Of a stretch of 64,000 bases of DNA, positions 1 to 64,000 are shown piece by piece. Every line of letters begins with the position of its first letter. Positions within the stretch are counted from its first letter, which is position 1. The DNA comes from Somniosus microcephalus. Its lineage: Eukaryota. Under the pieces are notes generated by a model. The model made no database searches, was not told the origin of the DNA, and saw nothing but the letters and a program-made list of their open reading frames with translations. Location of the stretch: NCBI GenBank assembly GCA_052327205.1, contig CM126227.1, forward strand, positions 41,168,001 to 41,232,000, given 5' to 3'. Both the position numbers and the translations under genes were made by a program.

Positions 1-18
1 GGGCCCGACCCCGACAGA

Positions 19-1719
19 ATGCGCCCCCTAATGGAGCTACCCCTTCCCCACTGCCAAAAAGCACTGAAGAGATGCCTGGGGTTTTTCTCCTACTACGCCC
101 AGTGGGTGCCCCTCTATGCAGACAAAGCCAGGCCCCTCATCAAAGCCACCTCCTTCCCCCTGACACCAGAGGCGTGTGCAGCCTTCACTCTTATCAAGAA
201 CGATATCGCGAAGGCCGCAATGCACGCGGTGGATGAGTCCATCCCCTTCCAAGTGGAGAGCGATGCCTCCGACTTCGCCCTAGCCGCGACCCTTAACCAG
301 GCGGGCAGACCCGTGGCCTTTTTCTCAAGGACCCTCCAGGGCCCCGAGACGAGACACTCCTCCGTCGAAAAGGAGGCCCAGGCTATTGTAGAAGCGGTGC
401 GTCACTGGAGGCATTACCTGGCCGGGAAACGATTTACCCTGCTCACTGACCAGTGTTCAGTAGCTTTTATGTTTAATAATAAGCAGAGGGGTAAAATCAA
501 GAACGACAAGATCTTGAGGTGGAGAATCGAACTCTCCACCTACAATTATGATATCTTGTATCGGCCAGGGAAACTCAATGAGCCCCCAGATGCCCTATCA
601 CGTGGTACATGCGCCAACGCGCAGAGTGATAGGCTGCAGTCCCTCCACAATGACCTCTGCCACCCGGGGGTCACCAGGTTTTTCCATTTTATCAAATCCC
701 GTAACCTGCCCTACTCCATCGAGGAGGTCAGGACCATGACCAAGAGCTGCCAAATCTGCGCCGAGTGCAAACCGCACTTCTATAGGCCGGACAGAGCAAG
801 CCTGATCAAGGCCACCCGCCCCTTCGAACGCCTGAGCGTCGATTTTAAAGGGCCCCTCCCCTCCGCTGACCGCAATGTGTACTTCCTCAACATAGTTGAT
901 GAGTACTCCCGTTTCCCCTTTGCCATCCCTTGCCCAGACATGACCAGTACCACGGTCATCAAGTGTCTGAATGACATCTTCGCTCTGTTCGGGTTCCCCA
1001 GCTATATACATAGCGACAGGGGCTCATCGTTCATGAGCGACGAACTTCGGCAGTACCTGCTAACAAGAGGTATCGCCACGAGCAGGACCACCAGTTACAA
1101 CCCCCGGGGGAACGGCCAGGTGGAAAGGGAGAACGCGACGGTTTGGAAGGCAGTCCTCTTAGCACTAAAATCTAAGGGCCTTCCGACCTCCCGCTGGCAG
1201 GAGGTCCTCCCTGCAGCGCTTCACTCCATTCGGTCACTGCTTTGTACTGCCACTAATGCGACCCCTCATGAGAAAATGTTCGTTTTCCCCCGGAAGTCTA
1301 CATCGGGAACCTCGCTACCGGCATGGTTGACTTCTCCTGGGCCCGTCCTACTGCGGAGGCACGTGAGGACGCATAAAATGGACCCCCTGGTCGAGCGGGT
1401 GCACCTCCTACACGCCAACCCCCAGTATGCCTGGGTGACATACCCAGACGGGCGGGAGGACACGGTCTCCATACGAGATCTCGCACCCTCGGGTACCCCT
1501 GAATTACCACCGTTATCCCCCTTACCACCGTTATCCCCCTTACCACTGTTATCCCCCACCACCCCTCCCAACCCAACCCCTGCAGACGGCATGCCAAAGC
1601 CCCAGGAATCTTCGCCAACCACCCAGACACCAGACCCGACGTCGGATGCTGCAACACCACCGCCGCCACCACGACGATCAGGACGTCAGACAAGGCCTCC
1701 TGATAGACTTAACTTGTAG
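19..1719 (+). CDS. Gypsy/Ty3 LTR retrotransposon Pol, C-terminal part (end of RT, RNase H, integrase); starts upstream of the window
   Basis: Uninterrupted 566-aa ORF. RNase H motifs VESDAS, EKEAQA, LTDQ, PPDALSR; integrase zinc finger LHNDLCHPG...CQIC; DDE motifs VDFKGP, HSDRG, GQVERENA. RNase H before integrase is the Gypsy order. Confidence 0.96.
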   Translation: MRPLMELPLPHCQKALKRCLGFFSYYAQWVPLYADKARPLIKATSFPLTPEACAAFTLIKNDIAKAAMHAVDESIPFQVESDASDFALAATLNQAGRPVAFFSRTLQGPETRHSSVEKEAQAIVEAVRHWRHYLAGKRFTLLTDQCSVAFMFNNKQRGKIKNDKILRWRIELSTYNYDILYRPGKLNEPPDALSRGTCANAQSDRLQSLHNDLCHPGVTRFFHFIKSRNLPYSIEEVRTMTKSCQICAECKPHFYRPDRASLIKATRPFERLSVDFKGPLPSADRNVYFLNIVDEYSRFPFAIPCPDMTSTTVIKCLNDIFALFGFPSYIHSDRGSSFMSDELRQYLLTRGIATSRTTSYNPRGNGQVERENATVWKAVLLALKSKGLPTSRWQEVLPAALHSIRSLLCTATNATPHEKMFVFPRKSTSGTSLPAWLTSPGPVLLRRHVRTHKMDPLVERVHLLHANPQYAWVTYPDGREDTVSIRDLAPSGTPELPPLSPLPPLSPLPLLSPTTPPNPTPADGMPKPQESSPTTQTPDPTSDAATPPPPPRRSGRQTRPPDRLNL

Positions 1720-1761
1720 TACCCTTCACCCCGCCGGACTTCACATTAAACAAGGGGTGAA

Positions 1762-1974
1762 TGTGGTAAACCACTGTATTGTATATTGCCACCTCTGGGT
1801 GGCGCTGTGTATGGAGGCATGCCTCAGCTGACTCCACCCACCACTGTGTGGGTTTCGTTCAGACTTGTTCAGTCACTCACGAAGAAGCATGGTCTCTTCT
1901 TAGCTAATAAAAGCCTTATTCATCTCTTCTTTCGACTCATCACCTTTTATGAAGTAATTGATAAGCGTATCACA
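1762..1974 (+). mobile_element. 3' LTR of the Gypsy element (213 bp)
   Basis: Purine-rich tract AAACAAGGGGTGAA directly before TGTGGTA at 1762; ends TATCACA at 1974 (imperfect terminal inverted repeat, TG...CA); AATAAA near 1905. Confidence 0.88.
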
Positions 1975-2679
1975 GCTATAATAGCCTTCTTGTTGACCTC
2001 ATTCAGAATACCTCAGGATCTTGAAATGACAAGCCAGGTTAAACACGATCTTAGCAGCTAAACATCCTAACCATGCTCCAGACCCCACCCTGTTCAGGAC
2101 CGACGTCACAGGAGAACAGCGAGCCAATAGCTATGTGTAAAAATGAAACAATGCTGGACTAAGTTCCAAATCACATCACAAAGACTGAAACAAAACTTTT
2201 TATTCCCAAATTGGTGAAAATAATATTCATGTAAAAAGCAAAATAATACTAAAGCCTCCTGAGTATTTGAGCTGCAAGTCAGGGCACGGGAACATGTAGC
2301 TTCTTAGAAGCTTCCTGGTGTTGGGATGAAAGCGTAGGAGGTAGCTTTAGCACTTACATTATTACCTTGTAATGTTCCTGGTTCACACTGACATGCTATA
2401 CTGAATAAAATATTATTGAGCCCACCTGAATTATTGCAGCCTGCTTATATTCATACAGGTTGTGTCATCATTCATTTATTGCCTTACATTTCAGAAATGC
2501 AAACTAGTTCCAGCTGGCTTCCCTGAAGCTAACCCTTTGAGCAACTGCAGTATAAGTTATATCTGAAAGGCAGAGAGGGTGCCAGGGCAGTCAAGCACAA
2601 TTCCAGAATATCTATCCATCCTCACAGCTCTATTACTGAATCCTGACTGGCTACCCTCAACACAGGACACCATCTTCCA

Positions 2680-2888
2680 TTGTATCCTGTGGCATATTTG
2701 ATCATCTCAGTCTCGACCAACATTAAAAAAATAGATCGTCTCGTCATTTATCTCATTGCTGTTTGTGGGACCTCACTGTGCCGCATTTCCCTACAGTGCA
2801 ACAGTGAGAACACTTCAAAAGTACTTTATTGGCTGTGATGCGCTTTTGGACGTCCTGAAGTTGTGATAGGTGCTACATAAATGCAAGA
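2680..2888 (+). mobile_element. Deu-domain SINE, 3' half
   Basis: Aligns by eye to the full copy at 36728-37189 (ATTGCTGTTTGTGGGA...CACTTCAAAAGTAC...ATAAATGCAAG). Confidence 0.8.
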
Positions 2889-3935
2889 GGAAAATACATG
2901 GCTGTGGCAAGGGGGGGAATGGGGGGTGGGTGGGGGGGGGGGGGATTGGGGGGGATCGGGGGCGCGGTGGATGGGAAATGGCTAGTCATGATGTTCCAGT
3001 CATTATGAAGTGTGGGACAGGCTCTGGTCTTTTCCTGCCCGTCAATTTCATATGTTCTTCTTATGCTTATCTCCATAACCTCCAATCCTAAACCTAGCCA
3101 GATATTTATTCAGCTCATCTTTCTTTCTGGATCCTTGATTACTGGCATCAGGATTAAGGAATGGGTGATGAAATGGGGGCTCAGCTTTAGCTTCTCAAAG
3201 ACCATTGTGGATAAAAAGAGAAATAATCATTTATAATGATGTAGCTGTTCAACATATTCCCCCTTTTTACATATGGAAGTACATGACATTCTTTTCAGAT
3301 ATTTATTTTTTAGAAATATTAATTCTAGCATCGTGACTGACAAGTAGGGCGTCTCTCACTGTTAGGCGACTCTTTCATTGTAATTTCCTGTGCATCGGAG
3401 ACTTTACAATGGATGGGGGCGGGGGGAATGTTGACTTCAAACAATTAAGAGAGCCAATATGCAGCCACCCACACATGGGAAACCATGCTAAAGGCTGGGA
3501 AGTTTGCATTTGTAGCCTGTAGCCGACATCTGGCTCGATGTGACCCTCTGCCCAGTGTCAAGTCCCACTCTTTGCTGTTTGTAATGGAGCTATTTTGGGA
3601 AATTCCTCATCGCTAATATTACTGGAGTGGAGAGAGATGCTATTTGAGAGCCTCCAGGAACCATGATCAAATTGGCATTTTTCTAAAAATCCATGACTGT
3701 CTGCTGAAATGCATTGACTCATACACAGAAAGAGTCAGTGCCTTGAGGGCAAATTTGCTGTCAGGGTAGAGGGATAGCCTACACAGTTATTAACTAGTGA
3801 ATGTACATAATTCACAACGCATATATTATCTCTAACAAAATATCTATTTTGTAAACACACTCTTACTCTTTAGAACCAAGACTCTCCTGATGCTGCATGT
3901 TCTGCCTTATAATTGCAGGAGTTTCGTTTTGTTGC

Positions 3936-3953
3936 CGCCAGTAGGTGGCAGTA
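3936..3953 (+). promoter_or_regulatory. CTCF motif
   Basis: CGCCAGTAGGTGGCAGTA is a full match to the CCASYAGRKGGCR core, in apparently non-repetitive sequence. Confidence 0.6.
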
Positions 3954-5429
3954 AATGGAAATGGCCAGTAGGGTCACTCAACAGGAAGTAGTATAGTGAT
4001 AGCAAACAAAGAGGTCACACCAGCATGGAGCGTGCTGCAAGTTAATCCGCTGTAATCTTACATTGTTACGCCTTCGAAAGCATTGCCTGTGAGTTGAATG
4101 GTTTCATTACATATTCATGTTTAGATGTTAGTTATATCTCATGTATGTAACAAGGTGCATTTCTTTCTTTTTTCTTTCTCAGTTTTACTCCAGCCCAATG
4201 CAACTGATTTGTATTGTTTCATTGACCTCATGCAAGTGTGGCATTATTAAACACCGGAGCTTGGACGCTACATCCTGACTCCCATGTCGTTATTGAAAGG
4301 AGTTTGGCTGGCTGTCTAACTGCGTACAGACACATACACATAGGGAGGACAGTACACTGCACTTATGTGGGCTCTGTATTGGGGAGTAGGTTATCTCTAC
4401 CTATACTACATCGTCACTGCTGTCCATGTGCTTGCTCTAGTTCATTAGAGGATTAATACATCCATGTTCCCAGCGTGTTTCTTGGGGAATGTTTCAGGAT
4501 TTCCTGATGTAGGGGTATGCATCCAGCTTCTCTTGCTTGTGGAGAAACTTCCCACTTGGAAGATGTCCTGATCATCAGTCTTCCTCTGACCCTCCCATGT
4601 GGGGAAATGTCTTGACCCCACTTGGCGCCTCCCACTCTAGATAGCTTGGCTGGCTTTGAGAACTTGCTGTGTACGGGGAATGGGTGACAGTCGCTGGGCT
4701 TAATGTCCATCGTGAAGTGCTTAAATACACTCAAATACCAAACTGGCAAACCAAATGAAATTTTGTTTATTGCCAATGTTATTTACAAGCAGCAAAAGTA
4801 GTTCAGTAATCAAAGAGTTAATTCAGTTAGTTTATAAGTTTTTAAAGCACTGAGTGTATCAGGGCTGGAAGAACTTCTTTTGAAGTTACTGGTTCAGCAC
4901 CAGTTGGAATTAAAGTAAAAGCCAGTCTTATTTTATCTCTGTCATTCAATCCCCCCACCTCAAGATTGGAACTGATATGGCTTGAGTTACTGCCAGGAAA
5001 TGAGAGGGATTTTTTCTATATCACCCTAAGTGAGCAAATGGCCCACCTCAGCTCAGTCCGATTCTAGTGGTTGCATTGGATCCTTCAGACTCTTTTACCT
5101 GTATACAACTAATCATCTTCTAGCCAGGGACTTTATTTGTCCAATTCACCTTGCTGCGATTCCATCCTTGTGTTACTCCAGTATTGTTACCGTAAGCAGT
5201 CATTTCATACTTAAAAGAAAAGTGAATTCAGGGCATCATGGTGATCCAGCAGTGTATTATGGACACAACTCACCCTTGTGGATTTCCACGTGGCAAGCCT
5301 CTGGTCTCAGCCTTGCCACCGGGAAAATGGCAAGTGGATATCACACGGGGAAGGAGGTGAATTCTTTTTTCATGTTTTCCTGTCAATTGTTTTTCTCCAG
5401 TTCGGTTTCAGCTCCACACGTGCTGGCAG

Positions 5430-6130
5430 ACTGCGAGTACCTCAGCCAAGCGGCCATTCTTTGCATGTGAGTGCAGACAGTGAGTGTCGGCAGTTGTCTA
5501 TTCAACTACTGGGGCCCTCTCTTTCGAGCCCAATCCTTTCCTCATCTGACTTTTCAGCAGAGCTCACTGGATAGTGACGGGAGCAGAAATCCTGGTTAAT
5601 TTTCTCCCCTCTCTAACCCAGGGATGCTGAGGATAATTGTAGTTCCTCTACCACTACCTAAGCGGAACTCTGCTAACTGAGCATAAATCAGAGGCAGAAG
5701 AAAACGATTTGCAAAATGATTCTATTTCCTCCAACTTTCTCCCTTCAGGCACTGACTTGTGTGGGCTACAGCTCCATGAGAGCCGGGAATCCTCCTGTAC
5801 CTTGTCCAAGAGCCCACTCTTCATGGGTGAGCTTAGATATAGAGTGCTGCTAGGCTGTTCAACAACAAAGGCATCACAGCTGAGGCCAACCCTGTCCTCC
5901 CTTAACATCCATACAGGCGCACTTTTCACCCGTGGGGGAATTCATTAGGTAGCAATTAGGACCAGAAACTGTAGCTGATTGTTCCCTACCCTTGTCCAAG
6001 GGGCCCTAAAGCTAGTTGCTAGCTCCACCAGATCAACTAACTCAACACAGACTGGGAATCGAACCTGGAATTTCCAGGCTCCGTTCCATACTAGGTGGTG
6101 CATTTACCAATTTGGCTGATCATGGGGAAC
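5430..6130 (-). mobile_element. Two degraded copies of a second tRNA-headed SINE family (family B)
   Basis: B-box GGTTCGATTCCC on - at 6054-6065; body shared with copies near 12.7, 27.6-28.6, 31.8, 33.0-33.4, 45.5, 51.4 and 53.0 kb. Confidence 0.7.
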
Positions 6131-6969
6131 CTCTTAACTGTTTATTGAAAAAATGTTATCTTTTTTTGTTTGTTTGCCATACGATTCATAATAAAACACT
6201 CAGAACCATTGAAGTTAACAGCACAGAGGGGATTCAGCTCTTTGTCTCTGCAGGCTCTTTACTACATTAATCCAAAACTAATCCCACTGCCCTGCTCTCT
6301 CCCCATCGTCCTGGATCTCCTTCTGCTTTATATATTTATCCAACTTTCCCCTTAAAAGATGCAATGGTCTCTTTTATTAGGAATGGTCTCTGCCTTAACT
6401 ATTGCCTGTGGCAAAGCATTCCATGCACTAACAGTTCTTTGCCTAAATCATTTCTCTTAACCTCTCCTCACTCTTTTAGTGACACTTGGAAATCAATGAG
6501 CCCCCCCACCCCATCACTGACTTATTTTAAATAATATTTACTCAGGAGTTTAAAATGCAGTATTTTCTGGTTCTAATTATAAACACACTTTTCAGCAAAG
6601 TATTTAAGACAATACAATCTTGTCCTGATAATGCAAAGTTATTTTGCAATTAAAAAAAATGAATTATCCAATAATTTAAAATAAGCAATGTAAACAACAC
6701 AGCAAAGTGGGGAATTAGTGGCAAAAAGTTGAAGTATCAGAAAATCTGAATTCAGGGATTTTGAATTAAGAGTAGATTGCATACTGCAGACATCACTGCA
6801 GCAGAATAAACAAGAGGAAATATGGTTGCCAGTCCATATTACTAGCACAATTAAGAATATATTTTTTCTGATTTTCTTTACATGATCCCCTGTTATGAAG
6901 GTAGTGCAGTTGGGCAATCCTGCCACAGGAATCCTTTTCTACCTCAATCTACGTTAGCCTGGACAGTGA

Positions 6970-7685
6970 GGCCGCGAATTTGCCAGCGCTCAGAGGTCGG
7001 GTTTGGAGCCGGGTCAGAGGTTAAAATCGTTTTGATTGACGGCGGGTTGAACCCGCTGTCGTCTCGCCTCCACACAACCTTCCCAAGTGACGGGTCCCCG
7101 ATTTGCGAATGGACCTGACACCAAGCGGCGGGAAACGGATTAAAGGCAATTAACTGCCTATTATCAGGTACTTGTGAGCAATTTTCAGGGTCTTTTTTGA
7201 TTTTCCAGCTTCTGGGTCGGGATTTACGACGTCCGGACAACACTCACCTCCTCAGCAATTTGCAGCCAAGCTGCCTTGGTTTGCTGAGGAGGCCTCCTCC
7301 TTCTGTTTCCAGAGAAGAGGACCTCCTGACATCCTCTAACTCCCTCCACAAGAGCATGGAGGGAGCCCTCATGGAACCTGGATGCAGCCTTAGTTTTTGG
7401 CGCTGCCATTCCTGCAGCTGCCAGCACTTTTGATAGAATAAAGCTAATGATTCTGCAAAAGGGACATGGCCCCTTTAAATCTTTACTGAACCAATGCGTC
7501 ATCAGACGCGAGCATCTGACACTCTGCACGCAATTGCCTGGAGGGACCTGCACGTCGGCCGTAACGAGGCCAATCAACGTAAAATCTCATCTGCGGGGCA
7601 ACGCAACGGCAACCGGGAGCGGGTCGGGAAGACGCTGACCAGCGGGCCCGCCGTCAACCACCCTCCTCAGTCAAAATCTTGGCCC
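6970..7685 (-). mobile_element. Non-autonomous PIF/Harbinger-like DNA transposon with Myb/SANT-like remnant
   Basis: Imperfect GGCC...ATTT terminal inverted repeats. The - strand encodes MAAPKTKAASRFHEGSLHALVEGVRGCQEVLF...TKAAWLQIAEEV, typical of Harbinger Myb/SANT proteins. Confidence 0.7.
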
Positions 7686-7794
7686 GACTGTCTGTATTTT
7701 ATTTGATCCGATCTTGTCCTCATTTAATATCCACACAAGTACTTTTCAGCATTGGTCTTTGGATAGCAATCCGACTGAGCTTGCTGGATAAATA

Positions 7795-7965
7795 ATGACC
7801 AGATTATTTGGTCATTGATCTCGCTGATGTTTGTGGGACCTTGCCGCTTTTCCCTAGGTTATAACAGTGACTACACTTAAAAATTAGTTCATTGTGTGTG
7901 AAACACTTTGGGACGTCCTGAGGGTCTGAAAGGTGCTACATAAATGCATGTTTCTTTCTTTCTTT
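7795..7965 (+). mobile_element. Deu-domain SINE, 3' fragment
   Basis: Matches the 3' tail of the 36728 copy (CTTTGGGACGTCCTGAG...GAAAGGTGCTACATAAATGCA). Confidence 0.75.
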
Positions 7966-8081
7966 ATGTCACAAGATTCCTTTCTGCACAAATCTTGACC
8001 AAAGTTCAGAAATGGAAGACTTAAAACTGGTGATAATATTAACTGAAGTCTTCAATTAAAAACTTTGGGACGAAACATATT

Positions 8082-8810
8082 GGCTCAGAATTTGCTGGAG
8101 AGTTTGTTGGATTTTTTTTCTCACCCTTCAGCTCGAAATGTCTTTGTGCCGCAAACTGCTGGGAGTGCGAGCTGATAATCGGCAAGGTCAACGGGGCATC
8201 TGGGACCTTGGTGAACGATGGGGCCAACAATCAAACTTCTTAACCAACGAGATTATAGGATTACGAAAGAAACAGAGGTACGAAAGAGAAGGAAATGAGG
8301 TGAATTAGAGTCAAATTAGGTACAGAAATAGAAATAAAGAGAGGGCAAGAAAGATTGGATTAAGAGAGAGCATAAAAAGAGACAGAAAAGAAAAGTAAGA
8401 ACTTTTTTTTTAATTTAAAAAAACTCTAGGAACAATTTACTACCTGGAGGAATGAGACACCACAGATTCAATTGTTCCCTTTCTGGGCTGAAGAAATTAA
8501 GTGGTATTGCAGGAACATAAATCTCATCATTAAAAGAGTCCTTACATCGTTGAGTACCAACCCTAACTTTCCGAGTTTAATTCGTTTTAACAGCACAAAT
8601 GCAGCAATTTCTTGAAACTCACGGGGAGGTTGACGGCGAGATTGCATTTTTACGAGTCTAATGGCGGAGTGGCACAAACTGTCCAGCAGTTTGTGGCGAT
8701 TCGCCACTCACGGGGTATCTTTTCCTCACCACAAATAGTTGGTCATTTTACACACTAATAACAGCATGCATATTAAACACGTCATTATTTATCCCAGCAA
8801 ATTCTGGCCC
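8082..8810. mobile_element. MITE (about 730 bp), Harbinger-like TIRs
   Basis: Left end GGCTCAGAATTTGCTGG; right end CCAGCAAATTCTGGCCC (reverse complement GGGCCAGAATTTGCTGG); no coding capacity. Confidence 0.75.
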
Positions 8811-11476
8811 AATATGATTCCTGGATTCGGTAGTGTCTGTAGCTGTAATAGGGCAAGTTCACTTTACCTGTCTGGCAGAAACACTGCAAGGGTTTTACAT
8901 TCGAAGTTCCAGTTGGGTACCGATAACATGGGCTCAACGATTGGGGAAAAAATTACTCTGTCCTGTGCAGATTACAACAAGTTAACCCAACCTGATATTA
9001 GATGCCTGTCATTTAGTGGAGAGTTGCAGCAGACCAGGTGTGGCAGCTTTGTTACAACCTGCTGAAGAGCTGATACTTGAAATTTACTGCCAAGTTCCTC
9101 CAGGAATTTGAGGGAGTTTGGTGTGTTGGTTGACTTTGAGCCACTGAACATAATGTCGCACCTGGCAGCATGGTAGCTTAGTATAGACATAGTCCTGAGA
9201 CGGATGGTGGGGATATTGTTGGCTCCTCCATATATGCCAGCCTAGAAAATCAACAAAAGATAATCAATAGCTTAAAAAAAACCTGGCACAGCAATTAAAA
9301 AAGCTGAAACTCTAGTTACAGCCTATTACATAAATGAAGACAAAGAGTAAGTACAGTGGGACGAGACACTGTCATACCCTACCTACAGATATATTCAGCA
9401 ATCTACAGTATCACTTTTATTGTAGTGACAGGAGCGAAAGTACTGAAATCACAGCATGTCGCAGTGGTGGATTTGGAATACACTGAAGAGGGGGGTGAGT
9501 GAAGGTATGAGATTTTATTTTAGCAGCGTTTGAGGATCCTTACCTCTAAAAGTTTTAATTTTTAACCTTTTATTTGGTGAATTTTTCAGCACTTTGAAAC
9601 CCAGTGTAATTCTGCCTTTTAAACCAAAAATGATTTCTCCTCAAAAGGTTATAACTATTTTAAATATGAAAATAGAAGTAATTGTGGGGACTTCAATACC
9701 ACTTTACAGTGGCAATTCCTTTCAATGGGAAGCTAATCCCAGATATTTCATGCTAATTTGTGAGTTGAATTCTTTTATGAAAGACACCTATAATAATCCC
9801 AGCTGACAGGGTAAAACTGGCTTACTATTACCTCTGTCCCAGAGCCCACGACAGCCCAGAGGCTGACAGGGGATAGCAGGAAGGTTGATTCAACTATTAA
9901 AAAATATATCTTTATTTTTAAACAGTTTCAGGAAGGATAAGTGTGAGTCAATATCATTGAAGCAAAACCACAGAAATGAGTTCTGATCAATACCCAAACA
10001 CTAACCTGCCCTTCCTCCTTTAGATTCTGATCAACTTGCTGGGCATTGTAAACATTTTCTTTAAAACCTTAAAATATGAGTCTAGAACCGTTGGCAGTAA
10101 AAGCAGACAAGCATTTGTTCCATTGGTCTGCTATACCCTCTGCTATCTTGGAGTCTATTTAGAACAGATAACCACTGAAAATAACAGATCGTAATAAACA
10201 AAAAACAGTCATGTTTAACCTCCATTGTTATTTTGGATTGCTAGTCCAGTAACATAACCACTACACTGCCATACCCTACTGTAACCTGAAAACAGCTTTC
10301 AAAGTTATGGAACATAACCAGCCACTACAACTCACCTACAAACAGGCCAATGATCTGTATCATACAATACTGTAATACACTGTAGTATACTGTTAAATAT
10401 GATACTCAGTAAATTAAAAAAAAATGAAGTCAACTAATCACCACTCAAACTTCACTACTTATTTTTAAACTCTAATAATTTTGAAAGAGCAATGACAGGA
10501 ATGCTCAAAGAAACCAATTAATGTATTTGCACCAAAATAAATGTATCTCAAAAAAATGACTGTAAACAGTATTGATGAAAATAAAGCGTCACGTAAGAAA
10601 TTCCTTTGAGGAAAATAAAAAGTTTTTAAAGACAGCATTTTATCAACTTATTTACGATATGTAACTTATTTGGGGACAAGAACTAAATAAACATACCTAC
10701 AACTCTCAGAAGCCATCAACTCATCTTAAAACTTTTCTGTTGCAAGTTAGTGTGTACCCAACAGTGCAGGAATGTAAAATTTGATTGACTGATTACTTCT
10801 TACAATCTTCAGTCGTATCCTCTAATTTTACTGTTACTGACAAGTGCCAATCCTGTTCTCCAACTGATCTTATTGGCCAATGCTGACAATTTTAAATCTC
10901 ACTGAAGAGCCCATTTTTCTTGTGAAACACAAACAAGCTGACATATGGGTTGAAACGCTGTCAGCTTAAAGTGCTAATGGTTGGCTTATATATTCTTCTG
11001 ATCTACTTGCTGTCATTCAAACCCAGAACTGTGACCATGGCATTTGTTGTTTACACGTACGGAGTCATGAGGTTAAGATTTCATTCCTATTTCCTGGTTC
11101 TGCACCTCCCATGATTTCAATGAGTAGCTAAAGAACAGAGAGAGCTATCCTTTATTTATGTTGGTGGTTGACTAATCCCAGAATCCGCAGTACAGTTGAC
11201 ACAAGGTAACTGAAACTGCTGGGTGACCTGGACAATTTCCTGCCAGTAGGTTAAATCAATAATGGATCTGAACCAGAATACAGGTAGGATCATTTGGACA
11301 TTATTGTTGAAACAATTGTCCCTCCATGATGAAGATCAGAATCCAGCTATCAAAAATAAGTGCTACACTACAGCTAGATACAGCTCCCCAGGCAACACTG
11401 CAGTGTACTACACTAGACATACCCACTCTGGTTAGTCTCAGCACTCCTTAAATGATAAATGGTCTTTTAAAATGAC

Positions 11477-11922
11477 AGCCAATACTCAGTGGTAGCAGTC
11501 TTGCCTCAGAGACAGAGGGTTGTGACTCCAGAGACCTGAGCACATAATCCAGGCTGACACTCCATTGTGGTAATGAGGGAGCGCTGCACTATCGGAGGTT
11601 CTGTTTTTCAGATGAGACATTAAACCGAGGCCCCGTCTGCCCTCTCAGGTGGACATAAAATATCCCATGCCACTATTTTGAAGAAGAGCAGGAGAGTTCT
11701 CCCCAGTGACCTTGCCAATATTTATCCCCCAACCAACATCACTAAAACAGATTTTCTGGTCATTATCACATTGCTGTTTTTGGGACCTTGCTGTGTGCAA
11801 ATTGGCTGCCGTATTTCCAACAGTGACTACACCTCAAAAGTACTTAATTGGTTGTAAAGCACTTTGGCACCTCCTGAGATTGTGAAAGGTGCTATGTATA
11901 AATGCAAGTCTTTTTTTTTCTT
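11477..11922 (+). mobile_element. Deu-domain tRNA SINE (SacSINE1/AmnSINE2-like), near full length
   Basis: Colinear with 36728-37189: tRNA-like head, central GATGAGAC.TTAAACCGAGGCCCCGTCTGCCC block, L2-type tail. Confidence 0.85.
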
Positions 11923-12679
11923 TTCTTAAAGTTTTCAAACTGCATATATAATCCAGGGTAAGTTCAGTTACGAACCACGTATGATGGTACAGCAAGTCGG
12001 AGTTATGCAGTAACAGGATACAAGTTTGCCAGCCCTCCCACAAACTCCACTGAGTTCCTGAAGGTGGTCATGCAGCGCTGGAAAAGCTCCTGGCATAGCC
12101 ACGCACTTACCCAAAGGAATGAAAGGAGGGAGTTACCCTTAGGCCACTCGCGCGCACGTTTCACGGCCAGTTCATAGTGGAACCAAGAGAAGCATAGGAG
12201 CATGTTGCCCACTTGCTCTCATAAACCAAAATTCTCCTTCATCAGCTCTGAAGATCCAGTGACTCAAAAGCATTTCAAACACAAATAAATTCCAATCACT
12301 GTTATTACACAGCAGGAGCAGGTATAAAATTACGAGTCCTATAGCCAATTAACTACACAATGGTAAAATCATTCTGCAAATATATTTTTCTATTATTTTT
12401 GTATATTTTTAGGGACCAGCAATACAAGAAGATCCTCTGACAGCCATTTTATATCAGCACATAATAGCAGTAATTTTTACCCATGTTCCTTAACTTAGGT
12501 GAAATCACTCCATAAGGCATGTAGCTTTATGCGAAGGGGCATTGGTAAGAATTAGCACCATTTTGATTTGCACATCAAGTGCTCCTTATCATCCAAGAAG
12601 TTATCTGAAAGAGCAGTTTCGGCAATGCTGAGAGTGTAATTAAAATTCTGTAGAAAGAGGCTAATTCTGCAGAACAACC

Positions 12680-12990
12680 TAAAGACTTACCTGGTGTGAT
12701 ACTGTGCCATATAGGCCAGAAGGTCCCAGGTTCAATTCCCGGTCTAGACTGAGTTAGCTGACCACAGCCAGGGAAGTGGGATATTGCAGTTGGCCTCAGT
12801 GCCTCTGAGCCGGAGAGAGAAAAAAATAAGCCAGGGTTCCAGTTTCTGGTCGTTAATCCAGCCAACTTCGGCTGGCTGAGAGTGAGGCCTCAGAGGCTGC
12901 TCGCGTGCCTGTGGAATGGGATTGCCAACTTTTATTGAGTTGAAACTTGGACTGAGAGGAGTGTCACGGTGTGCCTTTGGAAACCAATGG
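12680..12990 (+). mobile_element. tRNA-headed SINE family B copy
   Basis: B-box GGTTCAATTCCC near 12729 followed by the family body CTGAGTTAGCTGA...TTGGCCTCAGTGCC. Confidence 0.7.
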
Positions 12991-13067
12991 CTTAAAAATT
13001 ACAATAAGGCAAATTAATTCAAATATTGTGTGGTCAGGCATTCAACCGCCTGGTTGCCAGCTCTTTA

Positions 13068-13440
13068 AAGAAAGAACTTGCATTTATATAGTGCCTAAAG
13101 GACCTCAGGATGTCCTAAAATGCTTTACAGCCAATAACATACTTTTGAAGTGTAGGAAATGTGGCAGACAATTTGCGCACGGAAAGGTCTTACAAACAGC
13201 AAAGAAATAATGACCAGATAATCTGTTTTAGTGATGCTGGCTGAGGGATAAATATTAACCAGGACACCGAGGAGAACTTCCCTGCTCTTAGAGCTGTGGG
13301 ATCCACCGGAGAGGCCAGATGTCTCATTCTCTCGCTTTAACATCTCATCCGAAAGACAGCACCTCCGACAGTGCCGCACTCCCACAGTACTGTGCTCAAG
13401 TCTCTGGAGTGGGGCTTGAACTTACAACCTTTGGACTCAG
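13068..13440 (-). mobile_element. Deu-domain SINE (internally deleted)
   Basis: Reverse complement of the 36728 copy, from tail AAAGAAAGAACTTGCATTTATATAG to head GGGGCTTGAAC. Confidence 0.8.
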
Positions 13441-13655
13441 ATCACTATATATTAGGTCACTCTGTATATTAGATCACTCTATATATTATGTCAATCTATA
13501 TTATGTCAGTCTATAAATTAGGTCACTATATTAGGTCACTCAATATATTATGTCACTCGGTATGTTAGGTCACTCGGTATATTATGTCAATCTGTATATT
13601 ATGTCACTTGGTATATTAGGTCACTGTATAGATTAAGTCAATCTATATATGATAA
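13441..13655. repeat. AT-rich minisatellite, about 18-20 bp unit TATATTAGGTCACTC (left part)
   Basis: About 11 degenerate tandem units; the same unit resumes at 15047-15305. Confidence 0.85.
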
Positions 13656-13667
13656 CTTTTTGGGAGT

Positions 13668-15045
13668 TATCCACTACTCTTTGTGTGAAGAAGTGCTTTC
13701 TGACATCACCCCTGAGCGGCCTAGCTCTAATTTTAAGGTTATGTCTCTTTGTTCTACACTCCCCAACCAGGAGAAATAGTTTCTCTCTATTTACCCTATC
13801 AATTCCTTTAATCATTTTAAACACCTCAGTCAGATCACCCCTTAATCTTCTGTATTCAGGTGAAAACAAGCCTAGTCTATGCAACTTGTCTTCATAATTT
13901 AATCCTTTTAGTCTCGGTATCATTCTGGTGAATCTGCGCTGCACACTCTCCAACACCAATATGTCCTTCCTGAGGTGCAATGTCCAGAACTGAATACAGT
14001 GCTCCAGATGGGGTTTAACCAGAGTTTTATATAACTTCTACTGCTTTGTATTCCAGCCACTTTGAGATAAAGGCCAACATTCCGTTAGCCTTTTTGATTT
14101 TTTTTGTACCTGTCCACTAGCTTTTAGTGATTTCTTGGACCCCCTAAATCTCTGCTCCTCCACAGTTCCTAGCTTCTCACCATTTAAAAAAATCTCTGAT
14201 CTATCTTTCTTAGGTTCAAAGTGGATGACCTCACATTTCCCCATATTAAACTCCATCTGCCAGTTTTGCCCATCTCACTAAATCTATCAATGTCCCTTTG
14301 CAACTTTCTGTTCCCATCTACACTATTTACTGTGCCACCTAACTTAGTGTTGTCAGCAAACTTGAATATAAAGTTCTCTATTACTTCGAGTAAGTCATTT
14401 ATAAATATAGAGTGAAAAATTGAGGTCCCAGTTCAGATCCCTGGGGGACACTAGTCACATCCTGCCAATTTGAGTACATAACCATTATTCCTACTCTCTA
14501 TCTCCTACCTCCTAACCAATTCCCTATTTATGTCAATAGATTACCTTCAATTCCACACGCTCCCATTTTTGTTAATAACAGTCACTTGTGCCTTCTGTTG
14601 CCTAGGCCCTAAGCTCTGGAATTTCCTGCCTAAACCTCTCCACCTCTCTTTCCTCCTTTAAGACAATCCTTAAAACCTACCTCTTTGACCAAGCTTTTGG
14701 TCACCTGCCCTAATTTCTCCTTATGTGGCTCAGTGTCAAATTTTTTGTCTTATAATACTCCTGTGAAGTGCCTTGGGACATTTTACTATGTTAAAGGTGC
14801 TATATAAATGTAAGTTGTTGTTGTTGGAACCTTATCGAATGCCTTCCGGAAGTCCGTATAAATAACATCCATAGACACTCCCTTATCTACAACTTTAATT
14901 ACCTCCTCAAAAAGTCTAACTAGGTTAGTTAGACATAACTTACCCTTTACAAGTCCATGTTGGCTTCCTCTGATCAGTTCATATTTGTCCAAGCGCACTG
15001 TCACTCTGTCCCTAATAATAGATTCTAGTAACTTCCCCACAACAC
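13668..15045 (-). mobile_element. CR1 (HER1-like) LINE fragment, degraded, inserted into the minisatellite
   Basis: - strand peptides DFRKAFDKVP, FNMGKCEVIHF, LESVQRRFTRMIP, RRLRGDL, KHFFTQRVV. Confidence 0.92.
14585..14826 (+). mobile_element. L2 LINE 3' end nested in the CR1
   Basis: CTCTGGAATTTCCTGCC...CTTAAAACCTACCTCTTT...GGTGCTATATAAATGTAAG with a (GTT)n tail; opposite orientation to the host CR1. Confidence 0.75.
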
Positions 15046-15046
15046 A

Positions 15047-15305
15047 CAGTATATTAGGGTACTCTATATATTAATGCAGTGGGTATGTTAGACTACACTG
15101 TATAATAGGTCAATCTGCATATTAGTCACTCTATATATTATGTCAGTCTATATTATTCAGACTATAAATTAGGTCACTATATATTCGGTCACTCGGTATA
15201 TTATGTCACTCTATATATTCGGCCACTATATACAGTATTATGTCAGTCTATATATTAGGTGACTGTATATTATGTCAGTCTATATATTAAGTCACTTTGT
15301 ATATT
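15047..15305. repeat. AT-rich minisatellite (right part), abutting the TMEM218 promoter
   Basis: Same TATATTA(G/T)GTCA(C/G)TC unit as 13441-13655. Confidence 0.85.
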
Positions 15306-15334
15306 GGTGTTTCTCTCCTGTTGAACGCAGACTC

Positions 15335-15491
15335 CTTCCGTTACTAAGGGCTGCCTAACCTGTCAGTATCGGCGGCTCCTATTGGTCGCTGTGCAGTCTT
15401 GCCCAATGGCAGTGGCGGATGCTGCGGCGTGCGGCTGTGCGTTGCTAGGGCCGAAGCGCCAGGTCTGTGATTTTTTTTCACTCGGGGAAAG
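15335..15491 (+). promoter_or_regulatory. TMEM218: Probable TMEM218 CpG promoter and non-coding exon 1
   Basis: Short CpG-rich island; CCAAT boxes (ATTGG 15381, CCAAT 15403); RFX X-box half-sites GTTACTAAGG (15340) and GTTGCTAGGG (15441); splice donor AAG|GTGAGC after 15491. The ATG exon has its own acceptor at 18389/18390, so an upstream exon is required. Confidence 0.72.
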
Positions 15492-15589
15492 GTGAGCGGT
15501 GGCGGGGCCGCGGTGGTTAGCAGGCACCGGGACCCGGGCTTTGGGCACGGTACTCTGAGAGGGGTCAAGTGTCGGCGAACCCTCCCATT

Positions 15590-17100
15590 ATTAAATATTG
15601 TTGTTGGTCTCTGCAGGCCGAAGCCTCACAGGTGGGGTTATTCTCTTTGAAAGGGGCAGGGGTGGGGGAGGAGGTGAACAGATTGGTGTTGCATCTCCTG
15701 CACTTGCACGGGAAGGGACCAGAAAAATGCAGCAGATTGAGGGGTGGTGGAAGATTGTCCCAGAGGGAACGGACCCTTCAGGAAGCAGAGGGGAAGATGT
15801 GCTTGGCGGTGGAATCAAGTTGGTGAAACTCGTGGGGTGGAAAGTAAGGACAAGGGGGACCTCATCTTGGGTGAGAGCAGAAGTACATGTAATAGGATGC
15901 ACATGTTCTAGGGTGCTGTCCACCACCACTGGGGGTGGGACGACATTTCAGAAACTCTGGTATGAGAGTTGGTATCATAACAGATTCAACAGAGATGGAG
16001 AAAGAAATGGAATCCTTAAAGGAAGCAAGGTGGGAACAATTATAATCCAGGCAGTTGTGGGAATTAGTGGGCATGTAATAGATATCTGTGGAAAGCCATC
16101 CCTTAAGATAGACACAACAGTACTAGAAGGGAAGGGAAGACTCTGAAATGGACCATGTAATGGTAAGGGATGGATGGAAGTTTGAAGCATAGTTAATGAA
16201 TGAAATTCTTGTGATCAGGACGGGAGCAAGAAGCAACACTGACACAGTTATTAATCATGAAAAAAGAGCTAGGAATGGCTCCTAAATAGGATTAGAACAA
16301 ATGATGATATTTTGTTGAGGCTGCCGCGGAACACGAATGGAGGCCGAACCGATCTGAGGAACACATGGCTTTTTATTACATTCTCTTGAGAGATGGCTGC
16401 CCCAGCTCTTCTCTGCTAAACCCGAAAACCGAAAGAGGGCGACGCCCGCGCTTTTGTGTACACACTGAGGGCGACGCCCGCTCCTTTGTCGTGCCTTAAA
16501 GGCAGCATGCTTCTTAAAGGCAAGGTGCCCGATTTATTGTCCACGGACAGAAAAGTGGATTGCGCCCGTTTAGGTGGCGATCTGCCACAATTTAAAATAT
16601 TATACAAAAAGACAAGAATAGCGAGGATCCATCTGGGCTCCCATAACAACACCTTTTACCTAGAGGAAGTGAGTGGAGTTAAATTAAAAGTTTTTTAATG
16701 TGAGAACAAGTTCAGCCAGGCGGTGAAGGGTGGTGGTGGATGGGGACAGGCGGGCCATTGTTCAAGTAAGTTGTGGAGGGCTGCAGATTGTCCTGACGAG
16801 GGATGGAGGTGTAGAGAGACTGGGGGTAAAATTCAACTTTGACAAAACGGGCGGTAGTGGATCAGTTGCTTGTTTAACACACTCACAGGAGAGGAAAATC
16901 AGGCAGGGTGTATAACGGGCGGGTAATTCGCTGTCACTTGTTTTGCACACCTGCCGAAATTCCATTATACCCCCTGTATAAGGAAAATGAGATGGTTGGG
17001 TTGGATAAACAGAATTTGTTCAAGTGGCAGAAGATTTTAGAAAAATTATAGATGTAGGTAGGGACTGAACAAGGTGGGGGGAAAGAGAGTTAAAATAGAA
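15590..17100 (-). mobile_element. Penelope-like retroelement remnant, split by a solo LTR
   Basis: - strand peptides with stops: TTTLHRLAELVLTL..F.FNSTHFL.VKGVVMG...RYSCLFV (RT), PTNSHNCLDYNCSH..SFKDSI and VPLVLTFHP, characteristic of Penelope RT C-terminus. Confidence 0.8.
16313..16589 (-). mobile_element. Solo LTR (277 bp) with 4-bp TSD ATTT
   Basis: TG at 16313, CA at 16588-16589; ATTT at 16309-16312 and 16590-16593; AATAAA on -; internal direct repeat GAGGGCGACGCCCGC; CpG-rich. Confidence 0.8.
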
Positions 17101-17231
17101 ATGTTATTGTCTTGACAATTTGAAGTTTCTTGAAGAGGCACTATCCTCATGTCTGGCAAATCCTTTTCCATTGTTTACAGACAGATGACATAAGAAATTA
17201 CTTCAAAATGCATCACTGTCACTTGCATGTG

Positions 17232-17500
17232 ATAATTGGTCCAGGCAGCGGGTGGTCGAGGGGGTCGTTCGGCCCGATTGCCTGCCTCTCTTCCGCAGCC
17301 ATGTTCGCGCCCGGGTGGCCCTGGAGATGGAGCACGCGGTGTCCACCGGCACACTTGAGGCCTTCCGCGACCGGTGGGCGCCGCGGGGACTGGAGTGCAT
17401 CATCAATCCGGACAACCAAATTTTAATTTAATTTGTTAAGTTTTATTTAACGTTTTATTAATTTACAGTCAATTTGTTTTAAGTATGCATCAAAAGAGTA
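17232..17500 (+). mobile_element. Tx1-type (L1 clade) LINE 3' end
   Basis: Encodes NWSRQRVVEGVVRPDCLPLFRSHVRARVALEMEHAVSTGTLEAFRDRWAPRGLECIINPDNQILI-stop, then a T-rich UTR; the end matches the 46019 copy. Confidence 0.7.
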
Positions 17501-18283
17501 CACACAGTTCATCTCCCTTTGATAGAATGAGGTTTATAAACAATTGTCCTTCAAACTGTTCCTAGTGTTTGAGGCATGCATTTATCCCATGCTTTGGGTC
17601 TCTCGACCTGTTCAATAGCAATGAGTGGGATGGAATTTCTTTGCAGCTGGTATTTTGACAAAGTGTGCAAAGAAATGGGGACTGATACAGCTATGATGCA
17701 TTCTTTATTGTATTGAAAAGCTAATTGAAATAGCATTTCAAATAAAAACTGTGTGAAACAACATTAATTTCTAAAGATTGCTGTCAATAGGCCTGAAAGT
17801 ATTCAGCTAACATACAGTGCCTCTTCATTGTAGTTTGTTTATTTTTGGAACCCTGTATATGTCAAGCTAGATCATAAGTTCTTTCAAAATAGCAATTTCC
17901 TATATCAAACATTCTTCTCTGTACAAAAGCTTGCCCATCCAACCAAGTACTTTTCAGGTTATAAATACATGCCATGAAAACTTGCAACCAAGTTCCTTCC
18001 TGTTAGTGTAATGAGGCAATATTGTCAGCAGATTTCCCTTCAGGGCGAACTGCTTGCTTGCACCATCGGGGAGAAACACGGAGTGGAGTTTAGGCAGTCC
18101 TTTCCCTTCAGGAAGATCAGAAAGTAAGGAGGAATTCCTGGCTAGTCACGCACACTACTCAGTCGCCTGCTCAAGGCTGTCTGCTCCTGCTATGTTAGCT
18201 AATAAATGGTGCGTAGCAAAAAGAAACTTGAAGAAAAGGGAGAAAGAAAATTAATTAAAAGTACGATGGGAGAAAGCCACTGA

Positions 18284-18511
<228 letters not shown>

Positions 18512-19084
18512 TAAGGCACTTAATTTACTGCTTAAGGCTTCTACTTAAATGTAAGGTTGAGCACATTTGGGATTCTGCCTCTGCTTTGGGATTATTATTT
18601 TGGAATTTAGCTTCAGATGAATCTAATTGCATCAAACTTAGCCCAACTTTTAGTTTTCTCCATAGATGTACCTGTCTGAAGCAATTTATCCGTCCAAAGC
18701 TGAGGCCATGAACCAAATGCTCAGTTTTAGACTGAGCTGGTTTCATTCTAAAGTTTATTTTATACAGAGGCCATGTTAATTTTTAAGAAAGTAGAAGTTG
18801 TCCCTTTAAATTACTATAAAGGTGTAGCGGAGGTGACTTTATTGGTGATCTGATTTGAAAAATACCCTAAACCAGCAGTTATCAAACTTTCTCACAACGG
18901 ATCTACCATTTAAAATGTTTTCTTTCATTTTCTTTGCTTCTATTTTTCATTTTCTTTTACTTACCTTGTGTTTCTTTGTCTCTATCCACTTCTCTCCTCC
19001 CTCAGTCATGTCTGTTTCTCTCCTCTTCATTTGACTCTTTCTATACTTTCATTGGAGTACAGGGCACGAGCCAGGACCGCTGCA

Positions 19085-19260
19085 TAGTTAGCACACACAC
19101 AGCAAGCATGAATGGATCAAGCCATGGAACAAGGAGCATAGAGCATAGAAAGTGGGAGTGAATGGGTCAAGTCACGGAACAAGGAGCAGAGAGAGCTGGA
19201 GAGAGTGGGTCAGGCCACGGAGCAACAGACACAGACAGTGGGAGGGAATGGGTCCAGTCA
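19085..19260. repeat. Degenerate tandem repeat (about 40-50 bp unit) inside a probable old hAT-like MITE
   Basis: GAATGG.TCAAG.CA.GGAACAAGGAGCA recurs about 4 times; flanking CAGCAGTTATCAAACT (18873) and AGTTGACAACCA (about 20085) resemble hAT ends. Confidence 0.5.
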
Positions 19261-20175
19261 GTGTTGTCTAATACAAGTTGCTAACTAGCCACAGGTGTGG
19301 CTACAGTGACACAGTTTTGGCTGCTTGCAATCATTTTAGTAGAAAACCCCTTAATACACTCACATAATACATGTACTGTAAGTATGCTTCACATGTATAT
19401 TTATTTAACAAACATTTACCACCGTTCAGTAACCAAGAAGTAAATCACTCACAATGATCAAAAAACACACACACACACACACACACTCTGATTTTCATCA
19501 TACCATTTGACCAACAAATGCAAAAAAATGTTAAAGTTCACATGCATATACCGGACGAATGAGTGTTGAGATCACATCCCCAAGGACGGTATCCATTACT
19601 CCTTTTTTAATTACATAATAAGAAATGCAATTCACTAAATCTGGATTTGCAATTAGCCATATGTAGCTAGTGGTTAATGTATTGGACGACACTGGGTCAA
19701 ACCCCTGATCAAGTAGAATAGAGAGCGGGAGTGGGATTGAGCTGCTTAGAAAGGAGCACAGCGAGAACAATGGCACAGGTCAGGGCTGTGGAAAGAATAC
19801 GCAGCAGGACTGGGGTTGGGCCGCTGTACGAGGAACATAGAGTGGGAGAGAACGGGTCATGGTAATGGAAGGAGCACAGAAAGCAGACCATAAGAACTTC
19901 TGAAAGAGCAAAAATTAACAAAAAGAAAAATAAACACGCATGACTGAAGGGGAGAAGCTTGGATTGACTGACTCAAACTGCAATCAATTATCAGGAACCA
20001 GAGTAACATCAGTGTTGTACCAGTTTTGTTTGAGTTAAATTTATCTTCAGCTCATTGATTTTGGTTCTCCGAGCCCCTCACTAGTTGACAACCAGTACAA
20101 TAAAGGGTGTTCTGCAGTATCATCTGTTGTGTACTACAGATTCAATAGAAATATCTTGTGTATTATTTTATGTAG

Positions 20176-20281
20176 CTGGCTTTCGATTATATTGGTTTTC
20201 CTCCTTGCATTGATGATCACCATGATCCTCATCTTCTTTCCTCGCGCCAAGGAAACACCTGAGCCAGTGACTGAAGCTGTG
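20176..20281 (+). CDS. TMEM218: TMEM218 coding exon 2 (106 nt)
   Basis: Acceptor TGTAG; completes Gly then WLSIILVFLLALMITMILIFFPRAKETPEPVTEAV (conserved FPRA..P.P); donor GTAAGA at 20282 (phase 0). Confidence 0.95.
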
Positions 20282-20967
20282 GTAAGAACAGTGCTTGTAT
20301 CTGTTGCGTTATATTACCTTTCATAGCCTGCCCCTGAGCTTTTATTAAAAACAATGAACCGTGTGCAAGGAACAGAACCTTATCAAGCCTCAGGCAGACC
20401 CATTTTTCACATAAGCAGTGCACAACATATTGATTTCAGTGAAAGATGAAGTACTGTACCTGCAGCATAAATCCAGGCAAAACTCCCAAAAGAACAAATC
20501 AAAGGTTTAAACTAAAAGCAAACTAAACCCCAGCAGTAAAATGATTCCCTTCACTATATCACTCCCTCGCTCAATCCATTTAATTACAGTGAGTGCTTCT
20601 GGGCTCCTATGTATTTCTCTGGTCAGAGCATCAAGACTCACTTATTGAGGTCGCTTGAGTTGCTTTGACCTCTAGTCATCGATTTATAAATTAGTCAGCA
20701 CATCAGAACCCCAGATTAGGATGAGAATTTTATTGTAAACCAATCTTTTTTTTCCCTGATGTCTTCTCGATCTTCCCTGATATTTTCCCTTTTTTTTAAA
20801 ATTGAGAAACCTAGGTTGGAGGCTAGTATGAAAGGAAGACTCGCTTATCAGATGAGAAACTTTCTTTCTATCCTGACTTGGACTTGGGGGTGCAAGTGAA
20901 GTACCATAAGAGTCACCCACATAGTGGAGCATTATCTGAGTCCTGGATGGACCTGGGGTTTTTGGAG

Positions 20968-21240
20968 CAATGGTTTTCAAACGTTTCTCTTTGGGGCACC
21001 TCCAAGAAAATACTGACATTCCCAGAGACCCACCTCCCTCCCATCCTAATTTCCATAAGACCGTGTCAGCTACCCAAAAGAAAAATAGTGCAATAATTGC
21101 AGAAAACATTATAATAAGTATACAGTAACAGAAATAACATGCCAGTAAGGCAACAAAAACAAAATGAAATCTGATGACCTATTGAGATAAGTATGAAGAT
21201 GTTGGAATCCCATCAAGGGATCCCGGTTTGAAAACGTGAT
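20968..21240. mobile_element. Small hAT-like MITE
   Basis: CAATGGTTTTCAAAC at left, GTTTGAAAAC at right in inverted orientation. Confidence 0.5.
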
Positions 21241-22054
21241 TATAAATAATTAACAGCTGTTGAGGGGAAAATATGTACTTGGCAAGAAAGAGGATCGGGT
21301 GTAGAGGTTCCATCTGAGATCAGAGTAGAGAAGAATTTCAACAATGAAAAAGACTAAGGATGGAGCAATCACAAGTAAGGGATGGCAGCTATTGGCTGCA
21401 ATTGTGAGAGATACAAAGAAACGACATCTTCAAAGAATTGAAAGAATCAAGATTTTCATTAACCCATTGAAGAGCTTGCAGGAGATGAAGATGCAATGGT
21501 TCACCTATTGCACTGGGAGAGGAATGAAGTTTGTGCCCTGAGGGGGTGTGATTTGAAAGAAGTTGATGAATGTAGAGTAGAATCAAAAGCAAAAGATTGG
21601 GTTGGATGATGAGTGGAGGAGCTCATTGATGTGGAGAAGGAACAGCATGACAGAGCCTGGAGGAACCTGGGCTGATGCAGAGTCTGAGAAATGAGCCATC
21701 AACTGTATCACAGATACAGATTTTTTTTTTTTTGAGAGGAAACTTAGGCAGGTGATCTTAGAAATACTCGCTGTTAGACCATGTTAGAAAGCCTTGGAGA
21801 TGTCTAAGTTGATGACAAAGGAATTACCAAAGTGTTTGAGAGCACAGTTTTAGAGGCATGTAACACGGGCAGAATGTCACTAATGGTATGCTTGTACTAA
21901 ACACTATCCTGGTGATCATGTTTGAGTAGCTTTATTACAGTAATAATGTTATATTCAGCATCGTAATGCATGAGCTGCAAACAAACAAAACCAGTTGCCC
22001 AGGGAGAGAGGAATTTTCCTCTTATCTGTTGACGCTCTCTCTCTCTCTTATATA

Positions 22055-22358
22055 CAGGAAACTTTGTGCTATCCGGCACCGACGGGACCGAGCTGTTGCC
22101 GTTCCCTCAAAACTGCCGGACAAACCAGCGTTAATGTTGAAAGATACGGAAGCTTCTGAGCTCCGTATCTGTCAACAAACCCTGTAACAGCTTCTAAACA
22201 GTCCAAGCGTCTCTGTAGCTTAGCAACAGCTTCAGCAGAGCTTGACTGTTGAGGAAAAAAGCAACGAGAAAAAAAAACCTAACGAAAACGGCTCCTGATT
22301 TTTGCCGGTGGCTCGAGCATTCCGGACAGTTAGCCTCCGGATAACACAAAGTTTCCTG
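22055..22358. mobile_element. Tc1/mariner (pogo/Tigger-like) MITE, 304 bp
   Basis: TA|CAGGAAACTTTGTGCTATCCGG ... CCGGATAACACAAAGTTTCCTG|TA; related copies at 42010, 42503 and 61035. Confidence 0.88.
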
Positions 22359-24841
22359 TACATTGCTCTAGAATCTGCCTCGTTTACACTACAGAACATA
22401 ATTCAGAGCACGGATGTCAACTGAGAAACGGCTGTGCCTGTGCTTTCAAAAGATGATTGTGACTTCAACTTTTCTGGCCATTCTGTAGTCAGTGCTTCCA
22501 GCGGCATCTGTTTATACAGTATCACTGCCCCGGAGGAGGCTCAGAAAACCACCTCTGACATGGTTCTCGGTGCTGACAGTCTCGACACTGTAATGTAAAG
22601 ATGATGAGCACCTGGGACTGGCTGCAGCCGTCTTTCTGGAAGTGGATGTGTATGCTTGACTGGCATGTTGAAAGTTCCTCTTTGGTATTTGGGTCAACCA
22701 AAGGCGAAGAGTTAGGTACAGGGTGTCATAGAAAAATATACAAGATCTTAAAAATAAAAGCCCCACAAAATGGGAATAATTTAGCCTGACTAATGTAGTT
22801 CACTAACTGACTGCAACACCACCTCCAGCTGATCAGATGTGAAATTTTACAAACCTGACATTAAAACAGAACTGTGTTGCAGTGAGCCTCAGCTAACTTC
22901 CACCTATGATCAAATAATAACAGTACCATGGTACCAATTAGCAGGGCACAGGGCAGGACCTCTACTCGCGAGCCAATGAGCTATTAATATTACATAGCCC
23001 AAGCTCTGTGTACTGCTCACAGTACCAGGCCCCACTAATTGGCTCATTAAAGAATGAGGTGTGTTAAACGAGCGCCCTTCTAGTCCACAGGAGATTTGTT
23101 CTGGCGCTGAGGTGGAGTTTATTCTTCCTCGACATCTTCGTAGTGTATCAAGCCCCTTGTATTGCTGCACTAGAGCACGCAGCCAAACCCTCCTGCAGGG
23201 GCAATGATTAGCATTCGTTAGCATTCTTTCTCTCCCCTCTCTCTCTGCCTGTTCTGCTCTCAAATCTAATTAATATTTTAGACCGCACATAAAGTTGAAG
23301 ATTTGCATGCTAACATTACTTAGAAATTTCAAGTAAAGTGTTCTTTAAAGTGGGTTTGCAAGTGCAGCACCAATTTTCTTTGGTGAGTCACATGTAAATG
23401 TTTCTGCAGATCAATGCTTGTCAGCTCAATCATATAAAGGTACGTGATCAAAATGCTGCTGGTATTAGGACACGGATGTTTTCACGTAAAATTCAGTTAA
23501 GACATTTTTTGTATTTGTGCAGTATGAAAATTACGACGCTACTGGGGTGAATTCACCGCTGTTTTTTCACGATATGTTTGAACATAGAAGGCCCATTTGA
23601 TCTCATTGTTCCAGAATATAGACACCTCCCATCTTTCCATTTTAATGAATGCAGTGTCCTGGCTTCAACCATCCATCCAGACAACCTGATCAGCTGTTGG
23701 TCACCCTCTGTTATATACAGGTTCTGTTACCTCGCACATGAGGGTTTATGATCTGTGCTCCTCTCTTCCCAACCCGCAACCCACCCCCCGCACCACCTAC
23801 CCACCCAATGAATCAAATTCAAATTGCTGAACAACTTCTGTTTTTTGAGAGGGGGAGTTCTTTCTTTCATAAATCTGGGGTTTTATATTTTTTTCTTTAT
23901 CCTGTTTGAGTTTTCTTCCCTGCTCTCCTGAAGGTGGAGACTTTTCCTAGGATATAGATTGTGATTAGCACAACCAGTCATTGACATTGGTTTAATGTCA
24001 AGTTCAAAAGGCAGCCATCCGCATTTAACTGCATTTTAGTCTCCCTGCAGATCCCTATAAGCCCACAGATCAGTCACCTGCAGACGGTTGGTTGTTCTGC
24101 TGCTGACTGCCCTCCTTAGTACAAACAGCCGGATCTGTAGGTCTCCGACATTGTTAGCCAATGAGAATGTAGGTCTGTGGTTGTACCATCGGATTAAGGT
24201 CCCTGTTCCAGCGGATTAAATATGTAGAGCCAATCCTGCGCAATTGCACCCCGGATCTCTATTACTGAGGAGCTCAGCACGCTTACGGAGACCCCAGTGC
24301 TCCAAGTATGTAAAAGTGTGAGTACGGCCCCCAACTAAAACAAGAACAAAAGAATCCAGCAAGTTTAAAGACAACATCAAATAGTTTAGTTGGGGTTTGA
24401 ACTCACACCGTGCATGTTCAGGAGTAGCTCTAAGCTCGCAACTAACTAAGCTACCGTCACTGACGTCAGTGCAGTTCGTGGTGTTATCATCGTTCAAAAT
24501 AGCAACTGCAAGTTTAAACATTTTTTTTCCACTTTAAACCCTCAATTAATGTTCTATTTTCTGGGGTTTATTTAATGCGTTTGCACCAAGTTTCTCTCTG
24601 TGCTTTCTTAACATAGTTTAACAGGTACATCTCTGGGTTTCAAAAAAACACCCGCAGGAATGTAGTACAAGTGCTTTAAATGTTTGTACAGGAACACTGC
24701 CCGTCAGAAAATATACCCTCCCCCCCCCCCCCCCCCCACCCCGGTAGTCTGGACTATTTCAGTATTGCTTAGATTTGATGGACATTTAGGAAGTTCTGGC
24801 TGTTTAAAATTTATTTGAATAGTTTGTGGCCAGAGTTTATA

Positions 24842-25742
24842 GGGTCGATTTTCCCAAAGCTGTCGGGAAGAAGGTGGGACTTCAACTTTCGGGTTTTTGA
24901 CCCGCCTACATCGACGTCCGGCCAATCCGCGCGATTTCCCTTTGATTGACCTTGTTGAGCCCGCCCAGCGGGCTCAGCAGGCCAATTAAGGGCCACCCGG
25001 CAACAGTTGACGTCACAGACTGCAATTTCATCTGTCAAGAGTTCTTGACAGATGAAATATCAGTGTTTCACAGCTGTTTGAAGCTGCCAAACACTGACCG
25101 TCTGAGTTCTGACATGAGTCCTTCTGCACAGACTCAGTTAGAACTCTCAGCAGCACTCAAAGCTGAAGGCTGTCACTTTTCACAGATCGCAGCTGTTCAA
25201 CTTTAAGTGCCGGCTGAGTGATGCGCTCCCGACGCCTACAGGAAGAAAGGCTGTTAAGGCAAGTACAGGTAAGTAAAAGTTCTTTACACACTTACCTTTG
25301 CACTCATGCACCCATCACTCACCTGAGCGCCGACATCGCGACCCCTTCAACCCGACGGCCCGCCTGCTCTAACCTGGCGTGGTTTGGAGCCGTCGGGAAA
25401 CCTAGACGAAACCCCTCAAAATAGGGATTAGGCTGAAAACTGCCTGTTAACTACCTGTTAGTTAATGCAGGGAGGATGTTTCCCCTGGCTGGGGAGTCTA
25501 GAACCAGGGGTCACAGTCTCAGAATAAGGGGTCAGCCATTTAGGACTGAGATTAGTTAATTGGCACTAATCCTTTCCCGCCTGGTTTCGGCGGGTCCCAG
25601 TGCGGGGCGGGTACCCGCCGCCCCATAAACTTGCGTGGGGCGGGGTTTTGGGCGGGATGGTGTCGGGACCCCCAAATTCGGGATTTCCCCCCGCCCCCCC
25701 ACGCCTGAAACCCTGCCTGACGGCTCCAGGAAAATCTAGCCC
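24842..25742. mobile_element. Harbinger-like MITE (about 900 bp) carrying an 88-bp inserted CR1 piece
   Basis: TIRs GGGTCGATTTTCC and GGAAAATCTAGCCC; CpG-rich subterminal regions like the 6970 element. Confidence 0.7.
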
Positions 25743-25814
25743 GATGTGTCTAGACTTGGCCATTCATTTTGTTATTAATCAGATATTGAGATGAGAACAT
25801 CACTTAAGGTGTCA

Positions 25815-27568
25815 TCTCCTACATAACAAAAAATAGGAGCAGGAGTAGGCCATTTGGCCCTTCGGGCCTGCTCCGCCATTCAATAAGATCATGGCTGATC
25901 TACCACATCTCCATTTTCCTGCACTATCCCCATATCTCTTGATTCCCTTAATATTCAAAAATCTATCGATCTCTGTCTTGAAAATACTCAACAACTGAAC
26001 CTCCACAGCCTTCTGGGGTAGAGAATGCCAAAGATTCACCACCCTCTGAGTGAAGAAATTTCTCCTCATCTCAGTCCTAAATGGCTGACCCCTTATTCTG
26101 AGACTGTGACCCCTGGTTCTAGACTCCCCAGCCAGGGGAAACATCCTCCCTGCATCTGACCTGTAAGAATTTTGTATGTTTCAATGAGATCACCTCTCAT
26201 TCTTCTAAACTCTAGAGAATATAGGCCTAGTCTACTCAATCTCTCCTTATAGGATAATCCCCCCATCCCAGGAATCAGTCTGGTGAACCTTCGTTGCACT
26301 CCCTCTATGGCAAGTATATCCTTCTTTAGGTAAGGAGACTTATTCCTAATCTCTGTTTTCTGTCCATTAACCAATCCTCAATCCATGCTAGTATATTACC
26401 CAATCCCATGAGCCCTAATTTTGTTTAATAACCTCCTTTCTTAAATAGTGGGGGTTACATTTGCTACCTTCCAATCCGTGGGAACCGTTCCAGAATCCAT
26501 GGAATTTTGGAAAATGGCAACCAATGCATTCACTATCTCCATAGCCACCTCTTTCAAAACCCTAGGATGTAGGCCATCAGGTCCAGGGGATTTATCCGCT
26601 TTCTCCAGTGCTATTTTTTTTACTAATACTAATTTCTTTCAGTTCCTCATTCTTGCTAGACCCTTGGTTCTCCACTATTTCTGGGAAGTTTTTTGTGTCT
26701 TCTTCCATGAAGACAGACACAAAGTATTTAATTTCTCTGCCATTTCCTTATTCCCCATTATAATTTCTCCTGTCTCAGCCTGTAAGGGACCCACATTTAC
26801 TTTTGCTAATCTTTTCCTTTTTACATACCTATAGAAGCTTTTAGAGTCTTTTTATGTCTCTCGCTAGTTTACTCTCATTCTATTTTCCCTTTCTTTATCA
26901 ATTTCTTGGTCCTCCTTTGCTGAATTCTAAAATCCTCCCAATCCTCAAGCTTACTATTTTTGGCAACATTATTAGACTCTTCCTTTGATCTAATACTATC
27001 TCGTTAGCCACGGTTGGACCACTTTTCCTGTGGTGTTTTTGTGCCTTAAAGGAATGTATATTTGTTGTAAATTATGTATTAATTCTTTAAATGCTAGCCA
27101 TTGCTTTTCTACCATCATACCTTTTAATGTAGTTTCCCAATCTACCGTAGCCAACTCGCCCCTCATACCTACGTAGTTTGCTTTGTTTAGATTGAAGATC
27201 CTAGTTTCTGATTTAACTAAATCACTTTCAAATTCAATATAAAATTCTATCATATTATGGTCACTCTTCCCTAAAGGCCCCTTTACTACAAGGTTATTAA
27301 TTAACCTTTTCTCATTGCACAATACTAGATCTAAAATAGCCTGTTCCCTAGTTGGTTCCTCAAAATACTGATCTAGAAAACTATCTTGCATACAGTCCAT
27401 GAGTTCGTCCTCCACACTATTGCTGCAAATTTGGTTTGCCCAGTCTATATGTAGATTAAAATCCCCCATGATCACTGTATTACCCTTGTTACATGTGCCT
27501 CTAATTTCCTGATTTATACTCTGCCCTACATTACAGCTATTGTTTGGGGGCCTATAAACAACCCCCAC
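25815..27568 (-). mobile_element. CR1 LINE, internally deleted (APE domain joined to 3' end)
   Basis: APE motifs GVVYRPP, MGDFN, ILDLVL, SDHN (26996-27568); C-terminal GVQRRFTRLIP, RRMRGDLIE, NFFTQRVVNLW; most of RT missing. Confidence 0.93.
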
Positions 27569-27859
27569 CTCCCTCCTCTCGTCCTTGCTGCAGCTGATTT
27601 ACATAACAGTGGTTCCACTTATTCGAGTGGGGTGTTTGGGATTGCTGTTTCCCCATGTGCCATGAATTTTCAAAAAGTGCACAAAGGATTTTTCTTCTCC
27701 TCCAATCTTCTCTCCTCCTCTGCTGAAGGCATGAATGCTGGGATGCAGTTCCGCAGGTGTCACTTGCCACCTGGTACCTCAACCGAGTGGTCATTCTTCA
27801 CGTGAGCCTACACAGTTAGCCTTGGCCACTGATTGATCATAGAGGGCATCACAAATGTA

Positions 27860-28397
27860 CCGGATCCATATTTAAGAAAAGATATACTTGCTCTCGAGGT
27901 GGTGCAGAGAAGGTTCACTCGGTTGATTCCGGAGATGAGGGGGTTGACATATGAGGAAAGGTTGAGTAGGTTGGGCCTCTACTCATTGGAGTTCAGAAGA
28001 ATGAGGGGCGATCTTATCGAAACATATAAGATTGTGAGGGGACTTGATCAGGTGGATGCGGTGAGGATGTTTCCACTGATGGGTGAGACTAGAACTAGGG
28101 GGCATAATCTTAGAATAAGGGGCTGCCCTTTCAAAACTGAGATGAGGAGAAACTTCTTCACTCAGAGGGTAGTAAATCTATGGAATTTGCTACCCCAGAG
28201 AGCTGTGGAAGCTACAACATTAAATACATTTAAAACGGAGATAGACATTTTCCTAGCAGATAAGGGAATTCGGGGTTACGGGGAGAGGGCAGGGAAGTGG
28301 ATGTGAGTCTAGATTCGGTTCAGCCATGATCCTATTGAATGGCGGAGCAGGCCCGAGGGGCCGTATGGCCTACTCCTCCTACTTCTTATGTTCTTAT
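27860..28397 (+). mobile_element. 5'-truncated CR1 LINE inserted in a family B SINE
   Basis: [22 protein letters not shown]...GYGERAGKW; tail TTCTTATGTTCTTAT; GGATCC on both sides; SINE halves at about 27570-27860 and 28397-28575. Confidence 0.92.
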
Positions 28398-28961
28398 GGA
28401 TCCTTTCCTTACTTGACGCACACATACATTTCTCAACGGACATGGCTGGATAGCGATCAGGAACCTGTATGATGTTCCCCTCCCTAGCTCAGGGTGCTGA
28501 GGTGTATTGTTGCCCTGCCACCCATTGCTGCCCCGGTGGTAAGTTGGCTCAGCACTCTGGGCCCCCACGTGGGTAAGACATAGGTTCAGATGGGGTGATT
28601 CGCTGCACACCAAGCTGCTGATCTACGGCATCACACGGGAAGAATTGGGTACATCCCGACAGCTAGCAAAGGAGCACCAGAGCGAAAGCCAGCCTGGGAT
28701 CCTCCCTCCCGTACCTTTCGGCAGCTGGTTACAGAATGGCATTGGCAGAGGGCAAGGAACCCGCCATGCGCTTTGCTCAGTGAATGGTGCTGCCACAGGG
28801 ACGGATTGTGTGCTGGTACTATTAGCCGGGCAAGAGCACTGAGCGCACAGGACCTACTGATGCCTTATGTTTCATTGCCCCATTGCAGGACGCCTGTCTT
28901 GCATGCAGGGTGGCTGCGTTTAACGAGCTGAAACTGCAGAGTTGTCAAGTCCCACTTATTT

Positions 28962-29578
28962 ACAGGAACAAGGATGTCTTGCTGCAGTTGTACAGGGCCT
29001 TGGTGAGATCACACCTTGAGTATTGTGTGCAGTTTTGGTCACCTTATCTGAGGAAGGATGTTCTTGCCATGGAGGGAGTGCAGCGAAGATTCACCAGACT
29101 GATACCTGGGATGGCAGGAATGATGTATGAGGAGAGATTGGGTCGATTGGGCTTATACTCGCTGGAGTTTAGAAGAATGAGAGGGGATCTCATTGAAACT
29201 TATAAAATTCTAACAGGACTAGGCAGACTAGATGCAGGAAGGATGTTCCCGATGGCGGGGGAGTCCAGAACCAGGGGTCACAGTCTAAGGATAAGGGGTA
29301 AGCCATTTAGGACAGAGATGAGGAGGAATTTCTTCACCCAGAGAGTGGTGAACCTGTGGAATTCTCTACCACAGAAGGCAGTTGAGGCCAATTCATTAAA
29401 TATATTCAAGAAGGAGTTAGATATATTTCTTACGGCTAAAGGGATCAAGGGATATGGGGAGAAGGCAGGGACAGGGTACTGAATTTGGATGATCAGCCAT
29501 GATCTCATTAAATGGCGAAGCAGGCTTGAGGGGCCGAATGGCCTACTCCTGCTCCTATCTTCTATGTTTCTATGTTTT
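28962..29578 (+). mobile_element. 5'-truncated CR1 LINE
   Basis: [28 protein letters not shown]...; (TTCTATGT)n tail. Confidence 0.93.
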
Positions 29579-29924
29579 TCAAGTCAAAGTCACTCTTGTT
29601 TTTTTCTGGGAAAAAAGTGAAATGTAATCTCCTTGTGTGAGAGTCACTTGCTTTCTGTATCTATTTTTAAAAACATCTCTATTCAATTCAAGGGGTTCGT
29701 AATCTGTTTTTCTCAAAAGTCTCTTTACAATAGTCCGACCTTGGAAATAGCAGTGTACAAAAGCAGCAACAGAGAAACATCAGAATTTTGGCATGTTGTC
29801 AAGAGAGGTTTCGTTCAGTGTTATTCCGGAGTATTACTGAGGGGCGTTGTGGAATCCTAATTAATTTCCCAGTTTATTTTTATTTTTCTCCCTTTCTCTC
29901 CCTAAGCCGTGCACTCTAATGGAA

Positions 29925-31668
29925 CGGTAGCACTGTGGTTATGTTACTGGACTAATAATCCAGAGGCCTGGACTAATAATCCAGGGATGTTCAAATCCCA
30001 CCACGGCAGCTGGGGAATTTAGATAGATAGATAGAGCTAAGCGATCCCACAACCAACAGATCAGATCAAAGCTCTGCAGTCCTGCCACATCAAGTTGTGA
30101 ATGGTGGTGGACAATTAAACAATTACTGCAATGGGAGGAGGAGGCTCCATGAATATCCCCATCCTCAGAGCCCAGCACGCGAGTGCAAAAGACGAGGCTG
30201 AAGTGATTGCAACCATCTTCAGCCAGAAGTGCCGAGTGGATGATCCATATCGGCCTCCTCCTGAGGCCCCCACCATCACAGAAGCCAGTCTTCAGCCAAT
30301 TCGATTCACTCCACGTGATATCAAAAAACTGCTGAGCGCACTGGATACAGCAAAGGCTTTGGGCCCCGACAACATCCCGACAGTCGTGCTAAAGATTGTG
30401 CTCCAGAACTAGCCACACCTCTAGCCAAGCTGTTTTGGTACAGCTACAACTGGCATCTACCCGACAATGTGGAAAACTGCCCAGGTATGTCCTGTCCACA
30501 AAAAGCAGGACAAATCCAATCCGGCCAATTACCGCCCCAACAGTCCACTCTCAATCATCAGCAAAGTGATGGAAGGCGTCGTTGAGAGTGCTATCAAGCA
30601 GCACTTACCAATAACCTGCTCATCAATGCTCAGTTTGGGTTCCGCCTGGACCACTCTGCTCCAGATCTCATAACAGCCTTAGTCCAAACGTGGACAAAAG
30701 AGCTGGATTCCAGAGGTGAGGTGAGAGTGACTGCCCTTGACATCAAGGCAGCATTTGACAGAGTGTGGTATCAAGTAGCCCTAGTAAAACTGTAGACAAT
30801 GGGAATCGGGGGGGGGGGGGGAAAACTCTCCACTGGCTGGAGTCATACCTAGCACAAAGGAAGATGGTTGTGGTTGTTGGAGGTCAATCATCTCAGCCCC
30901 AGGACATTGCTGCAGGAGTTCCATCTTCCTTCGCGCCACACAAGTGCCAGGCAATGACTATCTCCAACAAGAGAGCACCTAATCACCGCCCCTTGACATT
31001 CAACAGCATTACCATCGCCGAATCCCCCAACATCAACATCCTGGGAGTCACCATTGACCAGAAACTTAACTGGGCCAGCCACATAAATACTGTGGCTACA
31101 AGAGCAGGCTGGGTATTCTACGGTGACTGTCTCACCTCCTGACTCCCCAAAGCCTTTCCACCATCTACAAGGCTCAAGTCAGGAGTGTGATGGAATACTC
31201 TCCACTTGCCTGGATGAGTACAGCTCCAACAACACCATCCAGGACAAAGCAGCCTGCTTGATCGACACCCCATCCACCAGTTTAAACATTCCCTCCCTCC
31301 ACCACCAGCACACACTGGCTGCAGTGTGAACCATCTACAAAATGCACTGCAGGAACTCGCCAGGGCTGCTTCGACAGCACCTAGAAGGACAAGGGCAGCA
31401 GGCGCATGGGAACACCATCACCTGCAAGTTCTCCTCCAAGTTACACACTATCCTGACTTGGAAATATATCGCCGCTCCTTCATCGTCGCTGGGTCAAAAT
31501 CCTGGAACTCCCTCCCTAACAGCACTGTGGGAGTACCTTCACCACACGGACTGCAGCGGTTCAAGAAGGCGGCTCACCACCACCTTCTCAAGGACAATTG
31601 GGGATGGGCAATAAATGCTGGCCTTGCCAGCGACGCCCACATCCCAGGAACGAATAAAAAAAAAAAAA
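29925..31668 (+). mobile_element. CR1/L2-group LINE (second family), degraded, preceded by a tRNA-like head
   Basis: GPDNIP, WKTAQVCPVHKKQDKSNPANYRP, LDIKAAFD, GVP, C-terminal GLQRFKKAAHHHLLK; AATAAA plus A-tail at 31653-31668; A/B-box-like head at 29925-30020. Confidence 0.85.
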
Positions 31669-32094
31669 CTGTTCCCGGGGTAAAATTACAACAGGCACCA
31701 TCTTCTCACTGGATGTTCACTGTCAAGTAGGGGTCGCCAGATAGCAATCGGGAGTGGCAGCCCTGTTTTTCTCCCCATCCTTAGCACAGGGTCACCTGAG
31801 GCCATTTGCACTGGTCCTCCCACCACCTCGGCCCAGATCACTAGCTCAACATAGCCTGGTGATCAAACCTGGGGCCTTCTGTCTGTGTACCTTTGGACCA
31901 TACCGCATCATGCACTTACTCACCGAGTCCTCGGGGAGTTAAACCCATGTTTATATTGGGGGGGAATAATATTGTCGCATTTATGCATTGGCTGATTATG
32001 AAGAGCACCATTGGATGTGTTCTTGAAATGTCAATTTGTGATTTCTCTACCAGGGTCAGGTCCCAATCTATGTTGTGCTGATAGAGGGAGACAC

Positions 32095-32210
32095 TTGGAC
32101 AAAAGAAAAATATTGCAGATGCTGGAAATCTGAAATAAAAACACAAAATGCAGGAGGTCAGGCAGCATCTGTGGCGAGAGAAACATAGCTAATGTTTCAG
32201 GGCGATGAGG
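32095..32210. mobile_element. Penelope-type terminal-repeat fragment
   Basis: TGCAGATGCTGGAAATCTGAAATAAAAAC...GGTCAGGCAGCATCTGTGG.GAGAGAAAC, recalled as a common chondrichthyan Penelope pLTR sequence. Confidence 0.6.
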
Positions 32211-32419
32211 GAGACACTTAGCTGCAGCTGACGGTTTCCCCTAAAGAGAGGGGGAGAGAGAAGTCACCCAAGGCTTGTCTTAATATACCTTCTTGAGGTC
32301 AAGTTAAACTGCTTTGTTTTAAATATGGAAACAGATTGTCTACTTGCTCCCTCAGAGGGAAAATAGTGTCGGAGACTGGCTTACAAATCTGATCCAGGCC
32401 CCTCTTCTTTTTCTTGCAG

Positions 32420-32554
32420 ATTTTCGACAGTTTCTTCATTGGCCGCTATTGTCTGCTGTGTTTACTAATTGTGACAGTCCTGGCCGGCTTGATTCTACTC
32501 TTTCCCCATTATATACTGGTGCATATAGAAGCCAAACCTCTTCGAAACTACTGA
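32420..32554 (+). CDS. TMEM218: TMEM218 last coding exon (135 nt including TGA)
   Basis: Strong polypyrimidine acceptor TTCTTGCAG; IFDSFFIGRYCLLCLLIVTVLAGLILLFPHYILVHIEAKPLRNY-stop matches human IVDDFFIGRY...AKPLHSY. Spliced product 116 aa; not shown in the ORF track. Confidence 0.95.
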   Translation: MFDSFFIGRYCLLCLLIVTVLAGLILLFPHYILVHIEAKPLRNY

Positions 32555-33438
32555 GAAGCGATCCACAGAGCCCCTGCACTGTGTGTGTTAAAGCAGCATT
32601 GTACTCGCTGGAACTTTTTAAAACGTTTATATTTGTGAAAACTGTGTGGTGCAGATATTGCAATATCTGTTGAGGAATGGCAAGCCTGTAGTAATCCACA
32701 CGAGTCAAACTTTCCTCTTTAAACGAAAAACCCCTATGAATTGTCTATTACTTTTATATTTCTGCCATTTCCCAGTGGTCTGGGAAGGGAGTCAAAAGAA
32801 TTTTCCTTAGATTGAGCAGCATTTTAGTGAGAAAAAGACTGTCGCAGAGGTCAAACATCAATAGGGAGAAAATAACTAACATAGAATCATAGAAATTGCA
32901 GCACAGAATAAGGCCCTTTGGCCTATCGCCCCTGTGCCAATGACTGTCATTGGGTGATGATATAGCCGCAGATCTTTTTTCACCAGTTTTGTCCCTGTTT
33001 TTCTCCCCTCCCCTACATACACGAAATCCATGAGTGTCAATTGTCCTTTCATACCAAGTGTGTAGATGGGCATCACAGCCGGGTCTGATCCTGCCTTCAC
33101 CCCGGGACCCACATGCATTTCCCAGCAGGGGATACTGGATAGTGACCAGTTGCTGGAATTCTGGCTGATTTTCCCTCTAGCCCTGGGGTGATGAGCATGG
33201 AGACCAGACCAGAATCCATCCCTGCTCTGTGCTGAGTTAGCCGATCTCAACTATGCTGAAGGTGTGGTGGGGTGCCAAAGTTGGCTGCAGCCTCCCTGGC
33301 CTGGGGAAGGTAAAATCAGCCAGAGTGCCTGCGCCTGGTTGCTCTGCATTGACTCCTGCTGGACAATGTGCAGATATAGGATTCGACTTGGCTGAGATTC
33401 ACCCCCATCCCATAGTTCAGTAGACGGAAGGTACTCGC

Positions 33439-33664
33439 TGATGTAAAAAGACTACTGAGCACTTGGTTTGAGTATAAAACAAGGCTTTAATCAACTGTTT
33501 CACAACCATGAGATTCTAGTTACATCACTAGTTCCTGGTTACAGAAACATCCTGAGCAAGCTGGGCCCACGCCCGAGTATTTATACTCCTTGGACGGCGC
33601 CACCAGCTGGCCGCCCAGTGTTACTTCATGAGTCATTTCTTCATGAATGATAAGATTCACGACA
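33439..33664 (-). mobile_element. Solo LTR (226 bp), 5-bp TSD CTCGC
   Basis: CTCGC|TGATGT...CACGACA|CTCGC; TATAAATA and ATTAAA on -; homologous to 58108-58334. Confidence 0.85.
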
Positions 33665-33999
33665 CTCGCGCAGGAATAGCAGCCACTTGGAGAAGATACT
33701 GGAAGACTACCAGCACCCGACAATCTGCGGTTATACCCGAGAGAAGGGGCGAATACTGGGGAAATGAGAAATATCCTTTTAAGTGTGAAAGATTCCTTCA
33801 CAGCAGATTCATGGAAAATCTCGGTTCCAAATATCCAGGTCTAATAGGTCATTGTTATTGCTTATAAGTAATCAGAACCTGTGAGGCACCACATACAGAC
33901 ATTGCTGTCTCATCCTGCATTCTCACAGCTGGGTCCTGACCGGCTCATAAGACCGCGACCCCGCCCCCCCCCCCCCCCCCCCCCTGCCAGAGACACCTC

Positions 34000-34490
34000 T
34001 GGTGAATCTATATAAAACCTCAGTCAGGCCACAGTTGGAGTACTGTGTGCAGTTTTGGGCTCCACATTATATTAAGGAGGTTGAAGCAATAGAGAGGATA
34101 CAGCACAGATTCACTAGGATGCTGCCTGGTATGTGAAATACAAATGGGAGGGAAGACTAGAAAAATTGGAGATGTTTTTGTTAGAACAGAGGAGGTTAAG
34201 GGGCGGATATGATAGAAGTGTTTAAAATTATGATGGGACAGGACAAGGTAAATAGAAAAAGACTGTTTCCAGGGGGGCATAGATTACATATAAGAGACTT
34301 GTGACAGAGATTTACACAGAGGGGTGGGTGGGGGGGGTGGTGCTATGGATCAGAGTTAGTGATTGAAGCAGAGACCATGGCAATATTTAAGAATAGGTTA
34401 GATAGGAAGTAAAGGGGTATAGGAACAGGGCATGTATATAGGATTAGGATGACTCGTGTGGACTGGGCCGAACAGTCTGTGTAATTCCTG
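34000..34490 (+). mobile_element. Old CR1 LINE 3' fragment
   Basis: [25 protein letters not shown] with frameshifts. Confidence 0.8.
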
Positions 34491-34773
34491 TTTTTTCCCC
34501 TCCCTCTCTACCATTTCTGTGGAGAAGCACTACAGCTGTACTTGGTGTCGCTCCCCAGTGAGCAGGGGGCTGTGTGAGGAATCACAGGCTGAGTACGCTC
34601 ACGGCTGCCTCAACACCAATAAGCTACTCTGTGGGACCAACCAGATGCTGCCTCTTCCATATTTTGTGGTTATACTACGCAACTAATTATTTATTTAAAA
34701 CAAGTCTTTTTGTACATTGTGAATTTTTTCAGATTTTGGAAACGTTTTTATATTTTGTAGCTAATTTCTTTTG

Positions 34774-34779
34774 AATAAA
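34774..34779 (+). terminator. Candidate polyadenylation signal of TMEM218
   Basis: AATAAA in an AT-rich stretch with upstream TGTA elements and downstream T-rich sequence, about 2.2 kb after the stop. Confidence 0.4.
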
Positions 34780-35030
34780 TATTTTTGCTCTGGTAAATAT
34801 GCAGATTTATATATGTTTAATTAAAACAAAATCAGTGAGCGCTGGAGAATGCAAGCATGACTATACATTGTAAAATCTTTGAATTTAAAAAAAAAAGCTA
34901 TTTAAACTTCCACATTTAAGCCCGAAACTCAAGACTTCCATGGCATTTAGTTTTGTTAACAAAAGAAATGCTCCTTTTTGTAGACCCCTCTCCGCGTAAC
35001 TCGGTTAAATGGTGCTCCTGATTTAAGAAT

Positions 35031-35068
35031 CTGACACTAGGTGGCGCTGCAATGCCATCTACTGGCAG
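35031..35068. promoter_or_regulatory. Two adjacent, oppositely oriented CTCF-like motifs
   Basis: + strand GACACTAGGTGGCGCTG; - strand CTGCCAGTAGATGGCAT. Confidence 0.6.
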
Positions 35069-35120
35069 AAATTAAGAACTGTACCTGTACAGTACATTGT
35101 AGCTGAAAAACAGGATAGAA

Positions 35121-35501
35121 CCTAGAAACAAGCGCTCTACTCGGAGCCCCGGCACGGCAAGAGAGCCCCAGGTGGGCAGAGGAAACGCTTCAAGGACACC
35201 CTCAAAGCCTCCTTGAAAAAGTGTAACATCCCCAGCCCAAGACCGCACAAAGTGGAGGAGAAGCATCCGGGAAGGCGCCGAACACCTCGAGTCTCTTCGC
35301 CGGGAGCAAGCGGAAGCCAAGCGCAAGGAGCGCACGTCAACCCAAGCACCCCACCCACCCACCCGCCCCTTCAACCACCGTCTGCCCCACCTGTGACAGA
35401 GACTGTAGGTCCTGCATTGGACTCATCAGTCACCTGAGAACTCATTTTTTAATGTGGAAGCAAGTCATCCTCGGTTCTGAGGGATTGCCTAAGAGAGAGG
35501 G
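35121..35501 (+). mobile_element. RTE-clade LINE 3' end with 20-bp TSD
   Basis: YSEPRHGKRAPGGQRKRFKDTLKASLKKCNIP; TSD AGCTGAAAAACAGGATAGAA at 35101-35120 and 35502-35521. Confidence 0.88.
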
Positions 35502-36074
35502 AGCTGAAAAACAGGATAGAAACAAGATTTAGAATAAAAGTCTCAAAAATAAATGGAACACACGAGGAAAAGCATTAAAGGCGAAGAAAGAGAAGGAAAT
35601 ATATCTAGCTAAAATAGTCTTGCATATGATGTGCCATCATACACTTTCTGTAACACCCCTGTGTAATGGTTCTATGTCACTCTTCATCACAGGCAAATTT
35701 ATTCTAGCTAAGACAGATTTATTCTGCCACGTCTGATTGGGTAGTCTACCCATGTGATTGAGTCCCAGCCCTGACTTCCCCTTGCTCAGGAGCTGCAGCA
35801 GAGCACAGAGAAGTAAGTTAAAACAAATGAGAAACAATTGCTGAACAGCTCCAAGCTAGGTGTGAATGTAGGCAGTGTCCTTTATTACAGGCCTTCCAGC
35901 AAAATATACATTGTGATATCTCCTGTCTATCGTGCAGTGTTTCCAATTTTTTTCTCCTTCCTGGAGGCGCTGACTGCAAGCGTGGGGTAAATGGAGTTGA
36001 AGTACAGATCAGCCATGATCTGATTGAATGAATGGCAGAACAGGCTTGAGGGGCTGAATGGCCTGCTGTCTGAG

Positions 36075-36452
36075 TGTCACTTTGGCTCATTTGGTAGGTC
36101 TATTGCTTGAGTCAGAAGGCTGTGACTCTGGTCTATGATGTAACTGAGGGAATATGGCATTGTTGGAAATGCTGCCCTTCAGATGAGGCATTAAGCTAAC
36201 ATCCTATCTGCTTGGGCATCAAGGGTCCCACAACACTATTTGAAGAAGAGCAGGAAATTCTCCTGGTATCCTGACCAAAATTGCTCCCTCAACCAACACA
36301 ACCCAAACCAGATTAACTGGTCGTTGATCACATTGCTATTTGCACTATCTTGCTGTGTGCAAAATGGTACCGCACCAGGTTGGCCTACATAACAGCAGTC
36401 ATTACATTTCAAGGTAAGTCATTGTATGTGATCTGTTGAAACATTTCTGAGG
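36075..36452 (+). mobile_element. Deu-domain SINE, degraded
   Basis: Colinear with the 36728 copy at lower identity. Confidence 0.75.
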
Positions 36453-36727
36453 CCATTCAGCCCACCATATCTGTCACTCTTTGCTAGAGTAATCCTACTG
36501 CCCTGTTGTCTCCCCATAGCCTTCTATTTTGCTCTGCTTTAAATATTTATACACTCCCTTTAAAAGATGCAATAGTCTCTGCCTCAACTAGTCCACGTGG
36601 CAAAGCTTTCTATGCTCCAACTTACTGTGCAGAAAGAAATGTACTTACTGGGCTATTGGAAGAAGCTCCTCCTAGCCTTTTTCCACAGTGAATGCAGTAG
36701 CTGTGATGATACAAGTCTTTGTACCTA

Positions 36728-37189
36728 GGTGTCAGCTGTGGCTCAGTGGGCGGCACTCTCACCTCTGAGTCAGAAGGTCGTGGGTTCAAGTCCCACTCCA
36801 GAGACTTGAGCACAAAACCTAGGCTGAGACTGTGCAGTGCTGAGGGAGTGCTGCACTGTCGGAGGTGCCATCTTTGATGAGACGTTAAACCGAGGCCCCG
36901 TCTGCCCTGTCCAGGGGACTTAAAAGATCCCATGGCAATATTAGAAGAGCAGGTGAGTTTGCTCCGGCCTCCTGGCCAATATTTATCCCTCAACCAACAT
37001 CACTAAAAAGCAGATTATCTAGTCATTATCACATTGCTGTTTGTGGGAGCTTGCTGTGCACAAATTGGCTGCTGCGTTTCCCACATTACAACAGCAACTA
37101 CACTTCAAAAAGCACTTCATTGGCTGTAAAGTACTTTGGGACGTCCTGAGCTCATGAAAGGCGCCATATAAATGCAAGTCTTTCTTTCT
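36728..37189 (+). mobile_element. Deu-domain tRNA SINE (SacSINE1/AmnSINE2-like), full length
   Basis: A-box TGGCTCAGTGG 36739-36749, B-box GGTTCAAGTCC 36783-36793, central Deu-like core, L2-type tail ending CTTTCTTTC; about 12 copies in the window. Confidence 0.88.
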
Positions 37190-37809
37190 GGGAACATTTC
37201 AGGTTCTTTAGAAAGAAGGCCAATTGAATTTCTTATGCCGTGCTGAACAAGGGCTGTGTTGTGTAATTGAAATTTCTGAGCGGGTTGTGATGGTGCGTAG
37301 ATGAGATTACTTGCTCTTTCCAGCTAATTATTAACTTTTGTAAACCACTCACTCATAAAGGAAAACTAATTACCTTAATTTTTCCATCTCAGGGCTCATT
37401 CTGCGGTTTAATTGGCGTCCATTACACTAATTGTGTTAAAGCCCTATAACTTCCAAGTAAATAAACGCCATAGACTGTTGTGGAAATAAAATAGGAATTT
37501 TATTTTGACACTCATTATATTTATAAAGATTCCTATTTTTACCACAACTGCATATCGAGCATTTGTTTATTAGGTTGTTACACTGCTTTCGCTTAATTAA
37601 TTGGTAAAATGGATGCTAATTTAAGTTTGTTTATTGTCCCTCTTGGGTCTTCTGTCTATCGTCCTTCAGCAGCGAGGGTGGGCAGGTAGTCATTTCCCAG
37701 GAACAGCCCCCCCTCCCCCTCCCATTTATGGCCCATCTCTGTTCGTGAGCACCTCAGTGGGAGATACCTAAGACCAGCGCTGACTCGTTCGCCATTTATC
37801 TACTGGTAC

Positions 37810-38413
37810 TGATTTAATCCAACGTTTCAGAAATCAGCTACTGTGAACCAGCTCCCAGTGTTTACACTGTTAAATCTGGCTTCCTTTTTCCCAGTAGCAG
37901 ACTCGTAGGCAAAGCACTGAGAACCACCCTAGTCAAAATCACCATTGATATCTTCTGTGACTGCGATCACATTGTGTGACCTCTCTGTGGCATTCAACAC
38001 GGTCCATTGCACCACTTCCTACACCTCTACGGACCCGCCCTTGCACGGTTTCACTCCTACATGTCCAAAATGTGACCAGCGTATCTCCAGCAATGGCTTC
38101 TACTTCTGCCCCTGCACGGCCATCTCCATTGGACCACAAGGTGCCGTTCTTGGCCCACTTCTTTTGCTCATTTACCTGGTGTCCTTCAGTGTCATCATCC
38201 AAAGGCATAGGGTCTGTTATCATGTTTGTTGATGACTGTCTGCTCTACCTCTCCACCATTCCCCTAATTTCACAACTACCTCTGTGCTGTTGGACTGCGT
38301 GTCCCCAGCAAGTCATGGATGAGCCAGAATTCCCTCCCGTCTAACATTGGGAAGATCCAATCCATTGCATTTGGCCCCTGCTAAAAGCTCTCTACTCTTG
38401 CCACTGACTCCAT
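37810..38413 (+). mobile_element. Old L2 LINE RT fragment (continues at about 40300-40700)
   Basis: DLSVAFNTV, GPQGAVLGPLL, DD.LLYLS; the 3' part with FKIL..FY.SL and KTYLF resumes after the Harbinger insert. Confidence 0.75.
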
Positions 38414-40250
38414 AGCCCCGATATTAACCCGGAAATGGGAATGGAGTGTGCGAGGGCTGATTTTTAATGGCCTAGGCATCACTTAAATAATGTTTCACGC
38501 CAGCATCACACGTCTGGAGGCAGTCTGCCCATCCACATGATGCAATTTCCCAGCTACTACTTAAAGCCTCAGTCCGGCTCTGCGAGGGAGGCTGAGGGAT
38601 AGCAGTATATGGACATAGAGATTGGAGTAAAAAACCTGTTAAATGGCTGGAAAGAGAGGGAAGGTGGGCTCCCGATCCTCTGATGTTTCCCAGGAGCTCC
38701 TGCTGGGTGCTGTGAGGGCAAGGAGCGATGTGCTGTTTCCCACAAGTGGGAAGAACGTAAGAACATAAGACGTAGGAGCAGGAGGAGGTCATTTGGCCTC
38801 TCGAGCCTGCTCCGCCATTCAATAAGATCATGGCTGATCTGATCTTGGCCTCAACTTCACTTCCTTGCCCACTCCCCATAACCCTCGACTCCCTTACCAT
38901 TCAAAAATCTGTCTATCTCCACCTTAAATATATTCAGTGACCCAGCCTCCGCAGCTCTCTGGGGAAGAGAATTCCAAAGATTCACGACCCTCTGAGAGAA
39001 GAAATTCCTTCTCATTAAATGGTTATGCCCCCTACTTCTAGATTCCCCCACGAGTGGAAACATCCTCTCAGCGTCTACCCTGTCAAGCCCCCTCAGAATC
39101 TTATGTTTCAATAAGATCCCCTCTCATTCTTCTAAACTCCAATGAGTATAGGCCCAACCTGCTCAACCTTTCTTCATAAGACAACCCCTTCATCTCCGGA
39201 ATCAACCTCGTGAACCTTCTCTGAACTGCCTCCAATGCAAGTATATCCTTCCTTAAATAAGGAGACCAAAACTGTACGCAGCACTCCAGGAGTGGTCTCA
39301 CCAATATCTTGTACAGTTGTAACAGGACTTCCCTACTTTTATACTCCATTCCCTTTGCCTTCCTAATTACTTGCTGTACCTGCATGCTAACTTTTTGTGA
39401 TCATGTACAAGGACCCCCAGATCCCTCTGTACCTCAGCATTTTGTAATCTCTCCCAATTTAAATAATAATTTGCTTTTTTATTTTTCCTACCTCGCATAT
39501 TCCCACATTATACTCCATCTGTCAGATTTTTGCCCACTCACTTAGCCTATCTATATCCCTTTGGAGATTCTTTGCATCCTTCACACAATTTGCTTTCCCG
39601 CCTATCTTTGTATCAGCTGCAAATTTGGCTACATTACACTCAGTCCCTTCATCCAAGTCAGAAGAAACCAGCTGCCACCACGAAGAAGGCGTGGATAGAT
39701 GGTGGCTGAGGAAACGAGCAGCAGGATTGTGACACCAAGGTCATGGATCCAGTGCAGGAAACGTTTCAATTACTTGACTAGGTCAGGAAAGATCAGCACA
39801 CCTCCATCTTTACCCTCTTTTCCTACTAGACCATTCACATCACTTTCCTCAGCACCAAGCGGAACGGTTCAATGAATCACCTCTCATCTTGACTCCCACT
39901 TCCTCCTTTTACTACTGCCAATAACCCCATCCTTATCTCATCTCATCTGACCTGCACCCACTCTCATCAAACCTCCTGAATTTGCCTGTAGCCACTTTCA
40001 GCGTATGAGTTACATCCAGAGGAAGCACGCATCTTTGCCAGCCACTCATCGGACTATCTTACCCGCTTTGCAGGGGACAGGAGTGCAGAATGCTAGGGAG
40101 AGGGCCAGGAACAGTGGAGGACCACCAGACATCATTGAAGTGGCCCCGGCAGAGCAGGAGACACTGGAGATAAGCGGCACCTCCAGCATCTTGAGCATTG
40201 GTGAGGTTGACGGACCACCGCAGCAAGTTGGAACCCTCCTCCACAGCCTC
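38414..40250 (+). mobile_element. Harbinger-derived Myb/SANT-like gene remnant split by a CR1
   Basis: MAGKRGK...ELLLGAVRARSDVLFP (38642-38750), KKAW...PRSWIQCRKRFNYLTRSG (39661-39790), NARERARNSGGPP...EQETLEISG (40085-40180). Confidence 0.75.
38752..39660 (-). mobile_element. 5'-truncated CR1 LINE
   Basis: [42 protein letters not shown]; tail at the 38752 end. Confidence 0.92.
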
Positions 40251-42009
40251 ACTTGCCCATATCCTGTCCTGCTTGTCCATCATTTCAATCCTTACAAACT
40301 GTTATTTGCTGTTCCCCAACACACAAATTTCAAAATCCTTGTCATGTTCTACAGATCACTTGATAGCCTTGCCCCATCTTACTCTGACTTCATGTGATGT
40401 CCTCCCCTAATACCCTTCATTCCTCTAACTCTGGAGTCCCATGCACTCTCATTCCCTCCTTTCCAGAATTGGTGAGAGCTTTAGGAGTCTCAGTTCTACT
40501 CCCTGGAGGTCCATTCTCATACCCTCCACCCAACTTCCTCATTCCCAGCTTTTAAGCGCTGTCTCAAAAACCTACCTATTCAGCTCTGCCTTCAGCAGGT
40601 TGACCAACTCCCCACTTATGCTCACTATCTATTTTCACTCTTCTGTGAAGTATTTTGGGACAACTTTCTGGGTTAAAAGCATAACATAAATGAAAATCTG
40701 ATGTTATAATTTAGATAAATTTGAACTAAAGGAAATGAATGTTAAACATTACCATTTGAAATGACATACATTTCTTCAATCAAGACTAGCAAACGAGTTC
40801 ACTTGTAAGGTGCCTATCAAGCCATCCTGTCTATGTTTGCCACTTTATATGCTTCTGGGCAAGTGACTGCAGTTATTGGCAGCGAGATAGACAAAAGATA
40901 TTCTGGTGAGTTCTAGATTTAGCTGGGGAATAACAAAATGTTAGTCTCCAGTCTCTCAGATTTGTTTGAAATCATGTTTTCTTTAATTAGGGATGTTAGA
41001 TATTTCATAAGCTGCTTAGAGTCCAGGGATCGCCTTTGTATTGCTGTGAAGTTTTCAGAGTTTCTGTTCTGATTTATTATATTATAATGGGAATCACCTC
41101 TAATTTGAAATGCCACTGCTCCTTTGTATAGCCTTAAGGTAGTTGTTTCAGATTGTTTAGTAGAGCAACTTGTGAAATATAATATTGCTGAAAGTGGTTT
41201 ATGTTTGCCTTGGATGTGTGTTATAAATGATCTAATTCTACTCATCCCTCATTTCCTCCACTCTGCCATCAGAGGCTGATCTTTCAGTATCTACGCCCTT
41301 GATCTTCGGAACTTTCCCCCATCCCCCTCTGCTCCCCACCACCCACCCCCCACGCTCCCCAAGCCAGTTTGCTTTGTTCCGTATCTCCGTTCCTTCAAAA
41401 CTTTTCTCTTTGACTGTGTGGTCACCCCACCCCAATTTTTCCATTCTCCTGCTCGGCATTGTCATATTCTCTTGCTATGCAACATCCCTCCATTGGCTGC
41501 TGTGTTTCCCTACATAACAACAGTGACCACATTTCAAAAATACTTCATTGCCCTCAGAGCACTTTGGGACGTCCTGAGGTCGTGAAAGGTGCTGTATAAA
41601 TGCAAGTCTTTTTTCTTTTATTAATGCATGTTGCTGCAGTTGTTGTTGCAATTTGCTCAAAACACACTCAATTTAGAATTGTTAGGTGATCTAGCTGTAA
41701 TGTAAAAACCACTTTTTAGCGGCGACACTGGCCAATTAAAGCAAAATGGCTGTTGTGGTTGCCTACATATCAATTGTCACTGCACTTCAAGTTAATTCAT
41801 TGAATGTGGTGCGCTTTAAGTTCATTATATAATATGATATACTGTATAACATTGGGGTAATCTAGATAAACACATGAGGGAGAAAGGAATAGAAGGTATT
41901 GCTGATAGGGTCAGATGAAGGAAGATGGGAGGAGGCTCGTGTGGAGCATAAACACCAGCACGGTCCAGTTAGGTCGAATGGCCTGTTTCTATGCTGTACA
42001 TTCTATGTA

Positions 42010-43005
42010 CAGGAAACTTTGGTTTATCCGGAGGTTAACTGTCCAGAATGCTCGAGCCACCGGCAAAATTCAGGAGTCGGTTCAGTAATTTTTTTTTGTT
42101 TTCGTTGCTTTTTTTTCACCAGTCAGGCTCTGCAAGGTCTAGCTAAAGCTGTTGCTTAGTTACAGAGATGCTTGCAAGCTACGGCCGACTGTTTAGAAGC
42201 TGATCTCAGCCAATAGCGCAACGCTACCCGCTACCGCACTGCGAATAAGAAAATATCAGAGGGTGAGCCAACCAGCTCTACTCTCTTGAACTGCATGATG
42301 CTTAGTTACAGGAGGTGATTGGCATAGGTCTGGTTCCTGCCCTTTCGGTTATTGGAATAGTGCATAGTGTTTTGGGTGGACGGGCGGGCGGTGGCTGGTT
42401 AGAAGGAGATAATTTTAAAATGGTAATCAGTACACAGGTCAGTCATCAGGAGCTGCGTTTTTTTCAGACATTGAAGGCTAGAAAAGAACCGAAAGCATAA
42501 TACAGGAAACTCTTTGGTATCTGGCACTGACGGGACCGGTGTGTTGCCGGTTGATCAAAAATTCTGGATGACGGAGAGGGTTATCTACCGAGGCTATTTT
42601 TAACAAAGAAAAATAAAAAAAATCAAGAAATGTGCCGTATACAGTAATTGGGTACTCACCTACAGAATGTTGTGTTAAATGGATGGTGGAAGATGCTTGA
42701 TTAAGTACAGTACTGCTAGTTGAGGGTAATGCAATGCAATGACTACCAGCAGTGTGGGAGACACACACTACCCCTGTAAAATGGTGGATCAGAAGAGACT
42801 ACCGGCAGCGCGGGAGAGTCAGACTCCTGTTATTGAGGTGTTCCGACTTCCGACAGCGCCAAGAAGCTGAGTAGTGGCAGTTTGGAGAACTACCCCCACT
42901 GACTAACTCGGCCACTGCGGGAGACTCGAACTCGGCAACATTGCCGGTTATTGAGGTGTTGTTTTCGGAGTGGGAATTTTGCCGGTTAAGAGAGAATTCT
43001 CCTTT
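42010..43005. mobile_element. Cluster of pogo/Tigger-like MITE pieces
   Basis: TA|CAGGAAACT ends at 42010 and 42503; bodies match the 22055 element; TTGCCGGTTA subterminal motifs near 42940-42990. Confidence 0.65.
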
Positions 43006-43071
43006 CTACAGACTCCCAAGCCCCACCCTCTGTAAACTCTATATGAGGTCCCCCATCTATTTTAACAAAGA

Positions 43072-43405
43072 TTTTTATTTATATTGTGCCTATAACGGCC
43101 TCAGGATGTCCCAAAATGCTTTATAGCCAATGAAGTACACTGTTGTAATGTAGGAAAGGCGACAGCCAATTTGCGCACAGCAAGGTCCCATAAACAGCAA
43201 TGTGAGAATGATAAGATTGGCTGAGGGATAAATATTATTCAGGACATTGGGATAGAACTCCCCTGCTCTTCTTCTGAATAGTGCCATGGGTTTTTTTTAC
43301 ATCCACCTGAGAGGGCAAACGGGGCCTCGGTTTAGTCTCTCATCTGAAAGACAACACCTCCGACAGTGCACTCCCTCAGAGTGCTACCTTTGAGCCACAG
43401 CTGAC
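43072..43405 (-). mobile_element. Deu-domain SINE
   Basis: Reverse complement of the 36728 copy with a deletion in the head. Confidence 0.8.
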
Positions 43406-43807
43406 GCAAAGCAATTAACCCAAATGGGGCATTAAAATAGCAGGCAAGTGAATGCTGTACAACTCCATTAACATTGTTGTGAGTAGTGCATTTATTTTTT
43501 TCACCTCTGAAATATCATCCGCCTCCCACTGCTGGCATAATGAGACTTGATTTCGCCAGTGTTTTCCTTGCCAGCTTCTCAACTTTCATCCTCCACAAAA
43601 TACAACTCATTCAGAATGCATCCTTAACTGCACAAAGTCCCACGCTTACGTCACCCCTCTACTTTCCAAGCCGGACTGACTCCCCATACCCCAGTAAATT
43701 GATTTCAAGATCCTCATCTTCACTTTGAAATCCCTCTAAGGCTTCACTCAACCGCACCCCCCGCCCCGCTCAAATGATGCACATTTAAAAGAAAAATAGC
43801 TAATGTG

Positions 43808-44125
43808 AACATAAGAATTAGGAAGAGGAGTCGGCCACACAGCCCCTCGAGCTTGCTCCACCATTCAATAAGATCATGGCTGATCTTCAACCTCAATTCC
43901 ACTTTCCCGCCCGATTCCCATATCCCTTAGAGTCTAAAAATCTATCGATCTCGGCCTTGAATATACTCGGTATCCACAGCCCTTTGGGGCAGAGAATTCC
44001 AAAGATTCACAACCCTCTGCTTGAAGAAATTCCTCCTCATCTTAGCCTTAAATGGCCGACCCCTTCTCCTGAGACTATGCCCCCTAGTTCTAGACTCTCC
44101 AGCCAGGGGGGGAAACAGCCTCTCC
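43808..44125 (-). mobile_element. CR1 3' fragment
   Basis: GAACATAAGAA tail and CCATTCAATAAGATCATGGCTGATC 3' UTR shared with other copies. Confidence 0.85.
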
Positions 44126-46018
44126 GCATCGTGAAAGAACGATTGCTAAATACTTGTAGGATTCATCAATTTAACAGCCATTATTTTTCAGCTTTCTGTT
44201 AAATCTGTTGTTTTTTTTATTGTGCAGTAAAAGAAGATATGCCGGGGGAATGGAATAATAAACGCAGCTTATAATACAACTCTGGCTTGTGGTTAAATGT
44301 ACTGTAATGGTGAAATATTCTGTTTTAAACACAAATTGCAACCTGATTGTTAAGTAAATGCCTGCAGCAACAGGGGCAGATGTTATCAGTCAGGCTGTCT
44401 TAGTGCCTGATTTGGGAGAAGAGGCTGAGGCATAACACAGCGGAAGATTAATCAGAAGTTAATGATGATAGTTAGCTGGTTAGTACATTTTGCTCGCTAT
44501 GAAAAGCCCAATACATGATTTCAAAATGTGAATATGTGTGTCTCTCGCTAAAGATGTGGACCTTTTAGGACTGTGCCCTGTGACCGGTTCATACTACTGC
44601 TTTTTCCTAAAATCCCTGGTGGAAGGCGCTGCTCCTAGCCATAGGGAGAGTGTTCTCTCTCTCTCATCATCAAAGCACACAGCATGGTTTATTTTAATTA
44701 CCTGATGGAAATTCAAACTATGTAATCAGATTTTCAAACCGGGCAAACCATCAAGGCTCACAAAACCGTAACTTTCCTATCCAGCACTGGCTCACACCGT
44801 CCAATATCGCTCCTTCAACGCAGCGTTCTACAGGTTGCAATTGTTAAGTGGAGAATTCAATGCCATAACTCACCATGAAAGTAAAACACATTTTAAAAAG
44901 CCTCACTATGCTGGAGCTCTGAGGCTGAAAGCGAAATCGAAAAATGCATTTACAAAACTTTAAAGTCCAAACGCGCAAAGTTTGGGAAATCTCATTAATC
45001 TAACGAGCAATATAAAAACACATCTCAAAGAAAAGATTGTGTTTATATTGGAAAATTGTTGCCGAATCTGTCAGTAGAGATATTGGATTTTGATCTCATT
45101 AACACAGTGGACAAATGATAAAGCTCAGCATCATTTGCATCTAACCCACTCTGATGGAAAAACCTCCCACTCTCACCCAAATTAAGCTCTGGATAGTGTA
45201 TGGGGTAACACTTTGATTACTTTATTTCCGATTCCATTATGTTTTGCTCGCTTATTATACCCACAAGGACATTTCACATTATGAATGAAGTACCATGGAA
45301 AAAGACCAGTGAAACTATAACTCTGTAATTCGCCACAGATGTCCCAGTAATGTTCCGTGCACATCATTAACTGTTTTACTTACATTACTGCGGAAAATAG
45401 GCAAATCGCTCCCGGATGTCAGTAATTTAAAAGCAACGTGCTTGGGGTTATTGCCTATGTTACTTGGAACTTTAAAGGAAATATTACAAAATGAACGAGG
45501 CAGAGGGAACAATTGGCGCACCATGGCTGCCCTCGGTACCTCGGAGTTAGGAAGAGGTTCCTGTGCCAAATTGCTAATCAGTGACCCCTGCTAAAACTGT
45601 GCCTGTGTGGGCATTGGGTGATGACAGGACCCTGCTTGGTGTGATGCCCCCAACAGTCCAATAGTCTGCCAACATTTGCTATCAAGGCTTGAATACAAGA
45701 CAATGTCAAGACATGAAATAATCACCACTTGGCCAGCTAACGGAGGCGAACAGCGACTATGAACTTAACTTCAGCAAGGAGTCAACACTTTCAGGTGAGG
45801 AAAGGAGAGAAAATTGGCAAAGGATAAAAATTAAACAAGACTATCATAACAGAGATGAGCTTGATTGATTAATTCAGTGATCGACCCATGGTGTGGGTGA
45901 GTCATGAAGAAGTTAAGGGAGTGATTAAATGAGTAAGTAATTGAGTGTTTTTGGTGGGTGAGTGGTTGCTAGATTGTGGTATTGAGTGATTAAATCAGGG
46001 ACTGAATGATGCTCAGTG

Positions 46019-46131
46019 CATAATTAATCGGGACAACCAAATTTTAATTTGATTGGTGGAGGGCTATTTTAAAGGGTTATTGGGTTTTTGTCACCTTATT
46101 TGTGAACTTGTTTTTGGTCGAATAAAAAGAG
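46019..46131 (+). mobile_element. Very short Tx1 3' end with 22-bp TSD, inside a degenerate (GAGT/GATT)n satellite (about 45850-46945)
   Basis: TSD AGGGACTGAATGATGCTCAGTG at 45997-46018 and 46132-46153; GGACAACCAAATTTTAATTT shared with 17410. Confidence 0.8.
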
Positions 46132-46359
46132 AGGGACTGAATGATGCTCAGTGGGTGAGCGATTAATTGATTGATTGAGTGAGTGATTGAGTTATCAGGA
46201 AGTCATTGAGTTTTTGGGCAAAAATGTAATTATTAGCAGAGTGATTGAGATACTGGCTGAGTAACTGAGTTATTAGGGAGGGAGGGAGGGAGTGAGTATT
46301 TGAGTTTGTGGGGGAGTGTTTGAGTAATTCAGTGTTTGAGTGAGTGAGTAGTTATTGGG

Positions 46360-46810
46360 TATCAGCCTTGGCTCCTCAATGGTAGCACTCTCGTCTCTGA
46401 GTCAGAAGGTCATGGGTTCGAGCCCCACTCCAGCGATTTGAGCACATAATCTGGGATGACACTGCAGTGCAGTACTGAGGGAGTGCTGCACTGCTGGGAG
46501 TGCTATCTTTTGGATGAGACATGATGCCCCGGCTGCCCTCTCAGCCGGATGTAAACGATCACCTGGCATTATTTGAAGAAAAGCAGGGGAGTTCTCTCCA
46601 GTGTCCTGGCCAACATTACCCCTCAATCAACTCCAGTAAAACTGATTATCTAGTCATTTATCTCATTGCTGTTTGTGGAATCTTGCTGTGTGCAAATTGG
46701 CTGCTGTGTTTCCCTACATTGTGACAACACTTCCATAGTACTTCATTGGCTGTAAAGCACTTTGTGACATCCTGAGGATGTGAAAGGTGCTATTTAAATG
46801 CAAATTCTTT
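46360..46810 (+). mobile_element. Deu-domain SINE, full length
   Basis: B-box GGTTCGAGCCC; colinear with the 36728 copy. Confidence 0.85.
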
Positions 46811-49499
46811 ATCGGGTTGGGTGATTATTTACTGAGTGAGTATTTGACTTCTTGGATGAGTGATTGAGATTTTGAGTGATGTCTGAGTTCTTGGGTGAGT
46901 AAGTCATTGGACAATGATTTAATTATTGGGAGTGATTGATTTGTTCTCAGAAGTGTTGTGAAATATAGTATGGGCACCTGTCATGCACAGTTTCTCCAAA
47001 CTGATAACACCAGCTGTCCCATATTATATTCCAAAGCCATAACATCTACTCAAAAGGATCATAAGGTAGAGTTTCCTGCGCCAAGGCTCTGGTGCTAGGA
47101 ATCAGAAAATCTAGCCGACCATATAGCATAAAACCACTACTGTGCCAGCAAACATTTTAGATGGACATAAGGTGATTGCCATGAAAACAAGCCACAGGTT
47201 AATTTACTACATTACATTGAAATGGAGTCAGTGCAAATGTCCAGCTTTTTAGGACTAGGATTGGGGCTGGTTCTCATTTGCCCATTTGGAGTGAGCCAAA
47301 CAGAAGCTCCATGAGCAGTGGGGTTCTTATAAGAGCAGAGACTTTTTGGCCTTTTGTTTTTGTTTTGCAGTATGGTTTAAGTACAGGCTTCCCTTTCTTT
47401 TATTGGTATTTTAATGAAAAATATTCATGAAGTTTTTGGGGAGGTTCTTTTTTGCCTACTGCGACCCCATCACAGTATTTTGAAGTTAAAATGGTACAAA
47501 ATGAAAGACTTCGCAGGGAGATCGGCAGGTACCAGAGCTGGACTGCCACACCGATTAATTATGCCGCCAACCATATCTTTAGGGTAGACACAATTACCTG
47601 CCAGTGACCGAGAGAAGCTGACTCCTCAGGCCCCGGGTCAGCATAGAGCCGACTGCGGACATGTGCAATCTGTTGGCAAAGATACCCGGAGCTAACCTGT
47701 ACCTTAGGCATGCAACGCCAGTGATAGATAGTCAAGGTCACATCCTGCCTCAATATTTTTTGTCTCCGCCCAACCACCCCACAACCAGGTAAGCTGCCCT
47801 CTGTGGAGAGTGCCAACCATCCTTGCACCCACTTTATGCAGCAACACCCACAGTTCAGCTGCCATCAAACAAGGCATTTGGGTTCAGTGCCACTCCATTA
47901 CTTGGCTAGAAACTCTGTTTCCTACCACCACATTTATTTGATCAGTTACGGAGAATTATCAAGCCCTTTTTGTGCTCCAACAGCCTTCGGAAAGGCTGAA
48001 ATATATAGCGGAATTTTTTTTAAAAAAAAAGGTTTTTCCCTCTAAGGAGCAGTGGGATGTTTTTCTATATAAAGATGCTTTATAAATGTAAATTGCAGTC
48101 ATGTCCTTTTTTGCAGGCTAAAACTTTTATATCCTCATACAGCAGTTTAAAGGTAAGTGGCTGTATCATTTTAATTTTCCCAGCAGCTCTTTAAGGGCTG
48201 CTGACGCATGCAGTTTCCTGCCTTGTCCCTTTGGCAACTCCCAACACCCGGCCCATGATGGGTGGGAAGCTCGCCATGAATAAGTAACGAGGTACGGGAA
48301 ATCCTGTAGATGGGCTCTGCTGGAAATGGCAAGGTTTAGGTTGCTTGACAGATACTTCGCTGTTTTGTGGGGACCTACAGAAGCCTGGAGCAGTGCACAG
48401 AAGGGTCTGCAACAGACCTGAATACATTTGCAGGAGTATTTGTTAAAGTAATATCTGTGTTTTCAAAGAAAGTTTCCTATTTCTGTGTCTTTCTGTTCTA
48501 ATTGTGCTATCAAACATTTCATTACTATCACCAATTTTTATGTTACCACCCACTAACCAGCAACATTATTGCTTTTGTGATTTGTTGTTTTGTGTTGTAT
48601 CACATGACAGAAAGAGAGATTTTTATAAAATGATTAGGGCTATAATAGCATCAACCGAGAGCACATTTCCTGTAGTGACATATTACATGCCTGCAACTAG
48701 TGTAAACAAGTTATAGGTATTTATGCCATGATAAAAAATTACCTAGAGCTATATTTGTTCAGAAGGGTTAATGACCTATTTTATTGTCATTTACCATCTG
48801 TTAAAATAGTGGGTGTGTGTGGTTTTTAAATGGATAATTTCATACAGCACAGTGTTAGTTAGCAGTCACAACAAAAAGTTGTCACAGGCACCTGTAATAA
48901 TGATCCCTTAGTACCTCTCAAGCAGCTAACAAACTAATTAATTAGAACAAACGATGAACAGTTCATTAATCCAACTGTGAAATATGTTTAATGACTGAAT
49001 GGAAATTGAGAAAATCCTATTTTATCCCCAAGACCCTACAGATAGAAGAATCCATTCGGTTTATTAAAATGTATCACACATTAATACACGGCCTCCTCGC
49101 TAAGTGAATACAGATGTTTCTGTGCCTCAATGTGACTTTTTTAGAAGTAACCATTTGAGTTGAAACACAAAAGAAATTGTTAATGTTTTGGAAAAATAAA
49201 ATGGATCTGAGAATAGCTTATTAATTTTCTGGATAAATAAAATGGATCTGAAATTAAATAGATTACTAAGAGAAAATTATTTTTCCAAACATACCCTTCC
49301 AAAAAAACCTAAATCAGTTTTTAACTTCTCCCTCCATATTGTCATTTGAAAGAGATGTGGTTTATTCAATTGTTGTAATAAAATAGTCATTGAAAAAGCA
49401 TCATAATATAATCTGAGAACTCACTCATTAACTAAACCTATATCAACTGCACTATAGCGTTACCTGAATAGCCCTCAACTTCAAGGTCAAATAATGATT

Positions 49500-50165
49500 C
49501 ACTAGGAAAAACATTTTTACGCAGCGAGTGGCGAGGACCTGGAACTCGCTGCTGACGGAAGTGGTGGAAGCGGAGACACTCAATGTTTTCAAGGGGAGAC
49601 TGGATAGGCACTTGAGGGAAATAAACTTGCAGGGCTACAGGGATAGAGCGGGGGAATGGGACTGACTGGATTGCTCTACAGAGAGCTGGCACGGACTCGA
49701 TGGGCTGAATGGCCTCCTTCTGTGCCGATATGACTCTATGACTAGGTTGCTATCTGGTATGAGGAAATAAAAATAAAGAAACATTTCAAAATTGGGGCTG
49801 TTTCTTGGAATAGAAGAGATTCCAGGTTGATTCGATAGAGGTATTTTAAATTATGAAGGATGGGGCAGAGTAGATAGAAACAGACTCAAGTCATTGAGGG
49901 GGTCTAGAAGGCTGCATGCAAGAGATTTAGGACAGAGAGCAGAAGAAACGTTTCTACATAGAGGTTTCTGATGCATTACCAGATTTAGTTATTGAAGCAG
50001 AGGCCATATCAACATTTAAGAATAGTTTAGATAGGCGGTTGAAGGAAAACGGGGAAAGCACATGAGATTAGGATTACTGCCCGTGTGGACGATAAACACC
50101 AACGCGGACTGGTTGGGCCGAATGGCTGTTTCTATGTTGTAATTTCTATGTAATTCTCTGTATAA
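49500..50165 (+). mobile_element. Two tandem CR1 3' ends (different subfamilies)
   Basis: TTTACGCAGCGAGTGG...GAATGGCCTCCTTCTGTG with (ATGACTCT)n tail; second copy with (TGTAATT.C)n tail. Confidence 0.8.
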
Positions 50166-51339
50166 TATGGAAGTGGAGCTCTCCCAGGATTCACAGCTGC
50201 AGTGAAAGTGCTCTATTGAAAATAGGGGGCGTGTAGAGTTCATCAGAGCCTGTCACCAAGCTTTAGACTGTGGAAGCCTGCCTCCATAGCATGAAGCATG
50301 GAAACAAATGTATATGCTGAAAGAGCCGATTATGTATTACTGAGCGATACAATCCAGTATGATGGTCAGTGCTCCAATGAATACATTTACAAACTACAGA
50401 ATAACAAGGTGCCTGAATCAGTGAACAGATATTTGGGGGAAAATGGACTTTTTCTATTTTGAGAGCATTCAATTCTGCCACCACTGTGGTGATGCTTTGA
50501 AATCTTTCTATTCTTTAAGCTCATGAACACCAGGTCCGACTTGGAGTTCCATACTCATTTCGGTTTATACCCTCACCCCCTCCTTCCCCGTTTGTGCAGA
50601 AATTGATTATGGCAAGCTTTTAACAAGGCTTTAACAAGCAAAAGGCTGCTTTTCAAAAACTATTTGCTAATTTCTGGAAACCCATTTCCGGACAGCAAGA
50701 ATCCTTACGGCAACCATAAAATGGACAAACAGTTCATTACCACTTTCTCCCATACTGCACCAGTCTTAACACACAGCTAACATTAGCAAACAAGGCTTGG
50801 AGTTTCTCGAGGCTGGATCTTTGTCCTCTTGGGTAGCTGTTCTGTGTTTTCCCGCAGTATGGTTTAAGTCTGAAATTCTGGTTTGGCCATTGCTAGGATA
50901 CAACGTTCCTGTCTCCTTGGTAACTGTGAACAATCGCAGCATTGTGCCTCCTCAGAAGCTATTGTGGATTACAGTGGAAGTATCGAGATTGCAGCCTGGG
51001 TTCCTTCCTTATGAAGAAAGGATTCCAAAGGCTGTGCCCTACAATAAAACATTATTTTTAACATGTGGTAAAAGAACACACTTGCAGCAAACAAGAGTCC
51101 CGAGATTACAAGACTCCGCTCATGGCACACAGTCTCACTCGATGAGTGTGCCCGAGGTCAGAGTGCCTGATTTGTGGTGCTCCTAATTTCTGTTTTGTTA
51201 AAACCGATCTCGAATCTGCATTATTGTCAAGTAAGACTCCATGCCGGGAGCAGTCTCGCAGTTTTGGGGCTATGTTTGAATGCCTCTGCAGAATTTCACA
51301 CTGGTTTTTTCTATGATACATAAGATAAAATCAAGGATT

Positions 51340-51780
51340 TTTCTCCTCCCTCCCAAGTCATTCTTATTCAATTTTCTCCCGTTTTCCCTCCTCCTCTCCT
51401 GAAGATGCTGACCCATGTCAGGGTATTGTTCCACGGATGATGGAAGCCCCCTGCCTCACCAAAGAGACATTTGTGAACCTGGATAGTGGGTATCTTGATC
51501 ACAGGGTGTGGGGGTGGGGGAGAGAGAGGACATCATGGCCAAGTCCAAACCTATTCTCACCTGACATCCACACACATGCACCTTTCAGCAGGGGCCGATG
51601 GATAAGCGGTCGAGAACGAGAATCCTTGCTGATTCTTTACCCACCATCACGCACAAGGCCCAAATTACTGTCCCATATGACATCAGCACAGACTGGGAAT
51701 CAAGCCTGGTATCTCACTGGCCTTTATGGATCTGTCACACATTTGGTGAGGCTTTTGTCCACTAAACTAGCCACAATATT
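51340..51780 (-). mobile_element. tRNA-headed SINE family B, near full length (another at 53015-53425)
   Basis: From CTCCTCTCCTGAAG tail to CAGCACAGACTGGGAATCAAGCC B-box region; colinear with 53015-53425 and 5720-6130. Confidence 0.72.
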
Positions 51781-51949
51781 TTGAAGCATAAGTCGGTACT
51801 TAATTTGTATAACTAACTGAGCTGTCAGTTTAAAAAAATACAAGTAATTGCAAATCATATCCGACGATTACTATTTGTGGAGTTATTTCAAACTGTTTGC
51901 CGTGCCGATTACAGTGAGAGCAGTGATCAGAACAAGACATTTCCTTAAT

Positions 51950-52947
51950 TTACAACGTCAACAACTTTATTTAATGTCCCCTTCCATAATGTAATGTTCC
52001 TGTAGACCGGTGCAAGTCACATTTAATATTAAAACAAATCCAAAAATACCAATATTAATTACATCTTTATTGATCAGTTGATAAATCTTCAAACTGAGAA
52101 ATATCAGTGAATAAACTACTGGTTTAGGAAGTGTGTTAATGTTTGTGATTTTTAGGTGTTAAATGGTTGATATTATAGAATGTCTTTTTCAATGTAGTTG
52201 GTACAGAAATTATCCTCATTATTTACTGCGTTTGAGGTTATCCAGTTGTTTTGTCTGTCTTAGGAGTGAGAAAGAAGACTTTAGGGACATAGCACAGGTT
52301 TACCAGCACTGGATGTCTCTGGTACAGCACAGTGTTCCAGGAGTTTGGATAATGGTGTTGGTGCTTGTTGGGTTGGAGGAAGGGAAGGCGAGCAGATGGG
52401 TTCCACATCAGGCAGGCTCTTATTGCAACTCCAAACCCCAGTGTTCCCATGAATACTTAACTCTGAGACCCTGGAGAAGCATTGAGTTCTTACGACATTC
52501 AGGGACTACAGTGCAGTGGAAAAGGCAACTTCTCCAATGGCCTTAAATTAAAAAGGATGAATTATTTGTAGTGAATAAAGTATGAATTTCATAAATTCTG
52601 AGACTGGCAGATTTTTGTTCCTCAATAATTTTTTTCCTAAAAATGTTGGAAGCGACTAAATCTGAAGGGCCTGTTAGAAAAGATCTGAATGGGCTCTAAA
52701 ATATTCAGTGCAGAAGTGTTTACTTAAGTTCCAAACGTTGAAAATATAAATGGTGCTGTTCATTGGAATGACTTGGATTCACTAGTGACTCTGCTGATGG
52801 TCGATAAATGCCTGTTAATGGAGGTTAATGACAGATTGATGTCAATTCACTCAACTTGATAGATGTTGCATCATTAATCAGCATCAGCCAACATTGTCTT
52901 CAAGTCAAGTGTTGTTAGACCCGGAGCAGTGACTGTAGTTTGCAATC
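51950..52947 (-). other. PDE9A: Probable non-coding last exon (3' UTR) of the PDE9 gene
   Basis: Strong acceptor TTTTATTTATTTTCATTACAG ending at 52948; AATAAA on - at 52066-52071 and 51966-51971; upstream donor at 54008. Confidence 0.6.
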
Positions 52948-54021
52948 CTGTAATGAAAATAAATAAAACGGATTTTTTGGATAAAAGGAACAAAAATAAG
53001 GCCCTGTTACTCCTCCTTTGATTATTTTTCTCCCCCTCCTCGTCTTCCTTTGCTGAGGGTCCTAACTTTTGCCGAGGTATGGTTCATGGGGTGCTGACCA
53101 GGCCTCTGGAAGTTTGCCCAGTGGCCAGTTTTCATGCTTGATCCTCCTACACAGCAAATGCAGCAGGCTACTCAACTGTGGGAGTATCACACCAAAGCCT
53201 GATCCAACACCTGTACAAACCCAGCAGGAGGCACTGGATAGTGATCAGGAATCCAGACTGATTTATTTCTCGCCCTAGTGCAAGGGCACTGAGGCCAATT
53301 GTGACACCCCCTACCAGCACCCCAACCGAGGTTAAGTAACTGGGCACCGTACCTGGGACCTTCCTGGTTGTTGCACGGCTCAGTGCCACACTAGTAGTGC
53401 ATTTAGTAACTGAGTCATTAGGAAGGCAATGTCCTTATTTTGGTAAAACTTAGGAACCTTACATATTTACAGTAACTTCCAAAAGGGAATTGGATATATA
53501 CTTGAAATGTATATATATGATGCAATATGCTGAACACTGTCCTTTCACATCTCTGGTCCAGATATCATTACCTACAGCATCACTTTCAGCTCTCTTACTG
53601 TATGTTCAGCTTCAGCTGATGGTCGACAGCAGCTGCCAGTTATGCGGTTATCATTAGTAATTCCCACCTATATTGCTGGAGCTATTGCTCCTTCTGATGT
53701 TACCTCTAACCTGCCCGTAGCTGTTATATCATCCCTTACCAATACTGTCACTCACCAACTAACTTAACAGGCAATCAATGTTAACCATTCTTAGCTCCAT
53801 CTCCTGTCCATCTTGCCATGTTCTCATAATGCCAGCGATGATGATATTCTCATTGGCTGTATAATAATTCTAGTTGCAAAACTTTATTTCAAGTGCCTTA
53901 ATATAAAAACATTTAAAACTCCTTTAATATCTTCTCATCCTTATCTGATTTCTGGTTGTTTTATATCAGAACTGTTGAAAGAATGCGAGTGCTTCAAAAT
54001 CTACTTACCGTACTAAGAAAA

Positions 54022-54066
54022 TTACTTCTTCGATCCGAGAGGGATATTTTCTGTTTTCTTCCGCAA
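54022..54066 (-). CDS. PDE9A: PDE9A-like, last coding exon
   Basis: Acceptor TTTACAAG; LRKKTENIPLGSKK-stop resembles human LQKKTDSLTSG; donor GTAAGT 13 nt after the stop. Confidence 0.8.
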   Translation of the reverse strand: MRKKTENIPLGSKK

Positions 54067-54276
54067 CTTGTAAAGTTAAATTTTAAGAAGACAGACATTA
54101 TTGTGGGCAAAGTGACGTTAAAATGCTCGTTAAACACAATGGGGTTTAAAATTAAAAGATCACACGTTTTTATTATAACTTTCAACTTAAAGGATAACTT
54201 TAGTAGGCTGGCAAGCCTTTCACACAATAATGTACTTAGGGCCAAAATCCCTTGGACTCCTTCTGCTGCTGTAAGT

Positions 54277-55415
54277 ACATAAGAAATAGGAGCAGGAGTC
54301 GGCCATTTGGCCCTTCAAACCTGCTCCGCCATGCAACAAGATCATGGCTGATCTTCTACCACAACTCCACCTTCCCGCATTATCCCCATATCCCTCAATT
54401 CCCTTTGTTCTCAAAATGTTATCGACCTCTGTCTTGAATATACTCAACGACTGAGCATCCACAGCTCTCTGGGGTAGAGAATTCCAAAGATTCACAACCC
54501 TTTGAGTGAAGAAATGTCTCCTCTCAGTCCTAAATGGCCAACCCCTTATTCCGTGACTGAGCCAGTGTTCTAGATTCCCCAGCCAGGGGAAACATTTTCC
54601 CAGCTTTTACCCTGTCAAGCCCCTTAAGAATTTTATATGTTTCAATTAGATCACCCCTCATTCTTCTAAACTCTAGGGAATATAGGACTAGTCTACTCAA
54701 CCTCGCCGCATAGGGCTATCCCCTCATCCCAGGAACCAGTCTAGTGAACCTTTGTTGCACATCCTCTAAGGCAAGTATGTCTTTCCTTAGGTAAGGAGAC
54801 CAGAACTGTACACAGTACTCCAGGTGTGGCCTCACCAATGCTCTGTATAATTGGCCTCACTAATGCTCTGTATAATTATAGTAAGACTTCTTTACTCTTA
54901 TACCCTAATCCCTTTGTAACAAAAGCTAACATACCATTTGCTTTCCTAATTGCTTGCTGTACCTGCATGTTAACTTTCTGTGATTCATGTACAAGGACAC
55001 CCAAGTCCCTCTGAGTGAAACATTTCCCAGTCTCTCACCATTCAAAAAATATTCAGCTTTTTTGTTTTTCCTGCCAAAGTGGATAACTTCACACCTCCCC
55101 ACATTGTATTCCATTTGCCATGTTCTTGCCCACTCTGTCAACCTGTCTATATCTCTCTGCAGCCTCTTTGCGTCCTCCTCACAGCTTACTTTCCCACTTA
55201 ACTTTGTATCATCAGCAAACTTGGATACGTTACACTCAGTCCCTTCATCTAAGTCATTAATATAGATTGTAAATAGCTGAGGCCCAAGCACTGATCCTTG
55301 CGGTACCCCGCTAGTTACAGCCTGCCAACCTGAAAAAGTCCCGTTTATTCCTATTCTGTGTTTTCTATCCATTAACCAATCCTCAATCCATGCTAATATA
55401 TTACCCCCAATCCCG
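54277..55415 (-). mobile_element. CR1 LINE, RT 3' half
   Basis: SGVPQGSVLGPQLFTIYINDLD, KFADDTKL, YNVGRCEVIHFG. Confidence 0.93.
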
Positions 55416-56249
55416 ATGTGCCGTTGACTTCTGCTCCTGACTCCGCTAGAGAATCTGAGCACCAGGTGGGGTCAGCTAATTGTAATAGTTCTGCCAGGCA
55501 CCCCCACCAGTTTGAGCACATCTTAGGTGCTTGCTTGAAGGGTGGGGAGGGGGCATAGGAAGATGCTTCACATCTACTCGGGTTGGGCAAGTTGGCACGA
55601 CTGGCAGAAGTTTTTTTTTAAGTTGGAAATTGGCCCTCTTGATAAGAGGTCCAATTTCTACTCCACTAGGTTTAATGCTATCCTTTATTTTATCAAACAA
55701 GATTATAGTAAAACCTCATCCCTTCAGAAAGAGAGAGCGATAGAGAGAAAGCGCGAGCGAGACCAACGCGGAATGCAACGAATGGAGGGAAGTGCGTTTG
55801 ATCAGCCATTCCTCTGAGTTTCTGATCCTGACCACATTGCAAGGGAAGGTGTCAAGTGGAGAAAGTGGGCTTCCTCATAAGTGAAGGGTGGGAGAAGAGG
55901 AGAAAGAAAAATGGACAGTAAGATATCTCCGGGAGTTCCAACAGTTAGTTAATTGTGTCATTGGTAGAAGTGTGGGAAAATGTCTGTCAAAACTGCCCGT
56001 GGCCTAGTGAGACCATAGCAATGGGAAGGGGAAAAGCGTTTACAATGAGAGGATATTGAATTATAAAGGAATTCACTAATCTTCATTAATATATAATGGA
56101 TACACAATAGTGTGATTATAAACTAGGGAACAGACAGTGACAGAGGAGACTCACTAGGGGAGGTTGAGATACAGAGGATGCATAATTTATGTTTTTAAGA
56201 AAGTGTTGAAGGATGGTTGCCATAGAAACAAAGCACTCTCTGGTTGGCA

Positions 56250-57460
56250 GTGTGTGCATTCTATTCATTGATGCAGTAACTTGAGTTATTTGATGAAGTA
56301 ACGGAGAGGGTTGTTGAGGGTAGTGCAGTTGATGTTGCATATATGGACTTTCAAAATGCGTTTGATAAAGTACCACATAATAGACTTGTTAGCAAAATTG
56401 AAGCCCTTGGGATTAAAGGGGCAGTGGCTGCATGGATATGAAATTGGCTAAGGGACAGAAAACAAAGTAGTGGTGAACGGTTGTTTTTCAGACAAGAGGA
56501 AAGTGTGCAGTCCCCCAGGGGTCGGTGTTGGAATTACTTCTCTCTTTGATTATATATTGATGACCTGGACTTGGGTATAGTGGACAAAATTTTAAAGTTT
56601 GCAGATGACACACAACTCAGAAATGCAGTAAACGGTGAGGAGGATATTAACAGACTTCAGGAAGACGTAGGCAGACTGGTGAAATGGGCAGACACGTGGC
56701 AGATGCAGTTGAATGCAGAGAAGTGTGAAGTGATTCATTTTGGTAGGAGGAATAAAGAGAGGCAATGTAAAGTAAATGGTACAATTTTAAAGGGGGTGCA
56801 AGTCTTTGAAGGTGGCAGGACAAGTTGCGGTGGCTGTTAAAAAGGCATACAGGATCCTTGGCTTTATTAATAGAGGCCTAGAGTACAAAAGCAAGGAAGT
56901 TATGCTAAACCTTTAAAAAACACTGATTAGGCCCCAGCTGGAGTATTGTGTCCAATTCTGGGCACCATGCTTTAGGAAGGATGTCAAGACCTGAGAGAGG
57001 GTGCAGAGGAGATTTACTAGAATGGTACGAGGGATGAAAGACTTCAGTTATTTGGAAAGACTAGAGAAACTGGGATTGTCCTCCTTCGAGCAGAGAAAGT
57101 TAAGGGGTGATTTAGGTGATCAAAATCATTAAGGTTTAATAGAGTAAATAAGGAGAAACTGTTTTCAGTGGCAGAAGGGTCAGTAACCAGAGGGCACAGA
57201 ATTAAGGTCATTGGCAAAAGAACCAGGGGCGACATGAAAAACAATTTTACGCAGCGAGTTGTTGTGATCCGGAATGCACTGCCTGAAAGGGAGGTGGAAG
57301 CAGATTCAATAGGGAATTGGATAAATACTTGACGGGGTGGATAAACCTGCAGCACTATGGGGAAGGAGCAGGGGAGTGCTAATTGGACAGCTCCTTCAAA
57401 CAGCCAGCGCAAACACGATGGGCTGAGTGGCCTCCTTCTGTGCTGTTTGATTCTATGATC
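56250..57460 (+). mobile_element. CR1 LINE, degraded RT 3' half
   Basis: DFQNAFDKVPH, KFADDTQL, NAEKCEVIHFGR; TTCTATGAT tail. Confidence 0.9.
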
Positions 57461-57738
57461 GAAAGTGTCTTCAGAGGATGGCTACACTTCAAAAGTAGTT
57501 CATTGGCTGTAAAGATGTTTGGGACGTCCTGAGGTTGTGAAACAGGCTATATAAATGCAAGTCTTTCTTTTACGGTAAAGGTAAGTGGCGCCAACACAAT
57601 TTACAAAGGGGATTATTTTCTAATTCCAAAGCAAAATTATAGCCATCATTATTTACATATGATGGCTGGGACAGAGCAGCAACTTAGTTGAGGAGTTAAG
57701 ATTGTATTATCTACAGGTCACCGATTGGCTGCATTTAC

Positions 57739-57834
57739 CTCATTCATGGCATCATCAATCTGTTTCAGCTCTTCATAGCGATCCCTGGAATCTCGCAGAG
57801 GCTGTACCGTAGCTTCTTCAATCTGTGGGAATAA
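57739..57834 (-). CDS. PDE9A: PDE9A-like exon (96 nt)
   Basis: AG/GT flanks, phase 0; [32 protein letters not shown] versus human [32 protein letters not shown]. Confidence 0.95.
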
Positions 57835-58107
57835 CTAACAGCAAATAGGCAATGATCAGTGTAACGCAATTTACAGAATAAGAGTGGCATGGTGGTCCTG
57901 TAATAATCAAACCTGGCCACGCACAAACTTCATGGGATGTTTTGTCCTAATGCATGCAGAGCAAACATTTAGGGTAATGACTTTCAGGGAAATGTCTGTT
58001 TGAAAGTATTCTTGTATTCCCCTCACATTATATAGTCGGGTACAGGAAATATGAGATGCAGGATAAAACTTCCTTTACACTGCCTCCAAAATATGCCTTA
58101 GACCTAA

Positions 58108-58334
58108 TGATGTAAGAAAACTACTAGGCACTTGGTCTAAGCGTTAAACAAAGCTTTAATCAACTGTTTTACAACATGGAGGTCTAGTTGTGTCCTTCAC
58201 TAGTTCCTGTTAAGAATGTCCTGCACAAGCTGGGCCTGTGCCCGAGTATTTATACTCTCCCTGGACAGCGCCACCCACAGGCCGCTCAGTATTATTTCAT
58301 AAGTCTTTCTTTCATGAATGACTGATTCATGTTA
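58108..58334 (-). mobile_element. Solo LTR (227 bp), 5-bp TSD CCTAA
   Basis: CCTAA|TGATGT...TTCATGTTA|CCTAA; colinear with 33439-33664. Confidence 0.82.
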
Positions 58335-58534
58335 CCTAATGTTAAAAAGGCACCCTTATTGCCTCATGAAAAAAAAACTTGTATTTATATAGTGCCTTTT
58401 ATAACCTCAGGACATTTCAAAGTGCTTTGTGTCCAAGGAAGTACTTTGTAATGTAGGCTAACACAGCAACCAATTTGTGCACTGCAAGGGCCCACAAACA
58501 GCAATGAGATAATTGACCAAATAATCTTTTTTTT

Positions 58535-59165
58535 AAAATTCATTGATGGGATGTGGGCGTCGCTGGCTGGCTAGGCCTGCATTTAGTGCCCATCCCTAAT
58601 TGCCCTTGAGAAGATGGTGGTGAGCCGCCTTCTTGAACCGCTGCAGTCCATATGGTGTAGGTACACCCACAATGCTGTTAGGAAGGGAGTTCCAGGATTT
58701 TGGCCCAGCGACAGTGAAGGAACGGCGATACAGGTCCAAGTCAGGATGGTGTGTGGCTTGGAGGGGAACTTGTAGGTGGTGATGTTCCCATGCGTCTGCT
58801 GCCCTTGTCCTTCTAAGTGGTAGAGGTCGCGGGTTTGGAAGGTGCTGTTGAAGGAGCTTTGGCGAGTTGCTGCAGTACATCTTGTAGATGGTACACACTG
58901 CAGCCACAGTGCGCCGGTGGTGGAGGGAGTGAATGTTGAAGGTGGTGGATGGAGTGCCAATCAAGCGGGCTGCTTTATCCTGAATGGTGTCGAGCTTCTT
59001 GAGTGTTGTTGAAGCTGCACTCATCCAGGCAAGTGGAGAGTATTCCATCACACTCCTGACTTGTGCCTTGTAGATGATGGAAAGGCTTTGGGGAGTCAGG
59101 AGGTGAGACACTCGCCGCAGAATTCCCAGCCTCTGGCCTGCTCTTGTAGCCACAGTATTTATATG
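58535..59165 (-). mobile_element. 3' end of the second CR1/L2-group LINE, inserted into a Deu SINE (halves at 58372-58530 and 59165-59447)
   Basis: IYKAQVRSVMEYSPLAW...GLQRFKKAAHHHLLKGN; the SINE is colinear across the insert. Confidence 0.88.
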
Positions 59166-60189
59166 GCTGTTTTTGTGGTGTTGGTTGAGGAATAAATGTT
59201 GGGCAAAACACCAGGAGAACTTCCCTTCTTTTCTTCAAATCGTGCCAAAGGATCTCTATGTCCACCCAAGAGGGCAGATACGTCCTTGGTTTAACATCTC
59301 ATCTGAAAGACAACACCTCCGACAGTGCAGCACTCCCTCAGAACTGCACTGAAGTGCCAGTTTAGATTATATGCTCAAGTCTCTGGAGTGGGGCTTGAAC
59401 CCACAACCTTCTGACTCAGAGGCGAGTCGTACCATTGAGCCAATGCTAATACCTATGGTGTCGCTGACTGATGTTGCCAATTTAGGGGAATCATGTGTCA
59501 AATGAATTGGTAATTTTGCGCAGTGCATCCCCACCCACCAAGATCTAGGTCACCCAGACTCTTTCACCTACAGCCCTTGCATCTAGCAGAGGAAGGCTAC
59601 CAGCCGAAGATACTGATGATGTATCCACCACACGATCCAGCCTGCTAAGAGCAGAATTGTTACTATCTCTGAATCGTGGGGGGTTTCTCCCGATCCCCTA
59701 CCGTAACTTCAGCAGAAGATTGGCCATTTCTCCAGGGTTCCTGCCGGTCTTACAGCAAGAGATCGAGATCTCTCCCGATGTACAAGTAAGAGGAAGTGGG
59801 AGAGTGGGATAGAAAAGTAACCCAAAATCCTCCAGGTTTGATTTATTGTTTGGCTTGGTTGCACGTTTTGAGGGGAAGCGGGGTAACAGGTACTTTGTTC
59901 ATTTCAACAATAACAAACTAATTCAAACAATCAGGCAGAAATGAGCTTGAACATGGGCGTCTGGAATTTCTGCAGGGCTTGTCCTGATCTCCCGCCATAA
60001 CTTGGGCAGCAGATCGGCGGAATCCACCCACCCCCCCCCCCAAAAAAAAGACACAATATAAATGACCAAAAAAGGCCAGGCTGCTCCATCACGGACTTTA
60101 TCCAATCCAACGGGAGATGGAACCCTCGTGGAAATTCTAACCGGGGGTAATCATTGAGCTGATCGCTCTTGGAACAAGGGCACAGTTCC

Positions 60190-60440
60190 CTGTGGATTAA
60201 ATGATCCAATGGGTTAGACGCTGGTCTTCCACCTTTGGAACCTGGGTTCAGTTCCAGCCCAGACTGATGGGATGTCCTAACTGAAATGAGTTTAGGCAGT
60301 TTCAATCCACTTTCTGATGGGCATGGGCCCACAACTAAAACTAACCCTACTAAATTGTCAATCTTACTCAGAGAGAAGCTGAGGATGGCTGGTGTAAGAA
60401 ATATACAAATGTCAAAGGTGTAGCTCTACCTCACCCAGAA
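60190..60440 (+). mobile_element. Degraded LF-SINE-like element
   Basis: TTCCACCTTTGGAACCTGGGTTCAGTTCCAGCCCAG, TGAAATGAGTT...TCCACTTTCTGATGG...CCCACAACTAAAAC and CAGAGAG..GCTGAGGATGG follow the recalled LF-SINE consensus in order. Confidence 0.55.
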
Positions 60441-60612
60441 GTACTTACAACTGAGTGGCCAAAATAAATAGTCGCCCAGTTCCCAGCACTAACACTCCTC
60501 ACCTTCACCTTGATGAAGGTGATGAACACAAACATCATTAAAGAAGGGAAGGGACCTCTGAGGTAGTCATTCTTCGATCAAGAGAGGAATTACCCGTTAA
60601 TTCTGAACTTAC

Positions 60613-60741
60613 CTTCATCAGTGTCTCAAATGTCGGTATGAGGACAAACTTGATGAATCCAATCTGGGCTGTGGGCTTGGTAACCTTATCTCGATCCATG
60701 AATGGGGCTACTGGAAGGCCTTCAGATTTCTCCCGGTCACT
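60613..60741 (-). CDS. PDE9A: PDE9A-like exon (129 nt) with the invariant Gln
   Basis: AG/GT flanks; [43 protein letters not shown], near-identical to human PDE9A. Confidence 0.97.
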
Positions 60742-61034
60742 CTGCAATTGAACACAAGCAAACTATATTAAAGATGTATGTTTAGAAAGAATAGTTTTTT
60801 TTTCATATACTCTGCTTGTAAAGAGGGAGATGTTCTAGGCATAAGCCTTGATTGAGTTGAATCTAAACCCGAAGCTGACTGCAAACTTCAGTCCTAAACC
60901 CAACTAAACTTTGAGCCCAATGTGATCTGTAAACCAAATCAATCTGAACTCGTACCTCAATCTCAATCTGAACCTATGACCCAACTTGAATCTTAGCCCA
61001 GTACTTAACCTAAACCCTAATGCAGATCCTACTA

Positions 61035-61357
61035 CAGGAAACGTTTTTTTATCTGGCACGGACGGGACCGACGTGGTGCCGGTTCATCAAAAATTCCGGA
61101 TAACCGAAAGCTATAGTAAAAGATACGGAGCTGAGAGCTCCGTATAAAGCAACAAACCCTGTTGCTTAGCAACAGCTTCAGACCAATGGCCACAAGTTGC
61201 AAGCGTCTCTGTAGCTTAGCAACAGCTGCAGCCACACCCTTGCACAGCAACAGATGAAGGAAGGCTAGTAATAAAAGTTACCTGAACCTACTCCTGAATT
61301 TTGCCGGTTAACCGAGATTTCCGGTTATTTAGGTGCCGGTAAATCGAAAGTTTCCTG
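61035..61357. mobile_element. pogo/Tigger-like MITE, 323 bp, inside a degenerate AACCC-type repeat (about 60850-61490)
   Basis: TA|CAGGAAAC ... GTTTCCTG|TA; body matches the 22055 copy. Confidence 0.85.
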
Positions 61358-62484
61358 TATAAACAAAGCTCAAATTCTTACGCTGACTCCATTTGGGTTT
61401 CAGAGCAAATCTGAACTGGAACCAAAGCCGAAACACCAGCTGTATCCTGAGCTTCAACCCAACCTCAAAAACCAATCCAATCAGCTTTGGTCATAGTAAG
61501 GAGAAAGAGGCGCCGAAAAGGGTTCCAATAAGGGGCAACAAGAATGGTATCAAACAATGGAGCTACAACATGTAACTGGAACTCATCTTAGCAAAAGAAG
61601 TGGTGGCGGAGGGAGAGGAATAATAATTCAAGCTTTTAAAAGGATATGCAAATATGGTTAGATGAAGTAGAATATAAGGAGGCTCGTGTGGAGCATAAAC
61701 ACCGGCATAGACCAGTTGTGCTGAATAGCCTGTTTCTGTGGTATAAATTAAATGTAATTCTATGTAAAATCAAGAGGATGGTCTGTAGGATAGATGTGGA
61801 GAAGCTCTTTATGCTCACCCAGAATAAGAGAATCAGAGGGCACAACTACATCCCAAGGAAGGTTGCTGAATATAACTTACAGAGCAGTCATTTCACACCA
61901 GTTTACGGAATAGACTGTCACCGAGTGTACTGAATAGAGACTTGACTGAAGTATTTGAAAAAGACATTGACAGGCTCCTGATTTAACACATAGCAGAGGG
62001 ACTTGAGCTTGTCACCAAGGCAGCACTGAGATGATTCAGCCAACACAGCAAGACCAGAGCACATGCATTTAAAAACAGTTTTGAAACAGACATTTGGATG
62101 AACTATTTTACTTAAAGCGTGATAAGTGTTTGGAACGATATGCCAGGTGGGGTAGTAAAGACAGAAACATTGTGGGAGTTCAAAGGAAGCTGGATGCTGT
62201 AATGGGAGAGCTAGGTACAAGAGGGATGAGGTTCAATGGGACGAAAGGTCTTTTCTCATCCTTGCCTATCGCCAGTTGCCCTGAGAAGGTGGTGGTGGGT
62301 TTTCTCCTTGAACGGCCGCAGTCCTTGAGATGGTCCCATAATGGTGTTAGGTAGGGAATTCCAGGATTTTGACCCAACTAATTTGTTAACTAAGCATGCC
62401 TCCATTTTATTGTCAGCCCATTGAAGACAACAACAAATCACCCTCTACAGTTTGCACCATGAGATCAGTAACTATGTCTTTCAC

Positions 62485-62589
62485 CTGTGTAAAGTATTCT
62501 TCGAGCAAGCAGTCAACCCAAGGGTCCGCCACTTCTGTCGGCCGCACTTCATTGGAAATATCACAGCACTTGATAAGAAGCATTTTCAG
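62485..62589 (-). CDS. PDE9A: PDE9A-like exon (105 nt)
   Basis: AG/GT flanks; [35 protein letters not shown] with the metal-binding Asp and PDE9-type Glu and Tyr. Confidence 0.97.
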
Positions 62590-63174
62590 CTAGGAAAAAG
62601 GGACAAGTGCTTTTTCTGAGTAAGTTCATACATTTCTGCTTTGTCACAATCTAAAACCATTAATCTTCAACAGTCTTTCCCTTCCCCCAATTTTCAGCTT
62701 TCCAACCTCTCCTTAGGGCCACTATTCTCCCAGCTGGCACCAGAGGCACAGAGTTTTTAAGTTCAATGTGCCCAATTGTTCCCCTTTATAAAAGGGCCAA
62801 TTATTAATAATTGAGCCATTATTTTTACTGGGGTCTGGGTGGGGCCTACGTCTGCTGCTCAAATGCTGAGCGTTGGACAGGCCGGGGACGAGGAAATTCC
62901 TGGCGTTGAAATTCCTTCCCCCCAACCCCACCACTGGCCCCAACACCACCACCTCCATCTTGGAGGGAGGAGGTTCCACTCCAAACAGACCCCGACAGAA
63001 ACTCGTGGATAGTGAATTCCAGTCACATCGGTTTTCCACCCCTTCTGCTGCACTTCCGGCTGACTGACACTGGGACTACGCTAAGGGGCCTGTGGACATT
63101 TGGAGCCAGTATCTCTTAATTTGCAAACTAAAAAGGCCATTCATTGCTCTGAAGATTATGTTCGTTTTACTTAC

Positions 63175-63288
63175 ACTCATTTTGTGTTCTTCATTCAAGA
63201 AATCAAAGGTGGCAACCTTTGGTCTGAATGTGTCCAGTATCTCTCCATGTCGAGCCATGTCTGTCGCTAGGATAAGTGTAATAATTCC
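63175..63288 (-). CDS. PDE9A: PDE9A-like exon (114 nt); gene continues beyond the window
   Basis: AG/GT flanks; [38 protein letters not shown] versus human ...[18 protein letters not shown]...NEEH. Confidence 0.96.
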
Positions 63289-63414
63289 CTTTAGGAAAGG
63301 TAGAAGAATGGGCAGAGCAAGTTAGAAAACAAGAACCTGGCCTTGCCCAACTGCAATCATGTGATAATTAAGAGCATCCATTGCAGTAGGTTGTTCACGG
63401 GGAAAGGGTGAGCA

Positions 63415-63670
63415 GGAACATAAAATCAGGAGTAGGCCCTTCAACCCCTCGAGCCTGCTCTGCCATTTAATTAGATCATGTTTGTACCTCAACTCCATTT
63501 ACATGCCTTTGATCCATATCCCTCGATACCATTACTTAACAAAAATCTCTCTCGCTCTTGACAGCTCCAATTGACCCAGCATCCATAAGTATTTGGGAGA
63601 ACGAGTTCCAGATTTAAACTACCCTGTGTCAAAAAATGCTTCCTGAATTTACTCCTAAATGGTTTGGCTT
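63415..63670 (-). mobile_element. Old CR1 3' fragment
   Basis: GAACATAA...AGGAGTAGGCC...GAGCCTGCTC...GATCATG 3' UTR pattern. Confidence 0.75.
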
Positions 63671-63774
63671 TAACAGCAGGTCCAGGTTTCTAGCTTGGTT
63701 TGGTTTGGTTTGCCATGGCCTCAGTGAAACTGTGCAAAACAAACCATATCCAAGACCAAGCTGAACTTTTCTCA

Positions 63775-64000
63775 GAGTGCTTGGTTCAGAAGTAGCACTC
63801 TTGCCTTTGAGTCAGAAAGTTGTAGGTTCAACCACCACTTCAGGGCTTGAGCACATAGCCTAGTGCAGTGCTGAGGGAGTGCTGCATTGTTGTGGTGCTG
63901 TCTGTCGGATGAAATGTTAAACTGAGGCCCTGTCTGGCTGTTCAGGTAGGTGCAAAAGATCCCGTGGCACCTTTTCCAGAGAAGAGCAGGGAGTTCTCTC
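63775..64000 (+). mobile_element. Deu-domain SINE, 5' half (cut by window end)
   Basis: GAGTCAGAA...GCTGAGGGAGTGCTGCA...GAAGAGCAGGGAGTTCTC as in the 36728 copy. Confidence 0.8.

Follow-up and report, generated by a model that had tools for sequence, protein, structure and literature searches.

The window, 64,000 nucleotides of Somniosus microcephalus DNA, very probably carries the 3' end of an intact clade-B PDE9 gene that is a sister of PDE9A and arose when the whole genome was duplicated, prior to the separation of sharks from bony vertebrates. The gene is real but is already in the databases as 'PDE9A-like', and it is an ordinary retained ohnologue.

Structure and transcripts of the PDE9 gene

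The coding part of the gene runs from 63288 to 54022 on the minus strand and consists of five exons that encode the last 162 amino acids (Table 1). The exons are 114, 105, 129, 96, and 45 nt long, each a multiple of three (phase 0), and are separated by introns of 585, 1743, 2778, and 3672 nt. All five have an AG acceptor, the first four have a GT donor at a codon boundary, and the joined frame is open through 162 codons with neither a stop nor a frameshift and ends in TAA. These features confirm the five intact phase-0 exons of the initial annotation but its exon set was incomplete, because a further non-coding 3' exon was missed and the last coding exon extends to 54009.

Table 1. Features located in the window
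Feature	Position	Strand	Evidence and remarks
TMEM218 first coding exon	18401..18510	+	PF25810 TMEM218_N, E 1.4e-13
TMEM218 second coding exon	20176..20281	+	PF25810, E 1e-6
TMEM218 last coding exon	32420..32554	+	stop at 32554; without Pfam match; frame continuity
PDE9 terminal 3' UTR exon, non-coding	52050..52947	-	strong acceptor at 52947; AATAAA at 52071-52066; 3' end approximate
PDE9 last coding exon	54009..54066	-	45 coding nt, TAA at 54022, then 13 nt 3' UTR and a GTAAGT donor
PDE9 clade-B coding exon 4	57739..57834	-	end of catalytic domain; alone without Pfam match
PDE9 clade-B coding exon 3	60613..60741	-	M-loop, Q453, F456; PDEase_I, E 4.7e-11
PDE9 clade-B coding exon 2	62485..62589	-	D402, E406, Y424, clade-B marker T410; PDEase_I, E 4.7e-9
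PDE9 clade-B coding exon 1	63175..63288	-	PDE9A2 residues 355-392; PDEase_I, E 1.1e-4

Exons 1 to 4 were submitted to Pfam. Among PDB entries exon 3 matched human PDE9A structures with E ~8e-20, as against ~1e-4 for PDE1B and PDE4D. The 162 amino acids are 96.9% identical to 'PDE9A-like' of Chiloscyllium punctatum and 76% identical to human PDE9A, far beyond chance, and the product thus has a PDEase_I domain that is nearest to PDE9A. The PDE9 catalytic domain that had been claimed for this stretch is borne out by the PDEase_I matches, but the window reaches only its C-terminal half; past the right edge lie the upstream exons and the histidines that bind metal.

Contigs cover the non-coding 3' exon from 52068 to 52946 (run X3) and from 52742 to 52947 (run X1), and the lengths suggest that it is spliced to the last coding exon. 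A contig of a relative shows the spliced form of the gene, and the ends of coding exon 3 match a relative's contig exactly (run X3, record 10). In raw RNA runs X19 and X20, from the species in which most of the stretch occurs, depth was 0-0.08 on repeat-free exon and UTR bins, with 24 and 31 in 100 of the respective runs covered and the tissue unspecified.

TMEM218 and the gene neighborhood

TMEM218 has three exons, encodes 116 amino acids in total, and is convergent with PDE9; its third exon was assigned by a motif of this protein together with frame continuity. PDE9 adjoins TMEM218 in the window, and the tail-to-tail arrangement that had been noted holds for orientation, but about 19.5 kb of repeat-rich DNA lies between the two genes. 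None of 119 stop-to-stop frames of at least 70 amino acids in 1720-18300 and 32600-52000 matched Pfam, a motif scan of the window for PKNOX and SLC37 found neither, and an Rfam search gave no matches.

On the A side we presume a block SLC37A1-PDE9A-PKNOX1, paralogous to SLC37A2-TMEM218-PKNOX2. The signs of paralogous blocks are all from the B side: TMEM218 in the window, an SLC37A2-like transporter in a sturgeon chimera, and the gene lists of chicken and cattle. The chimeric sturgeon gene model reads in a single frame through an SLC37 transporter and then a B-type PDE9 downstream of it, which is the order that the initial annotation predicted. The best PDB match of this transporter is human SLC37A2 (E 1e-175, with SLC37A1 outside the comparison), and the ESM Atlas returned family-level SLC37 names that do not tell A1 and A2 apart. 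In a second sturgeon model an OAF domain (PF14941) is fused to a B-type PDE9. The gene lists of chicken chr24:0-1 Mb and cattle chr29, which may omit unnamed loci, name SLC37A2, TMEM218, and PKNOX2 and no PDE9. No A/B chromosome pairing was found in the text and supplements searched of PMC7269912 or PMC8040251; PDE9, SLC37A, and PKNOX were absent from one supplementary file of the latter and PDE9A from three of the former, and other ohnologue tables may list the pair.

Two PDE9 clades in jawed vertebrates

In our trees jawed-vertebrate PDE9 splits into clade A, which includes human PDE9A, and clade B, which includes the window gene. In a 43-row tree the support was 100/98 for clade B, 99/94 for clade A, and 100/99 for the elasmobranch B group within which the window gene falls. 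A mixture model gave the same split, with support of 99 for B and 93 for A, as did a 66-row tree. The outgroups, supplied by a search of 50% clusters in which A and B are merged, were Mytilus, Actinia, and XP_078662599.1, which we take to be amphioxus; lamprey and hagfish had no row. AU tests rejected forcing the window gene into clade A, that is, into an orthologue group with human PDE9A and without the other shark copy (p-AU 2.5e-5), a duplication confined to cartilaginous fishes (4.4e-6), and Xenopus within tetrapod A (5.7e-7). The trees and tests therefore place the duplication after the invertebrate outgroups split off and before cartilaginous and bony lineages separated, and support the earlier claim that the gene is a paralogue and not an orthologue of human PDE9A; the tree check that had been proposed puts it in B, and the outcome that was to refute the claim, a sole PDE9 that groups with tetrapod PDE9A, was not found. 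A tree that joins cartilaginous-fish B to clade A was tolerated (p-AU 0.108), so that the orthology of shark B and bony B is carried by branch support only. The terminal branch of the window gene is short (0.037), and over 149 amino acids it is identical to shark B at 145 positions, to cartilaginous-fish A at 119-126, and to human PDE9A at 118.

Both A and B were found in Hemiscyllium, C. punctatum, Hemitrygon, Narcine, Callorhinchus, and Latimeria, and it is from other species that the evidence for a separate A copy, and for SLC37A2 and PKNOX2 as neighbors of B, comes. In all six non-teleost species with both on record, which are not independent of each other, the two copies are on different contigs, and in all six A is on the longer contig; the shorter contig of B is at most suggestive of a second-round pair. 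Clade B is also present in sturgeon, teleosts, and frogs. The suggestion that teleost genes already represent it proved right, for example with two Danionella rows in B, whereas the frog copy was unforeseen. Frog B is fast-evolving, with a stem of 0.29 and 110 of 149 residues identical to the window, and all ten frog rows are B with no A among the matches listed. Fast-evolving frog B ranked near the bottom of one match list. None of the 77 amniote rows among the matches listed (best 120 of 905, 1412, and 1313) was B. A HEPACAM protein (P0458) listed in a B cluster was rejected as evidence as it contains no PDE sequence.

Relation to annotated genes

Full-length B orthologues are annotated in many sharks and rays. 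The RefSeq 'PDE9A-like' or 'PDE9A' proteins of cartilaginous fishes, such as XP_072449179.1 (Chiloscyllium punctatum), XP_038635740.1 (Scyliorhinus), and XP_060702778.1 (Hemiscyllium), are direct orthologues in clade B, 97% identical over 162 amino acids; these automatic annotations make no distinction between the paralogues, and the window protein stops one residue short of them. Human PDE9A (PF00233; PDB 3DY8, 4QGE) is a paralogue, identical at 118 of 149 positions over residues 355-503 (79% to the solved domain). Unlike it, the window protein has T410 for M, T426 for M, and P450 for A and is without the mammalian C-terminal extension, and its gene has different neighbors. Frog 'PDE9A' or 'PDE9A-like' proteins, often labeled plain PDE9A, are clade B, e.g., XP_012822440.1 (Xenopus tropicalis) and XP_041425130.1 (X. 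laevis). Two zebrafish pde9a genes were reportedly described in oocytes in a 2020 paper. The ZFIN names pde9aa, pde9ab, and pde9ac, tabulated in PMC12498267, fit one A and two teleost B lineages; that table sets all three against human PDE9A, and our trees have no zebrafish row. A literature search, with most subscription journals outside its scope, turned up no description of a second PDE9 clade in vertebrates.

Active site and predicted activity

D402, E406, Y424, Q453, and F456 (PDE9A2 numbering) are all present in the window gene, and 16 of the 18 tabulated positions in its span are identical to human PDE9A with every pocket residue kept. H252, H256, H292, and D293 lie beyond the window and are conserved without exception in the 20 other B rows; together with D402 they are presumably the metal ligands and the catalytic histidine. 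Since the pocket residues match those of human PDE9A, the product is likely a high-affinity cGMP hydrolase. It would act as PDE9A does, as a two-metal class I phosphodiesterase that converts cGMP to GMP with a sub-micromolar KM, and guanine would be clamped by Gln453 through hydrogen bonds and by Phe456 through stacking. The residues that the initial annotation tied to cGMP selectivity are thus present, but the selectivity role given to Glu406 and Gln453 was overstated. In PMC3069055, wild-type human PDE9A has a KM of 0.113 uM for cGMP and 501 uM for cAMP, Gln453 is crucial to binding yet is unlikely to tell the two nucleotides apart, and E406A barely changes the ratio, from 337 to 280; on that account the glutamine-switch reading of selectivity was rejected. 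Invertebrate PDE9 has the named residues without exception as well, so they mark nothing special to the B copy. Since the pocket is unchanged, dosage or a distinct pattern of expression, rather than new chemistry, is the most likely reason why B was retained, and PDE9 inhibitors should act on both copies.

Origin of the B copy

The origin that we favor would be a genome duplication, leaning to the second, jawed-vertebrate round, of the block now seen as SLC37A2-TMEM218-PKNOX2 and its SLC37A1-PDE9A-PKNOX1 counterpart, with B probably lost on the amniote line after amphibians split off. If two rounds had left hidden paralogs, cartilaginous-fish 'B' could be a third lineage that is not orthologous to B of teleosts, coelacanth, and frogs. 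The tolerated tree with clade A, the long stems of the shark B rows, and the short internal branches near the root (0.04-0.06) fit this, but cartilaginous and bony B were joined in all three free trees (97; 100/98; 99), five B-type residues are common to 18-20 of 19-21 B rows, and the gene next to sturgeon B (SLC37A2-like) and the one next to shark B (TMEM218) belong to one block in chicken and cattle, which makes a third lineage very unlikely. An early small-scale or segmental duplication is a slightly poorer prospect: the gene tree gives a date and not a mechanism, and the paralogous neighbors on the A side are presumed, but the unlinked copies in six of six species, the recurrence of SLC37A-PDE9 order and strand on the B side, and the dating of the neighboring PKNOX1/2 pair to the vertebrate genome duplication (PMC10337857) argue against it.

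RefSeq calls many B proteins simply 'PDE9A', as would suit PDE9A itself having moved beside TMEM218; that, or a shark-specific duplicate of PDE9A, is extremely improbable given that both trees were rejected in the AU tests and that other sharks possess, besides B, an A copy that is nearer to human PDE9A. It is scarcely credible that the copy is silent or decaying in Somniosus microcephalus. The near-zero depth in X19 and X20, the two-thirds of the coding sequence that lie beyond the window, and a C-terminus that lacks one residue relative to other sharks would allow it, but the 162 intact codons, canonical splice sites, and short terminal branch, the spliced contig of the relative, and the full-length orthologues in sharks and rays speak against it.

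Implications

This gene is a further ohnologue that fishes and amphibians have retained and amniotes seem to have lost, which is a common pattern, and there is no sign of new chemistry. PDE9, a drug target in heart failure and the CNS, is handled as a family of one gene, but in fish and frogs two ancient lineages share one name, which matters for nomenclature and for zebrafish and Xenopus experiments: single knock-outs may be buffered by the other copy, and 'pde9a' labels may mark the paralogue not seen in humans. The extra natriuretic-peptide signaling branch that had been proposed found no support in our analysis. We consider it doubtful that PDE9B is a functionally distinct cGMP hydrolase, restricted to certain tissues of aquatic vertebrates, that disappeared when vertebrates moved onto land; such an enzyme might, for example, end natriuretic-peptide cGMP signals in salt-handling organs. 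The near-silence of B in the two RNA runs would fit tissue restriction. Frogs may on the same reading have kept B and lost A, which the frog rows among the matches listed would allow, and if this is true, the gene labeled PDE9A in frogs and the PDE9A targeted by drugs in humans are not orthologues.

The PDE9 gene and its neighbour in the window

The five PDE9 exons of the initial annotation were confirmed at their predicted places, with canonical splice sites and an open frame of 162 aa, and an additional 3' UTR exon was found. Exon 3 fits PDE9A structures far more closely than those of PDE1B or PDE4D, by about 15 orders of magnitude. The PDE9 portion in the window comprises residues 355 onward only, in PDE9A2 numbering, which was taken from a 533-aa primate isoform and reproduced E406, Y424, Q453 and F456.

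Features of the PDE9 gene (window coordinates)
Feature	Position	Strand	Remarks
Exon 1	63288-63175	-	phase 0; Pfam PDEase_I match
Exon 2	62589-62485	-	phase 0; Pfam PDEase_I match
Exon 3	60741-60613	-	phase 0; Pfam PDEase_I match
Exon 4	57834-57739	-	phase 0; canonical splice sites
Exon 5	54066-54022	-	phase 0; coding part of last coding exon
Extra 3' UTR exon	52050-52947	-	acceptor, AATAAA, contigs of runs X3 and X1

TMEM218, the neighbour of PDE9 seen directly in the window, is on the + strand with three coding exons (116 aa) and ends at 32554. None of 119 frames of at least 70 aa between the two genes and left of TMEM218 matched Pfam. Intron 2 of TMEM218, after exon 20176-20281, is about 12.1 kb versus 1.7 kb for intron 1, the expansion consisting of repeats, and PDE9 introns are filled with degenerate LINE and SINE fragments at 54250-55500, 56250-57480 and 58500-59450. 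On the + strand, 1-1719 is an open 572-aa LTR retrotransposon pol frame carrying RNase H (Pfam RT_RNaseH) and integrase (Pfam rve) domains, truncated by the left edge of the window; it is GC- and CpG-rich, and the element is probably young.

A GTAAGT donor at 54009, 13 nt past the stop codon, ends the last coding exon, and a strong acceptor at 52947 and AATAAA at 52071 lie downstream. The 3' UTR is interrupted by a 1061-nt intron beginning 13 nt past the stop, which by the usual 50-nt rule is too close to it for nonsense-mediated decay. In a 1822-nt contig from a relative (run X3, presumed RNA by an automatic guess), record positions 620-748 equal window 60613-60741 with zero differences and 902-1775 correspond to 52068-52946; these pieces, 7.7 kb apart in the window, are separated by 153 letters, and exons 4 and 5 come to 154. 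The junctions were inferred from this length, since the pieces for exons 4 and 5 were absent among the matches listed. A contig of run X1 terminates exactly at 52947. In two raw RNA runs of unspecified tissue (X19 and X20; 24 and 31 in 100 of each read, species label that of the DNA records best covering the window), depth on repeat-free PDE9 exon and UTR bins was 0-0.08; outside these bins it was LINE/SINE cross-mapping, heavy over the PDE9 intron repeats. In both of the clades described below, PDE9 of fishes and sharks stops near the stop codon of the window gene, whereas mammalian PDE9A continues further.

Two clades of jawed-vertebrate PDE9

Among the matches listed, those nearest to the window protein are 'PDE9A-like' models from sharks and rays (94-97%), which identifies the window as shark DNA. 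Trees were built from 66 rows (quick), 43 rows (careful) and 35 rows (mixture model), hand-picked among the matches with fragments and redundant isoforms dropped, and the window row covers 31% of the alignment columns. In all three, jawed-vertebrate PDE9 splits into clade A, with human PDE9A, other tetrapods, coelacanth, gar, teleosts, sharks and chimaera, and clade B, with the window gene, sharks, rays, chimaera, coelacanth, sturgeon, teleosts and frogs. Both copies are on record in six non-teleost species, on separate contigs in each, the longer contig carrying the A copy in all six.

Alternative groupings, chosen after the first trees had been inspected, were compared by AU tests. Placing the window gene in clade A was rejected (p 2.5e-5), as were a duplication confined to cartilaginous fishes (p 4.4e-6) and the grouping of Xenopus B with tetrapod A (p 5.7e-7). 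Joining cartilaginous-fish B to clade A gave p 0.108, above rejection. RefSeq already holds the clade B gene from many cartilaginous fishes, coelacanth, teleosts and frogs as 'PDE9A' or 'PDE9A-like'. For zebrafish, a table in PMC12498267 (in part) lists pde9aa, pde9ab and pde9ac. No paper on clade B or its loss was found in the literature searched, most subscription journals being outside its coverage. The window gene is real and a probable ohnologue, already present in databases though without a name of its own and with an unchanged active site, and its initial reading as a paralogue missing from humans was correct.

Active site and likely function

Within its span the window gene equals human PDE9A at 16 of 18 tabulated positions, differing at 426 (T for M, as in elasmobranch B) and at 450, where P replaces A as it does in every B row and most A rows. 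The two clades are told apart by six columns, of which the window contains one (T410). Full-length B rows also retain the metal ligands that lie further upstream and, at the N-terminus, a Gly2/Ser6 pattern of the myristoylation type. Judged from sequence, the clade B gene very probably performs PDE9A-like high-affinity cGMP hydrolysis, and the copy was most likely retained for dosage or because its expression differs. In the passages of PMC3069055 consulted, PDE9A has a KM of 0.113 uM for cGMP and 501 uM for cAMP, with Gln453 in hydrogen bonding and Phe456 in stacking; the same passages argue that neither Gln453 nor Glu406 decides selectivity, contrary to the role first given to them here. Natriuretic-peptide cGMP in the human heart is a PDE9A target, in a statement that covers PDE9A only (PMC8548580, in part).

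Distribution and origin of the B copy

Rows were assigned with A and B profiles trained on non-tetrapod rows, the searches covering the best 120 of 905, 1412 and 1313 matches. Among the matches listed, none of the 77 amniote rows scored as B and 10 of the 11 amphibian rows did, these forming one cluster from seven frog species; the axolotl row was near neutral by profile (-6) and groups with clade A in trees (100/100). Because these counts rest on the best 120 matches of each search, loss of B in amniotes is a suggestion only. No frog clade A row was among the same matches, which means little. The frog proteins P0441 and P0261 and their cluster, labelled PDE9A (including Xenopus tropicalis XP_012822440.1), belong to clade B on a long stem.

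On human 21q22.3 the order is SLC37A1-PDE9A-WDR4-NDUFV3-PKNOX1. In an Acipenser sinensis gene model an SLC37 transporter is read into a B-type PDE9, the best PDB match of the transporter being human SLC37A2 (E 1e-175; SLC37A1 was outside the comparison set), and in an A. ruthenus model an OAF domain is joined to clade B PDE9; OAF lies on human 11q23. These fused sturgeon models (P0105 and P0067) are likely annotation read-throughs. SLC37A2, TMEM218 and PKNOX2 are named, without PDE9, in the parts consulted of two gene lists, one covering chicken chr24:0-1 Mb (PMC6678660) and the other cattle chr29 (PMC12789686). PKNOX1/2 are dated to the vertebrate genome duplication (PMC10337857, in part), and jawed-vertebrate allotetraploidy with low-retention beta segments has been described (PMC7269912, in part). 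A B copy on the smaller chromosome that was lost later would fit the pattern of a beta copy; the A/B chromosome pairing was not found in the passages and supplements of PMC7269912 consulted, nor in the text and one supplement of PMC8040251.

A HEPACAM protein without PDE sequence (P0458) sits in a teleost PDE9-B cluster. Since HEPACAM is named in the same block in the consulted parts of the chicken and cattle lists (PMC6678660, PMC12789686), a chimeric gene model may have bridged it to PDE9-B.
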